Shown: piece after piece, positions 1 through 64,000 of the stretch
Numbering within the stretch: the first letter of the stretch is position 1
How the letters are laid out: each line of letters opens with the position of its first letter
Source of the DNA: a virus
Lineage: Duplodnaviria > Heunggongvirae > Uroviricota > Caudoviricetes
Direction: 5' to 3' (one strand)
Length of the DNA stretch: 64,000 nucleotides
IMG/VR virus record: IMGVR_UViG_3300032330_001609
Span: 133,975-197,974 of that record
Notes under the pieces: model-generated
Database searches by the model: none
What the model was told of the DNA's origin: nothing
The model's input: the letters and a program-made list of their open reading frames with translations, nothing else
Program-made: the position numbers and the translations under genes

Positions 1-390
1 CTTACATTCAGAGATAAATTATCTAAAAAGGATTGGGTAGAACATTTTCTAAAGATTACCAAAGTAGAGAATATGGATTTTCAAGAGGTTATTCAAAAAT
101 ATGATGGTCCGGCAACATATGTATATGCTGACCCCCCATATTGGAAGACTGAGAACTACTACAACAATCACGACTTTGATAGTGCTGACCACGAAAGGTT
201 GGCGGATTGTCTTAAAAGTATTCAGGGTAAATTTTCATTATCATATTATGATTTTCCACAATTACATAATTGGTTCCCTCAAGGACAGTTTGTATGGGAG
301 AAGAAAGAGTTTGCTAAAGCGGCTGCGGCTAAGAAGGGTAAAACTCAAAATATGGGTGAGGAACTTTTAATTATGAATTATTCAAAATAA
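1..390 (+). CDS. DNA N6-adenine methyltransferase, C-terminal part (5' end lies outside the window)
   Basis: Frame is open from nt 1. The ORF 73..390 contains ...ATYVYADPPYW..., and DPPY is motif IV of Dam/D12-class MTases. Confidence 0.6.
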   Translation, partial: LTFRDKLSKKDWVEHFLKITKVENMDFQEVIQKYDGPATYVYADPPYWKTENYYNNHDFDSADHERLADCLKSIQGKFSLSYYDFPQLHNWFPQGQFVWEKKEFAKAAAAKKGKTQNMGEELLIMNYSK

Positions 391-413
391 TTTTTTTATA
401 TAAAAAAAAGTAT

Positions 414-421
414 TATCTTTG
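414..421 (+). promoter_or_regulatory. Bacteroidota sigmaA-type -7 box TATCTTTG
   Basis: Matches TAnnTTTG; A/T-rich upstream (aaaaagtattatctttgtc). Confidence 0.5.
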
Positions 422-472
422 TCATCGTTAAATAAAAACTAAATAGGTTTAACGAATTATTTACAAAAAACG

Positions 473-485
473 AATATTTATAATA
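473..485 (+). promoter_or_regulatory. GATATTTAT-class phage promoter-like motif
   Basis: gaatatttataat, 14 nt before the ATG at 499. Confidence 0.35.
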
Positions 486-498
486 AAAACTATTAAAA

Positions 499-1857
499 AT
501 GAAGATTACATCGTTACTTTCTAATTTGATAACTGAAAACGCACGTTTACAATTATTATACGACAAGTTTGTAAAACCAAATCCAAAAATGAAATCTGAG
601 CCGGGAAGACCTGCAAAAGGTATTATGGATTTTGATACATTAAAAACTATTATATTTGGTGACCCTGATACTAAAGTTCCTAATGGGTTCAATAAAGAAG
701 GTGCGACTTTTGAGGAAATGTCAAAAGTTAAGGTCGGTAAGTATGTTCAATGGATGTTGAAAAACTTTGTGGCACCTAAATTAGAATATGAAGTAGGTAC
801 ACCTGAATATAAAAGAGCTGCTCAAGAATACAGACGTTTATTCATTGAAGATATGGATAAAATGAATGTTGACTTATTAAAGTTTGAAAGATTCAAAGGT
901 AAATTACCTGAAGACCAAAGAGATATTAATAAATTAACTCCTGCTGAATTATCATTAGCAGTTGATGAATTCAAATTAACTAAAGATTCTAAATCAGCTA
1001 AAGAGGAAAGAATTACAAAAGAAAATCCATTCCAATATCCGGGCTCTAACATTGAATTTGTTGGTCCTAATTGGACGATTGTAAAAGTTAGTGAAAATAA
1101 TCAAGAGGGTAAAAATGCTGCGGCTTATTTCGGTGGATATTATGACACGAGAGATGAGTTCGATGAATCTAATTGGTGTACTTCAAAACTTGATGGTTCG
1201 TACTTTGAACACTATATTAAAGATGGTCCTTACTATGTGGTTTTACCTAACACTTCAACAGAGTACGGTAAAAAAACCGGATTACCTAAAGAAAGATATC
1301 AATTCCATTTCCCATCTAATCAATATATGGATAGAAGAGATAGAGGGATTAATTTAGTAGAATTCTTAAATGGTAAAGGTGCGGAACTTAAAGACTACTT
1401 CAAACCTCAGTTTGCTAAAGGTTTAACTAGTAGTGGTGGTGATATCGTTGAGATTAACTATCCGGATAGTGCATCAGGTAAGTTCATTGCATTATATGGT
1501 TTTGAAGAGTTATTTGAATCATTACCTGATACAATTAGTAAATTGTTAATCAATAATAAGAGTCAAGAACGTATTGCGTTAGAAGTACCGGCTTCGATAG
1601 GTAGATTTACAAACTTAGAGGCGTTGATGTTACAAAACATCGCTAAAACATTACCTGATACTGTTTGTCAATTGAAGAAATTAAACTTCTTGGCATTACC
1701 TGGTAACAAAGATTTACAATCTTTACCTGAATGTATTAAAGAATTACCGGAACTTGCTTTCATTAACTTGAAAGATGTTAATCCAAACATCAATATTCCT
1801 CAAGGATTAAAAGATAGATTGGAAGATGAAGGAATGGGATTCTATTATTTGAACTAG
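499..1857 (+). CDS. Leucine-rich-repeat containing protein
   Basis: 452 aa ORF. The C-terminal third has LxxLPxxIxxLxxLxxL repeats (IGRFTNLEALMLQNIAKTLPDTVCQLKKLNFLALPGNKDLQSLPECIKELPELAFINL). Both a host-type and a GATATTTAT-type promoter lie upstream. Confidence 0.55.
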   Translation: MKITSLLSNLITENARLQLLYDKFVKPNPKMKSEPGRPAKGIMDFDTLKTIIFGDPDTKVPNGFNKEGATFEEMSKVKVGKYVQWMLKNFVAPKLEYEVGTPEYKRAAQEYRRLFIEDMDKMNVDLLKFERFKGKLPEDQRDINKLTPAELSLAVDEFKLTKDSKSAKEERITKENPFQYPGSNIEFVGPNWTIVKVSENNQEGKNAAAYFGGYYDTRDEFDESNWCTSKLDGSYFEHYIKDGPYYVVLPNTSTEYGKKTGLPKERYQFHFPSNQYMDRRDRGINLVEFLNGKGAELKDYFKPQFAKGLTSSGGDIVEINYPDSASGKFIALYGFEELFESLPDTISKLLINNKSQERIALEVPASIGRFTNLEALMLQNIAKTLPDTVCQLKKLNFLALPGNKDLQSLPECIKELPELAFINLKDVNPNINIPQGLKDRLEDEGMGFYYLN

Positions 1858-1879
1858 TATTAACTAAAAACACTACACA

Positions 1880-2170
1880 ATGAAAAATGTCGATGTTGAA
1901 ATCTACATTAATCAATTTATAACTTTCTTTGATAACAACCCCAACGACTTGATTGAGTTGATTGGGGATGTTTTGAAGGAGGACTTCTATAAAAGAGTAA
2001 AACAACAATCATTAGAAAATTATGATAACGGAGAGGATGTTTCATTAACTCAGAAACAAATCATCTCTATTGTTGTTGCTCTTAAACAATCTCAGAACCA
2101 AGAGATTGATATTGATAAAATTAAATCAGTATTTATTCAAACACCTTTCGGACAATTTTCTCTTAATTAA
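1880..2170 (+). CDS. hypothetical protein
   Basis: 96 aa ORF in the + gene block. Confidence 0.5.
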   Translation: MKNVDVEIYINQFITFFDNNPNDLIELIGDVLKEDFYKRVKQQSLENYDNGEDVSLTQKQIISIVVALKQSQNQEIDIDKIKSVFIQTPFGQFSLN

Positions 2171-2211
2171 TTTGTATAACTAAAATTATTGTATTACATT
2201 TGTACACTTAA

Positions 2212-3963
2212 TTGTATAATATGAAAGAGGAATTATTTAATCTTACTAGAAAAGAATATCGGGTATATGAATACTCCGACACCAATCGTCTTTTAACTAA
2301 ACAGGAAGAGGAGGATATGCCTTTTGGGGTATTTCGTAGTTCCGCACCTTGGGGTCATTTTGATATGAAAGGTGAGTATAATACTGAAGAAAAGTTTACC
2401 GAAAATTATGGTAATCCATTTGCTATGGTTGAAATGACAAGAAGAATTATCACAATAACAAAAGAGGGGGATAAAATCACCTTCAAGATGTTTTGGTATA
2501 ATAGAAGACGAAGAATGGCATCAAAATGGTTTAAGACAAATACTAATTGTAAGTTCATCACTTTCAACCATAAAACCAATGCGTTGTATACAGGTTCTTT
2601 GGATAACTACCACTTAAAAAGAAAGTGTAAGAAAAGAATTAGACGTACACTATTTAATTCTGACCCAATAAATAAAATTAGACATTGGGTTAGAGATAGT
2701 TTCAGTGCGGAAGATAAAAAAACAATTGATGTACCAACGATTGTAAATCAAGTGGTGTCTGTCTTTGTTAATTCAATTCCCGGAACTGAAAAATATCCTG
2801 AATTATTACCGGAACAAAAAATATACAGACGTTATTTGGACGCTCAAGGTGTTAAGTATCCAAACAATTGGTTTGAACTTATTGATGCTTATCCCCAACC
2901 AAAGAAAAAAGATTTGGTTAAGTGTGATTACAAGTATGTTGATGCTTTAATGAGAGTTCATAACTTAAAAGGTGATAAGGTTAAGAAATCATTACACACC
3001 CTTAATAGATTTGTTGATGCTAATCATTTCAATTCGGCTTGTAAGGTTTTTGGTGAAAAATTTATACTAAATCAACCGGATGAGGTTATTAATCTTTTTT
3101 TAAGTGCTTGGGATTTGACTCCTTTAACCGGAAATGTGGGATTTTTTAATAATTTATCTAAATCAGAAAAATTAAACTTTTTTGAAATCTATAAATTATA
3201 TTATAGAAAGTTAGTTAATTACCATACGATTAATGACCACATTAGATTTTACGCTTTCTTAAAAAATTTGGAACCGGTTAAGTGGAAATCTAAAACTCAC
3301 GATGAATTTACACAGGAACATTACGATTGGTCTGAGAAATACAATCATTATACCAATGGTGAGTTTACAAGAGTTTATAATCCAACTTTTGTTGAGAATG
3401 TAAACGAAGTGATATTGACCAAAGATGGTCCGTATTTCCCTGAGGTGTTAACAACATCAAAACGATATAATAATGAGTCGTTCTTTCAATCCAATTGTGT
3501 TAAAACTTATATTAAACGAGTGGAATCATTATTAATATCATTAAGACGTGGTGAAGGTGATACGGAAGAAAGAGCGTCAATTGAATATCAAATTATCCCG
3601 GTTGTATCTCATAGTCAAACCTATTTTGATTTGAATAGAGTTCAGACTTTGGGTAAGTTTAATCATAGATTAGATAGTTCTTGGGATGATGTTTTAGTTA
3701 AATTGGATGAGAGACTTAGTGTGATGGTCTATGAACGATTATTTGATACTTTACAGATTGAAGGTGAGTTTGGGGGTAGAAAAGTATTTTCTGATTGGGA
3801 TGTTAAGGAAGTACCATTGTATTCAGTAAATAATACAGGAAAACGTATGACTGAAATGAGATTATGTTGGGAAAACGATTCATTTATGAAATTAAATTCA
3901 TATAATTACAATGTTGTCCCCGTTCAAAGATGGGATGATGACGATGATGTTTTTCCGTTATAA
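2212..3963 (+). CDS. hypothetical protein (583 aa)
   Basis: Long ORF with no recognisable motifs. Confidence 0.7.
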   Translation: MYNMKEELFNLTRKEYRVYEYSDTNRLLTKQEEEDMPFGVFRSSAPWGHFDMKGEYNTEEKFTENYGNPFAMVEMTRRIITITKEGDKITFKMFWYNRRRRMASKWFKTNTNCKFITFNHKTNALYTGSLDNYHLKRKCKKRIRRTLFNSDPINKIRHWVRDSFSAEDKKTIDVPTIVNQVVSVFVNSIPGTEKYPELLPEQKIYRRYLDAQGVKYPNNWFELIDAYPQPKKKDLVKCDYKYVDALMRVHNLKGDKVKKSLHTLNRFVDANHFNSACKVFGEKFILNQPDEVINLFLSAWDLTPLTGNVGFFNNLSKSEKLNFFEIYKLYYRKLVNYHTINDHIRFYAFLKNLEPVKWKSKTHDEFTQEHYDWSEKYNHYTNGEFTRVYNPTFVENVNEVILTKDGPYFPEVLTTSKRYNNESFFQSNCVKTYIKRVESLLISLRRGEGDTEERASIEYQIIPVVSHSQTYFDLNRVQTLGKFNHRLDSSWDDVLVKLDERLSVMVYERLFDTLQIEGEFGGRKVFSDWDVKEVPLYSVNNTGKRMTEMRLCWENDSFMKLNSYNYNVVPVQRWDDDDDVFPL

Positions 3964-3964
3964 T

Positions 3965-4288
3965 ATGAAAGAGATACCACAACATTGCATTGACCTTTTC
4001 AAGGAAAAGTTTAATACCCATCCTAGTATCATAGAAGTTTACCCTACTATGACGGACGAGGACACGGATAAGTTTTTTGCAAAATCGCATTTACTATGGT
4101 TTGATTATTTTGTAAATGACGAACACAACTTAATTCATAATGATAGATTATATGAATATGATTCAACCGGTATTTTAATTTTACGGAAGTCAAGGACTAA
4201 GATATTTATTTTAACAAAGGTGGATAAACGAAGCGTGGTAGATTACACACTACTACAAATAAAAAGATTAACAACAAAAAAAGATTAA
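3965..4288 (+). CDS. hypothetical protein
   Basis: The ORF 3911..4288 was trimmed to the ATG at 3965, which sits immediately after the upstream stop. Confidence 0.5.
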   Translation: MKEIPQHCIDLFKEKFNTHPSIIEVYPTMTDEDTDKFFAKSHLLWFDYFVNDEHNLIHNDRLYEYDSTGILILRKSRTKIFILTKVDKRSVVDYTLLQIKRLTTKKD

Positions 4289-4290
4289 GA

Positions 4291-4614
4291 ATGGAAATTA
4301 CGCAAGAATTATTACAAGAAAAAATTAAAAATGGTGAAAAATTAATCGTGGACTTCCACGCAAAATGGTGCGGACCCTGCAAAGTAATGAAACCTGTTTT
4401 TGAAAAATTAGCTGAAGAATATAGAAATGAAAATTCCGAGGTTCAATTATATACGATGGATGTTGAATTAAATAAAGAATTTGCTGCGGAATTGGGTGTT
4501 AGAGCAATTCCTACTGTAAAATCATTTTCTGATGGTAAAGAAGTATATTCTCAACCGGGAATGCAAATGGAAGGACAAATTAAACAATTGGTGACTAATC
4601 TAATCAATGGATAA
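4291..4614 (+). CDS. trx: thioredoxin
   Basis: WCGPC active site in a 107 aa thioredoxin fold. Confidence 0.9.
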   Translation: MEITQELLQEKIKNGEKLIVDFHAKWCGPCKVMKPVFEKLAEEYRNENSEVQLYTMDVELNKEFAAELGVRAIPTVKSFSDGKEVYSQPGMQMEGQIKQLVTNLING

Positions 4615-4894
4615 GTTATTATTTATCTTCACGATGGAAGGATGTCCGTATTGTGTTCAGATGAAAGATAAGTTGAAAGAATCTAAAATTGATTTTATTG
4701 AGAGAGATATCTTTGAACATAAAGATGAATATGAAATGTTTGTTGAGGTTACTCAAAACGATTTTGTACCGGCATTTATGATTATTGAAAACCCGGATAA
4801 AGATAATGAGAAAAGTCATTTATTTGCTCCGGACAGAGATTATGAAGACATTGATGGTGGTGTCTCAATTATCAGAGAACATTTTGGAAAATAA
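4607..4894 (+). CDS. glutaredoxin / NrdH-like redoxin
   Basis: CPYC motif in a 95 aa protein. It overlaps the trx stop by 8 nt. Confidence 0.75.
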   Translation: MDKLLFIFTMEGCPYCVQMKDKLKESKIDFIERDIFEHKDEYEMFVEVTQNDFVPAFMIIENPDKDNEKSHLFAPDRDYEDIDGGVSIIREHFGK

Positions 4895-4926
4895 AAAAGT
4901 CCCCAATTTAGGGGACTTTCTTTTTA
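4894..4926. terminator. bidirectional rho-independent terminator
   Basis: aaagtcccc-aattt-aggggacttt hairpin with an A-run before and a T-run after. Confidence 0.7.
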
Positions 4927-5748
4927 GAATAATATTAGGTCATTTAATCTATCCTTAACCAACCAAGGTTTTTTATCAAATGGTTTTGTTAGGTCCTCCA
5001 TAATATCATAACCTTTAATCTTATCGTTAAACACCAACATATCAAAATCAAACACATCCAAGACCATAGAGATAATGTCTTTCTTTGGATAGATTGTGTT
5101 AGCGTTAATATCAATTTGATTATCCTCATCCACTTTAACGGACGAATATTTGAAAGTTAACTTATCTGTTAGAATGATGTCTAATAATTGATTAGAGATG
5201 TATTCTGAGTAATATAACTCTTGTCTTCCCATACTCAAACTATATCCGTAAGGAAACTCAGATGATACGTTTAACGGGGCGTATGTGAAGTAATCTAAAT
5301 TAGATGTATCATTTTCTGAGTAATCCAATTCATACTCCAACTTAGTGGTGTACTGAATAGAATTGAATAAAAGTTGGGGATTTTCAACAAGTTCAAATTC
5401 TAAAATTAAATTACGATGATATAATGGTCTTGAAGAATTATAGAAATCAAATGTATAATCTGTTTTTTTAGCCAATTCCTGACCGTATACTATTAGGTCA
5501 ATAATGTTTAGATTCGTATATCCAAACTTTTCCAATAAAGATTTATATTCTTTTGAAAACTCTTCTTTCATAGTAACCATATCCAATATTTTATCGGTAT
5601 TGGTTAAACCATTTACAACAAAGAATTTACCACAGTCAGTTACTTCAATTACCACATCGTAGTTATGTGTTTTGTTTATTTCTTTAACTAAAAAGTCTGC
5701 GAATAGGCTAACTAACCCTTTGTTTGAATTTTTGTTTACATATTTCAT
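4924..5748 (-). CDS. hypothetical protein (274 aa)
   Basis: Long minus-strand ORF with a terminator downstream at 4894-4926. Confidence 0.7.
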   Translation of the reverse strand: MKYVNKNSNKGLVSLFADFLVKEINKTHNYDVVIEVTDCGKFFVVNGLTNTDKILDMVTMKEEFSKEYKSLLEKFGYTNLNIIDLIVYGQELAKKTDYTFDFYNSSRPLYHRNLILEFELVENPQLLFNSIQYTTKLEYELDYSENDTSNLDYFTYAPLNVSSEFPYGYSLSMGRQELYYSEYISNQLLDIILTDKLTFKYSSVKVDEDNQIDINANTIYPKKDIISMVLDVFDFDMLVFNDKIKGYDIMEDLTKPFDKKPWLVKDRLNDLILF

Positions 5749-5802
5749 ATTAATAAATTATACCAATGAATAGGGAAAATAATTTAATTTATAAATAGAA
5801 AA

Positions 5803-5835
5803 TAAAAAAAGGGACTTAAAGTCCCTTTGATTTTT
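5803..5835. terminator. rho-independent terminator hairpin
   Basis: aaagggac-ttaaa-gtcccttt flanked by A- and T-runs. Confidence 0.55.
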
Positions 5836-5849
5836 CACATAATGAAATA

Positions 5850-6008
5850 TTATTTTTTGTTGTAATATTTCTCTACAACTTTACGGATAGACTCTTGAAT
5901 TGGCTGAGTTTTAGGCTGTGGAGCCTGAGACGGAGCCTGAGGTTGAGATTGTCCCGATTGTTGTACCGGTTGTGATTGATTCGCTTTGTTTTTACATCCG
6001 CAGCCCAT
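5850..6008 (-). CDS. small Q/P-rich protein (52 aa, MGCGCKNK...)
   Basis: I translated this by hand; it is below the ORF-track cutoff. A terminator lies immediately downstream on the minus strand. Confidence 0.3.
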   Translation of the reverse strand: MGCGCKNKANQSQPVQQSGQSQPQAPSQAPQPKTQPIQESIRKVVEKYYNKK

Positions 6009-6083
6009 AATTTTAATAATTAAACGTTTATAACAATAAATATGTGAGTTTTGTTTTAATTGTAAATAATTTATTTTAATTTT

Positions 6084-6096
6084 GTATATTTATTGG
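6084..6096 (+). promoter_or_regulatory. GATATTTAT-class motif
   Basis: gtatatttattgg immediately before the ATG at 6098. Confidence 0.4.
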
Positions 6097-6097
6097 T

Positions 6098-7462
6098 ATG
6101 AACAAACGAATACAACTTAACGAGAAACAATTGAAACAATATATCAAACGACTTACTGAGGAAGTTGAAGGTGAGTATTATAAAATAAGTCCGGAGGGAT
6201 ATATTGAGTTAATGAGATATGGTAGTTATCACGGTAAAGCGATAACTAAAATGAAGAAGTTTCAAGGTAAACCATTATGGATAACCGGGGACTTAAATCT
6301 TGATAGTACACCAACAGATAGTTTGGGTAATGTTGCTTATGTTGATGGGAACTTAAATATTTCAAGAACTAAAGTTTCTAGTATAGAAGGTACAAAAGTT
6401 AAGGGATATGTTTCTGATTATAATTCTCCTCGTGAGAGAATTAGAGAGAAACAAGAACTTAATGCTAAATTGGCGGGGCAAGAAGCACTCCGTGATAGTG
6501 AAGAATGGGCTTTAGAACAAGGTGATGAGACCGGAGAAAAGGCTCACGCGTTATTTGATAATTTAGTTAATGTTGGTGAGATTGAACCATTATCGGATGA
6601 TGATAAAGAAAAACTAATAATTCTACGTCGTAAACTTCAAGATTTAGAAAGAGAATATGAAGAACTTGATGATAATGATGATAGAGCTTATGAATTACAA
6701 GAAACTATAGATGAAACTCAATCGGAGATTGATGATTTAGAAGAGAACGATGTTGATGTTTATATGATGTACCCATCTCCAAGATATAGTCATTATGGGT
6801 TACAACAATTTGAGGTTTTAATACCAGGATTCAAAGATAGAGAATATACAGTTGGAACTGAAGAAGAAATGGATGCGGCGGCATTAGCTTATGCTAAAAA
6901 TTACATTGACGATGTTGGTGCTGATGGATTTAACGAATCATTTATTGAAGATTATTTGGATGTTGATGCGATTGTGAATATGGCTGAGGAAGATTATGAT
7001 TATCAAATTAGAGATTATCCGGAAAGTTACTTCAATGATGATGATTATGAATTGACAGATGAACAAGAAGAAAGAATAGAACAACTTGAATCACAAATTG
7101 CTGATTTGGAACAAGAACAATCAGAATTAGATACTGACCGAGAAGATTATGATGAGTTATATGAGGATTTCCAAAATCATATAGATGCTCTACAAGAAGA
7201 ATTGGATGGTATTGAAGTTGATACTGAACCAACTGAGGATATGATTGAGACTAAAGTTGCGGAACTTGTTAGAGATGTACGAAGAGACCCATTAGATTAT
7301 CTTAAAAACTATGGGTTAAGTATAAAAGAATATATTGATGAAGACGCTTTAGCTCAAGGGTTAGTTGATTCCGATGGTTGGGGTGTTATGAATGGTTATG
7401 ATGGTCAATACGATAGTGAAGAAGTTAATGGTATAACATATTATATTATGAGAGTTAACTAA
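6098..7462 (+). CDS. acidic coiled-coil protein
   Basis: 454 aa, very D/E-rich with heptad-like segments. A GTATATTTATTGG motif lies upstream. Confidence 0.7.
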   Translation: MNKRIQLNEKQLKQYIKRLTEEVEGEYYKISPEGYIELMRYGSYHGKAITKMKKFQGKPLWITGDLNLDSTPTDSLGNVAYVDGNLNISRTKVSSIEGTKVKGYVSDYNSPRERIREKQELNAKLAGQEALRDSEEWALEQGDETGEKAHALFDNLVNVGEIEPLSDDDKEKLIILRRKLQDLEREYEELDDNDDRAYELQETIDETQSEIDDLEENDVDVYMMYPSPRYSHYGLQQFEVLIPGFKDREYTVGTEEEMDAAALAYAKNYIDDVGADGFNESFIEDYLDVDAIVNMAEEDYDYQIRDYPESYFNDDDYELTDEQEERIEQLESQIADLEQEQSELDTDREDYDELYEDFQNHIDALQEELDGIEVDTEPTEDMIETKVAELVRDVRRDPLDYLKNYGLSIKEYIDEDALAQGLVDSDGWGVMNGYDGQYDSEEVNGITYYIMRVN

Positions 7463-7510
7463 AACTATTCATTTTATTATATTTTTTTCATATATTTTAG
7501 TAATAAGAAT

Positions 7511-8278
7511 ATGGAAAAGAAACGAAGAAATAAAAAGGTTAAATTCATAATGGATACCGATTGGTTATTTGAGGGAATCCTTGATGCCGAACAAAAACAG
7601 TATGTATTATTGGATTATTTCCAAAAGATGAATAAACATCTTGAAAGGATGGAAGTATATCCAATGTTTATTGAACTTTCATTACATTTAGGTAATGTAC
7701 AAACATTATTAAATCAAGACAAAATTTTATATACAGAAAGACAACTCACGTCCAATGATGATGAGTTGATTTTTTCTGACTTAAAAGTAAAAGACATCCC
7801 GGTCTTAGATGATGATGAGGTAATTGAATATCGTAAGATATTACGTTACATCCAACCACAACTTCACGACTATTTTAATTATGCTAAATCTATTTGGAGT
7901 ATTGTTTATGATTCAATTGATGTTATCATCAAAAAAAATAAAACAAATCTGAATAGTAAATCCGGATTTTTTTACTACAAAACTGAAACTTCCTTGTACA
8001 TTTGGAAGTATACTACCAAAAAAATTTATAAATCAAACAATCAGACTAAAACAACATTGTCTGCCATTTATTATGGTGAACATTTAGATTTGACTATATC
8101 AGAAATATTATCTAAATTTTCTAAAACATACGAAAAAAATAAAGAATTTGATTATCCAATATTTGAAGTACTATGTAATGACATATTCCCACTAGAGGAA
8201 ACTTTGGTACCAATATTTAAGAGAAAAATTTTATCATATATTAATCAACAAGTTAAAGTAAAAAAATTATTATCATAA
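7511..8278 (+). CDS. hypothetical protein
   Basis: 255 aa ORF. Confidence 0.6.
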   Translation: MEKKRRNKKVKFIMDTDWLFEGILDAEQKQYVLLDYFQKMNKHLERMEVYPMFIELSLHLGNVQTLLNQDKILYTERQLTSNDDELIFSDLKVKDIPVLDDDEVIEYRKILRYIQPQLHDYFNYAKSIWSIVYDSIDVIIKKNKTNLNSKSGFFYYKTETSLYIWKYTTKKIYKSNNQTKTTLSAIYYGEHLDLTISEILSKFSKTYEKNKEFDYPIFEVLCNDIFPLEETLVPIFKRKILSYINQQVKVKKLLS

Positions 8279-8460
8279 TGGACAAAAGACAGATTAAAGC
8301 GTTAATGGACAAGTTAAGACAACCAATCCACATTAGTTACATCTCAAGGTACATCCTTAAACTTGACGAGGATGAAACAAAAAAACAATTAGATACCTTA
8401 ATATCTGAAGGTTATATTAAAGAAAGTAATTTAAGTGAAGGATTTTATGTTGCTGTCTAA
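8278..8460 (+). CDS. hypothetical small protein
   Basis: 60 aa ORF coupled by ATGA stop/start overlap. Confidence 0.4.
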   Translation: MDKRQIKALMDKLRQPIHISYISRYILKLDEDETKKQLDTLISEGYIKESNLSEGFYVAV

Positions 8461-8664
8461 AAAAACATATCAGATTGGTTCGGGTTGTAGTCAGACAGTA
8501 CTTAAATCTTTTAATCAATCCATATTGTACAGTAAATCACCATCCGGTTGGTCAATTAGATTTAATAATGGGATTGGTGTTAATGTTACGACAAAACCAT
8601 TATTCTCAGTTAGAAATGGGTATAAAAAAAGTATTAAATTAGGGAAATATTATATAGTAAAATT

Positions 8665-9849
8665 ATGAAAGTAAAATTAGAGTACATTTGGTTGGACGGA
8701 TATAAACCGGAACCAAATTTGAGAAGTAAAATTAAAGTTGTTGACACATTACCAAAAGAGATTAGTGATATCCCTGAGTGGGGTTTTGATGGGAGTTCAA
8801 CTATGCAAGCCGAAGGATTCTCTTCAGATTGTTACCTTAAACCTGTTAGAATGTATCAAAAAGGTAATACCAATTTGGTTTATGTTTTATGTGAGGTATT
8901 GGATAAGTACAATAAACCACACGATACAAACGATAGAAGTGAATTAGGTAAAGAAGACAATGATTTTTGGATTGGGTTTGAACAAGAATACTTTATTCGT
9001 TCATCACACAACAAAGATGTTTTAGGGTTTGAAAGAGGTGGTACAGTTGACCCCCAAGGTAAATACTATTGTGGTGTTGGCGGACAAATTGTTGGTAGAG
9101 AGTTAAGTGACGAGCATTTGGATTATTGTCTTGACTTGGGTATAAATGTTGAGGGGACCAATGCTGAGGTGGCACTTGGACAATGGGAATACCAAATATT
9201 CACTAAAGGTAAATTAAAATCTGCCGATGATTTATGGATGTCAAGATACATCTTACATAAATTAGCGGAGAAAAGAGGTTACGCGATTGAACTTCATCCA
9301 AAACCAATTCAAATTGGTGAGTGGAATGGGTCAGGACTACATACAAACTTCTCAAGTAAAAAAATGAGAGAAGAAGGTGGAGAAACTTACTTCAAATCTA
9401 TCTTCAATGCTTTTGAAACTAGACAAAAACTTCACATTGAAAATTATGGTTCAGATAATCATTTAAGATTAACCGGTAAATTTGAGACACAATCAATTGA
9501 TAAATTTAGTTGGGGTGTATCAGATAGAGGAGCATCTATTAGAGTCCCTAAATCAGTTGGTGAAACTTGGAAAGGTTATCTTGAGGATAGAAGACCATCA
9601 TCAAATGCTAACCCTTATAAAGTTATTGGTGTTATCTATGACGCATTGATTTTCGCTGACCAATTGGAAACAACTATTCACGCAATGTATGGTGATGTGG
9701 ATACATCAAAATTAAGAGAACAATTCTCAGGAATTATGTCTGATGAAGAGTTACTAGGTGAATACAGAAATGATGATGATTATGAATTGACTCCTGAAAT
9801 GATGGAATCAAAAGCAAATGTACCAACAGAAGATATAACATCAAAATAA
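8665..9849 (+). CDS. glnA: glutamine synthetase, type II (eukaryote-like)
   Basis: IWLDG...EWGFDGSST.QAEG, YYCGVG, GTNAEV..QWEYQI, EWNGSGLHTNFS, RLTG, ASIRVP and DRRPSSN all match GSII signature blocks. Confidence 0.85.
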   Translation: MKVKLEYIWLDGYKPEPNLRSKIKVVDTLPKEISDIPEWGFDGSSTMQAEGFSSDCYLKPVRMYQKGNTNLVYVLCEVLDKYNKPHDTNDRSELGKEDNDFWIGFEQEYFIRSSHNKDVLGFERGGTVDPQGKYYCGVGGQIVGRELSDEHLDYCLDLGINVEGTNAEVALGQWEYQIFTKGKLKSADDLWMSRYILHKLAEKRGYAIELHPKPIQIGEWNGSGLHTNFSSKKMREEGGETYFKSIFNAFETRQKLHIENYGSDNHLRLTGKFETQSIDKFSWGVSDRGASIRVPKSVGETWKGYLEDRRPSSNANPYKVIGVIYDALIFADQLETTIHAMYGDVDTSKLREQFSGIMSDEELLGEYRNDDDYELTPEMMESKANVPTEDITSK

Positions 9850-9850
9850 T

Positions 9851-10087
9851 ATGAGTGAGAATAAAGAAATGGTGAACCACCCGGAACATTACGGTGGTCA
9901 GGACAATCCATATGAGGTTGTAAAAGTGTGTGAGGCTTGGGGTCTTGATAAGGATGCTTACATCTTCAACGTAGTTAAATATGTTGCAAGAGCGGGTAAG
10001 AAAGATACTGATAAAGAACTTCAAGATATGAAAAAAGCATTGTGGTATTTGAATCGTAAAATTGAACGATTAGAAAATGGAAATTAA
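9851..10087 (+). CDS. DUF3310-like phage protein
   Basis: HPEHYGG ... NVVKYVARAGKK...ELQDMKKALWYLNRKIERL resembles the DUF3310 pattern. Confidence 0.45.
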   Translation: MSENKEMVNHPEHYGGQDNPYEVVKVCEAWGLDKDAYIFNVVKYVARAGKKDTDKELQDMKKALWYLNRKIERLENGN

Positions 10088-10230
10088 TAAAGAATATATT
10101 GAGGGTGTTATAGGTCAAGAAATTATAGACTTCAAGGTTGGTGTTAATAATAATGGAATAGTTGAAGTTAAAGTGATTCCTAAAAGTAGTGTTAAAGAAA
10201 TTGAAGTAATGATTAGTATAAATAAATCTG

Positions 10231-10533
10231 ATGAGAATGTTGGTTGATATTGATGAATACGCAGAAGGTGCGGTTCTATTAGACGGATTAGAAAGTGCAA
10301 TCGTTGGGATTGTTGAGGACTTTGGTTCTCCGGGAAGAAAGATGTTGTATTCCAAACAAAGAATATTAGATATCCTACAAGAGAGAGACCTAATGACAAT
10401 GGGTGAAGCGGAAGAATTTTATGATTATAACATATTAGGATTATATGCTTCAGACCAAAACGCGGTGTTCTTGGATTTAGAGATTACACCAATTAAAACG
10501 GAAGATGGTTGGGAATACCAATTAAAAGAATAA
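10231..10533 (+). CDS. hypothetical protein
   Basis: 100 aa ORF directly preceding the MTase gene. Confidence 0.45.
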   Translation: MRMLVDIDEYAEGAVLLDGLESAIVGIVEDFGSPGRKMLYSKQRILDILQERDLMTMGEAEEFYDYNILGLYASDQNAVFLDLEITPIKTEDGWEYQLKE

Positions 10534-10534
10534 T

Positions 10535-11392
10535 ATGATAGAAACAGGAAAGATTATAAATGGTGATTGTGTTGAGGTAATGAAATCACTTCCGGATGGA
10601 TGTATTGATTTACTAGTAACGTCACCACCCTATAACGTAAATGTATCATACGATGTATATGATGATGGACGTTCAATGGACGAGTATTGGGAGTTCACCC
10701 GACAATGGTTATCTGAATCATTAAGAATATTGAAAGACGATGGTAGAGTAGCAATCAATGTTCCAATTGAATTAAACGTTCAAGAAAGAGGTGGAAGAAT
10801 CTTATTCAATGCTGAATTTTGGATAATGATGAAACAAGTTGGATTCAAATTCTTTGGAATGGTTGACTTGACTGAGGATTCTCCACACCGAGTTAGACAA
10901 ACGGCTTGGGGTAGTTGGATGAGTGCTAGTTGTCCTTACATATATAACCCGAAGGAATGTATCATATTGGCTTACAAAAAAACAAATAAGAAACTAACCA
11001 AGGGTGAATCACAATGGAAAGGTGTTCCAACGGATGTTGAACAACCGGATGGAACAACAAAAAATAAAGTGGTTTATCAGGATGAAGATAAGAAAGAGTT
11101 TATGAACTTGGTATTTGGACGATGGGAATACTTTGCTGATACCAAATCATTAACTAAGGCGACATTCTCAATGGATATTCCAATGAAAGCGATTAAGATA
11201 TTATCATATAAGAATGATATTGTTTTTGACCCTTTTATGGGTAGTGGAACATCAGCAGTTGCTGCTGAGATATTAGGCAGGAGATGGTTGGGAGTCGAGT
11301 TATCTCCAAATTATACGGATATCGCAAGAAAACGAGTGAATGCGTTTATTGAAGAAAGGAAACAATTAGAGTTAGAATTAAAAGAGGAGTAA
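10535..11392 (+). CDS. DNA methyltransferase (beta-class N4-cytosine/N6-adenine)
   Basis: DLLVTSPPYN (motif IV) precedes FDPFMGSGTS (motif I), which is the beta-class order. Confidence 0.85.
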   Translation: MIETGKIINGDCVEVMKSLPDGCIDLLVTSPPYNVNVSYDVYDDGRSMDEYWEFTRQWLSESLRILKDDGRVAINVPIELNVQERGGRILFNAEFWIMMKQVGFKFFGMVDLTEDSPHRVRQTAWGSWMSASCPYIYNPKECIILAYKKTNKKLTKGESQWKGVPTDVEQPDGTTKNKVVYQDEDKKEFMNLVFGRWEYFADTKSLTKATFSMDIPMKAIKILSYKNDIVFDPFMGSGTSAVAAEILGRRWLGVELSPNYTDIARKRVNAFIEERKQLELELKEE

Positions 11393-11408
11393 CATCCTCT
11401 TTTTTTAT
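11380..11408 (+). terminator. rho-independent terminator
   Basis: agagga-gtaaca-tcctct followed by T7. Confidence 0.6.
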
Positions 11409-11413
11409 TTCCC

Positions 11414-11427
11414 GGATATTTATAATT
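11414..11427 (+). promoter_or_regulatory. GATATTTAT-class motif
   Basis: ggatatttataatt before 11440. Confidence 0.45.
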
Positions 11428-11439
11428 AAAAATACTATT

Positions 11440-11790
11440 ATGGCAAAAAGATTTATAATTTCAGAAGATGAAAAAAGAGATATCCGTTCAAGATATGGTT
11501 TATTAAATGAACAAACTCAATTGAGTGGTCAAGAAGTTTTTGAATTACAAACAGCACTTAATGATTACTTTAAGATGAAAAAAGTAATGGTTAATGGTAA
11601 AATATTCCAAATACCGGTAGATTCTCAATGGGGTCCAACAACGGTAAACGCTCTTAAAAAATTCCAAACTATGGAAAAAATTGATTCAGATGGAATACCG
11701 GGTGGAGATACTTACAATGCGTTACATAAATTAGGGTTAAACCAAGATATTATTGACAAAGCAATCAATTGGATAAGTAATTTATTTTAA
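11440..11790 (+). CDS. hypothetical protein (MAKRFIISEDEKR N-terminus)
   Basis: 116 aa ORF with GGATATTTATAATT upstream. Confidence 0.6.
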   Translation: MAKRFIISEDEKRDIRSRYGLLNEQTQLSGQEVFELQTALNDYFKMKKVMVNGKIFQIPVDSQWGPTTVNALKKFQTMEKIDSDGIPGGDTYNALHKLGLNQDIIDKAINWISNLF

Positions 11791-11791
11791 T

Positions 11792-12898
11792 ATGAAAAAA
11801 ACATTAACAGAGTCTGAATTAAAAGAAAGAATAATTCAAATTTATAAAGAAGAACAAGAAAAAATACTTCAAGAGAAATGGGACGTATTATCTAAAGAGG
11901 ATAAAATTTTTGTTGTTGAGTTCTTACGTTCGGCTTATCCTGAAAAATCAAAACTTCTTAAAGAGGCTAAATGGTATAATACATTGGGTGACCTTGTTGG
12001 TATTTTTGACCCAACAGGTATTGTTGATGTGGTTAATGGTATTAGTTATTGGAGACAAGGTGATAAGTTATTTGCTATTTTATCTTTAATATCGGCAGTT
12101 CCAATTATTGGTGACGCAATTGGTAAAACAGTAATAGGTGTAATGAAAACAGGTGGTGCAAGTACTAAAGCATTCAAAGCAGCTGCCGTTGCAGGTGATG
12201 CGGCTAAAATTGCGGAAACTGCTAAAGCAGCCGGAGGACCAATAGCTAAAATGGTTGAGACCGCACCATCTTGGGGAACTAAATTACTTAATATGTTAAA
12301 AGCGTTAATTGGTAGAGTTCCATTTTTAGGAAGAGGATTGGTTAAAGTTATTGAAGAGTATATTCAAATTTTCAAAGGTGCCGGTGCAAAAATGGGTACT
12401 CGTGCGGCTGAATTGGCAAAATTAGAAGGAAAAACATTATCGGCAGCAGAAAAATCTAAATTGATTAAACAAATTGAAAAAGACACTGCATTTAGAGGAT
12501 TTAGAGATAATAAAGGTTTGGCTAACGCATCATTTATGTCAAAAGTTCGTGGAGGTGTTCCAAGATTATTTGGTAACAGAGCAACACGTTCATTGATGGG
12601 TAGAACTAAATGGTATTTAAGATTATTAGACTTTTTAGGTGTTGCAAATTTTGTTGGTCCGGACGAGTTAATGCAAAAATATAGTGATTTAGAACAAAAA
12701 GTTAATGAATTTAATCAAACACCACAAGGTCAAAAATCTTGGGCTGATGATTTTGGTTCTGTTTTTAATCAACAAACACCTGCACCTGTTGCACCAACAA
12801 CACCTCCACCATCAGCACCAACAACAACAACGGGTGGTGACTTTATTGGGGATGCGTTAAAAGGTATGTTTGGTTCAGCACTTAAAGCGGCGATATAA
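11792..12898 (+). CDS. hypothetical protein, Gly/Ala-rich with Pro/Thr-rich C-terminus
   Basis: 368 aa ORF. Confidence 0.6.
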   Translation: MKKTLTESELKERIIQIYKEEQEKILQEKWDVLSKEDKIFVVEFLRSAYPEKSKLLKEAKWYNTLGDLVGIFDPTGIVDVVNGISYWRQGDKLFAILSLISAVPIIGDAIGKTVIGVMKTGGASTKAFKAAAVAGDAAKIAETAKAAGGPIAKMVETAPSWGTKLLNMLKALIGRVPFLGRGLVKVIEEYIQIFKGAGAKMGTRAAELAKLEGKTLSAAEKSKLIKQIEKDTAFRGFRDNKGLANASFMSKVRGGVPRLFGNRATRSLMGRTKWYLRLLDFLGVANFVGPDELMQKYSDLEQKVNEFNQTPQGQKSWADDFGSVFNQQTPAPVAPTTPPPSAPTTTTGGDFIGDALKGMFGSALKAAI

Positions 12899-12900
12899 TT

Positions 12901-14307
12901 ATGAAACAACTAATAAATGAAAGTGGTTTAAGAGATATTAAAGCCCTTGCAAAAAGATATCCTAAAGCTGAAATATATTTCCATCAAGATTTAGATGGTG
13001 TGACAACGGCAATTGCTATGAAAAAATACCTTGAGAACAATGGTATTAAAGTAGTTGACGCTCATATTATTCAATATGGAGATAAAGAGTTTGCGGTGAA
13101 GAAGAATGATGCTAAAGGTGATGTTATGCCGGTCTTAGTGGATTTTGCTCACGGTAAACCAATGTTTGTTATTCATACAGACCATCACGATAGACAAGCC
13201 GGTGCTGAAGATACTAAATCAACATCATTCAGACAGTCTCGTTCTAATGTTGAAACAATTTCTCAGGTAGTTTCACCTAAAGATTTATTTCCATCTTCGG
13301 ATATATTATTAATTTCAACGGTAGATTCAGCAAATTACGCATTTAATGAAATAAGTGTTGACCAAGTGATATCTTATTTATTCAAATTAGATAAAGACTC
13401 TTCATTACAAAAAAATAAAATGTTAATGGGATTAGTTGTTAACAAATTATTATTAGCCTTCAAAAACAAACCGGGATTCTTAGAACAATTGGTGATGGAA
13501 TGTAGTCCATCCTTATTGAATATACTTCATACAATTAAAAAAATTATGGTTCAAAAAGGTTTTGTAAAACCTGAAAGTCTTGAACAAAATAAAGATGAGT
13601 ATGTTAAATCAATGCAAGATAATCCTAATGTTAAAGTATTGGGTAACATCATAGTTCAATATGGTGGAGGTCCAATGTTTAAGCCAGGTTCTTATGACCG
13701 ATATACACCATTCAAAAATAATCCTGAAGCGGACTTCTTAGTTATTGCTTGGCCTTTGGGGTTAGTTCAAGCATCTTGTAATCCATTCAAAAAAGAAAGA
13801 GAACTAAAAGGTGTTAATTTAGGTGAGATAGCTCAAGAAGTTTTATCTAAGTGGGAAGACCAATTAAAACAACGTGAGTTACCACTTTCAACTATTAAAT
13901 GGGTATCGGAAACATCAAAAGATTTTAATACGGAATCAACAGGATTTACATTCAAAGATTTTGTTGCGTTATATGGTAAAGATTATAAATCAAAAGACCA
14001 CGGTAAGGAAGAATTATTACATATTGGTGAGATGATGGAGAAACCATTTTCAGAATTACCGGAAGAACATAGACAAATGTTGGATGATATTAATGTAAAT
14101 GTTTGGGATTTTATTCAGGCAAATAGTGGTGGGCACAAATGTATAACAAACATTTCAGGATTAAATTATCTTGGTAGAGGTAAAAGACCACCAAAAGGAA
14201 GTCATAGATATAATGAGGCGGATGATTCACCAACGGTTAAATTTACCAAAATGATTCAGAACGAGTTTGTGAAATTATTACAAGAAAAAATTAGTCAAGG
14301 TCACTAA
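12901..14307 (+). CDS. DHH-family phosphoesterase
   Basis: HQDLDGV (motif I), VDFAHGK (II), HTDHHD (III) and SGGHK (IV). Confidence 0.6.
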   Translation: MKQLINESGLRDIKALAKRYPKAEIYFHQDLDGVTTAIAMKKYLENNGIKVVDAHIIQYGDKEFAVKKNDAKGDVMPVLVDFAHGKPMFVIHTDHHDRQAGAEDTKSTSFRQSRSNVETISQVVSPKDLFPSSDILLISTVDSANYAFNEISVDQVISYLFKLDKDSSLQKNKMLMGLVVNKLLLAFKNKPGFLEQLVMECSPSLLNILHTIKKIMVQKGFVKPESLEQNKDEYVKSMQDNPNVKVLGNIIVQYGGGPMFKPGSYDRYTPFKNNPEADFLVIAWPLGLVQASCNPFKKERELKGVNLGEIAQEVLSKWEDQLKQRELPLSTIKWVSETSKDFNTESTGFTFKDFVALYGKDYKSKDHGKEELLHIGEMMEKPFSELPEEHRQMLDDINVNVWDFIQANSGGHKCITNISGLNYLGRGKRPPKGSHRYNEADDSPTVKFTKMIQNEFVKLLQEKISQGH

Positions 14308-14641
14308 TTATTTTGTTACCGGTTTTAATACCTAATTGTTTACAGGTACCACCTTGTAATTCTAGTATCATATCACCTTCGGAACAATAATTTTCACACT
14401 TTTTAGTTTTACACGGAGGACAATTGTGAAATATTTTTGAGATAGTATTATCTTTAATATAAATTATGTCTAATGGTATTATACAATTCTTCATCCAAAA
14501 ACAATGAGGACCATCAGACATTAGGAATAACATTCCATTAAACGTATTGTCAAATTTTTTATTCATCATTCCATTTTGAGTATGTTTTGATGAAAAAACA
14601 GTTTTGACTTTGAATTTATTTTTATTTATACTTATAATCAT
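14291..14641 (-). CDS. DUF192-like protein
   Basis: ...NGMLFLMSDGPHCFWMKNCIIPLDIIYI...ILELQGG...GIKTGNKI matches the DUF192 pattern. Confidence 0.45.
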   Translation of the reverse strand: MIISINKNKFKVKTVFSSKHTQNGMMNKKFDNTFNGMLFLMSDGPHCFWMKNCIIPLDIIYIKDNTISKIFHNCPPCKTKKCENYCSEGDMILELQGGTCKQLGIKTGNKIISDLD

Positions 14642-14651
14642 ATTTATAAAT
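14639..14651 (+). promoter_or_regulatory. GATATTTAT-class motif
   Basis: catatttataaat before 14669. Confidence 0.4.
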
Positions 14652-14668
14652 ATCTAATTTTATTTAAA

Positions 14669-15094
14669 ATGAAAGAGGTTAAACGATATTCCGGTGTAAT
14701 AGTTAAATGTGGTGATGAGGTATTGCTTTGTAAAAGAAATGCTAACGATTCATTACCGGGACAATGGAGTATACCTTGTGGTCATTTAGAAAACGGGGAA
14801 CATCCAATGGATGGTGTTAAACGAGAATTTGAAGAAGAAACGAATTATACATTAGATAATAAATTAAAATTAGTTGGTTTTGTTAAACGATATAATCGTG
14901 ATGGTACTGAAGTAAGAGGGTTAATGTATGTCTTTTTAATGGTGAGTGATGAAAAGATTAATCCGGATTTAGAAAACGCTAAAGATGGTGAAGAACATAC
15001 GGAATGTGGATATTTTAACCTTGAAACACTACCATTTGATAATAAAAAGGACCAATTATGTAAGTTAATTACGAAATTATTAAAAAAAGATTGA
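14669..15094 (+). CDS. Nudix hydrolase
   Basis: Nudix box GHLENGEHPMDGVKREFEEETN. Confidence 0.85.
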   Translation: MKEVKRYSGVIVKCGDEVLLCKRNANDSLPGQWSIPCGHLENGEHPMDGVKREFEEETNYTLDNKLKLVGFVKRYNRDGTEVRGLMYVFLMVSDEKINPDLENAKDGEEHTECGYFNLETLPFDNKKDQLCKLITKLLKKD

Positions 15095-15165
15095 TTTTTC
15101 ATTTTTTATAAATATTTATATATTCACAAGCCAACAACCCCCTTTCTTATTGGTTGGACACATTG

Positions 15166-15203
15166 AAACCTCAACAGAGTAAATTTTGTTGAGGTTTTTT
15201 TTG
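15166..15203 (+). terminator. rho-independent terminator
   Basis: cctcaaca...tgttgagg followed by T8. Confidence 0.65.
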
Positions 15204-15222
15204 TTTATATCAAAAATAGTAT

Positions 15223-15230
15223 TATCTTTG
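15223..15230 (+). promoter_or_regulatory. Bacteroidota-type -7 box
   Basis: tagtattatctttgtcggg, 22 nt before the ATG at 15253. Confidence 0.55.
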
Positions 15231-15252
15231 TCGGGAATTTAATTATTAAGAT

Positions 15253-15756
15253 ATGATAGTATTAGGAATTATTTTAGGTATTGTATTACTGATAGTTGCA
15301 ATGATTGGTGTTGGAGGTTCTATCCAAGACAAAAACAGAAGAGCTAGATGTAAGAATTGGAAAGTTGGTGATAAATTAGCATTATGTAAAGGTAGACATA
15401 ATGATATTTTAGACCATAGAAAGAAAGAGTTTGCCATCCTCAAAGGGTGGGATTTGGAACATCTTTATATTGATTGTGGTGATGATATGGTTTATCAGGT
15501 TAATTGGTCTGTTATGAATTTTAACAAATCTGCGACTTGGAGACAAAACTACGAAGAAGCTAAAAAAGTTATGGGTTGTGACCCGGCATTTAGTGGTGGT
15601 GTTGGTGAGAGTAATCCTATTGGTAGAATTTATGAAGGTAAACCAATTGATACTATGAATGAGATTGAGTGTGAGGTGTATTTGAAGAAAGCTTTGGATG
15701 ATGAAGATTACGATACTGCTGAGTTGATTAAAAAAAGAATGGAAAAATTTAGATAA
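15253..15756 (+). CDS. membrane-anchored protein
   Basis: N-terminal TM segment; host-type promoter at 15223-15230. Confidence 0.6.
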   Translation: MIVLGIILGIVLLIVAMIGVGGSIQDKNRRARCKNWKVGDKLALCKGRHNDILDHRKKEFAILKGWDLEHLYIDCGDDMVYQVNWSVMNFNKSATWRQNYEEAKKVMGCDPAFSGGVGESNPIGRIYEGKPIDTMNEIECEVYLKKALDDEDYDTAELIKKRMEKFR

Positions 15757-15757
15757 G

Positions 15758-15940
15758 ATGAAAAATATTTTAAGAGGAATGGCTTTGTCCGTTATAATTT
15801 ATTTTGTGATTATGGGAATCACATTATGGTGTGTTCAATTATGTGGTGGGAGAATAAGTGACGTTCCAACTGATATCTATGTTGGTGTTGGTGTTGTTTG
15901 TGGTTTTATGGCGATAATTATTAACGAAAAATTAGATTAA
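15758..15940 (+). CDS. small membrane protein
   Basis: 60 aa with two hydrophobic segments, coupled start. Confidence 0.45.
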   Translation: MKNILRGMALSVIIYFVIMGITLWCVQLCGGRISDVPTDIYVGVGVVCGFMAIIINEKLD

Positions 15941-15941
15941 G

Positions 15942-16202
15942 ATGGGGTTTAATACTATGAAAGGTTTTGTAATAATGATTTTTTTAGTTGTTATTAGTTT
16001 ATTTGTTTATAAAGGTTATATGATAACAAGTATGACCAAAGATGGTAAACATTTGTATGAGATATCAATCCCGGGTAACAAACGTCAAGAGACGAGTTTC
16101 TACACTAATAGTTATGTGGAGAAAGATGGGTGTGTATCATTCAAGGATGAGTTTGGTAGGTCACATAGAATATGTGGTATGTATAATATAACAGAATATT
16201 AA
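15942..16202 (+). CDS. small membrane/secreted protein
   Basis: 86 aa with a hydrophobic N-terminus. Confidence 0.45.
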   Translation: MGFNTMKGFVIMIFLVVISLFVYKGYMITSMTKDGKHLYEISIPGNKRQETSFYTNSYVEKDGCVSFKDEFGRSHRICGMYNITEY

Positions 16203-16203
16203 G

Positions 16204-16461
16204 ATGGAAAAAACGTATATTGAAAGAATTAAAGATACTGTTGATGGTATTTGTGATGACTATAATTTGGGACAACCAATTGTGGTTCCTGCGGCGGCAA
16301 GAATGATTGCCGAACATAAAGGTGTTGATGTGGCAATTGAATTGTTTGAGGGTGCATATAACGAATGTGTGAATGACCCGGATAGTACCAACCCTTTTGC
16401 ATTTGCCGCGTACAAGTCAACGTTGGAGAAACTTTTAATACCGATGAGAGATAATAAATAA
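16204..16461 (+). CDS. hypothetical protein
   Basis: 85 aa, coupled start. Confidence 0.5.
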   Translation: MEKTYIERIKDTVDGICDDYNLGQPIVVPAAARMIAEHKGVDVAIELFEGAYNECVNDPDSTNPFAFAAYKSTLEKLLIPMRDNK

Positions 16462-16465
16462 AATT

Positions 16466-16501
16466 TAATCCCAAATAATTTTTTTGTTTGGGATTTTTTT
16501 A
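16466..16501 (+). terminator. rho-independent terminator
   Basis: atcccaaa...tttgggat followed by T7. Confidence 0.65.
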
Positions 16502-16509
16502 TATCTTTG
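16502..16509 (+). promoter_or_regulatory. Bacteroidota-type -7 box
   Basis: tatatctttgtcgg before 16529. Confidence 0.55.
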
Positions 16510-16528
16510 TCGGATAAAATATTAGAAG

Positions 16529-17269
16529 ATGGAAAAATTATTTACCTTTTATGAGGTTGGGGGGAAAGTTAGAGATGAGATTTTAGGTCTTGAATCTAAA
16601 GACGTGGATTACGTTGCGGTTCCTAACGATAAATTGTTACAGGACTTTGATACTGCTGAGTCTATGTTCTCTATGTTGGAACAATACCTGAAGGATGAGA
16701 AGTTTGAAATCTTCTTGGTTACACCGGATTGTTTTACCATCAGAGCAAAGTTCCCAAAAAACCATAAGTATAGTGGTGTTGCGGACTTTGTAATGGCTCG
16801 TAAGGAAGTTGGTTATGTTCCGGGAACAAGAACACCAATCGTTAAACCGGGGACGTTATATGATGATTTGGAGAGACGTGATGCTACATTGAACGCGTTG
16901 GCAAAAGATGACAATGGAACTATAATTGATTACTTCAACGGATTAACTCACTTGAAGTATGGTATTTTGAGAACACCATTAGACCCAATTAAAACTTTTG
17001 ATGATGACCCTCTTAGAATTATCAGATTCATTAGGTTCTCAATTACAAAAGGTTTTACAATCCCGGATGATATTCAATCAGTAATTGCTTCATACGACTA
17101 CGAATCTAAAATGGGTGTAGTTTCAACTGAAAGAATTAGAGAAGAATTGTTAAAGTGTTTTAAGTATAATACATTAAGAGCTTTGGGTACAATTAATTAT
17201 TACCCTAATTTAAGAGATTACATTTTCAAAAACAATCTGTTGTGGTTAAAACCAACGATGGAACAATAA
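16529..17269 (+). CDS. CCA-adding tRNA nucleotidyltransferase / poly(A) polymerase head domain (class II)
   Basis: VGGKVRDEILGLESKDVDYV gives the GG.VRD and DxD motifs, and ERRDATLNALA gives the RRD motif. Confidence 0.7.
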   Translation: MEKLFTFYEVGGKVRDEILGLESKDVDYVAVPNDKLLQDFDTAESMFSMLEQYLKDEKFEIFLVTPDCFTIRAKFPKNHKYSGVADFVMARKEVGYVPGTRTPIVKPGTLYDDLERRDATLNALAKDDNGTIIDYFNGLTHLKYGILRTPLDPIKTFDDDPLRIIRFIRFSITKGFTIPDDIQSVIASYDYESKMGVVSTERIREELLKCFKYNTLRALGTINYYPNLRDYIFKNNLLWLKPTMEQ

Positions 17270-17922
17270 ATATAGATATGAATAAAGATACAAAAAAAAT
17301 GTTGGACATAATGACGTTAGCGTCAGAGATGGCTTTTGGTGGTGGTTATGAATTTTTATTTGGTGGATTACCAAGAGAACCAAAAAAAGTTAATCCTTAT
17401 CAAGATTTGAATGATGGGTTTGAACTTAGACCGATTGAATTATCTGAAAAAGAATCTGAAAATTCAAGGATTGTTGAATTAAAATATTCACATCTATATA
17501 AAGATGGTGTAAAGGTTTCTGATGATATTTTCCGTAAAGGTGGTATTTGTCACGGATTCAAAGAGGGGTATTGTAGTTTAATTCATTATATAAGAACAAA
17601 GGAACCAAAAAAGAATGATAGTGGATTTAGTTTTGGTATTCACGTAATTGTTAATACTGATGGTAAAATTTGTTTAGAAGGTAAAAGTCTTGATTCTCCT
17701 CATCATAGTGGTGGTAATGTAGGTTCAGTAGGTGATTACTATTACAATTTACTTACCGGTGAAAAGATTTGTTATAGACCAAGAACTATTATCGTGGGTG
17801 AGGAATATCTTTATCTTGAACATAGATATAACTTTGATTATTATGAAGTAAAAATCCCGGTTGGTGTTTATAAATTGAATAAGATTACATTGGAGTTAAC
17901 AAAAATTGATGAGATAAAATAA
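17242..17922 (+). CDS. hypothetical protein
   Basis: 226 aa. Confidence 0.55.
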   Translation: MVKTNDGTINIDMNKDTKKMLDIMTLASEMAFGGGYEFLFGGLPREPKKVNPYQDLNDGFELRPIELSEKESENSRIVELKYSHLYKDGVKVSDDIFRKGGICHGFKEGYCSLIHYIRTKEPKKNDSGFSFGIHVIVNTDGKICLEGKSLDSPHHSGGNVGSVGDYYYNLLTGEKICYRPRTIIVGEEYLYLEHRYNFDYYEVKIPVGVYKLNKITLELTKIDEIK

Positions 17923-17951
17923 AAAAAGTTTGTATATTAAAAAAATAGTAT

Positions 17952-17959
17952 TATCTTTG
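17952..17959 (+). promoter_or_regulatory. Bacteroidota-type -7 box
   Basis: TTTG-19 nt-TAtcTTTG before 17975. Confidence 0.6.
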
Positions 17960-17974
17960 TCAAAAATATAACAT

Positions 17975-18250
17975 ATGACAACAACAAATTATTCCGTTAA
18001 AATTGAGAACGAAATGTTCGGGAAACTATTACACGAAAGATTCGTGGATGCAATCCAATTCAAGTTATTCTTGAAGATGGTACAGGGTTGTCTTGAATTG
18101 AAAAATGATTTGACTTTCTTCAACGGGAGTGACTTCTTAATTCACGTTCCATTTAAGTATTTGGTGGATTCGGTTATTGTTACATCAACATTTGATATGA
18201 CATTAGCTGACCATATGAGAAGTAAAGTAGAGGCGTTAGTTACTAAATAA
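17975..18250 (+). CDS. hypothetical protein
   Basis: 91 aa; host-type promoter at 17952-17959. Confidence 0.5.
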   Translation: MTTTNYSVKIENEMFGKLLHERFVDAIQFKLFLKMVQGCLELKNDLTFFNGSDFLIHVPFKYLVDSVIVTSTFDMTLADHMRSKVEALVTK

Positions 18251-18258
18251 TATAAGAT

Positions 18259-18759
18259 ATGAGTACAAATTACTACAGAATACCTAAACAAAAGGTTGTT
18301 AGAGAAAAATACCTTGACTTGGTTGAACAAATCAGTGATATGGACATATTCTCACCGACACAAATTTATACTGAATTCAGAACCATTGAAAAAGGTTTTG
18401 AGAGATGGTCTCCTTGGGATGAGTTTATTGATGGGTTGAAGATTCATATTGGTAAACGTTCAGGTGGTTGGAAATTTCTATGGAACTTTCAAGAAGGTAA
18501 ATTTTATACTAATAAGGAAGAACTATTAAAGTTCATCCGTTCAGGTAGAGTTGTGGATGAGTATGGTGAATTACAAAACACCGAAGAGTTCATTAAGATG
18601 GCTTTGGAGTGGGGACAACCTGATGGTCACGTATATGATAAGAATTATTTGGATGAACAAATTAAGACAACTAATTATAGACCCTTTACAGATATGTCAA
18701 AGTATTATGACAAAGAAATAGATGGTCTTAGAGTGGCATCAACAGCTGAGTTTTCCTAG
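18259..18759 (+). CDS. hypothetical protein
   Basis: 166 aa. Confidence 0.55.
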   Translation: MSTNYYRIPKQKVVREKYLDLVEQISDMDIFSPTQIYTEFRTIEKGFERWSPWDEFIDGLKIHIGKRSGGWKFLWNFQEGKFYTNKEELLKFIRSGRVVDEYGELQNTEEFIKMALEWGQPDGHVYDKNYLDEQIKTTNYRPFTDMSKYYDKEIDGLRVASTAEFS

Positions 18760-18812
18760 TTCTCACAAAACAGGATGGTGGAGTCGTCGACTATTCAGTC
18801 GACCCTAAAATT

Positions 18813-18840
18813 AACCCTCACTTAATGTGGGGGTTTTTTG
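18813..18840 (+). terminator. rho-independent terminator
   Basis: ccctcac-ttaa-gtggggg followed by T6. It is preceded by a GTCGAC-containing palindromic hairpin at about 18776-18806. Confidence 0.6.
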
Positions 18841-18848
18841 CTTTCTAT

Positions 18849-18861
18849 GATATTTATAAAT
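18849..18861 (+). promoter_or_regulatory. GATATTTAT-class motif
   Basis: gatatttataaat before 18871. Confidence 0.45.
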
Positions 18862-18870
18862 AAAATCAAA

Positions 18871-19197
18871 ATGAAACACGTTATACTTACAGAAAAACAA
18901 CTTGAAACATTAGTGTCACAAGTTAAAACTTTGAAGGAAGACCATAAAGAAGGTTCTTATATGGCTAAGCAACAGTTATTTATCATTGCGAAGATGGCTC
19001 AAGCTATGTGGGAAAAGATGGAAGATGATGGTGATGACCAATTAGAAGATTGGATGGAAAGTAAAATTGCTCAAGCGGAACAAAGTATTACGTCTGTGGT
19101 TAAAACTTTTATGTATGATGAATTCTCTAAAAAAGAAGAGGATGAAATTGGTGGAATGAATAAACTTGGTTATAGTGACCTAATAATTGGAAAATAA
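18871..19197 (+). CDS. hypothetical protein (MKHVILTEKQ N-terminus)
   Basis: The ORF 18838.. was trimmed to the Met at 18871; GATATTTATAAAT lies just upstream. Confidence 0.5.
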   Translation: MKHVILTEKQLETLVSQVKTLKEDHKEGSYMAKQQLFIIAKMAQAMWEKMEDDGDDQLEDWMESKIAQAEQSITSVVKTFMYDEFSKKEEDEIGGMNKLGYSDLIIGK

Positions 19198-19663
19198 AAT
19201 GGAAAAAAAATTAATGCAAATTAAGAAAAAAGATATGTTCTTGAGAGAACAAGAAGAACCGGAAACTAAACAAGAAGAAAAAACAGAAACAGGTAAAATC
19301 AATGGGTTAGTTTCTAAACTACTTCATTCTAGAATACAAGTTCACATCTTCCATTGGCAAACAAAATCACAATCATCGTTTGCTGAACATATGGCTTTAG
19401 GTGGGTTTTATGAAGGTATTGGTGATTTAACAGATGGTTTAGTTGAAAGTTACCAAGGTAAACACGACATCATCACCGGGTATGATTCAATGAAACTTGA
19501 GGATTATCAAAGTGTTGAACAATTAATTAAATATTTCAAAGCATTAGACCTTGCAATTGAAAAAGATAGAAAAAGTGTAAAAGAATCTTATATTCAAAAT
19601 CAAATTGATACTATTCAAGAATTACTTTATTCCACATTATACAAATTACGTTTCTTAAAATAA
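19187..19663 (+). CDS. hypothetical protein
   Basis: 158 aa. Confidence 0.55.
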   Translation: MENKMEKKLMQIKKKDMFLREQEEPETKQEEKTETGKINGLVSKLLHSRIQVHIFHWQTKSQSSFAEHMALGGFYEGIGDLTDGLVESYQGKHDIITGYDSMKLEDYQSVEQLIKYFKALDLAIEKDRKSVKESYIQNQIDTIQELLYSTLYKLRFLK

Positions 19664-19665
19664 TA

Positions 19666-20607
19666 ATGAAAAACTTAATTACTAAAATATTAAAAGAATC
19701 TATACCGGGACCCGAAGTTGAAAAACGTGCGTTAACTCGTAAAGAGGTTACGTTATTTAAGTACTTAAATAAACATAAACAGGAGGCTAAAACGCAGGGT
19801 GGTTTATTGAAAGTTATTAAAAGTATGATGGGGGTTCTTGGGTTGCCAGCATCTGAGGCAAAATTTTATTATGAAGTTTATACTGCAAACTATAGACCTG
19901 ATGGGGATTATGAAAATATAACACCTGAGGAGTTCAGAGATTATAGATTATTCAAGGCGAAAAAGACACCTAATAATACCGCATATGAATATAGTTCCGC
20001 TAAAATACCATTCAAAGGTTCCAATCTTGAGGGTGAGTGGAAGGTTAATAATAGTAACCAGTGGTATTATGTTATAGAATCTTATGGATGGTACCCAATA
20101 TTCTTATTTATTAACGACCAATGGTATAGAGTTATGGATTCATACTCATCATCTACTGCAAAACAAATGAGTGCGGCAAATCCGGTTCATTGGAATAGTG
20201 GGTTGAAAGCTAACGTTGTTGGTGTGACTAGAGGTGAAATGAGTAACTTAATTGGTGGTAGATATGATTTAGAAGGTATGAAATCGGCAAGAGTTCCAAA
20301 CTTTGTTAAGAATATGAAAACTCAATTAGTGAGTAGTAAAAAATTAATTAGTTCAGGATGGGGTGAAAATGCTGTTAGAGTTAGTTACACCATTGATGAT
20401 ATCAATGAAGCCGATGGTAAAATTAAAATTCTTGTGAGTATTAATAAAGCGGGAAGAATGGTTGATAGAAAAATGGTACCAAACCCTGAATATCAAAATG
20501 ATGAACGATTATTAAATGATATTGAAACAGCAATCAAACAAAATATTATCAGAACCAATCCGGAATATCTGTCGGATGACAATGTAGACATACAATTCAA
20601 ACACTAA
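19666..20607 (+). CDS. hypothetical protein (MKNLITKILKES N-terminus)
   Basis: 313 aa. Confidence 0.6.
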   Translation: MKNLITKILKESIPGPEVEKRALTRKEVTLFKYLNKHKQEAKTQGGLLKVIKSMMGVLGLPASEAKFYYEVYTANYRPDGDYENITPEEFRDYRLFKAKKTPNNTAYEYSSAKIPFKGSNLEGEWKVNNSNQWYYVIESYGWYPIFLFINDQWYRVMDSYSSSTAKQMSAANPVHWNSGLKANVVGVTRGEMSNLIGGRYDLEGMKSARVPNFVKNMKTQLVSSKKLISSGWGENAVRVSYTIDDINEADGKIKILVSINKAGRMVDRKMVPNPEYQNDERLLNDIETAIKQNIIRTNPEYLSDDNVDIQFKH

Positions 20608-20611
20608 AATA

Positions 20612-20641
20612 AAGGGACTTAAAAAAGTTCCTTTTTTTTTT
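20612..20641 (+). terminator. rho-independent terminator
   Basis: gggact...agttcc followed by T9. Confidence 0.55.
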
Positions 20642-20672
20642 ATAAAAAGTTTGGTAAGTTAAAAAATAGTGT

Positions 20673-20680
20673 TATCTTTG
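20673..20680 (+). promoter_or_regulatory. Bacteroidota-type -7 box
   Basis: aaaaatagtgttatctttgtactc before 20702. Confidence 0.55.
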
Positions 20681-20701
20681 TACTCACAAAACAGATATAT
20701 T

Positions 20702-21451
20702 ATGACAACTACCACTACCACTACCACTACCGTTTCAAGAGTTAGAAATTACGAAGGTTCTAACCAATTTTTATTAAACCTTAAATCATCTTTACAAAGA
20801 TGGGGGAGCTTAACACCTAAACAAATGGAATTCGCTGAGAAAGCACTTAAAAGTGTTCAAACCGTTAATGTTGAGACTATGTCTGAAGACTTACAAAAGA
20901 TTGCTAAGTACGACGGACCAAACAGTTTCGTTAACGAAATCAAAAGTAAATTGATAAAGTACGGAACTTTGTCTGACAAACAGGTTAACGCAACTCTTAA
21001 TCAAATCCAAAAAGATATTGATAAGGCAAACACTCACAAGATGAGAATCCCAACTCCGGGAGAGACTGTAACTGTAGGTCGTAAGATTGGACAACAATTG
21101 AAAGAAACTTACGGATTAGAATTCAACCCAATGATTATTGATATCACTAAGTTGTTAGCAGTTTCACCAAAGGCGATTAAGTTCTCAGGGAAGATGACAA
21201 CAGGAAGAAGTAAAGTTTGTAGATGTTGTGCTAAAACATTGACTGACGAGTTCTCAATGTTAACCGGAGTTGGAAAGACTTGTGCTACTCATATGAGAAT
21301 CCCTTACATCACTGATGTAACTCAAGCTGACAGATTCCGTGAGGATTACTTGAAAAGAGTAGAAGAAATTGGTGAAATGGAATTTTGGGTACCTAAGTCT
21401 CAGGTTAAAAAATGGGATGGTAAGACAGAAATCATCTTAAAAATGATATAA
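20702..21451 (+). CDS. hypothetical protein with poly-Thr N-terminus
   Basis: The ORF-track start at 20669 lies inside the promoter box, so the first ATG at 20702 (MTTTTTTTTTV) was used. Confidence 0.6.
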   Translation: MTTTTTTTTTVSRVRNYEGSNQFLLNLKSSLQRWGSLTPKQMEFAEKALKSVQTVNVETMSEDLQKIAKYDGPNSFVNEIKSKLIKYGTLSDKQVNATLNQIQKDIDKANTHKMRIPTPGETVTVGRKIGQQLKETYGLEFNPMIIDITKLLAVSPKAIKFSGKMTTGRSKVCRCCAKTLTDEFSMLTGVGKTCATHMRIPYITDVTQADRFREDYLKRVEEIGEMEFWVPKSQVKKWDGKTEIILKMI

Positions 21452-21786
21452 TGTCACAATATTGTAGAAGACTGAACTCCTTGTTGTCTGAGATATACAA
21501 GGAGTTCCCCCAAATGAGGAGGCACCCGGAATACTGGTTTTATTATCTACATTGGGGTTATTCAGAGCCGAGGGAATATTTCTTTGTATTAACCAATAAT
21601 ATTCCGGATTCAAAAGATGATGGTTTACTAGTGTTCGTTAATACCACTGCACAGATATTTGGTTTTGTTGAGGGAGTATTGATGACACCGGATGATTTCA
21701 AAAAACATATTGGTGAACCTATGGAAGAATCGGCAAAAGATTTACGTGGTAGTGAGTTCAAAGTATTTGGATATGAGGTGTGGTAA
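21451..21786 (+). CDS. hypothetical protein
   Basis: 111 aa, ATGA overlap. Confidence 0.5.
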   Translation: MSQYCRRLNSLLSEIYKEFPQMRRHPEYWFYYLHWGYSEPREYFFVLTNNIPDSKDDGLLVFVNTTAQIFGFVEGVLMTPDDFKKHIGEPMEESAKDLRGSEFKVFGYEVW

Positions 21787-21839
21787 TTTGACTTTTGAAA
21801 AAAATAGATTATATTAGATGAACAAATAAAAACAAATTT

Positions 21840-22277
21840 ATGAACGTTAAAAAATCGTTAAAAGAAAAAAACCGATTGGTTAAAGAAATCCAAGAACTTT
21901 ACGCTAGATTGTCTCAGTACAATTCAGTTGAGGTTGGAAATGTGAGACCCTATTCTCCTAAAGATATGCTTGAGCAAATCAATGAGAAAAGTAATGAGTT
22001 AGTGGAACTTAAAACCAAAATCCACAAGGCAAACACTCCGGTGTACGATAAAATATTCAGATTGTCTGAATTAAAATCTACAATTGCAAGATTAAAATCT
22101 TTGGATTGTACAGAAGGTGTGAGTACAGATTACTACTCACGAAATAGAGAGAATCCACCGGTAAAAACTGCTGCGGTATCAGTGGTTGAGAGAGATGAGA
22201 TGGTTAAAAATATGGAAGGAATGATTGAAGACCTTCAGGATATTTTGGATAACCATAATCAGAATACCGAGATATAA
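21840..22277 (+). CDS. coiled-coil protein
   Basis: 145 aa. Confidence 0.5.
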   Translation: MNVKKSLKEKNRLVKEIQELYARLSQYNSVEVGNVRPYSPKDMLEQINEKSNELVELKTKIHKANTPVYDKIFRLSELKSTIARLKSLDCTEGVSTDYYSRNRENPPVKTAAVSVVERDEMVKNMEGMIEDLQDILDNHNQNTEI

Positions 22278-22418
22278 TAGTTCAGAGTTCGGGAGGGATT
22301 TAATAAGACAAGATGGTAACTACCATTTCCTTACAAATTATTCAGAGAGCATTGATAAATGATTGTGATAAAGACGGACATTAAAACCTCAAGATTCAAA
22401 TTTTCAAACCTAAACGGT

Positions 22419-22508
22419 CAAAACTTAAAACTCTTTTAGAATTTTATTATTGAACTTCCAACCTGACTATAAAAAAACCCTCACTTCGGTGGGGGTTTTG
22501 TATTTTTA
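22419..22508. repeat. direct repeat copy 1 (about 90 bp) containing a bidirectional terminator
   Basis: About 90% identical to 23436-23524; contains ccctcac-ttcg-gtggggg. Confidence 0.7.
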
Positions 22509-22520
22509 ATTTGTTATGAA

Positions 22521-23363
22521 TTAATTTAATGTTATGTTATATGCACTACCATTAGAGTGTGTGTAAGTAGCTAAATTATCACATTGATTATTTCCATAAT
22601 CTAAAATACCATCTAAAAAACTTCCAAGTAGTTTTAATTTTCCTTGTGAAATATTATTACAAGTATATTTTTTAATTAATGGTTCAACAACAGTAATATT
22701 TAATGGAAAACCACCTTCTTTAATTATTGTATGATTACCTGAAGTTATTTCATAAATGTTGTCTGTAAAAATTAATGTATTTGCTCCCTCTATTTGTTTA
22801 ATTGTTCTTGTTCCGTAATGATTAAATACTATACCTGACGAAGTAGTAATTTTTCCGTTTGTTATAGTTCTAGTCCATTGTGGAATATTAGGGTTTACAG
22901 TGGTATTTTCATAAACAATAGTTCCTTCTATTTTTTCACCATTTACATAATAATTATTTCCTCTTTGGATGGTCATTATACTACCACTATTTAATATGTA
23001 ATTAGAAATTGTTATAGTTATAATTCCGGAACGAGTTATTCCGTTGTTATTACAACTTGTACCAAAATCAACCGTAAAAGATTTTGGAAAAACACCGGGA
23101 GTTGGATTATTAACAGTTACTGTTGCACAAGATAATACAGAATTTGATTGCGAAATTGTATTTAATCTATTACTATAACTTGAATAGTTGTTTGAAACAT
23201 CAATACCCGAGTTAAAATCTAATTCATTAGTTAAATCAATTTTTGATGAAGTAGTGATTAATTGTTTATCAACATTTAGATTTAGATTTTCATCTTTGTT
23301 ACAAGATATAAAATTTAAGGACAAGAACAAAAGTCCAAAAATGTAAAATTTTAAGTTTTTCAT
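22521..23363 (-). CDS. lipoprotein
   Basis: Signal peptide with lipobox-like LNFISC at the N-terminus; Asn/Thr-rich. Confidence 0.7.
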   Translation of the reverse strand: MKNLKFYIFGLLFLSLNFISCNKDENLNLNVDKQLITTSSKIDLTNELDFNSGIDVSNNYSSYSNRLNTISQSNSVLSCATVTVNNPTPGVFPKSFTVDFGTSCNNNGITRSGIITITISNYILNSGSIMTIQRGNNYYVNGEKIEGTIVYENTTVNPNIPQWTRTITNGKITTSSGIVFNHYGTRTIKQIEGANTLIFTDNIYEITSGNHTIIKEGGFPLNITVVEPLIKKYTCNNISQGKLKLLGSFLDGILDYGNNQCDNLATYTHSNGSAYNITLN

Positions 23364-23435
23364 AATTTTTTTTTTTAATTTTATTTGTTATTTTTATTCA
23401 TATATTTGTAAATATAATAAAAAACATTAATTTGT

Positions 23436-23524
23436 CAAAACTTAAAACTCTTTTTGATTTACTTATTGAACTTCCAACCTGACTATAAAAAAACCCTCAC
23501 TTCGGTGTGGGTTTTGTATTTTTA
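23436..23524. repeat. direct repeat copy 2 containing a bidirectional terminator
   Basis: Matches 22419-22508. Confidence 0.7.
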
Positions 23525-24217
23525 GAATCTTATCTCGTAATCTATGTTAACATCTTGTTCTTCTTCGGTGTTATAATTAAAGTCAAAATATATAGTTTTA
23601 TCTCTTGGGTTAAATTCCCAACTTCCTTGAGCACCTTCATTATTTTCCCATCCCGCATAATTACTACTAATCATAGAATACATTAGTTCTTCTATTGGTC
23701 TTGGAATATCATATCGTTCTCCGTTAATATACATATCATCTTCAATGTAACCGTCATCACCTCCACCACTAAAATTAACACTAGCGTTATCGTCACCAAG
23801 TCGTTCAAATAATTCAACAACAGCGTTATATTCTTCTTCAGTATATTCTGATTTAATATCGTCTAAACTATACTCACTACCGTGTGGTTCAGAACCATAA
23901 ACAGTTTCGTAAGCGTATATGTTTAATATTCTTTCTTTACAATCAATCTCAACTTCAATTCTTTGTGAACCATCACACTCTGTAAATCTATCAGTAATTG
24001 ATTCGTCATCAACTAATTTTTCAACAAGGTCATCAATTTTATCATAACTTTCAATAGACCTACTTACTTGATTTGAATACCAATTATCGTCTTTCCAATC
24101 TCTACTACAAGCTGATAAGTAAATTGTTGTATATACTCTATCAGCACCATTTGAACGGCAATAATAGGCAAATACTTGTAATGTTTTTAATTCTTCCGGA
24201 GTTAATTGTGGTACCAT
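23522..24217 (-). CDS. hypothetical acidic protein
   Basis: 231 aa. Confidence 0.6.
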   Translation of the reverse strand: MVPQLTPEELKTLQVFAYYCRSNGADRVYTTIYLSACSRDWKDDNWYSNQVSRSIESYDKIDDLVEKLVDDESITDRFTECDGSQRIEVEIDCKERILNIYAYETVYGSEPHGSEYSLDDIKSEYTEEEYNAVVELFERLGDDNASVNFSGGGDDGYIEDDMYINGERYDIPRPIEELMYSMISSNYAGWENNEGAQGSWEFNPRDKTIYFDFNYNTEEEQDVNIDYEIRF

Positions 24218-24240
24218 AAATCTTTTTTATTATAAATATG

Positions 24241-24591
24241 TTAATCTACGTTAATTTCCATAGTCCTCAACATCCACATTGGTTTTTCTTTGGATTCCAT
24301 CGCTAGTATCCACTCACGAGCAGTTGGGATGTAGTTATAACAATCTTCTTTAACGTGTTGTTCACCCACATAACGTGTATAAACGGTTTTTCCGTCACTA
24401 TTTGTGAACATTGGGCCAAACTTTTGTTCCATCTCAAATATTCCCTCAGAGTGGTGTCTAAACATTCTATGAGATGAATGTCCATACCATCCCTTTGTCT
24501 CATCAAGCCAGTTATGTAAGTGGATATAATCTTCCCATATACCACCAAACTTCTTGGCGGATGATTTTGCGTGAATAATTGGATGTGCCAT
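24241..24591 (-). CDS. hypothetical protein
   Basis: 116 aa. Confidence 0.55.
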   Translation of the reverse strand: MAHPIIHAKSSAKKFGGIWEDYIHLHNWLDETKGWYGHSSHRMFRHHSEGIFEMEQKFGPMFTNSDGKTVYTRYVGEQHVKEDCYNYIPTAREWILAMESKEKPMWMLRTMEINVD

Positions 24592-24641
24592 TTCTATAGT
24601 TTTAACTATTTATAATTATAATTTAAGAAACGAAATAATAA

Positions 24642-25163
24642 ATGAAAATAATCATTACCGAATCACGTTATAAAAACATTCTATTCAGATATTGGGATAA
24701 GTTTGGTGGTGACATCAATAAACAATTTATTCTTAATTTTGGGTTGGATAATAATAATGGTGATATTTCATATGAACAAGCCTACAAATATCTTATTGAA
24801 TGGAGAGGTATTGAAGAATCTAAAAACCTTGCAAATACACTATTACTTCAGAACCCACATCATATAGATGAATATGGTGGATACGATTTCTTTTTTGAGG
24901 TGACAGATATTAAAAAGTGGGGACTTGATGATGATGAACCATTTGTGACGGTTAAAACTAAAGTTGATGATTTAAGTGGTGAAGTTACTATAATAGATGG
25001 TAACACATATGAATTATCGGATGCCTTAGGTAATGATGAGTATGGATGGGAAGTTGAAGATGAGGTTAATTGGGGTATCAACGATTATTTCAAGGAAAAA
25101 ATAACATCAAAAACCGGGATTAAAGTAATATTCTTTAGACCTGACTTTACTAGCAAACAATAA
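24642..25163 (+). CDS. MKIIITE-family protein
   Basis: N-terminus MKIIITESRYKNILFRYWDKF. Confidence 0.6.
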   Translation: MKIIITESRYKNILFRYWDKFGGDINKQFILNFGLDNNNGDISYEQAYKYLIEWRGIEESKNLANTLLLQNPHHIDEYGGYDFFFEVTDIKKWGLDDDEPFVTVKTKVDDLSGEVTIIDGNTYELSDALGNDEYGWEVEDEVNWGINDYFKEKITSKTGIKVIFFRPDFTSKQ

Positions 25164-25164
25164 T

Positions 25165-26202
25165 ATGAGTGAAAAATACTTAAAATACGTAAATGCCTTT
25201 AATAATGGTGATATGGATGAATTATTACCATATTTTGAAACTGTGGAAAACATATTAAGGTTTTTCCATAAAAAAGATTTATTGGACTATATTGACCCAT
25301 TTGATAGTGAATTGGCAGATTATCAAATAGAGATATTAAATTACTCATTAAACGTTGCTAATGATAAGGAAATCTTAGAAAAATGTATTGCACAACTATC
25401 TGATGTTATATATAAAGATGATACTTATTATTTATATCTTAGAGATAGAGAGGATTTGGCGGATTTATTTTATGGTGGTAGTCGTGATACTTCTGCTAGA
25501 GATGTTGCCAAAATGGTGTTAGGTGAAGATGATATGTGGGATAGATGGGGGAACACAACAGATGATATCTATAGAGATGTTATTGAAGAACTTGATGCAA
25601 AAAATATAGAACATCTAAAACAATATATGTTAAATGTGTTAACCAATTGGAAAATTGAAATTGATGATGAGACACCTGATTTATTTCATAATTACGCTGA
25701 TGATGAAGGTATTTTTTATTTAACACCTGAAAATGTTGGTGATGTGATTGGTGATGAGGAATCGTTTATGTATTTAATTGATAATGATTATTTAGATATT
25801 TTATCAGGTGAATTATATAGTGTTCACTCAAATGCTTATAATAGTGCGTATGAGACTGAAGTATACAATAATGTTTTTGGTGAATTGGAAACATTTTTTG
25901 ATGTAAAAACATCTAAGTGGGAATCAATACCATCAAGTTATAATCCTGAAAAACTTATTGAACATTATGTGTTACAATTTAACCCAAATGAGCTTGTTAA
26001 CTCTATTCGCAAATATGTTGCTGAAAGAAATAATTGGGGGTATTATGATTATAATATTGATAGTGTTGGTACTTGGATACATATGATGAATACTTTAATG
26101 GATAATGGTGATGAACCTTGGCTTGATTTTAGAATACCGGATTACCCTGATAGTAGTTTAGTTGACAAATACATAAATGAGTTTTTCCCTGATTACATAT
26201 AA
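25165..26202 (+). CDS. hypothetical acidic protein
   Basis: 345 aa. Confidence 0.6.
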   Translation: MSEKYLKYVNAFNNGDMDELLPYFETVENILRFFHKKDLLDYIDPFDSELADYQIEILNYSLNVANDKEILEKCIAQLSDVIYKDDTYYLYLRDREDLADLFYGGSRDTSARDVAKMVLGEDDMWDRWGNTTDDIYRDVIEELDAKNIEHLKQYMLNVLTNWKIEIDDETPDLFHNYADDEGIFYLTPENVGDVIGDEESFMYLIDNDYLDILSGELYSVHSNAYNSAYETEVYNNVFGELETFFDVKTSKWESIPSSYNPEKLIEHYVLQFNPNELVNSIRKYVAERNNWGYYDYNIDSVGTWIHMMNTLMDNGDEPWLDFRIPDYPDSSLVDKYINEFFPDYI

Positions 26203-26564
26203 TGACACCGGAAGAAAAAATAAATAAATTAAATGGGTTAATCCGTAGAATTGTTAATAAAGACAATAAAATGGAGGGACAATATACTATGCCATATTCA
26301 ACAGCAGATGATGACTATGCTGATTGGAAAATTGAATTCAATGTTGAAAAAATTAGTTTATGGGAAACTGAAAAATATGATAAATGTAAATATAGTGGTT
26401 CAGTTTATCTAAATGCTGATGTTATGATTGGATTTGAAGGTGATTGGGAAGAATATATGATATGGGATTTACCGGGTTGGGTTCAGGAAGATATTGAAGA
26501 TAAAATCTTAGATAATATTGAAAAGTTTTTACCTATGGTTTGTGTTGATTTAACGTTTAATTAA
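26202..26564 (+). CDS. hypothetical protein
   Basis: 120 aa. Confidence 0.5.
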   Translation: MTPEEKINKLNGLIRRIVNKDNKMEGQYTMPYSTADDDYADWKIEFNVEKISLWETEKYDKCKYSGSVYLNADVMIGFEGDWEEYMIWDLPGWVQEDIEDKILDNIEKFLPMVCVDLTFN

Positions 26565-27244
26565 CCCAATTTATTACCAAAGGTATCATAATATTTAATA
26601 ACTCCAACACTAAACATATAATCATCATCAAACATATTTTTCTGACTATTAATTTCTTTGATAATTTCCCAAAGTAAATCTGTTTCTTGTTCTTGTGATG
26701 ATTCATTATAAATAAATCCTTCAATAAATTCTGATAAAGTATCATCATCAATTTCTTTAGGTTCATTATCTTCACCAATAAGTTGAGGATTACTTAATTC
26801 TAATGATACGTGAAGATATAAAGCTTCGGTATCAGGATATTCAATTGACCAATCTCTAACGTAACAATCTGAGGTAAGTGTCTCATCATCCACAAGTTTA
26901 ATAACGTTCAACCTATCACATTTTTGGTTAATTTTATTACTTAAATCTCTACTAATGTGAACATCGGATTCAGTTAATTTACAATAATTTCTTGATAGTT
27001 CTGACCAATCAATTTTTATATTGGGATTATCAACACCCGTAATTCCGGCTAATCTTAAAAAGTTATATAACATTTCCTCAAGATGACCTTCAACTACATT
27101 GGATGAGAATGATATATCATTAGGGTTTTCAACTTCCCACTTTATTTTATTATCAACCATAAATGGATGTAATACCAATCCGAACATTATGGTTGGTTTT
27201 TTAAGTTTGTCGTAATATAATTTTATTAATCTTTGTGATACCAT
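26561..27244 (-). CDS. hypothetical protein
   Basis: 227 aa. Confidence 0.55.
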   Translation of the reverse strand: MVSQRLIKLYYDKLKKPTIMFGLVLHPFMVDNKIKWEVENPNDISFSSNVVEGHLEEMLYNFLRLAGITGVDNPNIKIDWSELSRNYCKLTESDVHISRDLSNKINQKCDRLNVIKLVDDETLTSDCYVRDWSIEYPDTEALYLHVSLELSNPQLIGEDNEPKEIDDDTLSEFIEGFIYNESSQEQETDLLWEIIKEINSQKNMFDDDYMFSVGVIKYYDTFGNKLG

Positions 27245-27257
27245 AACTATAAATATA

Positions 27258-27270
27258 CATATTTATTAAA
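27258..27270 (+). promoter_or_regulatory. GATATTTAT-class motif
   Basis: catatttattaaa before 27285. Confidence 0.4.
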
Positions 27271-27284
27271 TAGAATACAAGAAT

Positions 27285-27830
27285 ATGAAAGATAGAAAAA
27301 AAGTATTAAATGATTTAATTACTAACTTTGGATTAGAGAAAGCATCTACGATGACAGGGTTATCAAAACTTGATTTAATTAGACGAAGTGAGTGTTATAT
27401 TGATTTAACTATGGCAAATGATATTCTTGGTGATTTAATTAATGAGGGTTTATTCCCAATGAAATACAAAAATTGTCAGATAAGTATTGATAGATTTAGT
27501 GGTACCATAGATTGGTATTGTGATTGGTCTGAGGATAATTGGCGTGATTACAGAGAAGAAACTACTTATACATTAGCAACACCATTTTGGGATATTAGTG
27601 ATGGTATTCCGGTTGACACTAATTCATACGATGGGGTTGATTTTTTTGATAGTATAATCCATTTCAACGAAGATGATTTTGATAGAAGTGAACCATATAC
27701 ATTTATTAAATGGAAAGATGGTTTTGATAATCTTGCGTTATACGATAGATGGATAAGAAGATTTTATTTACCACAGGTCTATTATGTTATTAAACAACAT
27801 TTAGAAGGTTATCGTAATTTTACTCATTAA
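27285..27830 (+). CDS. hypothetical protein
   Basis: 181 aa; CATATTTATTAAA upstream. Confidence 0.55.
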   Translation: MKDRKKVLNDLITNFGLEKASTMTGLSKLDLIRRSECYIDLTMANDILGDLINEGLFPMKYKNCQISIDRFSGTIDWYCDWSEDNWRDYREETTYTLATPFWDISDGIPVDTNSYDGVDFFDSIIHFNEDDFDRSEPYTFIKWKDGFDNLALYDRWIRRFYLPQVYYVIKQHLEGYRNFTH

Positions 27831-28642
27831 ATAACTACAACACCTTTACCATTAGCTCTAGTGATAATATTAGGTTTTTCTTCCATTCTAAATAAGAAAG
27901 TGTCTCCATTTTCATAACCTTGATAATCTTCAGATATTTCTTGATAATCTCTTAATATTAAAGTTTGATTATTGTTATAGAAATTATTGGAGTCTTCATT
28001 ATCTACTTGTTCGTCGTGTTTTAATCCTGCGAAATACATTTTCCAACGACCACTCCAAGAAACAAAGTCAGTATAAGTTATTTCAGCAGAATCTTTTGAT
28101 TCTATTTTACCATCGCCATCACAATATCCGCATTGAACTTCACCATCACCACTACAATAACCACAAGATTCTGTACCATTACCGTTACATCTTCCACAAG
28201 TATTTCTTCCGGCACCTTGACATACATCACATTCTTCACCTTCTTCATCAACACCTGAACCATCACAATATTCACAATCTTCTTCACCGGTTCCATCACA
28301 ACTACGACATTCTTCATCACCGGTTCCATCACAATGGTCACAATTTTCAAATCCTCCACGACATTCTCCACAATCAACGGTAGGTTCAGTATCATATACT
28401 TCAATTAATTCAATGGTAAACATATTATATTCAATTCTATCGTAGTCTTCATCAATATCTGATTCCATATTAAAACGTGGGATTAATAATGAATAAATTA
28501 CCAAGTCTTTAGCATTAAGAACGTGTGATAATGCGGAATAATGTGTATTATTTAATATTTCTCTATATACTCCGGTAGGACTTTGATTCTTAAAACTTCT
28601 ACCTGTTTTTTTTACTAAGGTTAATAATTTGTGTTTTTCCAT
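27827..28642 (-). CDS. DnaJ-like CR-type zinc-finger repeat protein
   Basis: Seven to eight CxxCxGxG repeats (CDHCDGTG, CRSCDGTG, CEYCDGSG, CDVCQGAG, CGRCNGNG, CGYCSGDG, CGYCDGDG). Confidence 0.7.
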   Translation of the reverse strand: MEKHKLLTLVKKTGRSFKNQSPTGVYREILNNTHYSALSHVLNAKDLVIYSLLIPRFNMESDIDEDYDRIEYNMFTIELIEVYDTEPTVDCGECRGGFENCDHCDGTGDEECRSCDGTGEEDCEYCDGSGVDEEGEECDVCQGAGRNTCGRCNGNGTESCGYCSGDGEVQCGYCDGDGKIESKDSAEITYTDFVSWSGRWKMYFAGLKHDEQVDNEDSNNFYNNNQTLILRDYQEISEDYQGYENGDTFLFRMEEKPNIITRANGKGVVVI

Positions 28643-28670
28643 TGTATGCGTTTAACAATAAATATATTCA

Positions 28671-28684
28671 AGATATTTATAATT
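28671..28684 (+). promoter_or_regulatory. GATATTTAT-class motif
   Basis: agatatttataatt directly before the ATG at 28685. Confidence 0.45.
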
Positions 28685-29215
28685 ATGAAAATTAAGATTA
28701 CAGAATCACAATATAATAAATTATTTATTCGAGAGGAAGAAGAAGTTGATGATATTACACCTGACTTTAACAAAACGGTGTATAATCCTGAAGACAAATC
28801 AGTAGTTGGCGCTTATATGATTGTTGGTGAAACTGAAAAAATGATTGAAGTATTAAACATTCACGAACAATTAGATAATTCAGGATTGTTTATGGATGGT
28901 GCGGAATCATACAACATTTATATTTATTTTTCAAAGTTACCAAAATCTCAAATTGAAATACTTGGACCGGTTGAAGGTAAGGAAGGTTTTGTGTTTATTA
29001 AAATACCTTATTGGTTGTTTAAGAAAGATTCAAAAGCATTATCAATTAAAAGAAGTTTAGTTAAGAAAAGATTATCAATGTCAAGAGGTCAACTTTATGA
29101 TGATTTTCTTAAAAACATAAATAATCCTGATGTTGAAAAGTATTTTTTTGTAATTGATACTGATGATAGTAGTAGACAACGATTCAAATACTACCAAAGA
29201 CATTATAAAGGATAA
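28685..29215 (+). CDS. MKIIITE-family protein
   Basis: True start taken at MKIKITESQYNKLF (ORF-track start 28631); AGATATTTATAATT immediately upstream. Confidence 0.55.
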   Translation: MKIKITESQYNKLFIREEEEVDDITPDFNKTVYNPEDKSVVGAYMIVGETEKMIEVLNIHEQLDNSGLFMDGAESYNIYIYFSKLPKSQIEILGPVEGKEGFVFIKIPYWLFKKDSKALSIKRSLVKKRLSMSRGQLYDDFLKNINNPDVEKYFFVIDTDDSSRQRFKYYQRHYKG

Positions 29216-29218
29216 TTC

Positions 29219-29698
29219 TTAAATTTGTGTTACATCACCAAGTTCATCGTCTAACATTTCACTATCTCTAGTATCTTCTTCGTATAAATCTCCATCAAAA
29301 ACATCTAAGGTACCTTCACTTTTCAGGGAGTACAAAAGGTCATTAACCTCATCTTTATCGGAATATAATGAAATTGTGTTTCTATAATATTCGTTAACTA
29401 TTGTTTTCATTTGTACTATCCAATCATATTCATAATTTTTTAATGTTGGCTTTTTTAATGGTGAGGTAAGAGAATTTTCTTCAAAAATATCACCATTTAA
29501 TTTAATAACATTATATAGAAAATCAGTATCTTGAATTGACGGGTTAATTGAAAATAGTTTACAGACACCTTCAACCACTTGATAAAATTGCCAATCAGCT
29601 GAATTGTCAACCATATCAATATCAATTTTATCAATAATTTGTCTAATAACTGAGAAGATAATTCTATCACTCATTTTTTCAAATGCACTGTGTTCCAT
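29219..29698 (-). CDS. hypothetical acidic protein
   Basis: 159 aa. Confidence 0.55.
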   Translation of the reverse strand: MEHSAFEKMSDRIIFSVIRQIIDKIDIDMVDNSADWQFYQVVEGVCKLFSINPSIQDTDFLYNVIKLNGDIFEENSLTSPLKKPTLKNYEYDWIVQMKTIVNEYYRNTISLYSDKDEVNDLLYSLKSEGTLDVFDGDLYEEDTRDSEMLDDELGDVTQI

Positions 29699-29741
29699 AA
29701 AAATATTTTACTAATAAATAGTTTATTAAAATAATTTGTCT

Positions 29742-29749
29742 TATCTTTG
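29742..29749 (+). promoter_or_regulatory. Bacteroidota-type -7 box
   Basis: ttgtcttatctttgc before 29778. Confidence 0.5.
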
Positions 29750-29777
29750 CTTTCAGATTATCAAAAGAATATGTGTT

Positions 29778-30518
29778 ATGAATTATTATCCTTCAAATCG
29801 GATGAGTGCTGATTCTCCTAATGATAGGAAAACAAGGGCGTTAAATAAATTGATATATGGTTTGTTCAGAAAAGATATACTATCTGAAAATTCCACATTA
29901 AGAGCATTGTATGTTGTTAAAAGTTACACCGGTTGTTATACTATTGTGTTTGAGATGGATGGTGAATATCGTAGTGATGATATTTTGAATTGGATTATAA
30001 TCTCAACTGTTGATAAGATATTAGAATGGTGGGATATCACCGACAGTTATAATTTAGATGTTGAATATGTAACTCGTGGTAGAAGACCAATCAATAAAAA
30101 TTACTTTGAGTTGATGTTCCATTCCTATATTAAGAATAGTAATAAAGGTTATAGTCGTGACGGTGTGGATAATTTCCATCCAAGATTTACAAAAATGTGT
30201 CGTTGGATGCACTATCATAAACCACAAGAATATCAGTCGGCAATAAATAGAACGTATGACCCGTATAGATACAGAGAAAACCACCAAGCTCAGCAGTTGG
30301 CTCAACAAAGAGCTCAATTTGGTGAATTAGACCATCCGGGATATGGTCAGTTACAACAACGAGGAATACAACAAGGTTATTATAATTATGATATTGATAA
30401 TCTACGAGAACAAAGTAGACAACAACGAATGATGTTGGAATTGGAAGGAAGACGAAGTGAACCGATAGTTGAAAGGGTTTCTTCAATAAACAGATTAAGA
30501 AAATTATTAAAAATTTAG
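29778..30518 (+). CDS. hypothetical Q-rich protein
   Basis: The ORF-track TTG start lies inside the promoter box, so the first in-frame ATG at 29778 was used. Confidence 0.55.
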   Translation: MNYYPSNRMSADSPNDRKTRALNKLIYGLFRKDILSENSTLRALYVVKSYTGCYTIVFEMDGEYRSDDILNWIIISTVDKILEWWDITDSYNLDVEYVTRGRRPINKNYFELMFHSYIKNSNKGYSRDGVDNFHPRFTKMCRWMHYHKPQEYQSAINRTYDPYRYRENHQAQQLAQQRAQFGELDHPGYGQLQQRGIQQGYYNYDIDNLREQSRQQRMMLELEGRRSEPIVERVSSINRLRKLLKI

Positions 30519-30521
30519 ATT

Positions 30522-30731
30522 ATGCAAACATTAGTGTTTAATAGCACAACAAAGAGAGTTCAATTGTGGTCAGGTTCAAGAGGAGATTCAAAAGTATTAG
30601 AAACTTTTGATGATGTCCCAACCGTAAAAGTGGAAAATGGGTATTACGAAGTAATGCAAAAAACAGAAACAGGTGTAGTGCCTGTGTTAAGAGTACCAAT
30701 GGCGAATACAAATATGTTAATTTTGAAATAA
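30522..30731 (+). CDS. hypothetical small protein
   Basis: 69 aa. Confidence 0.4.
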   Translation: MQTLVFNSTTKRVQLWSGSRGDSKVLETFDDVPTVKVENGYYEVMQKTETGVVPVLRVPMANTNMLILK

Positions 30732-30732
30732 T

Positions 30733-31299
30733 ATGAACTATGTAGATTGGTGTATAGAACAACACCGTAAAACAAATCATTATTACGACAGATATCTGCC
30801 GTATGAATTTCACCTACGAATGGTGAATAACGTGTGTGAGGACTTTCAACATCTATTGGATGGAGAATTTGAAATGAAGACCGGTGACAAAGTCAGTCAT
30901 CCACCATTTCAAATCACATTAAGAGACGCTTGTCGTAGAGCTACTTGGGGTCACGATTTAATTGAGGATACAAGAGTGTCTTACAACGATGTTAAAACTG
31001 AATTGGGTGAAGAAGCTGCTGATATTATCTACGCAGTTACCAATGATAAAGGTAAGAATCGTAAAGAAAGAGCTGGAGACAAATACTACGAAGGTATTAG
31101 AAATACTCCGGGAGCTGTGTTTGTGAAACTATGTGATAGAATTGCAAACGTTCAGTATGGTAAGATGACTAAATCTCGTATGTTTGAGATGTATAAAAAA
31201 GAAAACCCTGAGTTCATCCGTCAGTTGGGATATGATATGAACGAACATAATGTATATGGGGATATGTTCCATTATTTGAATAATTTATTTAGAGATTAA
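30733..31299 (+). CDS. HD-domain phosphohydrolase
   Basis: H...GHDLIEDT metal-binding motifs. Confidence 0.75.
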   Translation: MNYVDWCIEQHRKTNHYYDRYLPYEFHLRMVNNVCEDFQHLLDGEFEMKTGDKVSHPPFQITLRDACRRATWGHDLIEDTRVSYNDVKTELGEEAADIIYAVTNDKGKNRKERAGDKYYEGIRNTPGAVFVKLCDRIANVQYGKMTKSRMFEMYKKENPEFIRQLGYDMNEHNVYGDMFHYLNNLFRD

Positions 31300-31303
31300 A
31301 AGT

Positions 31304-31540
31304 ATGAAAAGTTTATTGAAGTTTTTAGGAGTACTAGTAGTATTCTTTGTTTGGGTTGAATTGGTTAATTTATCATTCTACCTTATGACCTTAGCCGACA
31401 CCTTTGTTTTTTATGGGGGATTCTTATTGTTGGCGTTAATTACGGTTGGCCCAATCCTTTATTTTGGGGACAACATTGCAATGTTTTTGAAGAATATGAA
31501 AGGTGTATTCTTTGATAAAGAAAAAAAAGATGAAAAATAA
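31304..31540 (+). CDS. small membrane protein
   Basis: Two TM segments. Confidence 0.45.
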   Translation: MKSLLKFLGVLVVFFVWVELVNLSFYLMTLADTFVFYGGFLLLALITVGPILYFGDNIAMFLKNMKGVFFDKEKKDEK

Positions 31541-31563
31541 TTTGGAGATATAAAATAAAGTAT

Positions 31564-31571
31564 TATCTTTG
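31564..31571 (+). promoter_or_regulatory. Bacteroidota-type -7 box
   Basis: aaagtattatctttgtatcc before 31611. Confidence 0.55.
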
Positions 31572-31610
31572 TATCCAATTAAAATATTAATAATTAAAAA
31601 AGTAAAAAAA

Positions 31611-32450
31611 ATGAAGAAAATTTTAGTAATTGCTGGTGTAGTATTGTTATTTTTAACAATGTTCAATTCGTGTGACGTTATTAACGCAGGACACGTGGGG
31701 GTGAAAGTTGATATGTATGGTTCCGGTAAAGGAGTTCAGAACGTAACGGCTTGTACAGGATGGGTATTTTATAACCCAATCACAACAAAGGTTTATGAGT
31801 TCCCAACTTATATCCAACACAAAGAGTATAAGAAAACTGAAGATGGGGACAACTCCTTCACGGTTAACACAAAAGATGGTTCTGAGTTCAGAGTATCTCC
31901 AATCTTAAACTACTCTGTTAATCCGGATAAAGCACCTCAGATTTTTGCGAAGTATAGACGAACATTACCTGAGTTGGAGGAAGGATTCTTAAAGACTGCT
32001 ATTTATGACGCATTCCGATTGGCGACCAATAACTATACTGCTGAGGAATTGATATCTAATAGAGCAGCATTTGAGGTTAAGGTTAGAGGTTTGTTAGAAT
32101 CTCAGATAACTAAAGAAGGGTTTATTGTGAACCAATTTACATCTAACTTGGAATACCCAACATCATTCAAAAACGCAATCAACGCTAAGAACAACGCGGT
32201 ACAGGCGGCACTTACGGCTGAGAACCAAGTGAAGACTGCTGAGGCACAGGCTAAGATTAAAGTGGCGACAGCACAAGGTAACGCTGAGGCATTGTTAACC
32301 AACGCTAAGGCTGAGGCTGAATCAAACAGATTGAGACAACAAACTCTTACACCTATGTTGTTACAACAAAAATGGATTGAGAAATGGGATGGAGCACTTC
32401 CAACCACTCAATTGGCATCCGGGGCAAACACTATGTACGGATTAAAATAG
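31611..32450 (+). CDS. SPFH/band-7 (prohibitin/HflC-like) membrane protein
   Basis: N-terminal TM segment, an SPFH core and an A/Q-rich coiled-coil C-terminus. The ORF-track start lay inside the promoter, so the first ATG at 31611 was used. Confidence 0.75.
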   Translation: MKKILVIAGVVLLFLTMFNSCDVINAGHVGVKVDMYGSGKGVQNVTACTGWVFYNPITTKVYEFPTYIQHKEYKKTEDGDNSFTVNTKDGSEFRVSPILNYSVNPDKAPQIFAKYRRTLPELEEGFLKTAIYDAFRLATNNYTAEELISNRAAFEVKVRGLLESQITKEGFIVNQFTSNLEYPTSFKNAINAKNNAVQAALTAENQVKTAEAQAKIKVATAQGNAEALLTNAKAEAESNRLRQQTLTPMLLQQKWIEKWDGALPTTQLASGANTMYGLK

Positions 32451-32454
32451 TATA

Positions 32455-32580
32455 AACAAACAATCGTTGATTGACGTATATCGGGGTTAGGTGATGAGAG
32501 AACTGCAGTGGGCTGCTGCACTACACATTAAGAATGAACACGATATTGAAAAAGGAGAACTTAGCACAACGATTTAATTA
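32455..32580 (+). ncRNA. candidate structured RNA / 3'UTR element
   Basis: A GC-richer island closed by aatcgttg ... caacgatt, with an internal tgcag...ctgca hairpin. Confidence 0.25.
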
Positions 32581-32592
32581 AAAAAAGAAAAG

Positions 32593-32958
32593 ATGATATT
32601 ATTAGTATTATTATTAGGGGTCTTATTATTCGTAGGGATTTTATGGGACACAATTGGAATGAGTGTTGTTGGATTTCCAATATCAGATGAGAAAATCTTA
32701 AAGTTCCTTGAGGAAATTAAGAATAATAATCCACAAGATGAAGGTTATGATAGTGAATTTAGTAAATCGATTTCACATATGTATAAAACAAAGATTCTTG
32801 ATGAGACTTTGGTTTACACTTTTGGTAAACCATATATATCAAAAGGAATTAAAGGTATTTGTTACAAATGGTATGTTGATGGATTAGGTGCGGTACCAAG
32901 ATGGTATAAATCACACTCGGAGATTGAAAAATTGTATAACGAATTAAAATATAATTAA
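32593..32958 (+). CDS. membrane-anchored small protein (paralog A)
   Basis: TM N-terminus; C-terminus ...WY(K)S(H)SEI(E)KLY.EL shared with the next gene. Confidence 0.5.
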   Translation: MILLVLLLGVLLFVGILWDTIGMSVVGFPISDEKILKFLEEIKNNNPQDEGYDSEFSKSISHMYKTKILDETLVYTFGKPYISKGIKGICYKWYVDGLGAVPRWYKSHSEIEKLYNELKYN

Positions 32959-32960
32959 TT

Positions 32961-33317
32961 ATGGGTTTATTATTAATAGTAATGTTGATTTTTGGTTTAA
33001 TACTTTTTATAGGATTGGAGTTAGTAAACATTAACGTATGTGGATTTCCGCCAAAAGATGAAGATGTTTTAGAATTCATTGAGAAAGTAAGAAAGAGTAA
33101 TCCACGTCTAACGGACGGTGCTAAACCGGATAGTATGATTTGGTCAAGTGGTAACCCATACATTTCAAATAGTTTAAGTACTTGTTTGTTTGGGTGTTAT
33201 ATTAATGATGTGGGTACAATACCAAAATGGTATAAGTCGTATGGTGAGATTCAAAAACTATACACAGAGTTGGGTGCAAAAAGTGGTAAAACAAAAAGAG
33301 AAATATTAGGATTATGA
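32961..33317 (+). CDS. membrane-anchored small protein (paralog B)
   Basis: Tandem paralog of 32593..32958. Confidence 0.5.
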   Translation: MGLLLIVMLIFGLILFIGLELVNINVCGFPPKDEDVLEFIEKVRKSNPRLTDGAKPDSMIWSSGNPYISNSLSTCLFGCYINDVGTIPKWYKSYGEIQKLYTELGAKSGKTKREILGL

Positions 33318-33877
33318 AATTAAATAAAAATTCGGTTACTTCAAGGTTATATAAATGGTTTTATGGTGTTAGTGAATGGCAAGGATTACCAAACAACTTG
33401 TGTCCTTACTTTTGGAAAGTAGTGTTGATGTATTTAACATTCATTCCATACGTGTTATTCTCAATCCCGGTGGTTGTTTATGATTTGTTTGATAAAAATT
33501 ATGACAATGGAGATAGAAAGACCGGTGAAAGATTAGGTGTTAGTGTTGGTGTTTACATTGCATTGTTTGCTGTTGCAGCTTTAATCTCGGCAATACTTGC
33601 CTTATTCATCAAAGTTGAAAAACACACTTTATTTGAATTTTTGGTTGTTGGTGGAAGTTTATTTTGGGCTGCATTGGTTGTGTTTGGAATCATTGAAGGT
33701 GTGAAATATTTGAGAGAATATTCAACCACTGATGAGTCTTATTTTTCTGAAACAGAAAATAAATGGGTTATTAAGAAAGCCAAAGTTAATATGACCACAG
33801 AATTCATCAAAGCAAAATACAACAAGTATTGCCCAAAGATTGATTGGGTTGGTAACGATAATGACTCACGAGGTTAA
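33314..33877 (+). CDS. polytopic membrane protein
   Basis: Four hydrophobic segments. Confidence 0.5.
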   Translation: MKLNKNSVTSRLYKWFYGVSEWQGLPNNLCPYFWKVVLMYLTFIPYVLFSIPVVVYDLFDKNYDNGDRKTGERLGVSVGVYIALFAVAALISAILALFIKVEKHTLFEFLVVGGSLFWAALVVFGIIEGVKYLREYSTTDESYFSETENKWVIKKAKVNMTTEFIKAKYNKYCPKIDWVGNDNDSRG

Positions 33878-34175
33878 TTACTTCAAAAGGATATTAAAAT
33901 ATAAATGTCCCTCACTTTATGATAAAGTAGGTATTAGTGTTTCAATTTCCTCTGACTATGAACAATCTTTAGGGAGGGATGGAATAATGAGAGCCGAACT
34001 TAATTATCATTCATCAAAACAAGAAGTTGTAATAACCTTTCCTAATTTAGGTGGATTGTATTATGATGTGAGTTTTTTGATTAAATTTGTTTGGGGTACG
34101 GATGACGTAGTTGCCACATTTGATTATTCAGGAACCAATACTTTCAATTTTACAACAAAATATAAAACCCTCTGA
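33840..34175 (+). CDS. hypothetical protein
   Basis: 111 aa. Confidence 0.4.
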   Translation: MIGLVTIMTHEVNYFKRILKYKCPSLYDKVGISVSISSDYEQSLGRDGIMRAELNYHSSKQEVVITFPNLGGLYYDVSFLIKFVWGTDDVVATFDYSGTNTFNFTTKYKTL

Positions 34176-34191
34176 TGAGGGTTTTTTTATA
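34163..34191. terminator. bidirectional terminator
   Basis: aaaaccctc-tgatg-agggtttttt. Confidence 0.65.
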
Positions 34192-34771
34192 TTTTATACT
34201 TTGTAAAGTCGGTTGATAATGGTTTTTCATTTTTGAAGTAGTATACTTCTGTAACACCATCATACTTTATTGTTTTTCTGTAAGCAGTTGGGACAGTTGC
34301 TCCGGATGGTAACTTAATTGATTTTGGACCAAAGATACATCTGATTTCAACCTGAACTACTTTATGTGTTTTTGCTAGTTCTCTTTCTCTTACCTCAAGT
34401 AATCTCCACGTTGTTCTATTGAGGTTCTCTTGTTGTAGGGAACAGTTCAGATAAGTGAATGTTTTGAATAGAGTTTCTTTATCACAATTAAAATCAGCTG
34501 CAGGTGCTAAATGACCTTTGTCGTAAGGATTTTTTTCATAATCTTTAGCATCAGATGTTTTAATTGTTTTGTCAACATAAAAATCCATTCCGGTTCTTGA
34601 TGCGGTTCCATTTGGACATTGAACGGTATAACGAATGAATTTAGGTTGTTCCAACTTCTCTGAGTATACAATCTCAAACATTGGAGTTTTAACCACAATA
34701 CTATCTCTCAACACTTGTGAGAATGATGTGAATGTGGTTAAAGTAATTAGTAATAATAAAATGTTTTTCAT
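34187..34771 (-). CDS. secreted DNA/RNA non-specific endonuclease (Serratia NUC family)
   Basis: Signal peptide plus the DKGHLAP active-site motif (DRGH family). Confidence 0.75.
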   Translation of the reverse strand: MKNILLLLITLTTFTSFSQVLRDSIVVKTPMFEIVYSEKLEQPKFIRYTVQCPNGTASRTGMDFYVDKTIKTSDAKDYEKNPYDKGHLAPAADFNCDKETLFKTFTYLNCSLQQENLNRTTWRLLEVRERELAKTHKVVQVEIRCIFGPKSIKLPSGATVPTAYRKTIKYDGVTEVYYFKNEKPLSTDFTKYKI

Positions 34772-34815
34772 AAATAATGTTTTACAATAAATATCCGTAT
34801 CAAAAATTTACTTCC

Positions 34816-34829
34816 GGTATATTTATAGG
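34816..34829 (+). promoter_or_regulatory. GATATTTAT-class motif
   Basis: ggtatatttatagg directly before the ATG at 34831. Confidence 0.4.
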
Positions 34830-34830
34830 T

Positions 34831-35541
34831 ATGAGTTTAAGTAAAGATTTAACAATAGTAATACCCTGTAAAAACGAGGGTTTAATCATAAAGAGAACTT
34901 TAGGATTATTAAACTTGCAAAACAATATCAAAGGTGTAAATGTAATGGTTGCCGATTCTTCAACAGATGATGGATTTACACAAAAATGTATTCTTAATCC
35001 AAGCTATAACAATATTAAAGTAAAAATGGTTAAAGGTGGATTTCCTGCTGAAGCCAGAAACAATGGAACCAAAAAAATAAAAACACCTTATGTTTTATTC
35101 TTGGATGCTGACATATACCTGAATGATTATAATTTATTAAATGAAATGGTTGAGGTAATGAAAAAAAATGATTATCATTTATCCACGGTTAAAATGAGAA
35201 CTGATGATGGTGACTACAATTATGTATATAAATCATTTGATGTTATCCAATATCTAACCAAGTTCTCCACACCATTTGCGGTCGGAGGATTTATGTTATT
35301 TAATTTAGAGGTATTCAATTCATTGGGAGGATTTAATCCGGATGATAAGTTTGCCGAGGATTATCATTTAAGTTCAAAGATAAACCCAAATAAGTTTTAT
35401 GTGGCAGACAAAATTGTTTATACCACATCAAGACGATTCAAGAACAAAGGTTTATTCTATATGGTTAAGATGATGATTAAATCTTGGTTTAATAGAAACA
35501 ACGATGAGTTCTTCACAAAGGAACATAATTACTGGACATAA
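34831..35541 (+). CDS. glycosyltransferase family 2
   Basis: IVIPCKNEG...DSSTDDG...LDAD; start trimmed to the ATG preceded by GGTATATTTATAGG. Confidence 0.7.
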   Translation: MSLSKDLTIVIPCKNEGLIIKRTLGLLNLQNNIKGVNVMVADSSTDDGFTQKCILNPSYNNIKVKMVKGGFPAEARNNGTKKIKTPYVLFLDADIYLNDYNLLNEMVEVMKKNDYHLSTVKMRTDDGDYNYVYKSFDVIQYLTKFSTPFAVGGFMLFNLEVFNSLGGFNPDDKFAEDYHLSSKINPNKFYVADKIVYTTSRRFKNKGLFYMVKMMIKSWFNRNNDEFFTKEHNYWT

Positions 35542-36260
35542 TGAAATACAAAACAATAATTCTATCAGACATTCACTTGGGTTCCAAATCAAGTAGAGCA
35601 AACGATGTTATAGAATTTCTTGAAAAGAACACCACAGAGACCTTAATATTAAATGGGGATATCGTTGATGGTTGGGCTCTAAAAAGAGGTGGGAAATGGA
35701 AAGAAAGTCACACCAAAGTATTGAGAAAGATAATGAAGATGAGCGAGAAGGGTGTGAACGTTATTTGGCTCAGAGGAAATCACGATGAGTTCCTAAAAGA
35801 TTTTATCCCATTCCAATTATCTAATCTAACAATCACAGAGGATTATACCTTCACATCCCTTGATGGTCGTAAGATGTATGTGTTTCACGGAGATGTGTTG
35901 GATGTGTTCATTACCAAAGCAAAATGGTTGGCTCACATTGGTTCAATAGGTTATGACTTAGCATTATGGATGAATAGAGTTTACAACAAATATCGTGAGA
36001 TGAGAGGGTTACCTTATTATTCCATCTCCAAAGATATTAAAAATGGTGTTAAGAAAGCCGTTAACTTTATAAATGATTTTGAACACAACGCAATATTATT
36101 AACTTACAAAAAAGGTTGTGATGTTGCCGTTTGTGGTCACATTCATCAACCGGAGTTAAAAGACAACTATATGAATAGTGGGGATTGGTGTGAAAACTGT
36201 ACCGCTCTTGTTGAAACAAAAAAAGGTGAATGGAAAGTAATTGAATTCCACAAAAAATAA
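35541..36260 (+). CDS. calcineurin-like metallophosphoesterase
   Basis: SDIHLG, NGDIVDGW, RGNHDE and GHIHQP motifs. Confidence 0.8.
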   Translation: MKYKTIILSDIHLGSKSSRANDVIEFLEKNTTETLILNGDIVDGWALKRGGKWKESHTKVLRKIMKMSEKGVNVIWLRGNHDEFLKDFIPFQLSNLTITEDYTFTSLDGRKMYVFHGDVLDVFITKAKWLAHIGSIGYDLALWMNRVYNKYREMRGLPYYSISKDIKNGVKKAVNFINDFEHNAILLTYKKGCDVAVCGHIHQPELKDNYMNSGDWCENCTALVETKKGEWKVIEFHKK

Positions 36261-36290
36261 ATCCGGGTATTGATAATCCGGATTTTTTAT
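36259..36290 (+). terminator. rho-independent terminator
   Basis: atccgg...ccggat followed by T6. Confidence 0.65.
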
Positions 36291-36304
36291 TTTATATTTG
36301 TGAA

Positions 36305-36451
36305 ATGAGTAGTTTAAGAAATTTTATAGTTAAAAGAAAATACGATTTACTATCTGTTTGTAGTATTATTTTGATGCTATTTGTTAACGTATTATTTGCA
36401 ATCCCGGCAATTGTTTTTCTTATGATAGATATTAGTAAATCGGAACACTAA
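36305..36451 (+). CDS. small membrane protein (48 aa)
   Basis: Translated by hand; TAATG overlap with the next gene. Confidence 0.35.
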   Translation: MSSLRNFIVKRKYDLLSVCSIILMLFVNVLFAIPAIVFLMIDISKSEH

Positions 36452-36960
36452 TGGGAAAGTTATTACCCGTACCATATCCCGGACAATCTATGGATGAATA
36501 CCGGGAACAATTAGTTAACTTCCAAAATAACTATTGGAGTTTCTTAAAACCATCCAAAGGTGGAAGTAAGTTCATCCCTTCACCACCATTAACATTAATC
36601 AAAAAAACAAAAGAAATGAGTTCAAGAAAATTAAGCGAACACGTCGAACAAGAATTATTCGACAAAGAAAAAAGAGTTATACCAAGTGTTTCACCTGAAT
36701 ATAGAGTGAAGTTAAACGAAGGAGTTGACCCTAAAAAAGTTATAAAAACAACACCTAAGATTGTAAAAGAATCTGTGTTGGGTTCAGTTGAGGACAAACC
36801 GGTTAAAAAGAAAAAACCATACTACAGAAAAAAATATAACAAACCAAAACCTGTTGAGGTTATTATTCCTGAACCGGTGAATCAACATTTATTCGTTAAA
36901 GGATTAATTGTTGGTAGTGTATTAACAGCAATTATTTGTCACATTATTTATTCAATCTAA
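36451..36960 (+). CDS. K-rich protein with C-terminal TM anchor
   Basis: 169 aa. Confidence 0.5.
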   Translation: MGKLLPVPYPGQSMDEYREQLVNFQNNYWSFLKPSKGGSKFIPSPPLTLIKKTKEMSSRKLSEHVEQELFDKEKRVIPSVSPEYRVKLNEGVDPKKVIKTTPKIVKESVLGSVEDKPVKKKKPYYRKKYNKPKPVEVIIPEPVNQHLFVKGLIVGSVLTAIICHIIYSI

Positions 36961-36961
36961 A

Positions 36962-37357
36962 ATGAAAAAACTATTATTAACTCTCTTATTAGTATTAACA
37001 ACGTTAATCTCATTTGGTCAGGACAAACCATTTTATATGAGAGCGGAAACATTTGAGTTGGGGTCTAAAAACTCATCAGGTGATGTTATATGGGATGTAT
37101 CATCATTAAAATCTTGTGACATTCTAATCAAATTAGAAGAAAAAGAAGCGGTGATTTATTCAAATACCAAACAAGTGTACCACGTAATTTCTTACGATGG
37201 TAAAGAAGGTGATATCAGCAGATGGTATTGTTCAGATGATAGAGGAAGAGCCTGTAACATTTACCTTTCAAGTAGTAAAAGTCAACCCGGAAAATTGGGG
37301 TTAATTGTGGAATTTAGTGATTATTTATGGTGTTATATTTGTAACCCAACAAATTAA
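36962..37357 (+). CDS. secreted protein
   Basis: Signal peptide MKKLLLTLLLVLTTLISFG. Confidence 0.5.
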   Translation: MKKLLLTLLLVLTTLISFGQDKPFYMRAETFELGSKNSSGDVIWDVSSLKSCDILIKLEEKEAVIYSNTKQVYHVISYDGKEGDISRWYCSDDRGRACNIYLSSSKSQPGKLGLIVEFSDYLWCYICNPTN

Positions 37358-37466
37358 TAAAAATAATTCATTTATTTTAATCAATTATTGTAACAAAACA
37401 AAATTAATACATATTTATCGCAAGATAACATAATAGTTTGTCTTAATCTTTAATAAATCTAATAGA

Positions 37467-37670
37467 GTGATGTTAATTATTTTAATCCTCGTAATTTTGT
37501 TTGCATCGATAGGAATTGCATTTCATTTTATGAAAAAACAACACGAGAATGCAACTCCAAAAGTTGTTGATACACCAAAACCTGAAGTGGTTGAAGAAGA
37601 GGTTGTACCCGCACCGGTGAAGAAGAAAAGGGTGTATAAAAAAAGAGTTAAGAAAGATAAGAAAGACTAA
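37467..37670 (+). CDS. small TM protein with K-rich tail
   Basis: 67 aa. Confidence 0.4.
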   Translation: MMLIILILVILFASIGIAFHFMKKQHENATPKVVDTPKPEVVEEEVVPAPVKKKRVYKKRVKKDKKD

Positions 37671-37965
37671 TGGAACTACAAGACCCTGTTGGACCAGGAT
37701 ACTTTATGTTTGCCCTTGTTGGGTTTATGTGTTTGGTTGTTATTATTGATATAATAAAAGATGAGATTAAAAAAACTAAAAATAAAAGTTAAATTATTAT
37801 TTGTGTTCTTCGGATGGTGTATATCAGATATCCGAGAGAACTATCAAGATATGAAATCTCGTTATTATATAGAAACTGACCCGGAATTATTAGAAGCTCA
37901 CGAATATATTAAAGAATTGATGAAATCAAAATGAATATTAAACGAGAGTAAAAAAGTGTAAAATT

Positions 37966-37973
37966 TACCTTTG
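37966..37973 (+). promoter_or_regulatory. Bacteroidota-type -7 box (TACCTTTG)
   Basis: Followed by a hairpin leader before 38060. Confidence 0.4.
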
Positions 37974-38043
37974 TATTATTTTGGAGAGTAAAAAATTGAA
38001 ATAATTACCCTCGTTCAAAAGACGGGGGTAACTTTTGCCCTCG

Positions 38044-38058
38044 TGTTATATTTATAGA
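38044..38058 (+). promoter_or_regulatory. GATATTTAT-class motif
   Basis: gttatatttatagat before 38060. Confidence 0.45.
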
Positions 38059-38059
38059 T

Positions 38060-38437
38060 ATGGATATTAAAATTAGTGAAGATAAATTAGAAAAGATAAT
38101 CGATACCATAGTTAATGGAATTGGTGTTGATAAGTATGATTCTTTTCAATCAAGAATGGGTAGTAAGTTATCATATGTTGAATTTTTAACACCGGGAAAT
38201 AGACTTAATACAATTTCAAGATATTATCCTGAGATAAATTTAGTTGCGGTTAATGATGAAAAATTATATGATTTGATTAGTGTGTGGGTTGGGTCACCTA
38301 ATTTGTATAACACTATTAAAGATGAGGTTATCAAACGAATTTATAAAAAGTATACTGATAGATTTAGAAGGTATGTTGAAAACGGAAACATCCGGACAAT
38401 AAAATATATGAGTGACGAAGACTTCAATAAGAAGTAA
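38060..38437 (+). CDS. hypothetical protein (MDIKISEDKLEKI, family-like N-terminus)
   Basis: 125 aa; host-type TACCTTTG, a hairpin leader and TATATTTATAG all lie upstream. Confidence 0.5.
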   Translation: MDIKISEDKLEKIIDTIVNGIGVDKYDSFQSRMGSKLSYVEFLTPGNRLNTISRYYPEINLVAVNDEKLYDLISVWVGSPNLYNTIKDEVIKRIYKKYTDRFRRYVENGNIRTIKYMSDEDFNKK

Positions 38438-38444
38438 AAAAATA

Positions 38445-38475
38445 TAAGGAACTATTTGGTAGTTCCTTTTTTTAT
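38445..38475 (+). terminator. rho-independent terminator
   Basis: aaggaact-atttggt-agttcctt followed by T7. Confidence 0.65.
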
Positions 38476-38490
38476 GCTTACTTTTGTCAA

Positions 38491-38991
38491 ATGGAAATAG
38501 ATTTTACAAAATACTCGGTAGAAGAATTAAGAGAACTTCAAAACAGCATAGGCAATTACTTACACGATATGAACGATGGGTTTATATATATCTGTGAGGT
38601 TAGGTCGTATGGTAATAGATGGAAGAATGTGTTAACCAACGAACTTTCTGTTAATGATTTGTGTATTGAGTACGATGGTTACGATGGTATCGTGGATGTG
38701 TATACAACCAATCCGGATGCTAAGATTAGTAACTATGGTGAGGTTAATTATATCAAATCTGTTGAGGATTATGATAAATGGAAAGAATCCAAAAGTTTAA
38801 TGGATTTGATTAAATCTACCGAGAAGGAACTAAAAGAATGGGAAAATAGAGAGAATATTCCTTTCCATTCAAGACCATCTTTTGCTCCGGTATACACTCA
38901 AAAGGAAATTGACGTGTTAAAAAGTAAATTAGAAACCATTGGTGAGTATGAAGAACCTACATCAATAAAACAACAAGAAGAATACGAATAA
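38491..38991 (+). CDS. hypothetical protein
   Basis: 166 aa. Confidence 0.5.
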   Translation: MEIDFTKYSVEELRELQNSIGNYLHDMNDGFIYICEVRSYGNRWKNVLTNELSVNDLCIEYDGYDGIVDVYTTNPDAKISNYGEVNYIKSVEDYDKWKESKSLMDLIKSTEKELKEWENRENIPFHSRPSFAPVYTQKEIDVLKSKLETIGEYEEPTSIKQQEEYE

Positions 38992-39012
38992 ATTAAAAAA
39001 ATCAATAAAGTA

Positions 39013-39339
39013 ATGAAAAAAATAATATCAGACATTAAAAGAAATTGGAAAGAGACACCAAATAGTGTTAAATTTTGGAATGGGTTAGTTTTACTCGGGT
39101 TAATTATAATTGGTATCATAGATTTAGAGATTCTTGGTGCTGTCTTAGGTTTAATGTCGATTGCGACATTGGCTGTTTTATTAAGTGCTATTGGTGATGG
39201 TGATTATTTGGAAAAACATTTGTGGATTTGGTTTACACCATTAGCTTGGATTATGTTGATAATGGTTTTAATTTTATATGGTTGTCATAAATTTTATGAG
39301 GAAATAATAATGAAATTTAATAATTGGTTAAATAATTAA
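39013..39339 (+). CDS. membrane protein
   Basis: Three TM segments. Confidence 0.5.
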   Translation: MKKIISDIKRNWKETPNSVKFWNGLVLLGLIIIGIIDLEILGAVLGLMSIATLAVLLSAIGDGDYLEKHLWIWFTPLAWIMLIMVLILYGCHKFYEEIIMKFNNWLNN

Positions 39340-39342
39340 AAT

Positions 39343-39678
39343 ATGGAAAAAAGATTAGGAAAAATTGAGTCGGTAAGTTTTGGTCTTGGTGGATATCAAG
39401 GTGCAATGTTAGGAATCCACGTTACATTAGGTACTAGTGGTTGGGGTGTTGGTGATTCAAGAGCACAATGGGATGCTGAAACAATTAGTTGTTCAGAACA
39501 TTCTCAGTGGTCAGAGTCAGATAGAGACGGATGGTACTCTGAAATTATGAGATATGTGTCAACTTTACTGAAGGAGGCTAAGGTTGATTCAGTTGATAAA
39601 TTAAAAGGAAAACCGGTTGAGGTTACTTTTGATGGTAATCAATTAAAGAGTTGGAGAATACTAACTGAGGTGTTGTAA
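39343..39678 (+). CDS. hypothetical protein
   Basis: 111 aa. Confidence 0.45.
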   Translation: MEKRLGKIESVSFGLGGYQGAMLGIHVTLGTSGWGVGDSRAQWDAETISCSEHSQWSESDRDGWYSEIMRYVSTLLKEAKVDSVDKLKGKPVEVTFDGNQLKSWRILTEVL

Positions 39679-39875
39679 TGAGTGAGTTTAACTATGCCAA
39701 AATAGAAACTCCGGATGGTGAACTTATTGGGTATATCGCAATGGAGATTGGAACCGAGAATGAAGTTGCTGTCTTGGATTATGTTGCCGACCACGGATAT
39801 GTACTGACCAAGTCCTCAAAGGAGGAATACGATGGAGCTGATGATGATTTCCAAGAAATTATTGTAAGAGAATAA
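39678..39875 (+). CDS. hypothetical small protein
   Basis: 65 aa, ATGA overlap. Confidence 0.4.
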   Translation: MSEFNYAKIETPDGELIGYIAMEIGTENEVAVLDYVADHGYVLTKSSKEEYDGADDDFQEIIVRE

Positions 39876-39876
39876 T

Positions 39877-39906
39877 ATAACCCCCATTCAAAGTGGGGGT
39901 TTTTAA
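39877..39906 (+). terminator. rho-independent terminator
   Basis: aaccccca-ttcaaa-gtgggggtt followed by T5. Confidence 0.7.
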
Positions 39907-39910
39907 TTTA

Positions 39911-39926
39911 TAGGATATTTATAGTG
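39911..39926 (+). promoter_or_regulatory. GATATTTAT-class motif (head of the paralog operon)
   Basis: taggatatttatagtg before 39928. Confidence 0.5.
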
Positions 39927-39927
39927 T

Positions 39928-40326
39928 ATGAGAGAATTAATTAAGAGAATATTGAAGGAAGAGGTTGAGACCAAGACAAAGGTTTTAATCTATATTTACT
40001 TCTGTGACCATAAAGATGAGAACTTCAGAGAGTATGTGAATCGTTTTCAGAATATGGATATTAATTTTTGGGTTAAACCCGGGAAAGGACACCACAGAGG
40101 ATTCTCAATTCAATCTATATTAGACACAGATGATATGTCTGAAGCCAAACACATTTCAAGGGGGATTTTAAGAGAGTTTGATGATAATATACTAATTGTA
40201 TTATCAAAACAAAAAGTATCCAACATAGAACCTGTGGGTGAGAATAACGAAGAAGTATTTGTTAAACCGGGTAGAAAGTTTGATGAGTTGGTTGATAAAG
40301 GTAAAAAAGGTATTTATATATTATGA
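39928..40326 (+). CDS. MKDLIKKILREE-class small protein 1
   Basis: MRELIKRILKEEVETK; first gene of a nine-gene paralog operon with TAGGATATTTATAGTG upstream. Confidence 0.6.
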   Translation: MRELIKRILKEEVETKTKVLIYIYFCDHKDENFREYVNRFQNMDINFWVKPGKGHHRGFSIQSILDTDDMSEAKHISRGILREFDDNILIVLSKQKVSNIEPVGENNEEVFVKPGRKFDELVDKGKKGIYIL

Positions 40327-40664
40327 AAGATTTAATTAGACAAATATTGAGAGAAGAATCTCAATCCAAGTTTGAGGAATTTGCTCAAAAAAGATTTGAT
40401 GGAGCGTCAAAGATTACTGAGAACGCAAAAGAAAAGGGTGGTCCGGCAATGTTGACTTACCATCATTTTGTTGTGAAATTACCACACTATAAGAAAGCAG
40501 CTGAAGGTAAGTTTGACATCAACGAATCTAAAAAAGAATTCAAAGAACACCTTGATAAACTATGTGGTTTATCCAAGGATGTTGATATGGAACAGGTAGA
40601 GTTCCAAAAGTTAGTGGGACTGATTGAAGTTCTTGGTGAGTTGATAATTAAAAGTGGTAAATAA
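40323..40664 (+). CDS. MKDLIKKILREE-class small protein 2
   Basis: MKDLIRQILREESQSKF. Confidence 0.6.
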   Translation: MKDLIRQILREESQSKFEEFAQKRFDGASKITENAKEKGGPAMLTYHHFVVKLPHYKKAAEGKFDINESKKEFKEHLDKLCGLSKDVDMEQVEFQKLVGLIEVLGELIIKSGK

Positions 40665-41257
40665 TGAAAGATTTAATTAAAAAGATATTACGAGAAGAGG
40701 TTAGTAGAAAATTTACCAAAGGTAGTCCTAATTCTCAATCAGTGATTATTAAACATATGGAGAAAATTGTCTCTAAAACAACAAGAGTTCTTCCACCGCC
40801 TGAAGATAATTATGGAAATTATAGTGAAGAGTGGTGTAAAGGTGACAATATTGTTATGGAGGCGAAATATTTTTTTAATGATGAGGATAGTGATGAAGAA
40901 ATATTCTTTTCAGGTGATTTATGGATTAATGAGAAAGAAATTGACTTTTTATCTCAAATGTTACAAGTTAGAAAAACATTTATACTTAATGTAATTACCG
41001 AATGGTATGATGAGAAATACGCAACCAAGTTTGGACAAGAAACGGGTCATCCGGAATTTGAGATTGGTGAGACACTAACTTTTGACAATTGGCGTAAATG
41101 TTATCAGATGATTGACGTTGATAATATAAGTAGAGAAGAAATGATTGATTATTTAGTTAGGGAAACATTAAATGGAAGAAATCAGTTAGAATCATTACCT
41201 GATAATGAATTAAAAAGTAAATATAGAAGTGTTTATAATGCACGATTGAATAAATAA
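40664..41257 (+). CDS. MKDLIKKILREE-class small protein 3
   Basis: MKDLIKKILREEVSRKF. Confidence 0.6.
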   Translation: MKDLIKKILREEVSRKFTKGSPNSQSVIIKHMEKIVSKTTRVLPPPEDNYGNYSEEWCKGDNIVMEAKYFFNDEDSDEEIFFSGDLWINEKEIDFLSQMLQVRKTFILNVITEWYDEKYATKFGQETGHPEFEIGETLTFDNWRKCYQMIDVDNISREEMIDYLVRETLNGRNQLESLPDNELKSKYRSVYNARLNK

Positions 41258-41598
41258 TGAAAGTAGTAATAACAGAAAGTAAATTAGAACAAGTCGCCAT
41301 TAATTGGTTGAATGATAACTATAGTGATTTGGAGTTTATTGATTACGAAAAACGACCATCGTTACATATATATGTAAAAAATAAAAATGTAATTTTTGAT
41401 TATAATATAAAAACTAAAGAAATTTTTATTACTATTGATATTTGGAAATTATTAGGTGGTATTTTTAGTATGGGTTATCAACAAATATTTGAAATATTAA
41501 AAAAATGGGTTGAGAATTATTACAACATAAAAGTTAAATTAATTAAACCGGCAGAGAACAAAAGATGGAAAGTCCTAACCTCTGAATATTCACAATAA
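41257..41598 (+). CDS. MKIIITE-family protein
   Basis: MKVVITESKLEQVAINWLNDNY; full-length similarity to 52036..52395(-). Confidence 0.65.
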   Translation: MKVVITESKLEQVAINWLNDNYSDLEFIDYEKRPSLHIYVKNKNVIFDYNIKTKEIFITIDIWKLLGGIFSMGYQQIFEILKKWVENYYNIKVKLIKPAENKRWKVLTSEYSQ

Positions 41599-41599
41599 T

Positions 41600-41929
41600 A
41601 TGAAAGTAGTAATAACAGAAAGTAGAAGGGACAAGTTAGCCAAACAAGAATTGGATAAAGAGTTCTCCAATATGTATGAAGATGTTAATTATGTGACTGA
41701 TTCTATGGGAGAAAAAAAAACAATAAGTTATCGTAATGGTGATGGTGTTATTATGATGTATGGTGAAGGTGCGGATGTTTTATATATTTGCGATGATGTA
41801 ATAAAACCAATTATATTTTTTGGTTATACACCACATCAGGTTAAAATGTTGGTTAAAGAATGGTTCTCTGAAAAATTTGGGTTACCGGTTGGTATAATTC
41901 ACCATACAGTTAAAGGATTATTAAACTAA
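41600..41929 (+). CDS. MKIIITE-family protein
   Basis: MKVVITESRRDKLAKQEL; C-terminus ...KEWFSEKFGLPV. Confidence 0.65.
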   Translation: MKVVITESRRDKLAKQELDKEFSNMYEDVNYVTDSMGEKKTISYRNGDGVIMMYGEGADVLYICDDVIKPIIFFGYTPHQVKMLVKEWFSEKFGLPVGIIHHTVKGLLN

Positions 41930-42237
41930 TGAAATTATTAATCACCGAAGATAAACGAATTAGATTAATTCAAAATTATATTATGTCTACCTTCCCGGAG
42001 GTTGATAGTGTTGATATTAGTGATAAAAAAGTTTTATTGAGTCAAGATAGTCCAAAAAATGAACAAGGTGAAATTATTACCGTAACACTTATAACACTTA
42101 ATTTCAAAAGTGGTAAGATGCAGATTAGTCCAACAACAACATCAAGAAAAATAATGAAACAAGTTGATTCTATTTTTGGGCTTGATTTAGCAGATTATGG
42201 TTCCAAATGGGATTTTACGTATAAAATGGTAAACTAA
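41929..42237 (+). CDS. MKIIITE-family protein
   Basis: MKLLITEDKRIRLIQNYI. Confidence 0.6.
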   Translation: MKLLITEDKRIRLIQNYIMSTFPEVDSVDISDKKVLLSQDSPKNEQGEIITVTLITLNFKSGKMQISPTTTSRKIMKQVDSIFGLDLADYGSKWDFTYKMVN

Positions 42238-42617
42238 TGAAAATAATAATATCAGAAAATAGAGTTAATCAAGTTATCCGTAAGTATTTGGATGAAACGT
42301 TCTACCCTGATTATGGGTGGGCAAATCCTGATGTTTATCAAAAAGATGTTAAACAATATGGTGACCTTGTATTTTTCATTAATGACCAAGATTCTTACGT
42401 TTATTATGGTTGTAATGCTAATGGTGGTCCGGAAGATGAATTCTTTGCGCCTTATGGACATCTACATAATCATAAATGTCCTTTATTGTCAATATATCCA
42501 AGAATTAGTGAGAAATTAACTTCATTATTTGGTGATAAATGGAAATCAGTATTCAAAGAATGGTTTGAAGAAAATACAGGATTAGAGGTTGTTCAAATAA
42601 CGGATGATTATATATAA
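42237..42617 (+). CDS. MKIIITE-family protein
   Basis: MKIIISENRVNQVIRKYL; C-terminus ...FKEWFEENTGLEV. Confidence 0.65.
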   Translation: MKIIISENRVNQVIRKYLDETFYPDYGWANPDVYQKDVKQYGDLVFFINDQDSYVYYGCNANGGPEDEFFAPYGHLHNHKCPLLSIYPRISEKLTSLFGDKWKSVFKEWFEENTGLEVVQITDDYI

Positions 42618-42619
42618 CA

Positions 42620-42994
42620 ATGAAGATATTAATAACAGAAAATAGACAACGACAATTAGCCTACAAGATGTTAGACGATAAGTTAAGTGAATTAACACGT
42701 AAAGACATTGACTTAAATAAAGAATCCGTGTTAAGTAATTGGCAGGTATTGTTTATTGATAAAGATGGTAACATTGAGATGAGATATAATGAAAAGAATG
42801 GAACATTATATGTTTCATCTCGTTTTGTTATTCCTTTAAGATTACTCTCATTTGATGTGGAGGAATTAAATAGGTTGGTCACTTGGTGGTTTACTGATAG
42901 AATTCGTTTAGAACCTGAAGATATGTACATTGTTTCACCCGGGTCATTAGATTGGGAAAATATGGGACTTGAAGGTTTAATGGATGAGTTTTAG
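42620..42994 (+). CDS. MKIIITE-family protein
   Basis: MKILITENRQRQLAYKML; C-terminus ...WWFTDRIRLEP. Confidence 0.65.
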   Translation: MKILITENRQRQLAYKMLDDKLSELTRKDIDLNKESVLSNWQVLFIDKDGNIEMRYNEKNGTLYVSSRFVIPLRLLSFDVEELNRLVTWWFTDRIRLEPEDMYIVSPGSLDWENMGLEGLMDEF

Positions 42995-42997
42995 AAT

Positions 42998-43025
42998 AAC
43001 GCCCGTAATAACGGGCATTTTTTAT
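42998..43025 (+). terminator. rho-independent terminator ending the paralog operon
   Basis: gcccgtaataacgggc followed by T8. Confidence 0.7.
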
Positions 43026-43139
43026 TATATTTCATTTGTAAAACTACCCACAATGCGTAGTATTGCGTGAATGAAATATATTACCAATCACCACAAGATA
43101 AACCCCAATTTTTGGGGTTTATCTTGCCACAAAAGGTAA

Positions 43140-43460
43140 TTACTTCATATTCTTCAAGATTGACTTAATAATGTCAATAGACTCTCTGTCCTGTTTAGTT
43201 TTAGATTTCTTATTGTTGAGATATTGTAATGACTCTAACAATTCTTCTTTCTTGGTAACAGGTTTTGGTAATGGTTTAGGTTCAACCGGAGCAGGTGCTG
43301 GAACATAAACAATTTTCTCAACAACTTTAACAACCGGTTTAGGTTGTGGTTGAGGTTTATATACCACACGAGATTGGCTATATAACGCATTGTACACTTT
43401 CACAGCACTCTCTGTGTCTTTACTAATCAATCTAACGGCTAAAAAATCAAGTAATTTCAT
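43140..43460 (-). CDS. proline-rich hypothetical protein
   Basis: 106 aa with PQPQPKP/PAPAPVEPKPLPKP repeats; a host-type TATCTTTG box lies on the minus strand 5 nt upstream. Confidence 0.5.
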   Translation of the reverse strand: MKLLDFLAVRLISKDTESAVKVYNALYSQSRVVYKPQPQPKPVVKVVEKIVYVPAPAPVEPKPLPKPVTKKEELLESLQYLNNKKSKTKQDRESIDIIKSILKNMK

Positions 43461-43464
43461 ACGA

Positions 43465-43472
43465 CAAAGATA
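43465..43472 (-). promoter_or_regulatory. Bacteroidota-type -7 box on the minus strand
   Basis: The minus strand reads tatatctttgtcgtATG; divergent with the + gene 43523. Confidence 0.4.
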
Positions 43473-43522
43473 TAATAATATTTTGGTTTGACAAAATAAT
43501 ATCCAATGATTATTATTAACGT

Positions 43523-43771
43523 ATGAGAATCAAAGCAATATATAAAAAGAACTTAAAGATGAGTGAGGGTAAAGTGGCGGCACAGATTGCTCACGCAGTT
43601 AAGAATTTGGGAATAACACCGGTTGATAGTGATATCATAGTACTGAAGGTGTCGGATAAGAAGTTTGAGGAATTAACATCACAGAATGATTGTTATATTC
43701 AAACAGATAAAGGAATGACTGAGGTAGAATCAGGAACACAGACCGCAGCGGCGTGGATAGAGATACAATAG
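43523..43771 (+). CDS. peptidyl-tRNA hydrolase, PTH2-like
   Basis: KMSEGKVAAQIAHA resembles the PTH2 KMGKGKIAAQCSHA core, and DKGMTEVESGTQTAAA resembles the PTH2 DAGRTQIAPGS block. It is short at 82 aa. Confidence 0.5.
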   Translation: MRIKAIYKKNLKMSEGKVAAQIAHAVKNLGITPVDSDIIVLKVSDKKFEELTSQNDCYIQTDKGMTEVESGTQTAAAWIEIQ

Positions 43772-44076
43772 TAATGAAAAATAAAATAAAAATACATTAC
43801 GTCACATCACCAAAATTTACAGTTAATGGTGAAGAATATTATGTTCAATCCCGAATGTTAAAAGATTTTTCGGAAATTGATTCTTTGATTGAAAAAGAAC
43901 TTAAAAGAGTTGAAACATTAGGGTATAATATTGAATTAGCAATATATTCATTCACAAATGTATATGACGGAAAATTGGTTGAGAGTGTGGATGGGGAACA
44001 CGTTATTTTGTTTATGAGATATCGTTTTTTCAAGTCAGACGGAGACCATTTACCAATATCAATAAATTTACAATAA
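43753..44076 (+). CDS. hypothetical protein
   Basis: 107 aa. Confidence 0.45.
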   Translation: MDRDTIVMKNKIKIHYVTSPKFTVNGEEYYVQSRMLKDFSEIDSLIEKELKRVETLGYNIELAIYSFTNVYDGKLVESVDGEHVILFMRYRFFKSDGDHLPISINLQ

Positions 44077-44079
44077 CAT

Positions 44080-44361
44080 ATGGAATTACCAACAGATTAT
44101 ACAAAACTAACCCAACCACAACGAAGAGAAGTTAGATTACAATATATTAAGGAACAGAACAATCTGTGTATGTATTGTGGTGAAACATTAGATGAGGTTG
44201 CTCCGGATATAATAACAAGTAAACCAATCAATTGGAGACTATTCCCACAAGGGTTTTTAGACCATCCAATTCATCTGCAACATTGTCATAAAACAAATAT
44301 GACTGAAGGTGCTGTACACGCATATTGTAATGCTGTCTTATGGCAATACGAAGGAAGATAA
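44080..44361 (+). CDS. endonuclease VII-like / HNH-type zinc nuclease
   Basis: CMYCGETL ... LDHPIHLQHCHKTNMTEGAVHAYCNAVL resembles the Endo VII C..C...DHDH.TG..RGLLC..CN pattern. Confidence 0.4.
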   Translation: MELPTDYTKLTQPQRREVRLQYIKEQNNLCMYCGETLDEVAPDIITSKPINWRLFPQGFLDHPIHLQHCHKTNMTEGAVHAYCNAVLWQYEGR

Positions 44362-44373
44362 TAATACAAATAT

Positions 44374-44940
44374 ATGAACTTAAACGAAGAACTATCAAAA
44401 ATGAAATCGATTATGGGTATCAATGAGAATAAACAATCATATCCATACTCTTGTGTAATGTTATACTTTAATCCGGATGCGATTACAGAACTACACAACA
44501 AAATAAACCCTGAGGACTTATACGTGGAAGAAGATGGATTCGGTTTGGAACCGGAATCACACTGTACTCTATTGTATGGATTACACGACAATGAGGTAAC
44601 ACCGGAACAAATAGAACAAATATTGGGTAACAAAACCTTCACAACTTGTAAAGCTCACAACCTATCTTGTTTCAACAATCCAAAGTATGATGTGTTAAAG
44701 TATGATATAATGGGGGACAATCTAAATGAAACAAATGAGGAGTTAAAACAATTCCCATTCACAAGTGATTACCCTGACTATCATCCACATATGACAATCG
44801 CATATCTTAAACCGGGCAAAGGTAAAGAATATATTGATATGTTGGGTAATGACCACAAAGAAATGTGGATGGCTCCACAACACGCTGTTTATTCAAGAAC
44901 AAATGGTGAAAAATTAAAAATTCCTGTAAGAATTGACTAA
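44374..44940 (+). CDS. 2H phosphoesterase (LigT / 2'-5' RNA ligase-like)
   Basis: Two H-x-T-x motifs (HCTLLY and HMTIAY). The N-terminal leader MNLNEELSKMKSIMG is shared with 46878, 50075 and 50507. Confidence 0.6.
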   Translation: MNLNEELSKMKSIMGINENKQSYPYSCVMLYFNPDAITELHNKINPEDLYVEEDGFGLEPESHCTLLYGLHDNEVTPEQIEQILGNKTFTTCKAHNLSCFNNPKYDVLKYDIMGDNLNETNEELKQFPFTSDYPDYHPHMTIAYLKPGKGKEYIDMLGNDHKEMWMAPQHAVYSRTNGEKLKIPVRID

Positions 44941-44968
44941 ATAAATTTGGTGGATTAAAAAATAATAT

Positions 44969-44976
44969 TATCTTTG
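44969..44976 (+). promoter_or_regulatory. Bacteroidota-type -7 box
   Basis: aataatattatctttgtaccc before 45005. Confidence 0.55.
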
Positions 44977-45004
44977 TACCCAATATTAATTAAAATAAAA
45001 AATT

Positions 45005-45520
45005 ATGATTTCAGAAGGGCAGTTTTTGATTGGTTTGTTAGTTTTATTAACAATTGGGTTAACAGTATTATTTTATAAGATGTCGAAAGGCGAAGAAATA
45101 CCAATACTTTTGTTAATGCTTATGGCGTTTGCTAGTTCGTTGTTATTAAGTATAGGTGTTTTTACTTGTGTCAGATGGGTAGATTCAGATACTACTGAGT
45201 ATTATTCCCGAAGAGCAAACATTGCATCAATAAAGAATAGTAATGAGGTTAGTGGTAGTTTTACGTTGGGTTGTGGTACAATAGAGCAAACAGAGTATTA
45301 CTACTATTATTACAAATCAGTTGATGGTTATGTAAGAGGGAAGAAACCGGTTGATAAAACATTTATTGTTGAGGATGGGTCTGACAAACCACACGTTGAG
45401 ATTAAAATGACACATTTTGAATCAAAGTCGGGTTTATTCGACTATCACGATGAGGAAGGTGATAAATATAAAATAGTGGTACCAAAAGGTGCTGTGGTTA
45501 ATAAATTTGAGGTGTATTAA
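45005..45520 (+). CDS. membrane protein
   Basis: Two TM segments at the N-terminus; host-type promoter at 44969-44976. Confidence 0.5.
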   Translation: MISEGQFLIGLLVLLTIGLTVLFYKMSKGEEIPILLLMLMAFASSLLLSIGVFTCVRWVDSDTTEYYSRRANIASIKNSNEVSGSFTLGCGTIEQTEYYYYYYKSVDGYVRGKKPVDKTFIVEDGSDKPHVEIKMTHFESKSGLFDYHDEEGDKYKIVVPKGAVVNKFEVY

Positions 45521-45522
45521 TT

Positions 45523-46137
45523 ATGATAGTAAATACAATTGAGTTCCCACAACCGGTTGGGGTAAAATGTAATATGATGCCGTTCATCCAAGGTGATAGT
45601 TCATCATTACCGGAAGAGTACAAATCCTATTCAAAGATAGTTGATGAGAACTATCTTGAGAAAGGTGAGATTGGTTATCTAACCATAGATGAATCATTCG
45701 TTGATGGTGGGAAAACGCAAAGAGGTTACAACTCCAAGGGGATTGATAGAAACGTCCACATAGAAGTCGGAAGATATGAGAATAAAAACCGATGGGGTGG
45801 AAGTGGTGGTGGGTCATCTTGGGGTGGTAGAAACCATACCTTATTAGATGATGACACGATGGTATTGATTGCCAACAACATTTCTGATACTTGTAGAGTA
45901 TGGGATACCAAAGAGATGTCGTATACTGATGATGGTGATTTGAGTGAATACATAGACAGATATCCGGAGAACACCGGTAGATTGTTAAAGTCGGGTGAGG
46001 TTGCAAAGATAAGTATTTTTACACCACACGAGTGTGTTTCACAAAAAGAATCTAAGTACAGACAATTCTTCAGGATTGTTGGTAAAGGTGTGACCGGGAG
46101 AGAAGAATATTTTACAATTAATCCTTTATTAAATTAA
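45523..46137 (+). CDS. hypothetical protein
   Basis: 204 aa. Confidence 0.55.
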   Translation: MIVNTIEFPQPVGVKCNMMPFIQGDSSSLPEEYKSYSKIVDENYLEKGEIGYLTIDESFVDGGKTQRGYNSKGIDRNVHIEVGRYENKNRWGGSGGGSSWGGRNHTLLDDDTMVLIANNISDTCRVWDTKEMSYTDDGDLSEYIDRYPENTGRLLKSGEVAKISIFTPHECVSQKESKYRQFFRIVGKGVTGREEYFTINPLLN

Positions 46138-46139
46138 TT

Positions 46140-46310
46140 ATGAAACATATTATAAATTTATTAGTGATACTAATATTGACAGGTTTTTCGGTGGGAATTG
46201 CATATCTACAAGTCAATAATCCAAAAGATGTTTGGTTTTTGGCTTACCTACCATTATGTATTTTTATGTTCCTTTGGGGTCTAAAACTTGATGGTGATTA
46301 TAAAAATTAA
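46140..46310 (+). CDS. small membrane protein (56 aa)
   Basis: Translated by hand (MKHIINLLVILILTGFSVG...); its start sits 2 nt after the upstream stop. Confidence 0.35.
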   Translation: MKHIINLLVILILTGFSVGIAYLQVNNPKDVWFLAYLPLCIFMFLWGLKLDGDYKN

Positions 46311-46317
46311 ATAAAAT

Positions 46318-46493
46318 AGTCAGGTGACGGAATGTTAGACGTTACCCACCAACACACATAGGGAGATTCAGATTGTTGTGTGTGCAGATTGTAGCACGTA
46401 TTATAGCGTAAGTGACCGAAACTAAGGTCGTAGTATAATCGTAGTGTATAGGCAAAGCAATCACTCATACAGGTTCAAGTCCTGTCCTGACTA
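46318..46493 (+). ncRNA. tRNA-like element (acceptor stem plus T-arm) with a roughly 100-nt internal insertion
   Basis: The 3' end acagg-TTCAAGT-cctgt-cctgact-a is a canonical T-arm plus acceptor 3' strand with discriminator. The exact complement agtcagg occurs once, 176 nt upstream. Confidence 0.35.
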
Positions 46494-46832
46494 CTAATGT
46501 CTATAACCTTGTGGCATTTTGAAGACAAATCCTTCACCATCACCACAATCAAAGAATGCTTTAATTTGGGGAGTTTTACCAATACTAAAAGGATTGTTAG
46601 TGTCGGCTCCCATCATACTGAATAATGTTTTAATATCTTCGTCGATTTTAATCATTTGCATTTCATCCAAACATTCTTCAGTGGTAAGGTTAACCACATA
46701 ATTCCAACCTAAAAATGATGAATGCTCTCTACCTAAATCAGAGAATAAATCATCAACACTTACTACCCCGGATATCACGGGGTATTTTTTCATTATTACT
46801 TTTTCAACTGAGTATTTAATCTTTTCTTCCAT
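46494..46832 (-). CDS. hypothetical protein
   Basis: 112 aa; its stop abuts the end of the tRNA-like element. Confidence 0.45.
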   Translation of the reverse strand: MEEKIKYSVEKVIMKKYPVISGVVSVDDLFSDLGREHSSFLGWNYVVNLTTEECLDEMQMIKIDEDIKTLFSMMGADTNNPFSIGKTPQIKAFFDCGDGEGFVFKMPQGYRH

Positions 46833-46861
46833 ACTAAATAAATATATTATTAATGATAAAA

Positions 46862-46874
46862 TGATATATTTATT
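46862..46874 (+). promoter_or_regulatory. GATATTTAT-class motif
   Basis: gatatatttattg before 46878. Confidence 0.45.
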
Positions 46875-46877
46875 GTT

Positions 46878-47273
46878 ATGAACTTACACGAAAACATAGA
46901 TAGAATCAAGTCAATAATGGATGAAGGTAAAGACGCTTACGTCTCAAGAGCTTCTTATGACCAAGAGTATGAAGAGGAATATCCAAAGTGGCAAAAAATT
47001 ATGATTAAGTTTTTAAGTATGGAGATAAATGCTTATAGTGAAAATGATGATGTAATAGTATTGTATAATGAGAAAAATGGTGACAAATATTTGATGAGGT
47101 ACAATAAAAAGAACGAACATCTGTGGTGGGATTATTCATTACAGGATATGTTAATGAAATTAGTACCCTATGGTTATATATCAAGACATTTTAAGTATGC
47201 GATTCAGGACTTCTTCAAAAAACATTTTCCTGACTATGGTGTTAGAGATATAACAGGTGCAAATATAGGATAA
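46878..47273 (+). CDS. MNLxENIxRI-class protein
   Basis: MNLHENIDRIKSIMDEGKD; GATATATTTATTG upstream. Confidence 0.55.
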   Translation: MNLHENIDRIKSIMDEGKDAYVSRASYDQEYEEEYPKWQKIMIKFLSMEINAYSENDDVIVLYNEKNGDKYLMRYNKKNEHLWWDYSLQDMLMKLVPYGYISRHFKYAIQDFFKKHFPDYGVRDITGANIG

Positions 47274-47274
47274 T

Positions 47275-47538
47275 ATGGAAACACAAAATTATGACAACAG
47301 ACAATTTATTATATTCAATGTATCAGAACTACCAAACATTGATTTTACTCAGGTATTAGAAACATCTATTGATACGGTTAGAAAATCCGTTGATGATACT
47401 AAAACATTTGTTAAATGGGATGGTGATATGCCGGAGTGTGTTTCAACTTTAACAACACAAGAAGGTCCTTATACCTATGAGGAAATATTAACCATTTTAT
47501 CTACTTCTGATTGGAATAAACCAATTGATGAATTATAA
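47275..47538 (+). CDS. hypothetical protein
   Basis: 87 aa. Confidence 0.45.
   Translation: METQNYDNRQFIIFNVSELPNIDFTQVLETSIDTVRKSVDDTKTFVKWDGDMPECVSTLTTQEGPYTYEEILTILSTSDWNKPIDEL

Positions 47539-64000: not shown

Follow-up and report, generated by a model that had tools for sequence, protein, structure and literature searches.

The window, a 64,000-nucleotide stretch of viral DNA, carries a complete glutamine synthetase (GS) gene of the type II (GSII) kind on the plus strand at positions 8665–9849. The assignment draws on the open reading frame list, on Pfam, NCBIfam and PDB matches, and on an AF2 model compared by Foldseek; as the first-pass annotation had described it, the gene is an ATG-initiated frame of 394 amino acids plus stop. 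Upstream on the same strand lie g10 (7511–8278, 255 aa), a conserved neighbour that matched no Pfam or PHROG family and has a homolog upstream in 40 of the 50 viral loci with enough flank, and g11 (8278–8460, 60 aa), a conserved neighbour with a KLRQPIHIxYIS motif that recurs in 45 of 66 loci. One may guess, but no more, that g11 encodes a small protein that binds DNA. A 73-aa frame, g12 (8447–8668, plus strand), overlaps the GS start, and where it is missing g11 stands directly 5′ of GS. A role for g12 as a partner or regulator specific to GS was considered and rejected: just 28 of 53 loci have a related frame upstream, and loci that lack GS still keep it.

The borders of the gene are tight. 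At the left border, AAAATTATGA (8659–8668, plus strand), the g12 stop and the GS start share 4 nt (ATGA); at the right border, AAAATAATATGA (9843–9854, plus strand), the GS stop codon TAA (9847–9849) is followed by the ATG (9851–9853) of a small DUF3310 phage protein. This protein (9851–10087, plus strand; PF11753, E = 4e-14, with many PHROG matches) is the constant downstream neighbour, adjoining GS in 70 of 79 loci. An N6/N4 DNA methyltransferase (10535–11392, plus strand; PF01555, E = 3e-34), found in 65 of 70 loci, and the terminator-like hairpin after it (11380–11403) likely mark the end of a co-directional block containing GS. A scan for sigma-70 promoters and terminators around GS showed no enrichment over shuffled sequence (57 versus 50.5 ± 6.5), and we therefore assign no promoter to the gene.

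These surroundings bear out the earlier reading of the gene as phage-encoded. DUF3310, the DNA methylase and ORFans surround GS, its GC content matches that of the phage, and a search of IMG/VR returned 179 loci. Homologous GS is also present on contigs of 295–321 kb. The gene order is conserved on 70–79 IMG/VR loci, and a contig of 321 kb (Ga0621872_00141) shows it too. None of the GS neighbours occurs beside cellular GlnII; unlike cellular GlnII, the phage gene lies among phage genes and does not adjoin PII or ntr-type genes (GOS neighbour list). Other genes in the window include two GT2 glycosyltransferases, a nucleotidyltransferase and many ORFans, with no tRNA and no recognisable TerL, MCP or PolB, and among the ~30 of ~110 window ORFs scanned there was no glutamine amidotransferase and nothing else that obviously consumes glutamine. 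The window belongs to a large aquatic phage (of a lineage reaching ~320 kb), and GS is a metabolic enzyme with phage genes on either side in a bona fide phage genome.

When 25 kb of the window was compared with GenBank phages by megablast, nothing matched, hence there is no close sequenced relative, and no cultured representative with this GS was found among those phages. PHROGs holds no GSII family, and the only GenBank phages with GSII were four huge-phage MAGs. The remark that GS is not a standard phage gene therefore stands for cultured phages but fails for jumbo and huge phages, in which GS is recurrent. The host, assigned indirectly, is likely a member of the Bacteroidota. The Bacteroidota promoter motif TTTG-N17–21-TAnnTTTG is about 4-fold enriched (17 occurrences versus 4.0 ± 2.1 expected), and the best cultured match of a structural-like window protein is a Flavobacterium phage, which together give independent support to the host named in the first-pass annotation. 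A 468-aa DHH-like window protein shares 40–45% identity with a homolog in huge phages of 635–642 kb.

All seven GSII motifs on which the type had been called could be located in the 394-aa product: EWGFDGSSTxQAEG at residues 38–51, YYCGVG at 134–139, GTNAEVxxGQWEYQI at 164–178, EWNGSGLHTNFS at 219–230, RLTG at 268–271, ASIRVP at 290–295 and DRRPSSNANPY at 308–318. The two PROSITE-type GS signatures match as well, at residues 41–58 and 213–230. Both GS domains pass their Pfam gathering cutoffs: the N-terminal beta-grasp domain (residues 5–80, positions 8677–8904, plus strand; PF03951, Gln-synt_N, E = 1.8e-8) with 34.3 against 33.4, and the catalytic domain (residues ~95–328, positions 8947–9648, plus strand; PF00120, Gln-synt_C, E = 1.4e-21) with 77.4 against 24. 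The NCBIfam GlnII model (NF041605) aligns over positions 1–328 of 333, up to residue 328 of the protein (E = 1.5e-98, 330 bits), and PDB matches include yeast Gln1 (E = 2e-85) and the GSII of S. coelicolor (E = 3e-83). Such motif and family matches far exceed chance. The GSII part of the protein comprises residues 1–328 only; residues 330–394 form an extra C-terminal tail.

The other GS types fit poorly. PDB entries of GSII scored 262–290 bits to the phage protein, with 270–290 bits for 16 solved structures, compared with at most 47 bits for GSI. Type I GS (GlnA, dodecameric) is defined by a length of ~450–470 aa, the TIGR00653 cutoff and an adenylylation loop; the phage protein reaches 61 bits against that cutoff of 429, and its core spans only 328 aa. 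For type III the TIGR03105 score is 44 bits against a cutoff of 469.6, and GSIII as usually found in Bacteroides runs to ~700 aa, far above 394 aa. The NCBIfam, PDB and Foldseek comparisons thus agree on type II, as first proposed, rather than GSI or GSIII. The 330 bits fall short of the GlnII equivalog cutoff of 500, so the phage GS represents a divergent GlnII subfamily whose GSII membership rests on fold, architecture and residues.

Alignment onto dog/human GS numbering allowed 21 active-site residues of mammalian GS to be mapped, and the phage protein has every one of them. By the residue roles given in the structural literature on human and bacterial GS, the metal ligands are E106, E108, E168, E175, H226 and E307 (human E134, E136, E196, E203, H253 and E338). 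W102, Y135, N221, G222, N228, S230, R235, R268, E274 (in the flap), R288, R293, Y305 and R309 are substrate and ATP residues. The ammonium site and Glu flap comprise D42, S45, Y135 and E274, equivalent to human D63, S66, Y162 and E305 and to E. coli Asp50′, Ser53′, Tyr179 and Glu327, with D42 and S45 contributed to the ammonium site by the neighbouring subunit. The mapped residues are invariant across 59 viral homologs (68–96% identity), and at least 130 alignment columns are invariant in viral GS, the whole active site among them. The metal-binding glutamates and the Asp50 region, whose conservation had been singled out as a check, are therefore all kept, and the loss of catalytic residues that would have marked a pseudo-enzyme is seen at none of the mapped positions. 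The AF2 model, built from an alignment of 120 diverse GSII sequences, has a pLDDT of 91.5; its best Foldseek match is S. coelicolor GSII (PDB 4bax; TM 0.91, rmsd 1.7 Å), and the best 50 PDB matches are GSII throughout. From its sequence, the enzyme looks catalytically competent.

This active site bears directly on the suggestion that the gene encodes a repurposed ligase of the GS fold, joining something other than ammonium to glutamate or amidating another carboxylate in nucleotide, cell-wall or DNA modification. The GS fold has been recruited repeatedly, for example in gamma-glutamyl-polyamine synthetases and theanine synthetase, the window holds glycosyltransferases and a nucleotidyltransferase, and the GlnII score lies under the equivalog cutoff. 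Phage "amidoligases" have also been described (Iyer et al. 2009, cited in PMC7824862). However, D42, S45, Y135 and E274 are invariant along with every glutamate, ATP and metal ligand, and phage amidoligases are remote structural matches only (TM 0.15–0.3 and 10–17% identity in BFVD). The gamma-glutamylputrescine synthetase model gives 31 bits versus 330 for GlnII, and across loci GS shows no linkage to modification genes that might be its partners. The best matches are GSII rather than unrelated ligases, and we regard a repurposed ligase as very unlikely.

The origin of the gene departs from what had been proposed, namely a host-derived Bacteroidota glnA. In a neighbour-joining tree the viral GS genes form a single clade (bootstrap 97), for which no sister group has a bootstrap above 11. 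The clade shares 54–59% identity with GlnII of at least five phyla and is equally distant from the groups compared (Bacteroidota, Planctomycetota, Verrucomicrobiota, Gammaproteobacteria and MGII archaea); maximum identities are 58.5% for Bacteroidota, 58.6% for Rhodothermota, 58.2% for Planctomycetota and 58.1% for Verrucomicrobiota. The phylogeny called for in the first-pass annotation thus places the viral clade apart from Bacteroidota GSII, with no supported Bacteroidota sister, and a Bacteroidota donor is not supported because the clade is as far from the GlnII of the other phyla. Minimum identity within the viral clade is ~67–68% over the full length (74% over conserved core columns), and this deep divergence, together with conserved synteny, indicates that the capture is old.

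We weighed against this the account that the gene is a recent, unchanged copy of its Bacteroidota host's own glnA (GlnII). GlnII does occur in some Bacteroidota (Saprospiraceae, Cytophagales, Arcicella, Gaoshiqia and Zunongwangia), the host is probably a Bacteroidota, and the DnaK of moraphages, a group of aquatic jumbo phages, nests within Flavobacteriaceae according to their description (PMC12619734). Yet the best cellular identity is only 52–60%, Bacteroidota sequences are no closer than those of other phyla, the viral clade is monophyletic, and its C-terminal tail is in no cellular GlnII examined. The sole "Flavobacteriaceae" member of the clade (L081, a MAG from Lake Baikal) was considered as a cellular donor and rejected, as its contig is phage-like: the neighbours of GS are mostly ORFans, and a protein of 732 aa has its matches in Microcystis phage Mel-JY01 and in a huge phage of 484 kb. 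With the old capture also against it, a recent host copy is distinctly unlikely.

The most distinctive feature of the viral enzyme is its tail. A C-terminal extension of 33–100 aa occurs in all 79 complete viral copies and in none of 80 cellular GlnII, giving viral lengths of 370–441 aa versus 333–343 aa in cells; cellular GlnII of apparent lengths of 352–754 aa were set aside as mostly extraction artefacts with internal stops. In the window, module 1 (residues 330–370, positions 9652–9774, plus strand), delimited by the length split, conservation, dN/dS, a tail HMM and AF2 helices, has the consensus L..L..T[LI]H.MY...[DN]T.K[LI]..[KQ][FY].G..S..ELL.EY[RK] and is found in every viral copy but absent from cellular GlnII; in the AF2 model it prolongs the final helix of the core and contributes two further short ones (317–343, 348–353 and 360–372). 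Module 2 (residues 371–394, positions 9775–9846, plus strand), defined from the alignment and pLDDT, is acidic and predicted to be disordered (pLDDT below 50 for residues 382–394), with the consensus D.YEL....MES[KR]ANVP.EEI, and is confined to viral copies of the long class. The whole tail contains 17 acidic and 5 basic residues. The tail HMM matches clade members only, and tblastn of the tail against the collected loci and the window found it nowhere except at GS C-termini. With dN/dS of 0.07–0.19 the tail is under purifying selection, and it is apparently undescribed.

The tail presumably modulates assembly, regulation or partner binding, and it could alter the regulation of GS or even its role. 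Another reading makes the protein primarily a regulatory or moonlighting factor whose tail docks a host or phage partner and rewires host nitrogen signalling, catalysis being secondary. The clade-specific tail, with its conserved hydrophobic and acidic motifs under purifying selection, lends itself to such a role, as does the distal part, whose predicted disorder resembles a short linear motif. GS is in general a hub for regulator binding, as in Bacillus GS with TnrA/GlnR, the cyanobacterial IF7/IF17 and the archaeal GlnK/sP26. Catalytic residues are, however, conserved as strictly as the tail, a clear sign that catalysis is under selection; none of the candidate partners co-varies with GS (g12 is found at little more than half of the loci and persists without it), and the tail may do no more than stabilise the oligomer. 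A primarily regulatory protein is thus unlikely.

We give a somewhat better, though still small, chance to a reading in which the tail is a viral innovation that followed the capture of GlnII and places the enzyme beyond host regulation or makes it a docking platform. The tail might clamp the decamer in an active, feedback-insensitive state; alternatively, it might bind a host regulator of nitrogen status, so that glutamine would be made while the nitrogen signal was falsified. The presence or absence of GS would then act as an ecologically tuned switch between nitrogen regimes.

Such variation is seen among relatives. GS is carried by 26 of 36 syntenic loci and missing from the other 10; at the empty sites in L178 and L183 the left and right GS flanks are joined exactly, and the two gene borders (8659–8668 and 9843–9854) together form a microhomology that marks the exact site of GS presence or absence in relatives. 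GS is therefore an accessory gene, gained or lost with ORF precision, and since 10 of 36 close relatives do without it, any benefit must be conditional. Its patchiness might suggest a decaying passenger or pseudo-enzyme without function for the phage, were it not that all 79 complete copies keep the frame intact, that core dN/dS is 0.06–0.18 (0.06–0.19 with the tail included) at dS up to above 1, that the invariant columns include the whole active site, and that GC content is like that of the phage. The gene is under purifying selection, and its residue invariance and dN/dS effectively refute the pseudo-enzyme reading, to which we attach a negligible probability.

We consider it probable, then, that this is a competent GSII of a phage-specific accessory clade, most likely raising or maintaining glutamine supply during infection. 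Since GS looks catalytically intact, it is best read as having an auxiliary metabolic role, and the auxiliary metabolic gene (AMG) originally proposed accords with the intact active site and purifying selection seen in the sequences. We infer enzymatic activity, decameric assembly and a physiological benefit. Expressed from the phage genome, the enzyme would convert glutamate, NH4+ and ATP to glutamine, ADP and Pi, raising or maintaining glutamine synthesis independently of host control over the host's own GS. The extra glutamine could feed purine, pyrimidine/CTP, amino-sugar, NAD and asparagine synthesis, glutamine-dependent steps on which replication of so large a genome would depend in water poor in nitrogen.

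Nucleotide synthesis draws its nitrogen mainly from glutamine, and a phage with its own GS can free nitrogen assimilation in the cell it infects from control by the host. This is relevant to the replication of very large phages in nitrogen-poor lakes and seas and to virus-driven nitrogen flux, and the naturally occurring GS+ and GS− genotypes provide a field test of the AMG hypothesis.

Among known systems, the closest in architecture is bacterial GlnII (NF041605; S. coelicolor GSII, PDB 4bax), with which the phage GS shares two domains, collinearity over residues 1–328 and an N-terminus without the ~24-aa eukaryotic extension; identity to 4bax is 43–47%, identity to aquatic GlnII of Planctomycetota, Bacteroidota and Verrucomicrobiota is 54–59%, and the active-site residues are all identical. 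It differs from cellular GlnII in a C-terminal extension of 40–65 aa. Phage amidoligases/COOH-NH2 ligases (Iyer et al. 2009) are likewise phage-borne and have a distantly related, GS-like catalytic fold, but they belong to Pfam families other than the canonical GS domains of the window protein. A precedent for a functional GSII tail comes from plant plastidic GS2, a GSII with a lineage-specific C-terminal extension peptide that the enzyme reportedly needs for its activity (Ferreira et al. 2017, cited in PMC8747334). That peptide is short and variable and has no sequence relationship to the viral tail, and we would draw an analogy here, not homology.

Huge phages of 635–735 kb (LR756501/LR756503, LR756502 and LR745206) likewise encode a GSII-type enzyme and have predicted Bacteroidota-like affinities, as does the window phage. 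Their GS shares 43–55% identity with the window GS, lacks the tail and any tail-HMM match, and groups apart from the tailed clade, with Saprospiraceae GlnII as its nearest relative; the two are independent acquisitions.

The occurrence of GS in jumbo and huge phages has already been published, and the presence of the gene in a phage is therefore not in itself new. GS was noted as an AMG in 9 of 25 genomes of moraphages, aquatic jumbo phages of up to ~307 kb with predicted Bacteroidota/Flavobacteriia hosts, multiple glycosyltransferases, a DnaJ-like gene and no tRNAs noted (Perez-Hernandez et al. 2025, PMC12619734). For huge phages, a preprint on the Huge Phage Genome Collection counts 248 GS genes in 247 of them (bioRxiv 10.1101/2025.02.27.640493), and GS in jumbo phages generally is reported by a survey of that group (PMC13037316). 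The window GS resembles these in belonging to large aquatic phages with predicted Bacteroidota hosts and contigs of ~300–320 kb and in its reading as a nitrogen-metabolism AMG, and its presence in a subset of relatives recalls the pattern in moraphages. The window lineage is possibly that of the moraphages or their close relatives. The signs are circumstantial: homologous GS on contigs of 295–321 kb, a faint DnaJ-like gene near GS on one related locus (L164), two GT2 genes, the lack of tRNAs and the Bacteroidota promoter motifs in the window, and GS in 26 of 36 loci. GS type, active-site status, origin and C-terminal extension go unstated in the portions of these accounts available. To this published picture our data add a GSII that is apparently functional, to judge by its residues, and that belongs to an old, virus-only clade with no nameable donor; an accessory status with ORF-precise gain and loss; and a conserved tail, absent from the cellular GSII examined, that offers a testable handle on how viruses customise a central metabolic enzyme.

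The GSII gene proposed in the first-pass annotation was recovered by ORF calling at 8665–9849 on the + strand (ATG start, 394 aa), and all seven GSII motifs quoted there are present (residues 38–51, 134–139, 164–178, 219–230, 268–271, 290–295, and 308–318). Both PROSITE-style GS signatures also match. The type II assignment is borne out by Gln-synt_N and Gln-synt_C, which both exceed Pfam gathering cutoffs; by the NCBIfam GlnII model (positions 1–328 of 333 aligned, E=1.5e-98, 330 bits, below the model's curated equivalog cutoff of 500); and by scores of 262–290 bits for solved GSII structures (n=16) versus at most 47 bits for GSI. Judged by sequence comparison, this similarity to GSII is far beyond chance. 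The GSII alignment is confined to residues 1–328, and residues 330–394 form an extra segment that the first reading missed.

Residues were mapped to dog/human GS numbering via a HMMER alignment, with the numbering verified against the reference sequence. All 21 residues that could be anchored are retained; by the roles assigned in human and enterobacterial GS structures, they are metal ligands (E106, E108, E168, E175, H226, and E307), the ammonium site and flap (D42, S45, Y135, and E274), and glutamate/ATP residues (W102, N221, G222, N228, S230, R235, R268, R288, R293, Y305, and R309). The same 21 are invariant across aligned family members (n=59; 68–96% identity to the query), so the metal ligands and D42, in the Asp50 region singled out by the first-pass annotation, are conserved throughout. 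Core dN/dS is low (0.06–0.18, pairwise Nei-Gojobori). An AlphaFold2 model built from a diverse alignment reached a pLDDT of 91.5 overall and ~97 across the core (45.7 with viral sequences alone as the alignment), and its top Foldseek match was S. coelicolor GSII (TM 0.91, rmsd 1.7 Å), followed by eukaryotic GSII decamers. Phage "amidoligases" were only remote structural matches (TM 0.2–0.3). Given the intact and invariant active site, purifying selection, GSII fold, and distance from amidoligases, neither a pseudo-enzyme that has lost its catalytic residues nor the repurposed ligase offered as an alternative in the first reading is supported.

The surrounding DNA is phage-like, with ~32% GC and dense short genes, nearly all on the + strand; a tRNA scan of the window found none. 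Recognizable phage-type genes include a DUF3310 gene directly after GS (9851–10087, +), an N6/N4 DNA methylase (10535–11392, +), and a PG-binding-like protein. Also encoded are a PolyA_pol-head nucleotidyltransferase of the CCA-adding/poly(A) polymerase family (16529–17269, +; E=8e-16), found in a window without tRNA genes; an SPFH/Band-7 protein (31611–32450, +; E=1e-24); two GT2 glycosyltransferases; a metallophosphatase; a non-specific endonuclease; and a Laminin_G_3 protein matching "virion structural protein" PHROGs. The remaining scanned proteins are mostly ORFans. A cluster at 34187–36260 combines the non-specific DNA/RNA endonuclease (− strand), one GT2, and the calcineurin-like metallophosphatase, and may be connected with glycosylation of DNA or of the virion; the second GT2 lies at 59336–60058. 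A 468-aa protein (12901–14307, +), which matches the DHH-phosphoesterase N-domain only weakly and scores under the Pfam cutoff, is 74–96% identical across at least 590 IMG/VR hits and shared with the 635–642 kb huge phages LR745206 and LR756502 (40–45%), and may serve as a lineage marker.

A DNA-level search of GenBank phages found no close relative, and the best match of the structural-like protein was an annotated structural protein of Flavobacterium phage vB_FspM_immuto (39%). GS homologs occur on 179 IMG/VR contigs, and on contigs of 295–321 kb. The Bacteroidota promoter consensus TTTG-N17-21-TAnnTTTG is present in 17 copies, versus 4.0±2.1 in shuffles (0/100 shuffles reached 17), while a sigma-70 consensus scan showed no enrichment over shuffles. 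Six intergenic + strand copies (15200–15230, 17929–17959, 20650–20680, 31541–31571, 44946–44976, and 56738–56768) share a longer consensus, TTTGnnnnnTTAAAAAATAGTATTATCTTTG, and looser copies lie at 2171–2202 and 38455–38486. These sites probably represent one class of phage promoters that the host sigma factor recognizes, and they lend support to Bacteroidota as the host. On this evidence the window derives from a large phage of aquatic habitats, probably one with a Bacteroidota host.

Gene order around GS is conserved (g10, g11, variably g12, GS, DUF3310, variably g15, and the methylase, with g19 further on), with DUF3310 lying directly 3′ of GS at 70 of 79 loci and the methylase found at 65 of 70; none of these neighbours accompanies GlnII in the cellular loci checked. 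Identity of GS to the query correlates with that of its neighbours (Spearman 0.46–0.69), which fits vertical co-inheritance. When the lineage was sampled via g19 rather than GS, the gene was present in 26 and absent from 10 of 36 loci with enough flank, all otherwise syntenic, and g19 identity (87–88%, 77%, and 76%) separated the GS-less loci into three groups or more. At empty sites such as those of L178 (~6005–6016) and L183 (~7003–7014), the stop of g12 and the start of DUF3310 share ATGA, the very overlap that joins g12 to GS in the window, where AAAAT(T/A)..ATGA occurs at both GS borders (8659–8668 and 9843–9854). By this pattern GS is an accessory gene, with ORF-precise gain or loss at a microhomology.

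Upstream, g12 (8447–8668, +; 73 aa) carries the sequence ...PLFSVRNGYKKSIKLGKYY and overlaps the next start by ATGA, whether GS or DUF3310. It was ruled out as a GS partner, being found in 28 of 53 loci and kept in GS-less ones. The conserved g11 (8278–8460, +; 60 aa) carries a KLRQPIHIxYISxYIL motif and may be a small DNA-binding protein. Farther 5′ lies an extremely acidic (D/E-rich) 454-aa protein (6098–7462, +; 34–78% identity in relatives), preceded by a bidirectional terminator-like hairpin (5808–5828); its weak PHROG match to head maturation protease, in which no single domain passes alone, is probably compositional. In one relative (L166, GS 92% identical), thioredoxin, glutaredoxin, and a GIY-YIG endonuclease are encoded a few kb 5′ of GS (5628–6231, corresponding to window ~4291–4894), with DUF192 and NUDIX 3′ of GS by precomputed Pfam annotation; a thioredoxin/glutaredoxin pair of this kind points to an accessory region for redox and nucleotide metabolism.

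A tblastn search over 185,579 species genomes recovered cellular GlnII 50–62% identical in the best segment from Planctomycetota (many Pirellula), Bacteroidota (Saprospiraceae, Cytophagales, and Flavobacteriales), Verrucomicrobiota, Gammaproteobacteria, and MGII archaea. In a neighbour-joining tree (296 sequences, 304 columns, 100 bootstraps), one clade (bootstrap 97) united the query with all 79 viral proteins, three 50%-cluster representatives, and L081; no sister grouping for this clade exceeded a bootstrap of 11. L081 (SHWW01000027.1; GS at 4986–6005, 339 aa), the tail-less sister of the viral sequences, was binned as Flavobacteriaceae bacterium Baikal-deep-G76. A bacterial locus is ruled out by its neighbours, mostly ORFans with others matching large phages, and its 32% GC; a 732-aa protein shares 37% identity with Microcystis phage Mel-JY01 and 32% with the 484-kb huge phage LR756508, and the contig looks like a mis-binned large-phage contig. 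It also encodes a CobS/MoxR-like protein and a polynucleotide-kinase-like gene. The clade therefore holds no cellular sequence, and its mean identity to the individual phyla hardly differs (maximum 58.5% for Bacteroidota, 58.2% for Planctomycetota, 58.1% for Verrucomicrobiota, and 56.5% for Gammaproteobacteria), so the host-derived Bacteroidota glnA envisaged in the first reading is unsupported. The simplest reading is an old capture from a donor of unplaced lineage.

We think it likely that the gene encodes an active GSII, presumably oligomeric, that is expressed by the phage and sustains glutamine for nucleotide and other amidotransferase-dependent biosynthesis. Such an enzyme would escape the control that the host exerts on its own GS. 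A benefit that depends on conditions would account for the GS+/GS− polymorphism.

Phage-encoded GS as such is already known. Moraphages, aquatic jumbo phages of up to 307 kb with predicted Bacteroidota/Flavobacteriia hosts, carry GS in 9 of 25 genomes and multiple glycosyltransferases as core genes (Perez-Hernandez et al. 2025, PMC12619734), and it is plausible that the window belongs to this lineage. According to a 2025 preprint, 247 huge phages carry 248 GS genes between them, 215 of them from freshwater or marine habitats. The jumbo-phage AMGs compiled in a 2026 survey include glnA, and as early as 2007 a GOS paper described bacterial GSII as abundant in ocean metagenomes and distinguished a viral group of GSII there. 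The available portions of these reports do not state GS type for phages, active-site status, origin, or a C-terminal extension, and a literature search for "GSII" plus "phage" returned nothing relevant. What is new here is a GSII clade confined to viruses whose members share a conserved tail of two modules, which merits modest follow-up.

Cellular GlnII spans 333–343 aa (median 337, n=80; most of the longer outliers reflect extraction artefacts), while all 79 complete viral copies span 370–441 aa (median 390). No viral copy lacks module 1 of the tail (residues 330–370), in which L334, M341, and Y367 are invariant and nine more positions are at least 90% conserved. The acidic module 2 (residues 371–394; consensus D.YEL....MES[KR]ANVP.EEI) is confined to a "long" class, the "short" class ending directly after EYRE[ED]. 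Tail dN/dS (0.07–0.19) equals that of the core, and the tail may have a function. The model predicts that the final helix of the core runs on to residue 343, followed by two helices (pLDDT ~60) and a disordered end. A tail HMM matched clade members only, when compared with ~150 GSII representatives, 80 cellular GlnII, and huge-phage copies, and tblastn with the tail matched solely at GS C-termini. Because L081 has no tail, we infer that the extension was acquired after capture. Unlike the query's clade, the GSII of 635–735 kb huge phages (L161, LR756501.1 149789–150763; L162, LR756502.1; L163, LR745206.1) is of cellular length and tail-less, and falls outside the clade, nearest to Saprospiraceae GlnII (60–66% identity); by tail and tree placement, these genes are independent acquisitions. 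To our knowledge, a functional GSII tail has a precedent only in plant plastidic GS2, whose extension is short and unrelated to the viral one.

Follow-up and report, generated by a model that had tools for sequence, protein, structure and literature searches.

Genes for CCA-adding, PTH2, 2H, DHH, HD-alarmone, and Nudix proteins have already been catalogued in jumbo phages, and RNA/tRNA-repair gene sets of the type considered here are known from these phages as well (PMC7824862). In related phages, the repair set is accompanied by an RNA ligase of the PHA02142 type, by the phosphoesterases cREC and HAD_SAK, and by tRNA arrays. With respect to activity, the E. coli CCA enzyme uses its own HD domain to remove 2',3'-cyclic phosphate in tRNA repair (PMC6961547), and small alarmone hydrolases, including PaSpo of phage SSU5, strip pyrophosphate from the CCA end of tRNA (10.1101/2021.04.30.441581; PMC11245113). 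The window analyzed here, a stretch of 64,000 nucleotides, is an accessory-gene region of a very large uncultured jumbo phage (at least 332 kb), which probably infects an aquatic bacterium of the Flavobacteriia, and would add another set to those already known.

All six enzyme ORFs singled out in the first-pass annotation start exactly where it placed them, and profile, structure, and motif evidence agrees with the superfamilies it assigned. We put the probability at about one half that they represent three groups and not one system: a block around the DHH phosphoesterase; the CCA-type nucleotidyltransferase together with an HD hydrolase and a 2H phosphoesterase; and a PTH2-like protein. Comparison with relatives makes it about equally probable that the second group comprises scattered members of the repair set known from related phages. 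Its genes are separated in the window by 13.5 and 27 kb, with unrelated ORFs in between. Pfam scans and a homologue search revealed no RNA ligase, Pnk, cREC, or HAD_SAK homologue in the window, nor were tRNA genes found within it, and because all of these are absent, the window does not hold an operon-like toolkit. Rfam matches were likewise not found within the window.

The DHH/DHHA1 phosphoesterase (positions 12901 to 14307, plus strand; 468 aa) belongs to a divergent, uncharacterized subfamily and was recognized by its motifs, model, and fold matches, the Pfam DHH score being 23.3 bits, under the cutoff of 28.1. Residues H28, D30, D32, D81, D94-H95-H96, D142, and G410-G411-H412 are invariant among 32 relatives that are 28 to 53% identical, and the catalytic apparatus looks intact. 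The AlphaFold model is confident (pLDDT, 90.9) and contains a large helical insertion; it matches the folds of DhhP, TM1595, GdpP, PggH, RecJ, and a PAP phosphatase, all at low TM-scores (0.3 to 0.45). Downstream lie a DUF192 protein (14291 to 14641, minus strand; Pfam DUF192, 74 bits) and a minimal Nudix hydrolase (14669 to 15094, plus strand; 141 aa; Pfam NUDIX, 67.8 bits) with a Nudix box that is intact upon inspection of its sequence. The upstream anchor is an N6/N4 DNA methyltransferase (10535 to 11392, plus strand; Pfam N6_N4_Mtase, 119 bits), followed by a small peptidoglycan-binding protein just 5' of the block (11440 to 11790, plus strand; Pfam PG_binding_1, 41.5 bits) and a 368-aa Gly/Ala-rich protein (11792 to 12898, plus strand) that is weakly tape-measure-like, with a weak TMP_2 match.

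The gene order DHH-DUF192-Nudix is maintained in relatives at 88%, 80%, and 65% identity. At IMG/VR loci with sufficient flank, a methylase homologue precedes DHH in 77 of 79 cases, DUF192 adjoins DHH in 56 of the 58 with sufficient downstream sequence, and a Nudix gene follows the pair in 36 of these 58, all such neighborhood counts, here and below, depending on tblastn thresholds and on locus sets that are partly redundant and only in some cases de-replicated. The position of the PG_binding_1 gene is maintained as well, with a Phage_lysozyme gene occupying the slot in one relative (L019), and the Gly/Ala-rich protein is a variable member, with a homologue at 44 of 79 DHH loci and none in L005 to L007. 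Hence, DHH, DUF192, and Nudix have been conserved as a block, together with a DNA methylase and genes of peptidoglycan-binding or tape-measure-like type. No link from this block to RNA repair is detectable: RNA ligase, cREC, HAD_SAK, HD, and 2H genes were found within 6 kb of DHH at none of 80 IMG/VR loci and a CCA gene at only 2. The DHH, Nudix, and CCA genes had been proposed to form a meaningful 5-kb cluster, a view that is not confirmed, as they are interrupted by five small ORFs and the DUF192 gene on the minus strand, and the CCA gene is absent from the nearest syntenic relatives. The broader theme of tRNA or RNA 3'-end repair must accordingly be divided. Because of the gene neighborhoods in relatives, it appears plausible for the CCA-type, HD, and 2H proteins and is unsupported for DHH and Nudix, which belong to a separate conserved block linked to peptidoglycan-related genes.

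The gene at 16529 to 17269 (plus strand) encodes a short class-II CCA-adding-type nucleotidyltransferase of 246 aa, consisting of head and neck only. It matches the PolyA_pol head (Pfam, 59 bits) and phrog_24229 "tRNA nucleotidyltransferase" (4e-60), motifs A to E are invariant among 21 homologues, and CCA-enzyme profile matches stop near position 190 to 215 of about 400. In contrast to characterized class-II enzymes, in which body and tail domains bind tRNA, it is without both. The gene is a movable cassette: a 1.7-kb segment (window positions 16212 to 17915) carrying it and the downstream ORF is missing from L005 to L007, an insertion/deletion difference between flanks that are 80 to 88% nucleotide identical, and in L012 the gene occupies the slot that it has in the window, whereas its surroundings differ in L013. 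The downstream 203-aa ORF (17311 to 17922, plus strand), which has no assigned function and no family match in Pfam, PHROG-type, and profile searches, is co-inherited with CCA in a part of the lineage, a homologue following that gene at 8 of 80 loci. None of 15 window-like CCA loci showed repair-type neighbors. In other phage lineages, the CCA gene repeatedly has HD, RNA ligase, cREC, and HAD_SAK genes as neighbors, at least one of which lies within 10 kb in 16 of 27 non-window-like clusters (grouped at ≥90% identity), and this recurrence sustains the place of the enzyme in the repair theme. A role directed at the host is also hinted at by a CCA-like enzyme encoded by a Klebsiella phage, which poisons the host cell (PMC7291057).

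The HD hydrolase (30733 to 31299, plus strand) is of the RelA/SpoT-hydrolase (small alarmone hydrolase/MESH1) type. Its match to Pfam HD_4 is weak, its best matches among PDB sequences are small alarmone hydrolases and MESH1 (6yvc, 3nr1, and 6z3o; E about 7e-6), profiles of the RelA/SpoT hydrolase region match it too, and residues H27, H74-D75, D79, and D135 are invariant. Previously named only as a possible signal degrader, it appears to share the repair neighborhood of the CCA gene, as supported by homologous loci. Of 48 HD clusters, 15 include a CCA gene no more than 10 kb away, which in 6 is the gene directly upstream, with HD starting no farther than 300 nt downstream; by hand count from the table, at least one of CCA, ligase, cREC, and HAD_SAK is encoded within 10 kb in 33 of the 48. 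At diverged loci, CCA and HD are frequently the sole genes in common. In phage phiCbK, the genes on either side of the HD homologue encode an RtcB-like protein and a peptidyl-tRNA hydrolase. Two genes around HD also have homologues near CCA in relatives: the 260-aa ORF upstream (29736 to 30518, plus strand), with no Pfam or NCBIfam match, has a distant homologue directly 5' of the CCA gene in L034 (tblastn with L034:9406-9993 matches window positions 29955 to 30254, E=1e-5), and homologues of the adjoining SPFH/Band 7 protein (31569 to 32450, plus strand; Pfam Band_7, 87 bits) lie 1 to 3 kb 5' of CCA-HD pairs and are present in 12 of 48 HD clusters.

The 2H phosphoesterase (44374 to 44940, plus strand) has both His-x-Thr motifs, and its attribution to RNA repair is strengthened by relatives, an RNA ligase or HAD_SAK gene being near at 26 of 80 homologous loci. 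It scores 33.4 bits with Pfam Acb1 (cutoff, 27), whereas LigT-type models remain under their cutoffs, which favors an anti-CBASS role. In its model (pLDDT, 87), the best fold match is the Acb1-type phosphodiesterase of phage BCSR5, followed by Usb1, a poxvirus cGAMP phosphodiesterase, and LigT. Degradation of cyclic oligonucleotides, the alternative offered in the first-pass annotation, may bear on this protein through the Acb1 profile and fold match.

From the observed domain families, conserved active-site residues, and gene neighborhoods, we infer the substrates and order of steps that a CCA, HD, and 2H set might follow. The 2H enzyme would open 2',3'-cyclic phosphate ends, and the HD enzyme would take off a 3'-phosphate or 3'-pyrophosphate, a step modeled on phage and cellular small alarmone hydrolases, which act on tRNA that toxic alarmone synthetases have pyrophosphorylated. 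Finally, the short nucleotidyltransferase would rebuild the missing C, C, and A and may additionally mature phage tRNAs without encoded CCA.

It is possible, if somewhat unlikely, that the three proteins have unconnected, ordinary roles, in tRNA maturation only, as an alarmone hydrolase, and as an Acb1-type nuclease, respectively. The HD protein could then act simply on (p)ppGpp or (p)ppApp, damping (p)ppApp toxins or the stringent response of the host, 2H would destroy the cyclic-oligonucleotide signals of CBASS or type III CRISPR, and co-location in relatives would reflect shared early or accessory regions and not a common pathway. Maturation fits the tRNA genes beside CCA genes in relatives, of which 41 of 45 are without encoded CCA, but short CCA homologues also occur in a 117-kb phage record without tRNA genes, and CCA-type genes are reported from T7-like phages (PMC7693777). 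Separate roles are likewise consistent with the dispersal of the genes in the window, the RelA/SpoT-type matches of HD, the Acb1-type matches of 2H, and the classification of HD-alarmone, 2H, and DHH proteins as counter-nucleotide defense by Iyer et al. (PMC7824862). However, T4-type Acb1 proteins were not retrieved by tblastn with the 2H protein of the window, and in cultured phages its relatives carry the annotation 2'-5' RNA ligase family and have a HAD_SAK gene nearby. Moreover, the CCA-HD pair stays adjacent though every flanking gene differs, and the order CCA, HD, RNA ligase, cREC, and tRNA genes in L064 would be difficult to account for unless the genes had an RNA-end function in common.

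For the DHH-DUF192-Nudix block, nucleotide scavenging and pool sanitation is an unlikely function, in which DHH, as an NrnA-like nanoRNase or pAp phosphatase, would finish host nucleic acid breakdown and Nudix would sanitize the nucleotide pool or redirect it. The nearest DHH folds are indeed nanoRNase/dinucleotide phosphodiesterases (DhhP, TM1595, and PggH) and the PAP phosphatase, a CTP synthase gene lies between DUF192 and Nudix in L015, MutT-type and pyrimidine-NTPase models match the Nudix protein best, and the window carries a non-specific Endonuclease_NS gene (34187 to 34771). The low TM-scores and the helical insertion weaken the DHH comparison, and all Nudix matches fall far under curated cutoffs, the best ones to BdRppH and MutT-type enzymes covering the Nudix box only. 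Repeated fusion or adjacency of DHH to peptidoglycan-binding or -hydrolase modules would also be unexpected for a cytoplasmic salvage enzyme: relatives at 64 to 65% identity carry a C-terminal Peptidase_M23, or PG_binding_1 plus GH19, and further relatives are fused to DUF3293 with an S-AdoMet-lyase domain. Such company, with PG_binding_1, Phage_lysozyme, or a tape-measure-like protein in the 5' slot, might suggest an effector that is delivered with the virion or associated with lysis. As a module of a "polyvalent"-type set of ejected proteins, it would act upon entry or shortly thereafter, with host signaling nucleotides or a phosphodiester-linked envelope polymer as conceivable targets. We regard this as quite unlikely. 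Packaged and injected polyvalent proteins are documented, but DHH domains are unmentioned in that paper (PMC5512222), a long C-terminal extension occurs in only 3 of 80 close DHH relatives, and no unambiguous structural gene is immediately adjacent to DHH in the window.

Within the three-group reading, the remaining enzyme is a mini PTH2-like protein (43523 to 43771, plus strand; 82 aa), an independent accessory gene for which no homologue was found at 160 CCA or 2H loci. It scores 29.1 bits with Pfam PTH2 (cutoff, 23) over residues 7 to 26 only and matches Pth2 in the PDB at E=1e-3, and it may serve in recycling blocked aminoacyl- or peptidyl-tRNA. Short PTH2-like homologues are present in ICP1, in Aeromonas and Shewanella phages, and in LR745206.

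The six enzyme ORFs of the first-pass annotation, all on the plus strand, begin exactly at the coordinates claimed for them, but the DHH phosphoesterase (12901-14307), Nudix hydrolase (14669-15094) and CCA-type nucleotidyltransferase (16529-17269) that were read there as one 5-kb cluster are not a single unit. Relatives whose flanking DNA is 80 to 88% identical have retained PG_binding_1, DHH, DUF192 (on the minus strand) and Nudix, yet they lack the segment at window positions 16212-17915, which carries the CCA gene together with the ORF after it. Likewise, DHH and Nudix are restricted, among the loci carrying a CCA gene, to the 15 that are syntenic with the window. Neighbor counts around 80 IMG/VR loci with DHH homologues agree with this division. 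A DNA methylase gene lies near DHH in 77 of the 79 loci with enough upstream sequence; DUF192 lies beside it in 56 and Nudix nearby in 36 of the 58 with enough downstream sequence. A CCA gene occurs within 6 kb in 2 of the 80 loci, and an RNA ligase, cREC, HAD_SAK, HD or 2H gene is near DHH in none of them. DUF192 (14291-14641, minus strand) is thus a near-invariant neighbor, and its stop end overlaps that of DHH by 17 nt.

The company that the DHH gene does keep is of another kind. In homologues that are 55 to 65% identical (proteins P0121, P0122, P0179, and P0196), the DHH part is joined to one of three partners: Peptidase_M23, PG_binding_1 together with GH19, or DUF3293 with an S-AdoMet-lyase domain. 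We found no description of such fusions in PMC7824862 or PMC5512222. The slot upstream of DHH is occupied by PG_binding_1, Phage_lysozyme or a tape-measure-like protein. Given these fusions and upstream genes, the DHH block is tied to cell-wall or entry-type modules and not to RNA repair. Perhaps the tie is to nucleotide metabolism instead, for in one related locus (L015) the block contains an inserted CTP synthase gene.

The DHH protein itself retains motifs I to IV (DxD, D, DHH, D) and the GGGH-type motif of DHHA1, with H28, D30, D32, D81, D94-H95-H96, D142, and G410-G411-H412 invariant in 32 relatives of 28 to 53% identity. Its Pfam DHH score (23.3 bits) is below the cut-off of 28.1, and a PDB sequence search returned no match. 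The structural model is confident (pLDDT, 90.9), has the two-domain fold and matched DhhP, TM1595, GdpP, and RecJ in Foldseek with a probability of 1.0; PggH, PAP phosphatase, and RecJ/Cdc45 were matched too, as were DHH proteins of other large viruses. The fold, all four motifs and the DHHA1 GGH motif are therefore shared with the NrnA/DhhP/GdpP/RecJ proteins, from which the window protein differs by its low identity (9 to 15%), TM-scores of 0.3 to 0.45, a helical insertion of ~90 residues, and the link to peptidoglycan-hydrolase modules, which is not known for those enzymes. The Nudix assignment is strong (Pfam NUDIX, 67.8 bits versus a cut-off of 21.1): residues 38 to 60 (GHLENGEHPMDGVKREFEEETNY) match the Nudix box Gx5Ex7REUxEExGU with a sole substitution, of the penultimate Gly by Asn.

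The CCA-type protein is equally well assigned (Pfam PolyA_pol, 59 bits versus a cut-off of 23; phrog_24229 at 4e-60) and is a short form. All head and neck motifs, A to E (GGxVRD...DxD, third carboxylate, RRD, DxxR, ERxxxE), are kept, and 21 homologues show no variation at G11, G12, R15, D16, D25, D27, D86, R116-R117-D118, D160, R163, and E206. The tRNA-binding body and tail domains at the C terminus are absent: the protein stops at residue 246, where the body would begin, and its matches to profiles and chains of ~400 residues end near position 190 to 260. This short form is conserved, as 120 of the 120 closest homologues measure 198 to 260 aa. A downstream ORF of 203 aa was considered as the missing body/tail domain and rejected, having no family match and being present in only 8 of 80 CCA loci. 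Sequence does not reliably tell CCA-adding, CC-adding, A-adding, and poly(A) activities apart, so CCA addition is a prediction here; the NCBIfam matches of the protein all fall far below equivalog cut-offs, and none of the proteins compared reached a curated NCBIfam cut-off. In a Klebsiella phage, a CCA-like enzyme has been reported to be toxic to the host (PMC7291057).

The CCA gene occupies the same slot in a more distant 322-kb contig and elsewhere lies in unrelated contexts. We examined 80 IMG/VR loci with homologues that are 62 to 83% identical, using the window's proteins as queries. An HD homologue (56 to 68% identity) is present in 22 of them, often starting 5 to 160 nt past the CCA stop codon, and the two are frequently the sole genes common to diverged loci. 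One locus (L064) has the order CCA, HD, PHA02142-type RNA ligase, and cREC, followed by tRNA genes. After de-replication at 90% identity and with neighbors counted within 10 kb, 16 of 27 non-window-like CCA clusters have a repair-type neighbor (HD, RNA ligase, cREC, or HAD_SAK), as do 33 of 48 HD clusters (CCA, RNA ligase, cREC, or HAD_SAK); the HD neighbors comprise a CCA gene in 15 clusters (directly upstream in 6), an RNA ligase in 13, cREC in 15, and HAD_SAK in 12. No PTH2 or 2H homologue lies within 10 kb of the CCA gene in the 80 CCA loci. A recurrent CCA-HD gene pair was not found described in the literature that we searched. The best CCA homologue, in MT835470 (63% identity), was rejected as a genomic relative because only the CCA gene and DUF192 are shared with the window and tRNA genes are lacking.

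Two further genes were seen around the pair. An ORF of ~200 aa accompanies it in several lineages (L034:8822-9409, L038:6578-7186, L056:10935-11546, L078:7283-7891, and L058:8631-9404), is 61 to 79% identical between loci, has no Pfam match, and has no homologue in the window. An SPFH/Band 7 gene (31569-32450, plus strand) adjoins the HD gene in the window. In other lineages (L038, L056, L078, and others), homologues with ~33% identity precede CCA-HD pairs by 1 to 3 kb, and they are present in 12 of the 48 HD clusters.

The nature of the HD protein (30733-31299) bears on how this pairing should be read. Its metal ligands (His, His-Asp, Asp) and ED motif are retained, with H27, H74-D75, D79, and D135 invariant in nine homologues and E78 conserved in eight of the nine, and the ligand region is covered by the alignment to 6yvc and 3nr1. 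Among proteins of known structure, it is closest to small alarmone hydrolases, MESH1, and the hydrolase domains of Rel; curated cut-offs are not reached (Pfam HD_4, 16.3 bits versus 27.2; NCBIfam spoT_relA, 24.8 versus 499), and the match to phrog_990 (2e-22) is to a merely generic "phosphohydrolase" family. The enzyme may be purely an alarmone hydrolase, and the jumbo-phage inventory of PMC7824862 places its HD-alarmone enzyme under nucleotide-signal defense. The neighborhoods described here instead tie HD to the CCA-type enzyme and RNA ligase, and in phiCbK an HD homologue has an RtcB-like gene on one side and a peptidyl-tRNA hydrolase gene on the other. PaSpo of Salmonella phage SSU5 and the cellular enzymes MESH1 and ATfaRel reportedly take off the pyrophosphate that the tRNA CCA end receives from toxic alarmone synthetases (10.1101/2021.04.30.441581; PMC11245113). 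Like these, the window HD protein is a single-domain hydrolase of the RelA/SpoT type with the same His, His-Asp, and Asp ligands; unlike them, for which the reaction is reported, it is only predicted by analogy to hydrolyze 3'-pyrophosphate, and the similarity is low (E ~1e-5). SSU5 was absent from the tblastn matches of the window HD protein.

A comparable choice arises for the 2H phosphoesterase (44374-44940), which may be an Acb1-type enzyme, that is, an anti-CBASS nuclease (Hobbs et al. 2022, PMC9117128). It shares with Acb1 the 2H fold and the two His-x-Thr motifs (H63-C-T65 and H139-M-T141, conserved in 34 homologues) and passes the gathering cut-off of Pfam Acb1 (PF23474; 33.4 bits versus 27), as do most homologues in the precomputed hits, whereas LigT-type cut-offs are not reached (2_5_RNA_ligase2, 23.8 versus 27; LigT_PEase, 13.6 versus 23.3; NCBIfam 2_5_ligase, 19.7 versus 65.7 bits). 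All matches of the model (pLDDT, 87) at E <0.1 are 2H-fold proteins; the best is a phage Acb1-type phosphodiesterase, followed at similar strength (E of 1e-5 to 1e-3) by Usb1, a poxvirus cGAMP phosphodiesterase, and LigT. The window protein is only 16 to 19% identical to the solved Acb1 proteins and carries an N-terminal extension of ~55 residues, and its relatives, unlike Acb1, adjoin RNA ligase and HAD_SAK genes: one or the other is near 26 of 80 loci with a 2H homologue (not de-replicated), and Maribacter phages show the same neighborhood pattern. Gene context in the relatives points to RNA repair rather than to cleavage of cyclic nucleotides, and either may be the role of the enzyme.

The PTH2-like protein (43523-43771) has only 82 aa. 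It scores 29.1 bits against Pfam PTH2 (cut-off, 23), with an alignment limited to the N-terminal motif (residues 7 to 26); the D-x-G-x-T motif at the C terminus falls in a second aligned stretch that is not significant. Solved Pth2 proteins exceed it by ~35 residues, the full PTH2 domain being ~115 aa, and equally short homologues are present in ICP1, Aeromonas phages, Shewanella phages, and the huge phage LR745206. No PTH2 homologue was found in 160 CCA or 2H loci, even at E=1. An ORF of 93 aa between the PTH2-like and 2H genes (44080-44361, plus strand) has a weak match to Endonuclease_7 (HNH type) and may encode a small homing-type nuclease.

The tRNA 3'-end repair toolkit proposed in the first-pass annotation thus finds partial support, from the RNA-repair neighborhoods of CCA, HD, and 2H relatives, and none from the DHH block. 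The window itself is not organized as an RNA-repair operon, in which RNA ligase and end-healing enzymes stand together as they do in relatives such as L064. Pfam scans, homologue searches, and tRNA/Rfam searches of the window were negative for RNA ligase, Pnk, cREC, and HAD_SAK as well as for tRNA genes and Rfam families; homologues of PHA02142-type or Rnl1 ligases, cREC, and HAD_SAK were not present in it, and no repair Pfam family was found in its ORFs of at least 250 aa, of which the 287-aa ORF at 55382-56245 was scanned only against PHROGs. Among the best 80 of 172 RNA-ligase matches none was on a window-like contig, a weak negative because only these 80 were covered. The proposed repair genes CCA, HD, and 2H are spaced 13.5 and 27 kb, with 13.5 kb between CCA and HD. 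Two stretches (52507-53661 and 54863-55381) hold no ORF of at least 90 aa, no tRNA gene, and no Rfam family match.

We tentatively suggest, with a probability of about 0.3, that the short CCA-type nucleotidyltransferase and the SAH-like HD hydrolase could be a pair of phage genes that together mend tRNA 3' ends, by healing and then rebuilding them. Such a module would divide between two viral genes what E. coli combines in its Cca-HD fusion and would serve the phage as counter-defense; here the two genes would have become separated, with both retained. HD would strip the 3'-pyrophosphate or 3'-phosphate that remains after attack by CapRel-type toxic alarmone synthetases or CCA-trimming nucleases, and by analogy 2H and HD together might heal blocked tRNA 3' ends, after which the short nucleotidyltransferase would rebuild CCA. 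The latter may also mature phage tRNAs, as 41 of the 45 phage tRNA genes adjoining CCA genes in relatives do not encode CCA. The E. coli enzyme joins a class-II nucleotidyltransferase to an HD domain able to remove 2',3'-cyclic phosphate or 3'-phosphate ahead of CCA rebuilding (PMC6961547). The likeness lies in the combination of nucleotidyltransferase and HD phosphohydrolase, the phage enzyme matching the N-terminal half of the NCBIfam model (E=1.7e-23). In contrast to E. coli Cca, the phages have two separate genes, the nucleotidyltransferase is without body and tail, and HD is nearer to RelA/SpoT-type hydrolases than to the Cca HD domain.

T4 Pnk/Rnl1 repairs tRNA damaged by the host suicide anticodon nuclease PrrC. 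Healing and rebuilding of toxin-damaged tRNA by a phage would be the common logic, one that is only proposed here, whereas the window has neither a kinase-phosphatase nor a ligase and the presumed target is the 3' acceptor end, not the anticodon loop. If the CCA-type and HD enzymes do cooperate in mending tRNA 3' ends, an acceptor-end repair route would exist in abundant aquatic jumbo phages, a countermeasure against CapRel-type toxic alarmone synthetases and CCA-trimming nucleases that extends beyond the anticodon-loop repair of T4, and the widespread 245-aa phage "tRNA nucleotidyltransferase" family without the usual tRNA-binding domains would gain a role. RNA repair or destruction of signaling nucleotides has already been predicted for jumbo phages by comparative genomics (Iyer, Anantharaman, Krishnan, Burroughs, Aravind 2021, PMC7824862), and that inventory likewise holds a CCA-adding enzyme, PTH2, 2H, DHH phosphodiesterase, HD-alarmone phosphodiesterase, Nudix, cREC, and RNA ligases. 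Our finding therefore mainly re-identifies gene classes catalogued there, to which the window adds members; compared with those sets, the one in the window is dispersed and without a ligase.

The window has a G+C content of ~32% and nearly all of its genes are on the plus strand. Exact protein matches locate it at ~256 to 320 kb of an ENA metagenome scaffold of 332,109 bp (ERZ28594640 scaffold_1). No close DNA relative was found among GenBank phages (megablast with window positions 12000-18000). The lineage is abundant in metagenomes: DHH homologues number in the thousands, many 87 to 97% identical, on contigs of up to 464 kb. The host is likely an aquatic member of the Bacteroidota, since the closest cultured-phage homologues of three enzymes belong to Flavobacteriia phages, namely those of Cellulophaga (CCA-type), Maribacter (2H), and Tenacibaculum (HD). 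The uncultured phage LR745206.1 (634,780 bp) has homologues of DHH (45% identity), 2H (37%), and the mini-PTH2 (67%), and these similarities suggest that it may be a distant relative.

Several other genes deserve mention. A glutamine synthetase (Gln-synt_N plus Gln-synt_C; 8665-9849, plus strand), an unusual auxiliary metabolic gene, is at the same position in relatives, and adjoining thioredoxin and glutaredoxin genes (4291-4894, plus strand) are kept in them too. Conservation across the lineage extends to the region with a DUF5856 protein (19187-19663, plus strand), in place of which relatives have a longer protein annotated as Ferritin/Rubrerythrin, and a DUF6011 protein with a minus-strand DUF6878-DUF6915 pair (20669-24591). 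At positions 34187-36260, a minus-strand gene for Endonuclease_NS (non-specific for DNA/RNA) precedes those for a GT2 glycosyltransferase and a calcineurin-like phosphoesterase. The phosphoesterase matches the LpxH model (UDP-2,3-diacylglucosamine diphosphatase) over its full length at a score below the cut-off and is a seventh phosphoesterase, missing from the first-pass list.

Follow-up and report, generated by a model that had tools for sequence, protein, structure and literature searches.

An operon of leader-bearing small proteins

The window, the whole 64,000-nucleotide stretch analysed here, carries 114 genes of an uncultured 332-kb phage with a Bacteroidota host and a 31% GC genome; the phage collection searched contained no cultured relative. 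At positions 39928 to 42994 lies an operon of eight genes, all on the plus strand. The upstream unit ends in a terminator-like hairpin (39879-39901, plus strand; a 10-pair stem with 5 GC pairs, then a T-run), the promoter-like element GATATTTAT occupies 39914-39922 on the same strand, 5 nt upstream of the first ATG, and a terminator-like hairpin follows the last gene (43001-43016, plus strand). An earlier note had described nine members in one terminator-bounded operon behind a promoter-type element. The element and the hairpins at both ends are present; however, the genes number eight, and only the last five begin with the MK-h-h-ITE leader (leader A; h, hydrophobic). The first three carry a different one, leader B (MK[DE]LI[KR]xILKEE).

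Gene 1 (39928-40326, 132 aa) starts with MRELIKRILKEEV, and the relatives detected with its body are its own orthologues only. Gene 2 (40323-40664, 113 aa) starts with MKDLIRQILREES. In gene 3 (40664-41257, 197 aa) leader B is followed at residues ~48-123 by a weak body of the W-F type (body-only HMM, E 7e-6), the type with a C-terminal h-W-F-x4-G-h-V block; the blocks quoted previously are all present. Genes 4 (41257-41598, 113 aa, MKVVITESK) and 5 (41600-41929, 109 aa, MKVVITESR) combine leader A with a W-F domain, as do gene 8 (42620-42994, 124 aa, MKILITENR) and gene 7 (42237-42617, 126 aa, MKIIISENR; E 1e-11), in which the domain carries an insertion. Gene 6 (41929-42237, 102 aa) has leader A in the form MKLLITEDK; once this is removed, W-F is not detectable in its body.

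Leader A in the window and its upstream elements

A start of the form M-K-h-h-I-[TS]-E-[SDN]-[KRQ] is found in 13 window ORFs, and the chance expectation in 114 genes, estimated by hand from residue frequencies, is far below one. Besides the operon genes at 41257, 41600, 41929, 42237 and 42620, they start at 24642, 28685, 52020(-), 52395(-), 58004, 61608, 63192 and 63779. Leader A precedes a W-F domain at 52036-52395 (minus strand, 119 aa) and 61608-61913 (plus, 101 aa), and a weak W-F body at 51718-52020 (minus, 100 aa, MKLIITEDK; E 5e-6). It stands before a body that is not detectably W-F at 58004-58324 (plus, 106 aa, MKFIISENK), before unrelated bodies at 24642-25163 (plus, 173 aa, MKIIITESRY) and 28685-29215 (plus, 176 aa, MKIKITESQY), and before a DUF5872 domain (PF19197) at 63192-63782 (plus, 196 aa, MKLIITERQ). 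The gene at 63779-64000 (plus, MKIIITESQY) is cut by the window end and encodes 123 aa in the parent contig. Membrane-like hydrophobic segments are present in some leader-A proteins.

Weaker variants occur on the plus strand at 38060-38437 (MDIKISEDK, 125 aa), 18871-19197 (MKHVILTEKQ, one residue longer) and 11440-11790 (MAKRFIISEDEK, followed by a PG_binding_1 domain at residues 29-95). Where at least 15 ORFs with the same leader had been given earlier, 13 start with the strict form; the position 51718(-) listed there is an end coordinate, the start being 52020(-). Two further leader-A-like starts lie at 11792-12898 (plus, MKKTLTESE, on a 368-aa Gly/Ala-rich protein) and 12901 (MKQLINESG); variant carriers were counted as four or five beyond the 13 strict ones. 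Most leader-A ORFs have an open frame of fewer than 10 codons ahead of the Met, which is therefore the true start. Synonymous codons differ between copies (ATA/ATT/ATC, ACA/ACC/ACT, TCA/AGT), which indicates that conservation acts on the protein.

At 13 gene starts the element ATATTTAT stands exactly 4-5 nt upstream, and at 10 more the distance is 13-21 nt. Nine leader genes have it at 4-5 nt; the distance is 4 nt at 52395(-), 61608, 58004, 28685 and 38060. It also precedes the 46878-47538 operon, which includes a Laminin_G match to a 'virion structural protein' PHROG, the gene of an acidic coiled-coil protein (6098) and a tail Collar-domain gene. Other genes have host-type TAnnTTTG boxes instead, TAnnTTTG being the consensus of the Bacteroidota sigma-A -7 box. 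This second upstream motif, as TATCTTTG[TC], fits the putative box and is found ahead of 13 gene starts, at distances of 3-38 nt. A phage-specific element ahead of leader genes and virion-like genes would fit a late supply of their products, at the time of assembly.

The W-F body

The proteins encoded at 41257 and 52395(-) are homologous from end to end, as had been proposed (phmmer E 3e-14, 36% identity). The leader-A ORFs do not, however, form the one diversified multigene family envisaged in the earlier note. With the leader removed, the W-F body is common only to 41257, 41600, 42237, 42620, 52395(-), 52020(-) and 61608, and at the sensitivity used 41929, 58004, 24642, 28685, 63192 and 63779 have nothing but the leader in common. 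Conversely, W-F bodies stand behind other leaders (40664; 46878-47273, plus strand, 131 aa, with MNLHENIDRIKSIMDE) or lack one altogether (61318-61587, plus, 89 aa, starting MDKKKNLIFKYF, E 5e-12; the weaker 56954-57301, plus, 115 aa, E 6e-6; possibly 3911). The body has no significant match in Pfam, in function-bearing PHROGs, or among PDB sequences and folds, in agreement with the previous remark that no known domain is recognisable.

In related phages, orthologues show 49-92% identity and dN/dS of 0.07-0.56, and the 125 orthologues of 41600 are well conserved over the whole length. The variable middles are seen between paralogues only. Since orthologues evolve under purifying selection, the suggestion that hypervariable middles reflect an arms race finds no support.

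A separable leader and two further leader types

Among 130 diverse family members with a mean identity of 17%, the most conserved columns are M1, K2, I5 (129/130), E7 (126/130) and W84, which places the leader above the core of the fold as the most conserved stretch. The consensus is M-K-(I/Y/L/V/F)-(I/L/V)-I-(T/S/K)-E, after which comes an N-capped helix. In two confident AlphaFold models this helix begins at residue 7-9, behind lower-confidence coil comprising residues 1-6 in 41257 (pLDDT 91.7) and residues 1-8 in 41600 (pLDDT 86.4; residues 1-4 below 50). The leader is thus outside the globular core predicted by these models. Proteins with tandem domains (P0178, P0198, P0204, P0254) have internal repeats that retain helix 1 and lack the leader.

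Its carriers are heterogeneous. Within the window leader A is found on DUF5872 and on at least five non-W-F bodies; zinc-ribbon 57-mers and proteins of 200-280 aa are also among its carriers. A scan of IMG/VR for MKYIITE returned at least 120 sites; 132 complete ORFs comprised 79 W-F and 53 non-W-F bodies and fell into 16 body clusters. The earlier idea of a detachable peptide is borne out to the extent that the leader behaves like a separable tag, on at least 16 unrelated bodies. Many other aquatic phages carry it. A sheath resembling T4 gp18 (E ~1e-30) is encoded at ten of the IMG/VR loci that have the leader, and some tag-carrying phages are therefore distant myoviruses of the T4 type.

Leader C (MNLQENIxRIKxMMG-h-h-x-E) is found, besides 46878, on an Acb1-like 2H phosphoesterase (44374-44940, plus, MNLNEELSKMKSIMGINE), where an acidic linker comes next, and on two neighbouring paralogues (50075-50968, plus, MNLIENIERINTLISE and MNLQENIHRIQSLLTE). 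Leader B also occurs on a 313-aa protein (19666-20607, plus, MKNLITKILKES). Leaders and bodies occur in several combinations: the W-F body follows leader A, B (40664, P0254), C (46878, P0234, P0266) or none (61318), and the DUF5872 core follows leader A or C (P0392). The three leaders have the ending h-h-x-E-[polar] in common; its Glu is residue 7, 11, or 16/19. A strict h-h-x-E ending occurs within the first 25 residues in 14/114 window genes, compared with 0-2/114 in later 20-residue bins. About a fifth of the window genes have leader A, B or C.

A candidate capsid-targeting and processing tag

A leader that lies outside the fold and yet is its most conserved part, the h-h-x-Glu ending in all classes, and the start of T4 Alt, MELITE, together make a capsid-targeting and processing tag the best reading, one that we hold tentatively and at somewhat less than even confidence. 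The leader would be a portable N-terminal address and processing signal rather than part of the fold, with the three types exchangeable. Expressed from the phage-specific ATATTTAT element, the new protein would dock through three exposed hydrophobic residues onto the core of the assembling prohead. A prohead protease of the T4 gp21 or giant-phage S80 type, cutting after the Glu in (L/I)-x-E, would then remove the leader of 7, 11 or 16-19 residues. The mature small proteins may be retained by the capsid and carried into the Bacteroidota host together with the DNA, in the manner of T4 Alt and the T4 internal proteins.

Several observations weigh against this reading. A fifth of the window genes would be an unusually large capsid cargo, and (L/I)-x-E is easily found in the K/E/I/L-rich proteins of a 31% GC genome. 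Moreover, I-[TS]-E-[SN]-[KR]-L also has the textbook features with which helices begin, a hydrophobic staple, an N-cap and an acidic N1, and these account for some of the leader conservation without any protease. The membrane-like segments of some leader-A proteins likewise count against the reading. The ~85 kb examined of the 332-kb genome and 1.24 Mb of related loci showed no gene for a portal, a capsid protein or a gp21/S80-type protease, and tblastn with T4 gp20, gp21, gp22, gp23 and gp24 gave no match in 120 related loci or in the window and its flanks. The one protease detected is ClpP-like (it matches a 'head maturation protease' PHROG), and its operon has a host-type promoter.

A wider and more doubtful proposal is that a clade of uncultured aquatic phages, including jumbo phages of Bacteroidota above 300 kb, uses at least three interchangeable tags with a Glu-terminated core, A (MKxIITE), B (MKDLIKKILREE) and C, to send much of the proteome to the capsid or to some other compartment built by the phage. 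The tagged set would comprise dozens of families, including the Acb1-like anti-CBASS enzyme and the peptidoglycan-binding protein. If true, a virus would possess a generalised and combinatorial code for sorting proteins.

Alternative explanations

The leader may instead be a permanent, uncleaved interaction element, with an exposed beta-strand (K-h-I-I) and a helix cap (T-E-S-K-L) joining the sheet of a partner or second subunit, either for oligomerisation or to bind one common non-capsid hub. This main rival is rather unlikely, although several features suit it: Y, I, I and T are strong strand formers, the three hydrophobic residues exposed in the monomer model need a partner, T/S6 as N-cap, E7 at N1 and the I5-L10 staple match the helix start predicted at residue 7, and the motif also occurs away from the extreme N-terminus (P0266 and the endings of leader C). 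However, I5 and E7 are near-invariant, far beyond what capping or a staple would require and above the conservation of the fold core, position 6 is K, R or V, all poor N-caps, in 36% of the 41600 orthologues, and the internal repeats fold without a leader. The Glu-terminated motif in three leader types and the match to T4 Alt would also be left unexplained.

A sorting or turnover signal unrelated to the capsid, such as a degron for ClpXP or the phage ClpP-like protein, or a tag for another phage-made compartment, is distinctly unlikely. Its attraction is that M-K-h-h-h is the start of ClpX N-motif 2, for which Flynn et al. 2003 reportedly gave the consensus Met-basic-hydrophobic x3, and that 15 kb beyond the downstream end of the window there is a gene of the ClpP family. 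Classes of ClpX N-motifs do exist (PMC12723719). However, the invariant Glu is absent from the ClpX motif, and the core h-h-x-E-[SN]-[KR] recurs further in, 13-15 residues after the N-terminal end, in P0266 and in proteins with leader C, so that a free Met-Lys end is not required; as a group the leaders do not present the free N-terminal Met-basic-hydrophobic x3 said to define N-motif 2. As for another compartment, no chimallin-type or other compartment gene was noticed in passing.

Plain common descent appears quite improbable. There would be no tag, and all carriers would go back to a single small protein, their bodies having since changed too far to be recognised, possibly through selection in an arms race. 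A local jackhmmer search with full-length sequences does join 14 window ORFs into one family and several non-W-F bodies are of similar size (~100 aa), but the range of carriers, from DUF5872 and the PG_binding_1 protein to zinc-ribbon 57-mers and 200-280-aa proteins, the same bodies behind other leaders or none, and the purifying selection described above all argue against it. That the first codons merely serve expression, as an AT-rich 'ramp' or an initiation context for mRNAs starting a few bases from the ATG, is very improbable: the spacing of ATATTTAT at nine leader genes would leave almost no 5' UTR and AAA is common as second codon, but synonymous sites vary freely, promoterless operon-internal genes (41257-42620, 63779, 52020(-)) have the same leader, one upstream element serves three different leaders, and the motif is also found at a distance from start codons.

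Comparison with known systems

The leader-A protein at 63192 is a true member of Pfam DUF5872 (64.6 bits, gathering cut-off 27.5; E 1.6e-17), which accounts only for the body of that protein; what precedes this core varies among its homologues between leader A, leader C and an extra domain.

The encapsulation peptides at the N-terminus of bacterial microcompartment enzymes and the cargo peptides of encapsulins are short and portable; with a linker, they address unrelated enzymes to one protein shell. Leader C with its acidic linker on the Acb1-like enzyme has this layout. However, the microcompartment and encapsulin peptides are amphipathic uncleaved helices of other organisms and shells, and have no homology to the leaders.

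Giant phages (substrates such as phiKZ gp175 and SPN3US gp245, S80 proteases) provide a jumbo-phage setting with Glu-ended cleavage motifs, as proposed here. Their prohead proteases cut after Glu, and SPN3US has propeptides of 20-24 residues (PMC10052503), about the length of leader C. Both sets have a hydrophobic P4, and SPN3US prefers Ser at P1', where Ser and Asn are common in the present leaders. The giant-phage motifs, in contrast, are A-x-E or S/A/G-x-E rather than I-x-E, and their propeptides are not portable and have no common sequence. The ~85 kb of genome examined yielded no S80 homologue.

The capsid targeting sequence of T4 IPI, IPII and IPIII is, like leader A, a short conserved leader on otherwise dissimilar small proteins, and is taken off once the protein has been directed to the prohead core. 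In the sequence records, IPII and IPIII precursors start MKTYQEFIAE|A and residues -10 to -1 are removed. Beyond the MK start and the h-I-x-E end it has no sequence homology to leader A, which has 7 residues instead of 10. T4 has three such proteins, whereas in the present lineage about a fifth of the window genes have a leader of one of three classes, and the bodies are conserved between related phages.

T4 Alt comes closer. It is packaged in the head and injected, and gp21 cuts off its first six residues at 'ITE-6' (PMC5694885), an exact experimental precedent, uncited in the earlier note, for the proposed link between the I-T-E ending and prohead proteases. Its start (MELITE in the sequence record) and leader A are N-terminal peptides of six and seven residues ending in h-I-T-E, with hydrophobic P4 and P3 and Glu at P1; the ending of leader A conforms to the gp21 recognition motif (L/I)-x-E, position 6 being the variable one. 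The likeness is greater than that to the capsid targeting sequence, yet too short to establish homology. Leader A has Lys instead of Glu at position 2 and one hydrophobic residue more, its cleavage and packaging, like the protease, are putative, and its carriers number dozens, most of them ~100 aa long and together representing at least 16 families, whereas Alt is a single 682-aa enzyme. By analogy, the systems that the leader most resembles are the cleavable head-loading tags of T4 proteins destined for injection.

The leader and the W-F domain

The small proteins that the earlier note took for one multigene family need to be divided between a domain that is new and unannotated and an N-terminal tag that is portable. 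Genes are named here by their start coordinates, with (-) for the minus strand. Thirteen ORFs do start with M-K-h-h-I-[TS]-E-[SDN]-[KRQ], as first noticed (leader A, MK-h-h-I-x-E; h, hydrophobic), and at 38060, 18871 and 11440, where the copies are weaker, the ORF starts are likewise genuine. The copy placed at 51718 is a real leader gene; it starts at 52020 on the minus strand and ends at that coordinate. Additional leader A variants are found at 11792 and 12901. In nearly all leader ORFs the Met is the earliest start possible.

In a local iterative search, full-length proteins linked 14 window ORFs. When the first 12 residues were removed only a core set still grouped. Which window ORFs carry the W-F body (about 100 aa with a C-terminal h-W-F-x4-G-h-V block) was refined with a profile of the body alone, derived from 130 diverse relatives. 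This body lies behind an MK leader in 41257, 41600, 42237, 42620, 52395(-), 52020(-) and 61608, behind a third leader (MNLHENIDRIKSIMDE) in 46878 and behind a MKDLIKKILREE leader in 40664, and occurs without leader in 61318 and 56954. Leader A is also carried by bodies with no detectable W-F kinship (41929, 58004, 24642, 28685 and 63779) and by a DUF5872 domain (63192; 64.6 bits against a cut-off of 27.5 bits). DUF5872 homologues share the core L[TN]EGENKPTNP, which stands behind MKxIITERQ..., behind MNLQEDIQRIKEIMGLNE or behind a leader plus an extra domain of about 100 aa. Every one of these homologues (63192-63782 and database proteins P0298-P0417), whichever leader it has, has another (L/I)-[TN]-E↓G junction directly before GENKPTNP.

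Among 130 members with 17% mean identity the near-invariant columns are M1, K2, I5 (129/130), E7 (126/130) and W84, the conservation of M1 and K2 being partly selected since the set was chosen to start with MK or MR. Residues 1-6 or 1-8 are coil of lower confidence in both AlphaFold models and the first helix begins at residue 7-9. In database proteins with two or three W-F domains (P0161, P0178, P0198, P0204, P0254) the internal copies retain helix 1 while the leader is lost or degraded. Such fusions help to show what the fold requires: they retain the helix and have lost the leader. Natural two- or three-domain fusions comprise P0159, P0161, P0178, P0198, P0204, P0209, P0224, P0254, P0278 and P0294. 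In P0266 the third leader is joined directly to IITESRL. DNA encoding MKYIITE... was found in at least 120 stretches of IMG/VR, on contigs of 5-321 kb. Among the matches listed, 79 of 132 complete ORFs have W-F bodies and 53 have others, and 91 unique proteins form 16 body clusters, among them zinc-ribbon proteins of 57 aa and proteins of 200-280 aa that contain hydrophobic segments. The leader is real, abundant and modular.

Searching 1.84 billion cluster representatives with a profile recovered 713 W-F relatives at E <=1e-3 and 64 at E <=1e-10. Nearly all are about 100 aa long with a match beginning at residue 1. The profile contained the leader, so that the list is biased to leader-bearing members. 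P0267 (1990 aa, 14 "stretches") was discarded as an unrelated repeat protein. The AlphaFold models of 41600 (pLDDT 86.4, pTM 0.77) and 41257 (pLDDT 91.7, pTM 0.83) predict a helix, a four-stranded meander, two helices, the second with the invariant Trp, and a final strand. For the W-F body the earlier statement that no known domain is present holds: it has no Pfam, functional PHROG or PDB sequence match, and in fold comparisons it matches only three BFVD entries, uncharacterised proteins labelled "uncultured Caudovirales phage". The orthologues of 41600 (n=125) are conserved over their whole length and dN/dS is 0.07-0.56 for ten orthologue pairs from the operon. These data do not support the hypervariable arms-race arsenal proposed earlier. 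The paralogues are old and each is maintained. Individual cargo proteins could still have an anti-defence role.

The operon at 39928-42994 is flanked as described by terminator-like hairpins (39879-39901 and 43001-43016), but includes eight genes rather than nine. GATATTTAT lies upstream, 5 nt from the first ATG. Leader A is not common to all its genes: only the last five have it, while the first three begin with MK[DE]LI[KR]xILKEE.

Three genes in a row at 11440-14307 have leader-A-like starts. The first (MAKRFIISEDEK) encodes a PG_binding_1 protein, the second (MKKTLTESE) a Gly/Ala-rich protein of 368 aa that has hydrophobic stretches, and the third (MKQLINESG) a protein of 468 aa that matches DHH weakly. 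Speculatively, this trio resembles ejection-protein modules.

Three leader classes

A total of 54 ORFs, from the window and from three related loci, carry leader A, leader B (MK[DE]LI[KR]x[IV]L[KR]E[ES]) or leader C (MNL[QH]ENIxRI[KH]x[ML]M(G)-h-h-x-E). Each class closes with h-h-x-Glu, after which comes a polar residue. The Glu is at position 7, 11, or 16/19, and the leader A core recurs in leader C endings such as MMGIIKESK. The strict motif occurs within the first 25 residues of 14/114 window genes, against 0-2/114 in later 20-residue bins.

Leader B precedes at least four unrelated bodies (39928, 40323, 40664 and 19666 in the window; 10332-11673 in related locus L002; 8147 and 9006 in related locus L005), and stands before three W-F domains in P0254. 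Leader C is found in the window at 44374, 46878, 50075 and 50507 (weakly at 57395), in L002 at 13637-17517 and in L005 at 11857-16100. It is often followed by an acidic linker. Both enzymes and small proteins carry it, among them a P-loop protein (GTSSAGKS) and an Acb1-like 2H phosphoesterase.

Upstream elements and expression class

ATATTTAT is present in 37 copies compared with about 23 in shuffled sequences. This overall excess is modest, but placement is far from random: 13 copies lie exactly 4-5 nt before an ATG and 10 further copies at 13-21 nt. Of the 13 close-spaced copies, 9 precede leader genes. The close-spaced copies include 6086-6093, 28673-28680, 46866-46873, 57992-57999 and 63180-63187. 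Other copies are upstream of 6098, of a tail Collar-domain gene in the flank and of 46878, which heads the 46878-47538 operon (Laminin_G_3, PHROG "virion structural protein"). Before start codons ATATTTAT often lies directly 3' of a CCCCC...GGGGG terminator hairpin. Close-spaced genes have almost no 5' UTR, so their mRNAs may be leaderless or almost leaderless. The T4 late promoter TATAAATA, when reverse-complemented, gives the strand-specific core TATTTATA. ATATTTAT probably marks a phage-specific, late class. A TATTTAT-type element is found within 25 nt upstream of 44/132 IMG/VR leader genes, about one third of the matches listed.

The sigma-A -7 box of Bacteroidota has the consensus TAnnTTTG. 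It is fitted by TATCTTTG[TC], found upstream of thirteen window genes, with boxes at 15223, 16502, 17952, 20673, 29742, 31564, 43472(-), 44969, 56761, 58380, 60939 and 61956. The genes behind TAnnTTTG boxes differ from the ATATTTAT set and encode membrane proteins, a CCA-adding enzyme/poly(A) polymerase, SPFH and DUF6011 proteins and, in the flank, the one ClpP-like protein. These boxes suggest a class transcribed by the host RNA polymerase (early) and a Bacteroidota host. ORF 20702-21451, in which DUF6011 is present, starts with a run of ten threonines (MTTTTTTTTTTVS).

Genome and host

The window has a GC content of 31% and is identical to positions ~256,172-320,171 of a 332,109-bp metagenomic scaffold (ENA ERZ28594640, KRAE22-1_SAMEA4981865_METAG-scaffold_1). 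Contigs with close relatives measure 115-464 kb. Genes are tightly packed with ATGA overlaps, and terminators consisting of a hairpin and a T-run are found across the window. The window and flanks encode an Acb1-like anti-CBASS phosphoesterase, an N6/N4 methylase, a CCA/poly(A) polymerase head domain, a lysin-type Amidase_2 and a tail Collar domain. Gene packing, terminators and gene content mark the source as a jumbo phage. A glutamine synthetase is also encoded (8665-9849; Gln-synt_N and Gln-synt_C domains, E 1e-21). Several proteins carry Bacteroidota-style lipoprotein signals; because of these and of the fit of TATCTTTG[TC] to the sigma-A -7 box, the host is most likely a member of the Bacteroidota. 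No cultured relative was identified among 50,697 phage records (24 kb searched with megablast, three proteins with tblastn), and full-text literature searches with the leader strings gave noise only.

Possible functions of the leader

The best reading, which we hold tentatively, is that the leader is a targeting and cleavage tag like those of T4 Alt and the internal proteins (IP). A T4 gp18-like sheath is encoded in ten leader-bearing IMG/VR loci (L026, L029, L040, L050, L084, L089, L092, L100, L105, L122), so that at least some tag-using phages are T4-type myoviruses, if distant ones, and a Glu-specific prohead protease becomes plausible. These loci are smaller AT-rich phage contigs with a sheath of about 1056 aa. 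Their sheath and tube genes are separated by one or two small genes of leader type (MKYIITESRLH..., MIYIIKESF...).

Several points argue against a capsid tag. No gp21/S80-type protease, portal or capsid gene was found in about 85 kb of the 332-kb genome or in the short related loci; tblastn of T4 head genes against the window, flanks and related loci matched sheath and tube alone, with no protease, portal or capsid. The sole protease seen is ClpP-like (PF00574; PHROG "head maturation protease", E 9e-30), at 18008-18742 (-) of locus L006, about 15 kb downstream of the window on the same contig. Its small minus-strand operon opens with a host-type TAnnTTTG box and has non-structural neighbours, with no adjoining head genes. 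The gene at 6098-7462 encodes a very acidic 454-aa coiled coil with ATATTTAT 4 nt upstream and two L-x-E motifs at its start (MNKRIQLNEKQL...RLTEEV). Its weak PHROG match to a head maturation protease falls in the coiled coil and was read as compositional or scaffold-like rather than as a sign of a protease. The product may be a scaffolding protein.

A leader is present on about one fifth of the window genes, a large cargo that counts against a capsid tag. So does the possibility that its conservation is partly structural, I-[TS]-E-[SN]-[KR]-L being a good helix start. The main rival, which we consider doubtful, is that the leader is a permanent, non-cleaved docking or oligomerisation strand. 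Were it such a strand, it would still define a protein family that is new, large and unannotated, along with a portable, directly testable motif. An effect needing a free Met-Lys end, through initiation context or a ClpX N-motif-2 degron, is unlikely because the core also works 13-15 residues in from the start. Third codon positions of the leader are free to vary, so selection acts on the peptide; a DNA-level cause was rejected on these variable synonymous sites and on the copies inside operons, and a signal peptide on inspection, the leader being too short and too highly charged.

If the leader is a loading and processing signal, T4-style loading of injected proteins would be widespread in uncultured aquatic phages and enormously scaled up. 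A sequence rule would then predict which "hypothetical" small jumbo-phage proteins enter the host at infection, where delivered proteins are the first wave in host takeover and anti-defence. It would also provide a very short (7-residue) natural tag to package foreign proteins in phage heads.

Comparison with T4 head proteins

In T4 record X04567.1, IPII and IPIII are annotated as precursors losing residues -10 to -1, and both translate as MKTYQEFIAE↓A. Alt, annotated as located in the capsid and entering the host with the DNA, begins MELITELFDE on translation. The prohead protease gp21 is reported to free Alt of "the known six residues" by cutting at "ITE-6", with a second cut at "LTE-619" (PMC5694885). 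The prohead proteases of T4, phiKZ, 201phi2-1 and SPN3US all cleave after Glu; at P4 SPN3US favours Val, at P1' Ser, and its shortest propeptides are 20-24 residues (PMC5694885, PMC10052503). Seven residues are not too short for a peptide of this kind. Compared with T4 Alt, the h-I-[TS]-E↓[SN] of leader A is a near residue-for-residue match to a proven processing site on an injected protein.

Follow-up and report, generated by a model that had tools for sequence, protein, structure and literature searches.

The 64,000-nt stretch of phage DNA analysed here, called the window below, carries between two genes a 176-nt element with the outer arms of a tRNA-Leu. A block of plus-strand genes ends with a 56-aa open reading frame (ORF), the element begins 7 nt past the stop codon of this ORF, and a convergent ORF of 112 aa abuts it from the other side. 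The features of the locus are as follows, the limits of the element being those of its end-to-end alignment to a covariance model, R1 (see below).

46140..46310, plus strand: upstream ORF of 56 aa, closing the plus-strand block, also a gene call on related contigs
46317, plus strand: U(-1), conserved 5′ flanking base (T in the window), in a presumed RNase P context and with a putative role in processing
46318..46493, plus strand: whole tRNA-Leu-like element, 176 nt from position 1 to discriminator 73
46318..46324, plus strand: 5′ strand of the acceptor stem, AGUCAGG, with seven of seven Watson-Crick pairs to 46486-46492
46325..46343, plus strand: U8, G9, D arm and position 26; stem ACG/CGU plus G.A, loop AAUGUUAG
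46344..46468, plus strand: variable domain of 125 nt, in place of the anticodon arm and the variable arm
46469..46485, plus strand: T arm ACAGG-UUCAAGU-CCUGU, with the only GGTTCRANYCC of the window (one occurrence in 64 kb) and preceded by U48 at 46468
46486..46492, plus strand: 3′ strand of the acceptor stem, CCUGACU, paired with 46318-46324 and matching the 3′ consensus of the family
46493..46494, plus strand: discriminator A73, followed by the conserved C74; no encoded CCA
46494..46832, minus strand: convergent 112-aa ORF abutting the element, present only in the variant of the locus shared by the window and contig L249

The 56-aa ORF has no match to a Pfam or PHROG family. The same is true of the 112-aa ORF, for which no relatives were found in IMG/VR either; in three related contigs (L248, L250, and L222) it is missing and a terminator follows the element instead. 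As stated in a first-pass annotation made from the sequence, the 112-aa ORF terminates exactly at the 3′ end of the element, and C74 of the element (46494) is also the first base of its stop codon. The same annotation placed the element between two genes, which holds, and denied it any coding capacity, which needs a caveat: an ATG-initiated ORF of 53 aa lies on the minus strand at 46307-46468. Cys, Tyr, Trp, and His abound in this overlapping ORF, which has no PHROG match and is treated as spurious. An Acb1/2H-phosphoesterase-like protein is encoded 1.4 kb upstream of the element. The G+C content is about 0.41-0.43 around the element vs. about 0.32 for the window.

The perfect acceptor stem, the D arm, the textbook T arm, and the discriminator recognized at first reading are all confirmed, each at its position. 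The heptamer AGTCAGG, thought to occur once, in fact recurs in the window at 52745, in addition to 46318, and is unique locally only. In the D arm (ACGG-AATGTTAG-ACGT, 46327-46342), the stem has A10-U25 vs. G10-C25 in the family consensus, which is one of several compensated variants. The D loop AAUGUUAG is devoid of the usual GG (G18G19), as in a minority of family members; in tRNAs, this GG normally locks the elbow. A15 and U48 are kept, as in tRNA-Leu. The two strands of the T stem (46469-46473 and 46481-46485) enclose the T loop TTCAAGT at 46474-46480. The element in the window is far from chance expectation: the 25-nt consensus of the 3′ end of the family is matched with 0 mismatches (0.00 such matches expected from shuffles), and the 17-nt consensus of the 5′ end with a single, compensated mismatch (0.08 expected). 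The stability of the whole-element fold corresponds to a z-score of only -1.8. Finally, the middle stretch, in which no standard anticodon arm had been recognized, is 125 nt long, and ARAGORN, with or without introns, yields none.

The element is neither a canonical tRNA, nor an intron-containing tRNA, nor a tmRNA, nor an attP fragment. ARAGORN with default settings reports 0 genes in the window, neither tRNA nor tmRNA, and nothing more when introns of 0-200 nt are allowed. Rfam, run over the 64 kb at the gathering threshold, has no match at the element. When 601 nt were searched at E≤10, the Rfam tRNA model (RF00005) scored 17.3 bits, on 46426-46493 only, for a curated threshold of 29 bits; the other matches were chance snoRNA matches, with no intron and no tmRNA family among them. 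A screen of 41 window ORFs, using both Pfam and PHROGs for 10 of them and one of the two for the others, revealed no integrase and no tRNA-related enzyme. Hence, among the identities proposed in the first-pass annotation, that of a tRNA-like structured RNA is retained and can now be placed in a large phage family, while those of an intron-containing tRNA, of a small tmRNA-like molecule, and of an attP fragment are not borne out by the evidence given below.

The exact 25-mer of the 3′ end is present in 56 IMG/VR contigs, where the 5′ acceptor strand and the D arm are nearly invariant, though they lay outside the search query. A second scan with a 15-mer of the 5′ end gave at least 120 matches. 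Altogether, the family comprises at least 251 distinct elements of 67-180 nt, in at least about 200 contigs from uncultivated viruses or MAGs; the hosts of these phages are probably Bacteroidota. The covariance model R1, built without the window sequence, has a single match in the window, at 46318-46493 (60.2 bits, E 3e-13, model positions 1-105), the next best reaching 12 bits. Over 0.92 Mb of loci, it gives 187 matches at E≤1e-6, and it cross-matches true tRNA-Leu genes at 40-54 bits. BLAST searches of GenBank phages with the flanks, the element, and a scaffold-only query revealed no family member in cultured phages; the only matches were to tRNA-Leu D arms and to a Klebsiella phage analogue. 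Neither a description of the family nor its sequence strings were found in the literature searched, whose coverage was partial, and an earlier description is possible.

The hallmark of the family is an acceptor stem AGUCAGG/CCUGACU followed by A73, a T arm ACAGG-UUCRARU-CCUGU, a D arm of the tRNA-Leu type, and U48. The acceptor heptamer AGUCAGG is found in 173 of 220 elements, A73 in 88% of the members, and a T before the T stem in 87%. Among 203 distinct elements, 85% have U(-1) and 97% have C74, and the window copy has both; the true tRNAs of the same loci likewise have a C after the discriminator. On sequence grounds, the family is probably derived from tRNA-Leu. It shares with the class II tRNA-Leu of bacteria and phages the 7-bp acceptor stem, A73, A15 with U48, a T loop UUCAAGU or UUCGAAU, and C74. 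Its D-arm consensus, UGGCGGAAUUGGUAGACGC, shows a 96% match to annotated phage tRNA-Leu genes, and the T loop UUCAAGU is common to the family and to the true phage tRNA-Leu genes. In contrast, the anticodon stem-loop is replaced by a type-specific insert of 25-125 nt, the acceptor sequence is unlike that of every true tRNA-Leu of the same phages, and the window copy, without G18G19, scores only 17 bits as a tRNA. Many members are located within same-strand arrays among true tRNA genes, with 4-9 copies per phage. In three hand-checked loci, about 40% of the members pass the Rfam tRNA threshold, with 31-50 bits; in the closest viral contig, the positional counterpart of the element, with loop CUUAAAUA, scores 48 bits as a tRNA.

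The top half of the cloverleaf is conserved at the RNA level. In the family alignment, whose fitting relied on the model and which also contains a small number of true tRNA-Leu genes, 99.2% of the cells are paired and 12 of the 15 pairs show compensatory changes; none of 500 shuffles reaches the observed values. The D stem, which was never a selection criterion, occurs as GCG/CGC, GUG/CAC, GCU/AGC, GCA/UGC, and ACG/CGU, and the T stem also covaries within the family. The acceptor complementarity, on whose persistence in related phages the first-pass annotation had made its reading depend, is retained across family members with compensatory changes, as in GGUCAGG/CCUGACC or UGUCAGG/CCUGACA.

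Between the D and T arms, the inserts are hypervariable, since 220 elements fall into 183 clusters. k-mer enrichment revealed no conserved motif in them, but only (U)CAU beside the T stem. Across the family, the inserts are nevertheless more stable than shuffles (mean MFE z-score -0.67, p 5e-11, n=135), and compensatory changes occur inside the variable domains, within types. The structure of the insert is conserved within types. The insert of the window has an MFE z-score of -1.16 and contains a hairpin GACC-GAAACUAA-GGUC at 46414-46429 and a direct repeat CAGATTGT at 46369 and 46385. Two alternative constrained folds are obtained, and the predicted fold is not robust. No relative of this insert was found in 181 loci or in two IMG/VR scans; one identical (100%) copy of the element lies on Logan contig ERR2848572_2753, and no other copy was found. 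An antisense or guide function was also considered. The best complement of the insert within the window is 12 nt long (E 0.36), and over 101 elements local complementarity stays at shuffle level (10.17 vs. 10.12 nt). As complementarity to neighbouring sequence is no greater than in shuffles, this reading was rejected.

The locus itself is variable. One type of element is common to the window and L249, and L248/L250, L222, L059, and L185 each carry another, whereas L182-L184 have no element at this place, the flanks of the compared contigs being 87-100% identical. Type turnover thus occurs at this locus among nearly identical phages. All-against-all clustering of 3,024 ORFs from the loci revealed no partner protein within about 7 kb of the elements, no ORF family being present in more than 18 loci.

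The interpretation that we favour, and consider probable, is that the element encodes a tRNA-processed, non-decoding, tRNA-shaped RNA, belonging to a phage family derived from tRNA-Leu, in which the insert is the functional part. The element is a member of this family and has no anticodon arm; its transcription, processing, and charging and the role of its insert we infer as follows. It would be transcribed together with the upstream plus-strand genes and cleaved by RNase P after U(-1). After trimming of the 3′ end, CCA would be completed after C74, which would leave a stable product about 178 nt long. Because this RNA would have no anticodon, it could not read codons. The conserved half would be a handle for processing and stability; the acceptor/T helix and the elbow are known to be read by tRNA-maturation enzymes. 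It may also be a handle for leucylation, since A73, A14/A15-U48, and the D/T elbow, all known to matter for the E. coli LeuRS, are kept. The variable domain would then be the type-specific functional part.

This handle and payload mechanism is suggested by likeness to engineered tRNA scaffolds and to the tRNA-miRNA-encoded RNAs (TMERs) of the gammaherpesvirus MHV68, in which an unrelated RNA payload is processed and stabilized by means of a tRNA body. These systems are however artificial or eukaryotic, and the TMER payload follows the tRNA-like part instead of replacing the anticodon arm. As for the target of the insert, our best guess is a protein or an RNA of the phage-host conflict, because types turn over rapidly at one accessory-region locus, beside an Acb1-like gene.

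Several observations speak against this interpretation, namely the modest stability of the whole element, the lack of a robust fold, the lost D-loop GG, the isolation of the window copy from any tRNA gene, and, for the family, the decay of some copies, the failure to find a partner protein within about 7 kb, and a complementarity to neighbouring sequence that does not exceed shuffles. Other explanations have to be weighed against a maintained, non-decoding RNA. The element might be a decaying pseudogene, either a former phage tRNA-Leu or a family member that has received insertions, whose intact ends would reflect a recent acquisition or gene conversion by a paralogue. Several features of the window copy would fit. 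It is the longest single element collected (longer scan matches correspond to two adjacent elements joined), it has lost the D-loop GG, and it is solitary, being the sole such element in 64 kb, with no tRNA neighbours (0 tRNA genes according to ARAGORN). Moreover, close relatives have no element or, in L185, a truncated copy, and 28 of 130 5′ halves are without a strict 3′ partner. Truncated or damaged copies thus exist, and some copies do decay. However, the 25 positions of the 3′ end, the seven positions of the 5′ acceptor strand, U(-1), and C74 of the window copy all agree with the consensus, and its D-stem change is compensated; uniform decay would not spare precisely the paired and flanking positions. 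In addition, inserts of other types show compensatory change, and inserts fold better than shuffles. A pseudogene therefore seems to us unlikely, though it deserves to be kept in mind.

The conserved ends could also act at the DNA level, as homology arms or as recombination or homing sites that move cassettes, the tRNA shape being merely ancestral. Such a module would fit the finding that near-identical phages have, at a single locus, identical ends around differing inserts. ORFs of the GIY-YIG and other endonuclease-like kinds rank with the most frequent neighbours of the elements, each in about 15 loci, and U(-1) together with A73 lengthens the ends to an 8-bp terminal inverted repeat. But DNA sites would conserve sequence and not pairing, and the pairing of the acceptor, D, and T stems is preserved by compensatory changes, which counts against this explanation. 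Furthermore, the conserved blocks are exactly the tRNA arms, and no endonuclease gene was found beside the window copy in the Pfam/PHROG screen. We therefore regard this alternative as improbable. A DNA module of this kind would be compatible with a function of the RNA.

That the element is a tRNA with one or more introns, spliced into a decoding tRNA, is very improbable. Its outer cloverleaf is perfect, and in some family members the D loop or the 3′ acceptor strand is interrupted by a clean hairpin that seems excisable. Nonetheless, the intron mode of ARAGORN finds nothing in the window and, when intron calls are forced across the family, returns arbitrary anticodons and intron sites; no Rfam intron family is matched. 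A canonical anticodon arm at the canonical place, i.e., a 5-bp stem and a 7-nt loop with U33 and R37 straight after position 26, is present in only 3 of 197 family members. Element lengths form a continuum between 67 and 180 nt, without any exon-sized mode, and even the short members of 83-87 nt are without an anticodon arm.

A miniature tmRNA-like molecule, made up of a tRNA-like domain and a short tag-coding stretch, would also combine a conserved top half with an insert. In tmRNA (SsrA), the acceptor stem and the T arm of tRNA are kept, other RNA replaces the anticodon arm, and processing is tRNA-like. Related phages encode true tmRNAs, and the window insert contains GCA CGT ATT ATA GCG TAA. 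Nevertheless, neither ARAGORN nor Rfam calls a tmRNA, and at 3:70 the element has U-A instead of the G3.U70 pair that is required for alanine charging of tmRNA. Its D arm, of the Leu type, is complete, whereas that of tmRNA is degenerate; pseudoknots and a tag ORF, which also characterize tmRNA, were not found in the window element. The inserts of many members are too short to code, and they have no conserved motif. We give this explanation hardly any credence. Finally, there is next to no chance that the element is an attP-type fragment, copied from a host tRNA gene and serving in integration; this reading was rejected after two genome-collection scans. In phages, attachment sites are often duplicates of the T arm and the 3′ end of the acceptor of such a gene. 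However, none of the 185,579 species reference genomes scanned has the 3′ 25-mer, and its majority variant is confined to MAG contigs bearing full-length family elements, with no occurrence in an isolate genome. The window copy also has the 5′ half of the cloverleaf, and the screened window ORFs include no integrase.

A maintained, non-decoding RNA of this kind can be compared with other tRNA-like RNAs. The YrlA Y RNA-like tRNA mimics, non-coding RNAs with a module that mimics the acceptor, D, and T arms of tRNA, are reportedly found in phages too. They are said to be permuted, so that their ends, at the position of the anticodon stem, form a conserved Ro60-binding helix. In contrast, the ends of the present family form the acceptor stem, the inserts share no conserved helix, and the window element has no Rfam match to this class.

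Comparable RNAs are encoded by T4-like phages. The stable RNAs C and D of T4 (species 1 and 2; rnaC, rnaD), whose function is still unknown (PMC3014915, PMC9697503), and a Klebsiella phage element labelled “tRNA-Val pseudogene” are likewise phage-encoded, longer than tRNA, and provided with a T arm and paired ends. They lie in or beside tRNA clusters, like many family members but not the window copy. The Klebsiella element, 128 nt long, has a Leu-type D arm, a T arm GCAGG-UUCAAGU-CCUGC, and A73, and its score with the family model (43 bits) exceeds that of the adjoining true tRNA-Leu. T4 rnaC reaches 18 bits with R1, over a partial match only, and has two U.U mismatches in its acceptor stem; rnaD has no match. 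The acceptor sequences of the T4 and Klebsiella RNAs are also different, and these RNAs are single conserved genes of cultured phages, not a hypervariable family of many types.

For about 50 years, RNAs C and D of T4 have been without an assigned function, and tRNA-like oddities of phages have been treated as isolated curiosities or pseudogenes. One such design now appears as a large, actively maintained family, in which a frozen tRNA-Leu top half carries a hypervariable, structured insert, with types numbering in the hundreds. The family offers a concrete and testable model for non-decoding tRNA-like phage RNAs, and the 128-nt element of T4-like Klebsiella phages provides a culturable analogue. 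It is also a warning that the low-scoring “tRNAs” called in phage tRNA arrays do not decode, which affects phage tRNA gene counts and arguments from codon usage. More speculatively, it is possible that phages, probably of Bacteroidota, keep a library of effector RNAs scaffolded on tRNA, hundreds in number. The near-invariant tRNA-Leu top half would recruit the RNase P, 3′ trimming, and CCA addition of the host, and perhaps also EF-Tu or LeuRS. The insert, exchangeable between these RNAs, would act as an aptamer-like element or decoy against factors of the host or of rival phages, e.g., tRNA-targeting defence nucleases, and types would be swapped by recombination across the conserved arms. If this tentative view is true, the engineered tRNA scaffold would have a natural counterpart in these RNAs, which would also make up a new class of counter-defence RNAs of phages and might account for RNAs C and D of T4.

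The 176-nt tRNA-Leu-like element at 46318-46493 (+) of the window is recognized as a single, complete match by a covariance model of a phage RNA family. This family model was built from 39 diverse members, the window element being left out. With filters off, it gave only one match in the window, exactly 46318-46493 (+) (60.2 bits, E 3e-13), and the runner-up reached only 12 bits. The acceptor stem, discriminator, T arm and D-arm-like segment of the first-pass annotation are all present as described, and the minus-strand ORF does end at the 3' end of the element:

46318-46324 (+), acceptor strand AGTCAGG, 7/7 pairs with CCTGACT at 46486-46492
46327-46342 (+), D arm ACGG-AATGTTAG-ACGT, directly after U8 G9
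46469-46485 (+), T arm ACAGG-TTCAAGT-CCTGT, of textbook form
46493 (+), discriminator A73, read from the window sequence
46494..46832 (-), ORF abutting the 3' end

AGTCAGG had been taken as unique in the window and has a second copy at 52745; a motif scan found the T-loop motif GGTTCRANYCC only once in the 64 kb. Local G+C is ~0.41-0.43 vs. ~0.32 window-wide. Folded in isolation, the 176 nt retain the acceptor stem and T arm, with modest stability relative to shuffles (z -1.8).

The exact 3' 25-mer, ACAGGTTCAAGTCCTGTCCTGACTA, is found in 56 IMG/VR contigs. In almost all of them, AGTCAGG followed by TGGCGGAAT(T)GGTAGACGC, which lay outside the search query, occurs 74-176 nt upstream, and the stretch between these conserved ends is wholly different in both sequence and length. 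Scanning again with the 5' 15-mer gave at least 120 matches. A structural scan of all fetched loci yielded at least 251 distinct elements of 67-180 nt, longer matches being two neighbouring elements joined; the family model, run on 0.92 Mb of these loci, retrieved 187 elements at E<=1e-6. Of the first 16 positions, most are 81-100% conserved, as is the bulk of the last 26; the chief exceptions are one D-loop and two T-loop positions (62-73%). Conservation extends to the flanks: of 203 elements, 85% carry U(-1) and 97% carry C directly 3' of the discriminator. The window element has both.

Pairing is maintained across the family. In an alignment of 150 matches, which is fitted to the family model and contains a few true tRNA-Leu genes, 99.2% of cells are paired and 12/15 pairs show compensatory double changes; 0/500 shuffles attain these values, and pairing falls to 21-42% in slid controls. 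The D stem, never used as a search criterion, occurs as GCG/CGC (135), GUG/CAC (9), GCU/AGC (4), GCA/UGC (4) and ACG/CGU (3, including the window element). The family D arm matches that of annotated phage tRNA-Leu genes at 96%, A15 and U48 (87%) are retained, and the T loop UUCAAGU also occurs in the true tRNA-Leu genes of these loci, whose acceptor stems differ. These genes cross-match the family model at 40-54 bits. On comparative sequence grounds, the family element is an RNA derived from tRNA-Leu, and class II tRNA-Leu, among the closest known kinds, is its likely ancestor.

The inserts between the D and T arms are highly diverse. Indeed, 220 elements fall into 183 BLAST clusters, and no k-mer enrichment is shared across inserts except at the bases adjoining the T stem. 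In types recovered from more than one phage, the insert helices carry compensatory changes, at pairs 27-76 and 31-72 of a five-member type and at three consecutive pairs of a three-member type. MFE z-scores of 135 non-redundant inserts average -0.67 (t = -7.2, p 5e-11). Judged from folding and covariation, inserts of types other than that of the window, at least, are not junk. The window insert (z-score -1.16) has no relatives in the fetched loci or IMG/VR, the identical copy on contig L249 aside. Its predicted fold wavers between two alternatives sharing only a hairpin at 46414-46429 and a helix using one of two CAGATTGT repeats.

Other sites also vary. A clean hairpin lies inside the D loop at L059 3577-3747, L222 3477-3660 and L219 4077-4269 (for example GGCGGAAT, inserted TTAATCGATT...AATCGATTA, then TCGGTAGACGT), so the family tolerates expansions at several sites, beyond the anticodon region. 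In L086 (+) from 1912 and L094 (+) from 5114, ~48-75 nt interrupt the 3' acceptor strand (L086: ...CCTGTC, inserted TTCGGCTATGTAAGATGCATGAAGGAGG..., TTGACTA); the two inserts are alike (CGGCT.GGTAA.ATG.ATGA.AGGTA.AGAAAT) and may represent a small element that is mobile or can be excised.

Family elements are predicted to be non-decoding. A stem of 4 bp or more at the canonical place, with a 7-nt loop carrying U33 and R37, occurs in 3/197 members with a recognizable D stem, one of the three being a genuine tRNA-Cys. ARAGORN assigns members many scattered "anticodons", with anomalous loop sizes and arbitrarily placed introns. Many members still pass the generic Rfam tRNA model at 31-50 bits (~40%; three hand-checked loci), vs. 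50-77 bits for true tRNAs there; hence such elements are probably annotated at present as weak tRNAs or pseudogenes. The window element itself was rejected as a canonical tRNA, with no tRNA called by ARAGORN in the whole window and no Rfam match there at gathering thresholds. At E<=10, the sole tRNA alignment (17.3 bits) has a wrong 5' end (46426) and no anticodon arm.

The insert of the window element has no antisense match in the window, and local complementarity across 101 elements is no greater than in shuffles. ORF clustering of the fetched loci found no protein co-occurring within ~7 kb of family elements, and none of 41 screened window ORFs encodes a tRNA enzyme. As no computed evidence identifies a target, we settle on the best-supported outline, a tRNA-processed, non-decoding stable RNA whose transcription, processing, charging and target we infer. 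The conserved top half would serve as a handle for tRNA processing and the insert would be the type-specific functional part, acting on a presumed target. The main rival is decay of the window copy, which is the longest element and has no D-loop GG; however, all its paired and flanking consensus positions are intact.

Origin as a tRNA-derived attP fragment, as earlier suggested, fares less well. None of 185,579 reference genomes contains the 3' 25-mer, and the UUCGAAU variant, the commoner one, lies on 18 contigs, each MAG-derived (10 of them Bacteroidota), and is full-length in the 17/18 that display the whole element; both observations argue against a host tRNA/attP origin. The data suggest that Bacteroidota phages carry the family. 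The proposed intron-containing tRNA and tmRNA-like RNA find no support: ARAGORN returned no tRNA with introns allowed and no tmRNA in either mode across the window, Rfam gave no tmRNA match, and pair 3:70 is U-A, not G.U. YrlA is rejected on two counts: Rfam gave no match to it, and its ends are reportedly permuted. Phage tmRNA genes do occur at L055 3065-3464, L063 207-567 and L155 5724-6218, on contigs with the family or related to the window phage; ...MTFEDVMSFVGADYAVAA is one of the tags.

Many phages carry same-strand arrays of 4-9 elements interspersed with real tRNA genes; the window contains one copy only, and no tRNA genes. Its locus is a hotspot, next to a 204-aa gene common to all contigs compared.

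Contigs sharing the 204-aa gene (protein identity to the window; element)
L249: 100%, region identical in nt; same element
L248, L250: identical, ~90% nt over 2.2 kb upstream; different 122-nt type, then terminator
L222: 92%; 184-nt type, hairpin inserted in D loop
L059: 87%; five elements around gene
L185: 89%; T-loop-truncated copy, 2664-2880
L182, L183, L184: 94-96%; no element

In L059 the positional counterpart, 110 nt long, scores 48 bits as a tRNA and combines the loop CUUAAAUA with a variable region of 37 nt. The truncated copy of L185, which breaks inside the T loop between ACAGGTTCGA and TAACCGG... and is followed by a hairpin and genes on the reverse strand, shows that rearrangement can destroy copies. 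Another odd tRNA-like family (acceptor GGCTATG/CATGGCC, ~70 nt, 6-nt "anticodon" loop) occurs at L004 870-939 (-) and ~10 other loci, 3 nt downstream of AGTCAGG-family elements.

Small accessory ORFs surround the window element. A 188-aa Acb1/2H-phosphoesterase-like protein (44374-44940 (+), 1.4 kb upstream; anti-CBASS Acb1/2H phosphoesterase Pfam PF23474, 33.4 bits; PHROG "RNA ligase") suggests an accessory or counter-defence region. Elsewhere, Pfam matches at 34187-34771 (-), 31569-32450 (+), 34777-35541 (+) and 59336-60058 (+) are to a non-specific DNA/RNA endonuclease, an SPFH/Band 7 protein and two family-2 glycosyltransferases. The majority of the remaining ORFs match no family, which points to a poorly charted phage lineage. 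At 52780-53660, ~900 nt lack ORFs of at least 90 aa and carry AT-rich repeats together with C/G-run inverted repeats (ttccccccatttaatggaggggacttcgtcccccctctgaagaaggggac); the stretch might be regulatory, act as a replication origin or encode another RNA.

The searchable literature yielded no description of the family; one survey reports unspecified tRNA-like candidates in IMG/VR (PMC10690425). Also among the closest known kinds are RNAs C and D of T4, stable RNAs with no assigned function (PMC3014915, PMC9697503); T4 rnaC reaches only 18 bits with the family model. A third close kind, a 128-nt element of ~70 T4-like Klebsiella phages, has the family's architecture and reaches 43 bits with the same model. 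Its D arm is of Leu type, its T arm is GCAGG-UUCAAGU-CCUGC and its discriminator is A73. The element lies directly upstream of a true tRNA-Leu gene (PP738760.1 154797-154924; L057 1408-1535), and is annotated as a "tRNA-Val pseudogene" in one record, most others leaving it unannotated or overlapped by hypothetical ORFs. This Klebsiella element could act as a culturable model of the family.
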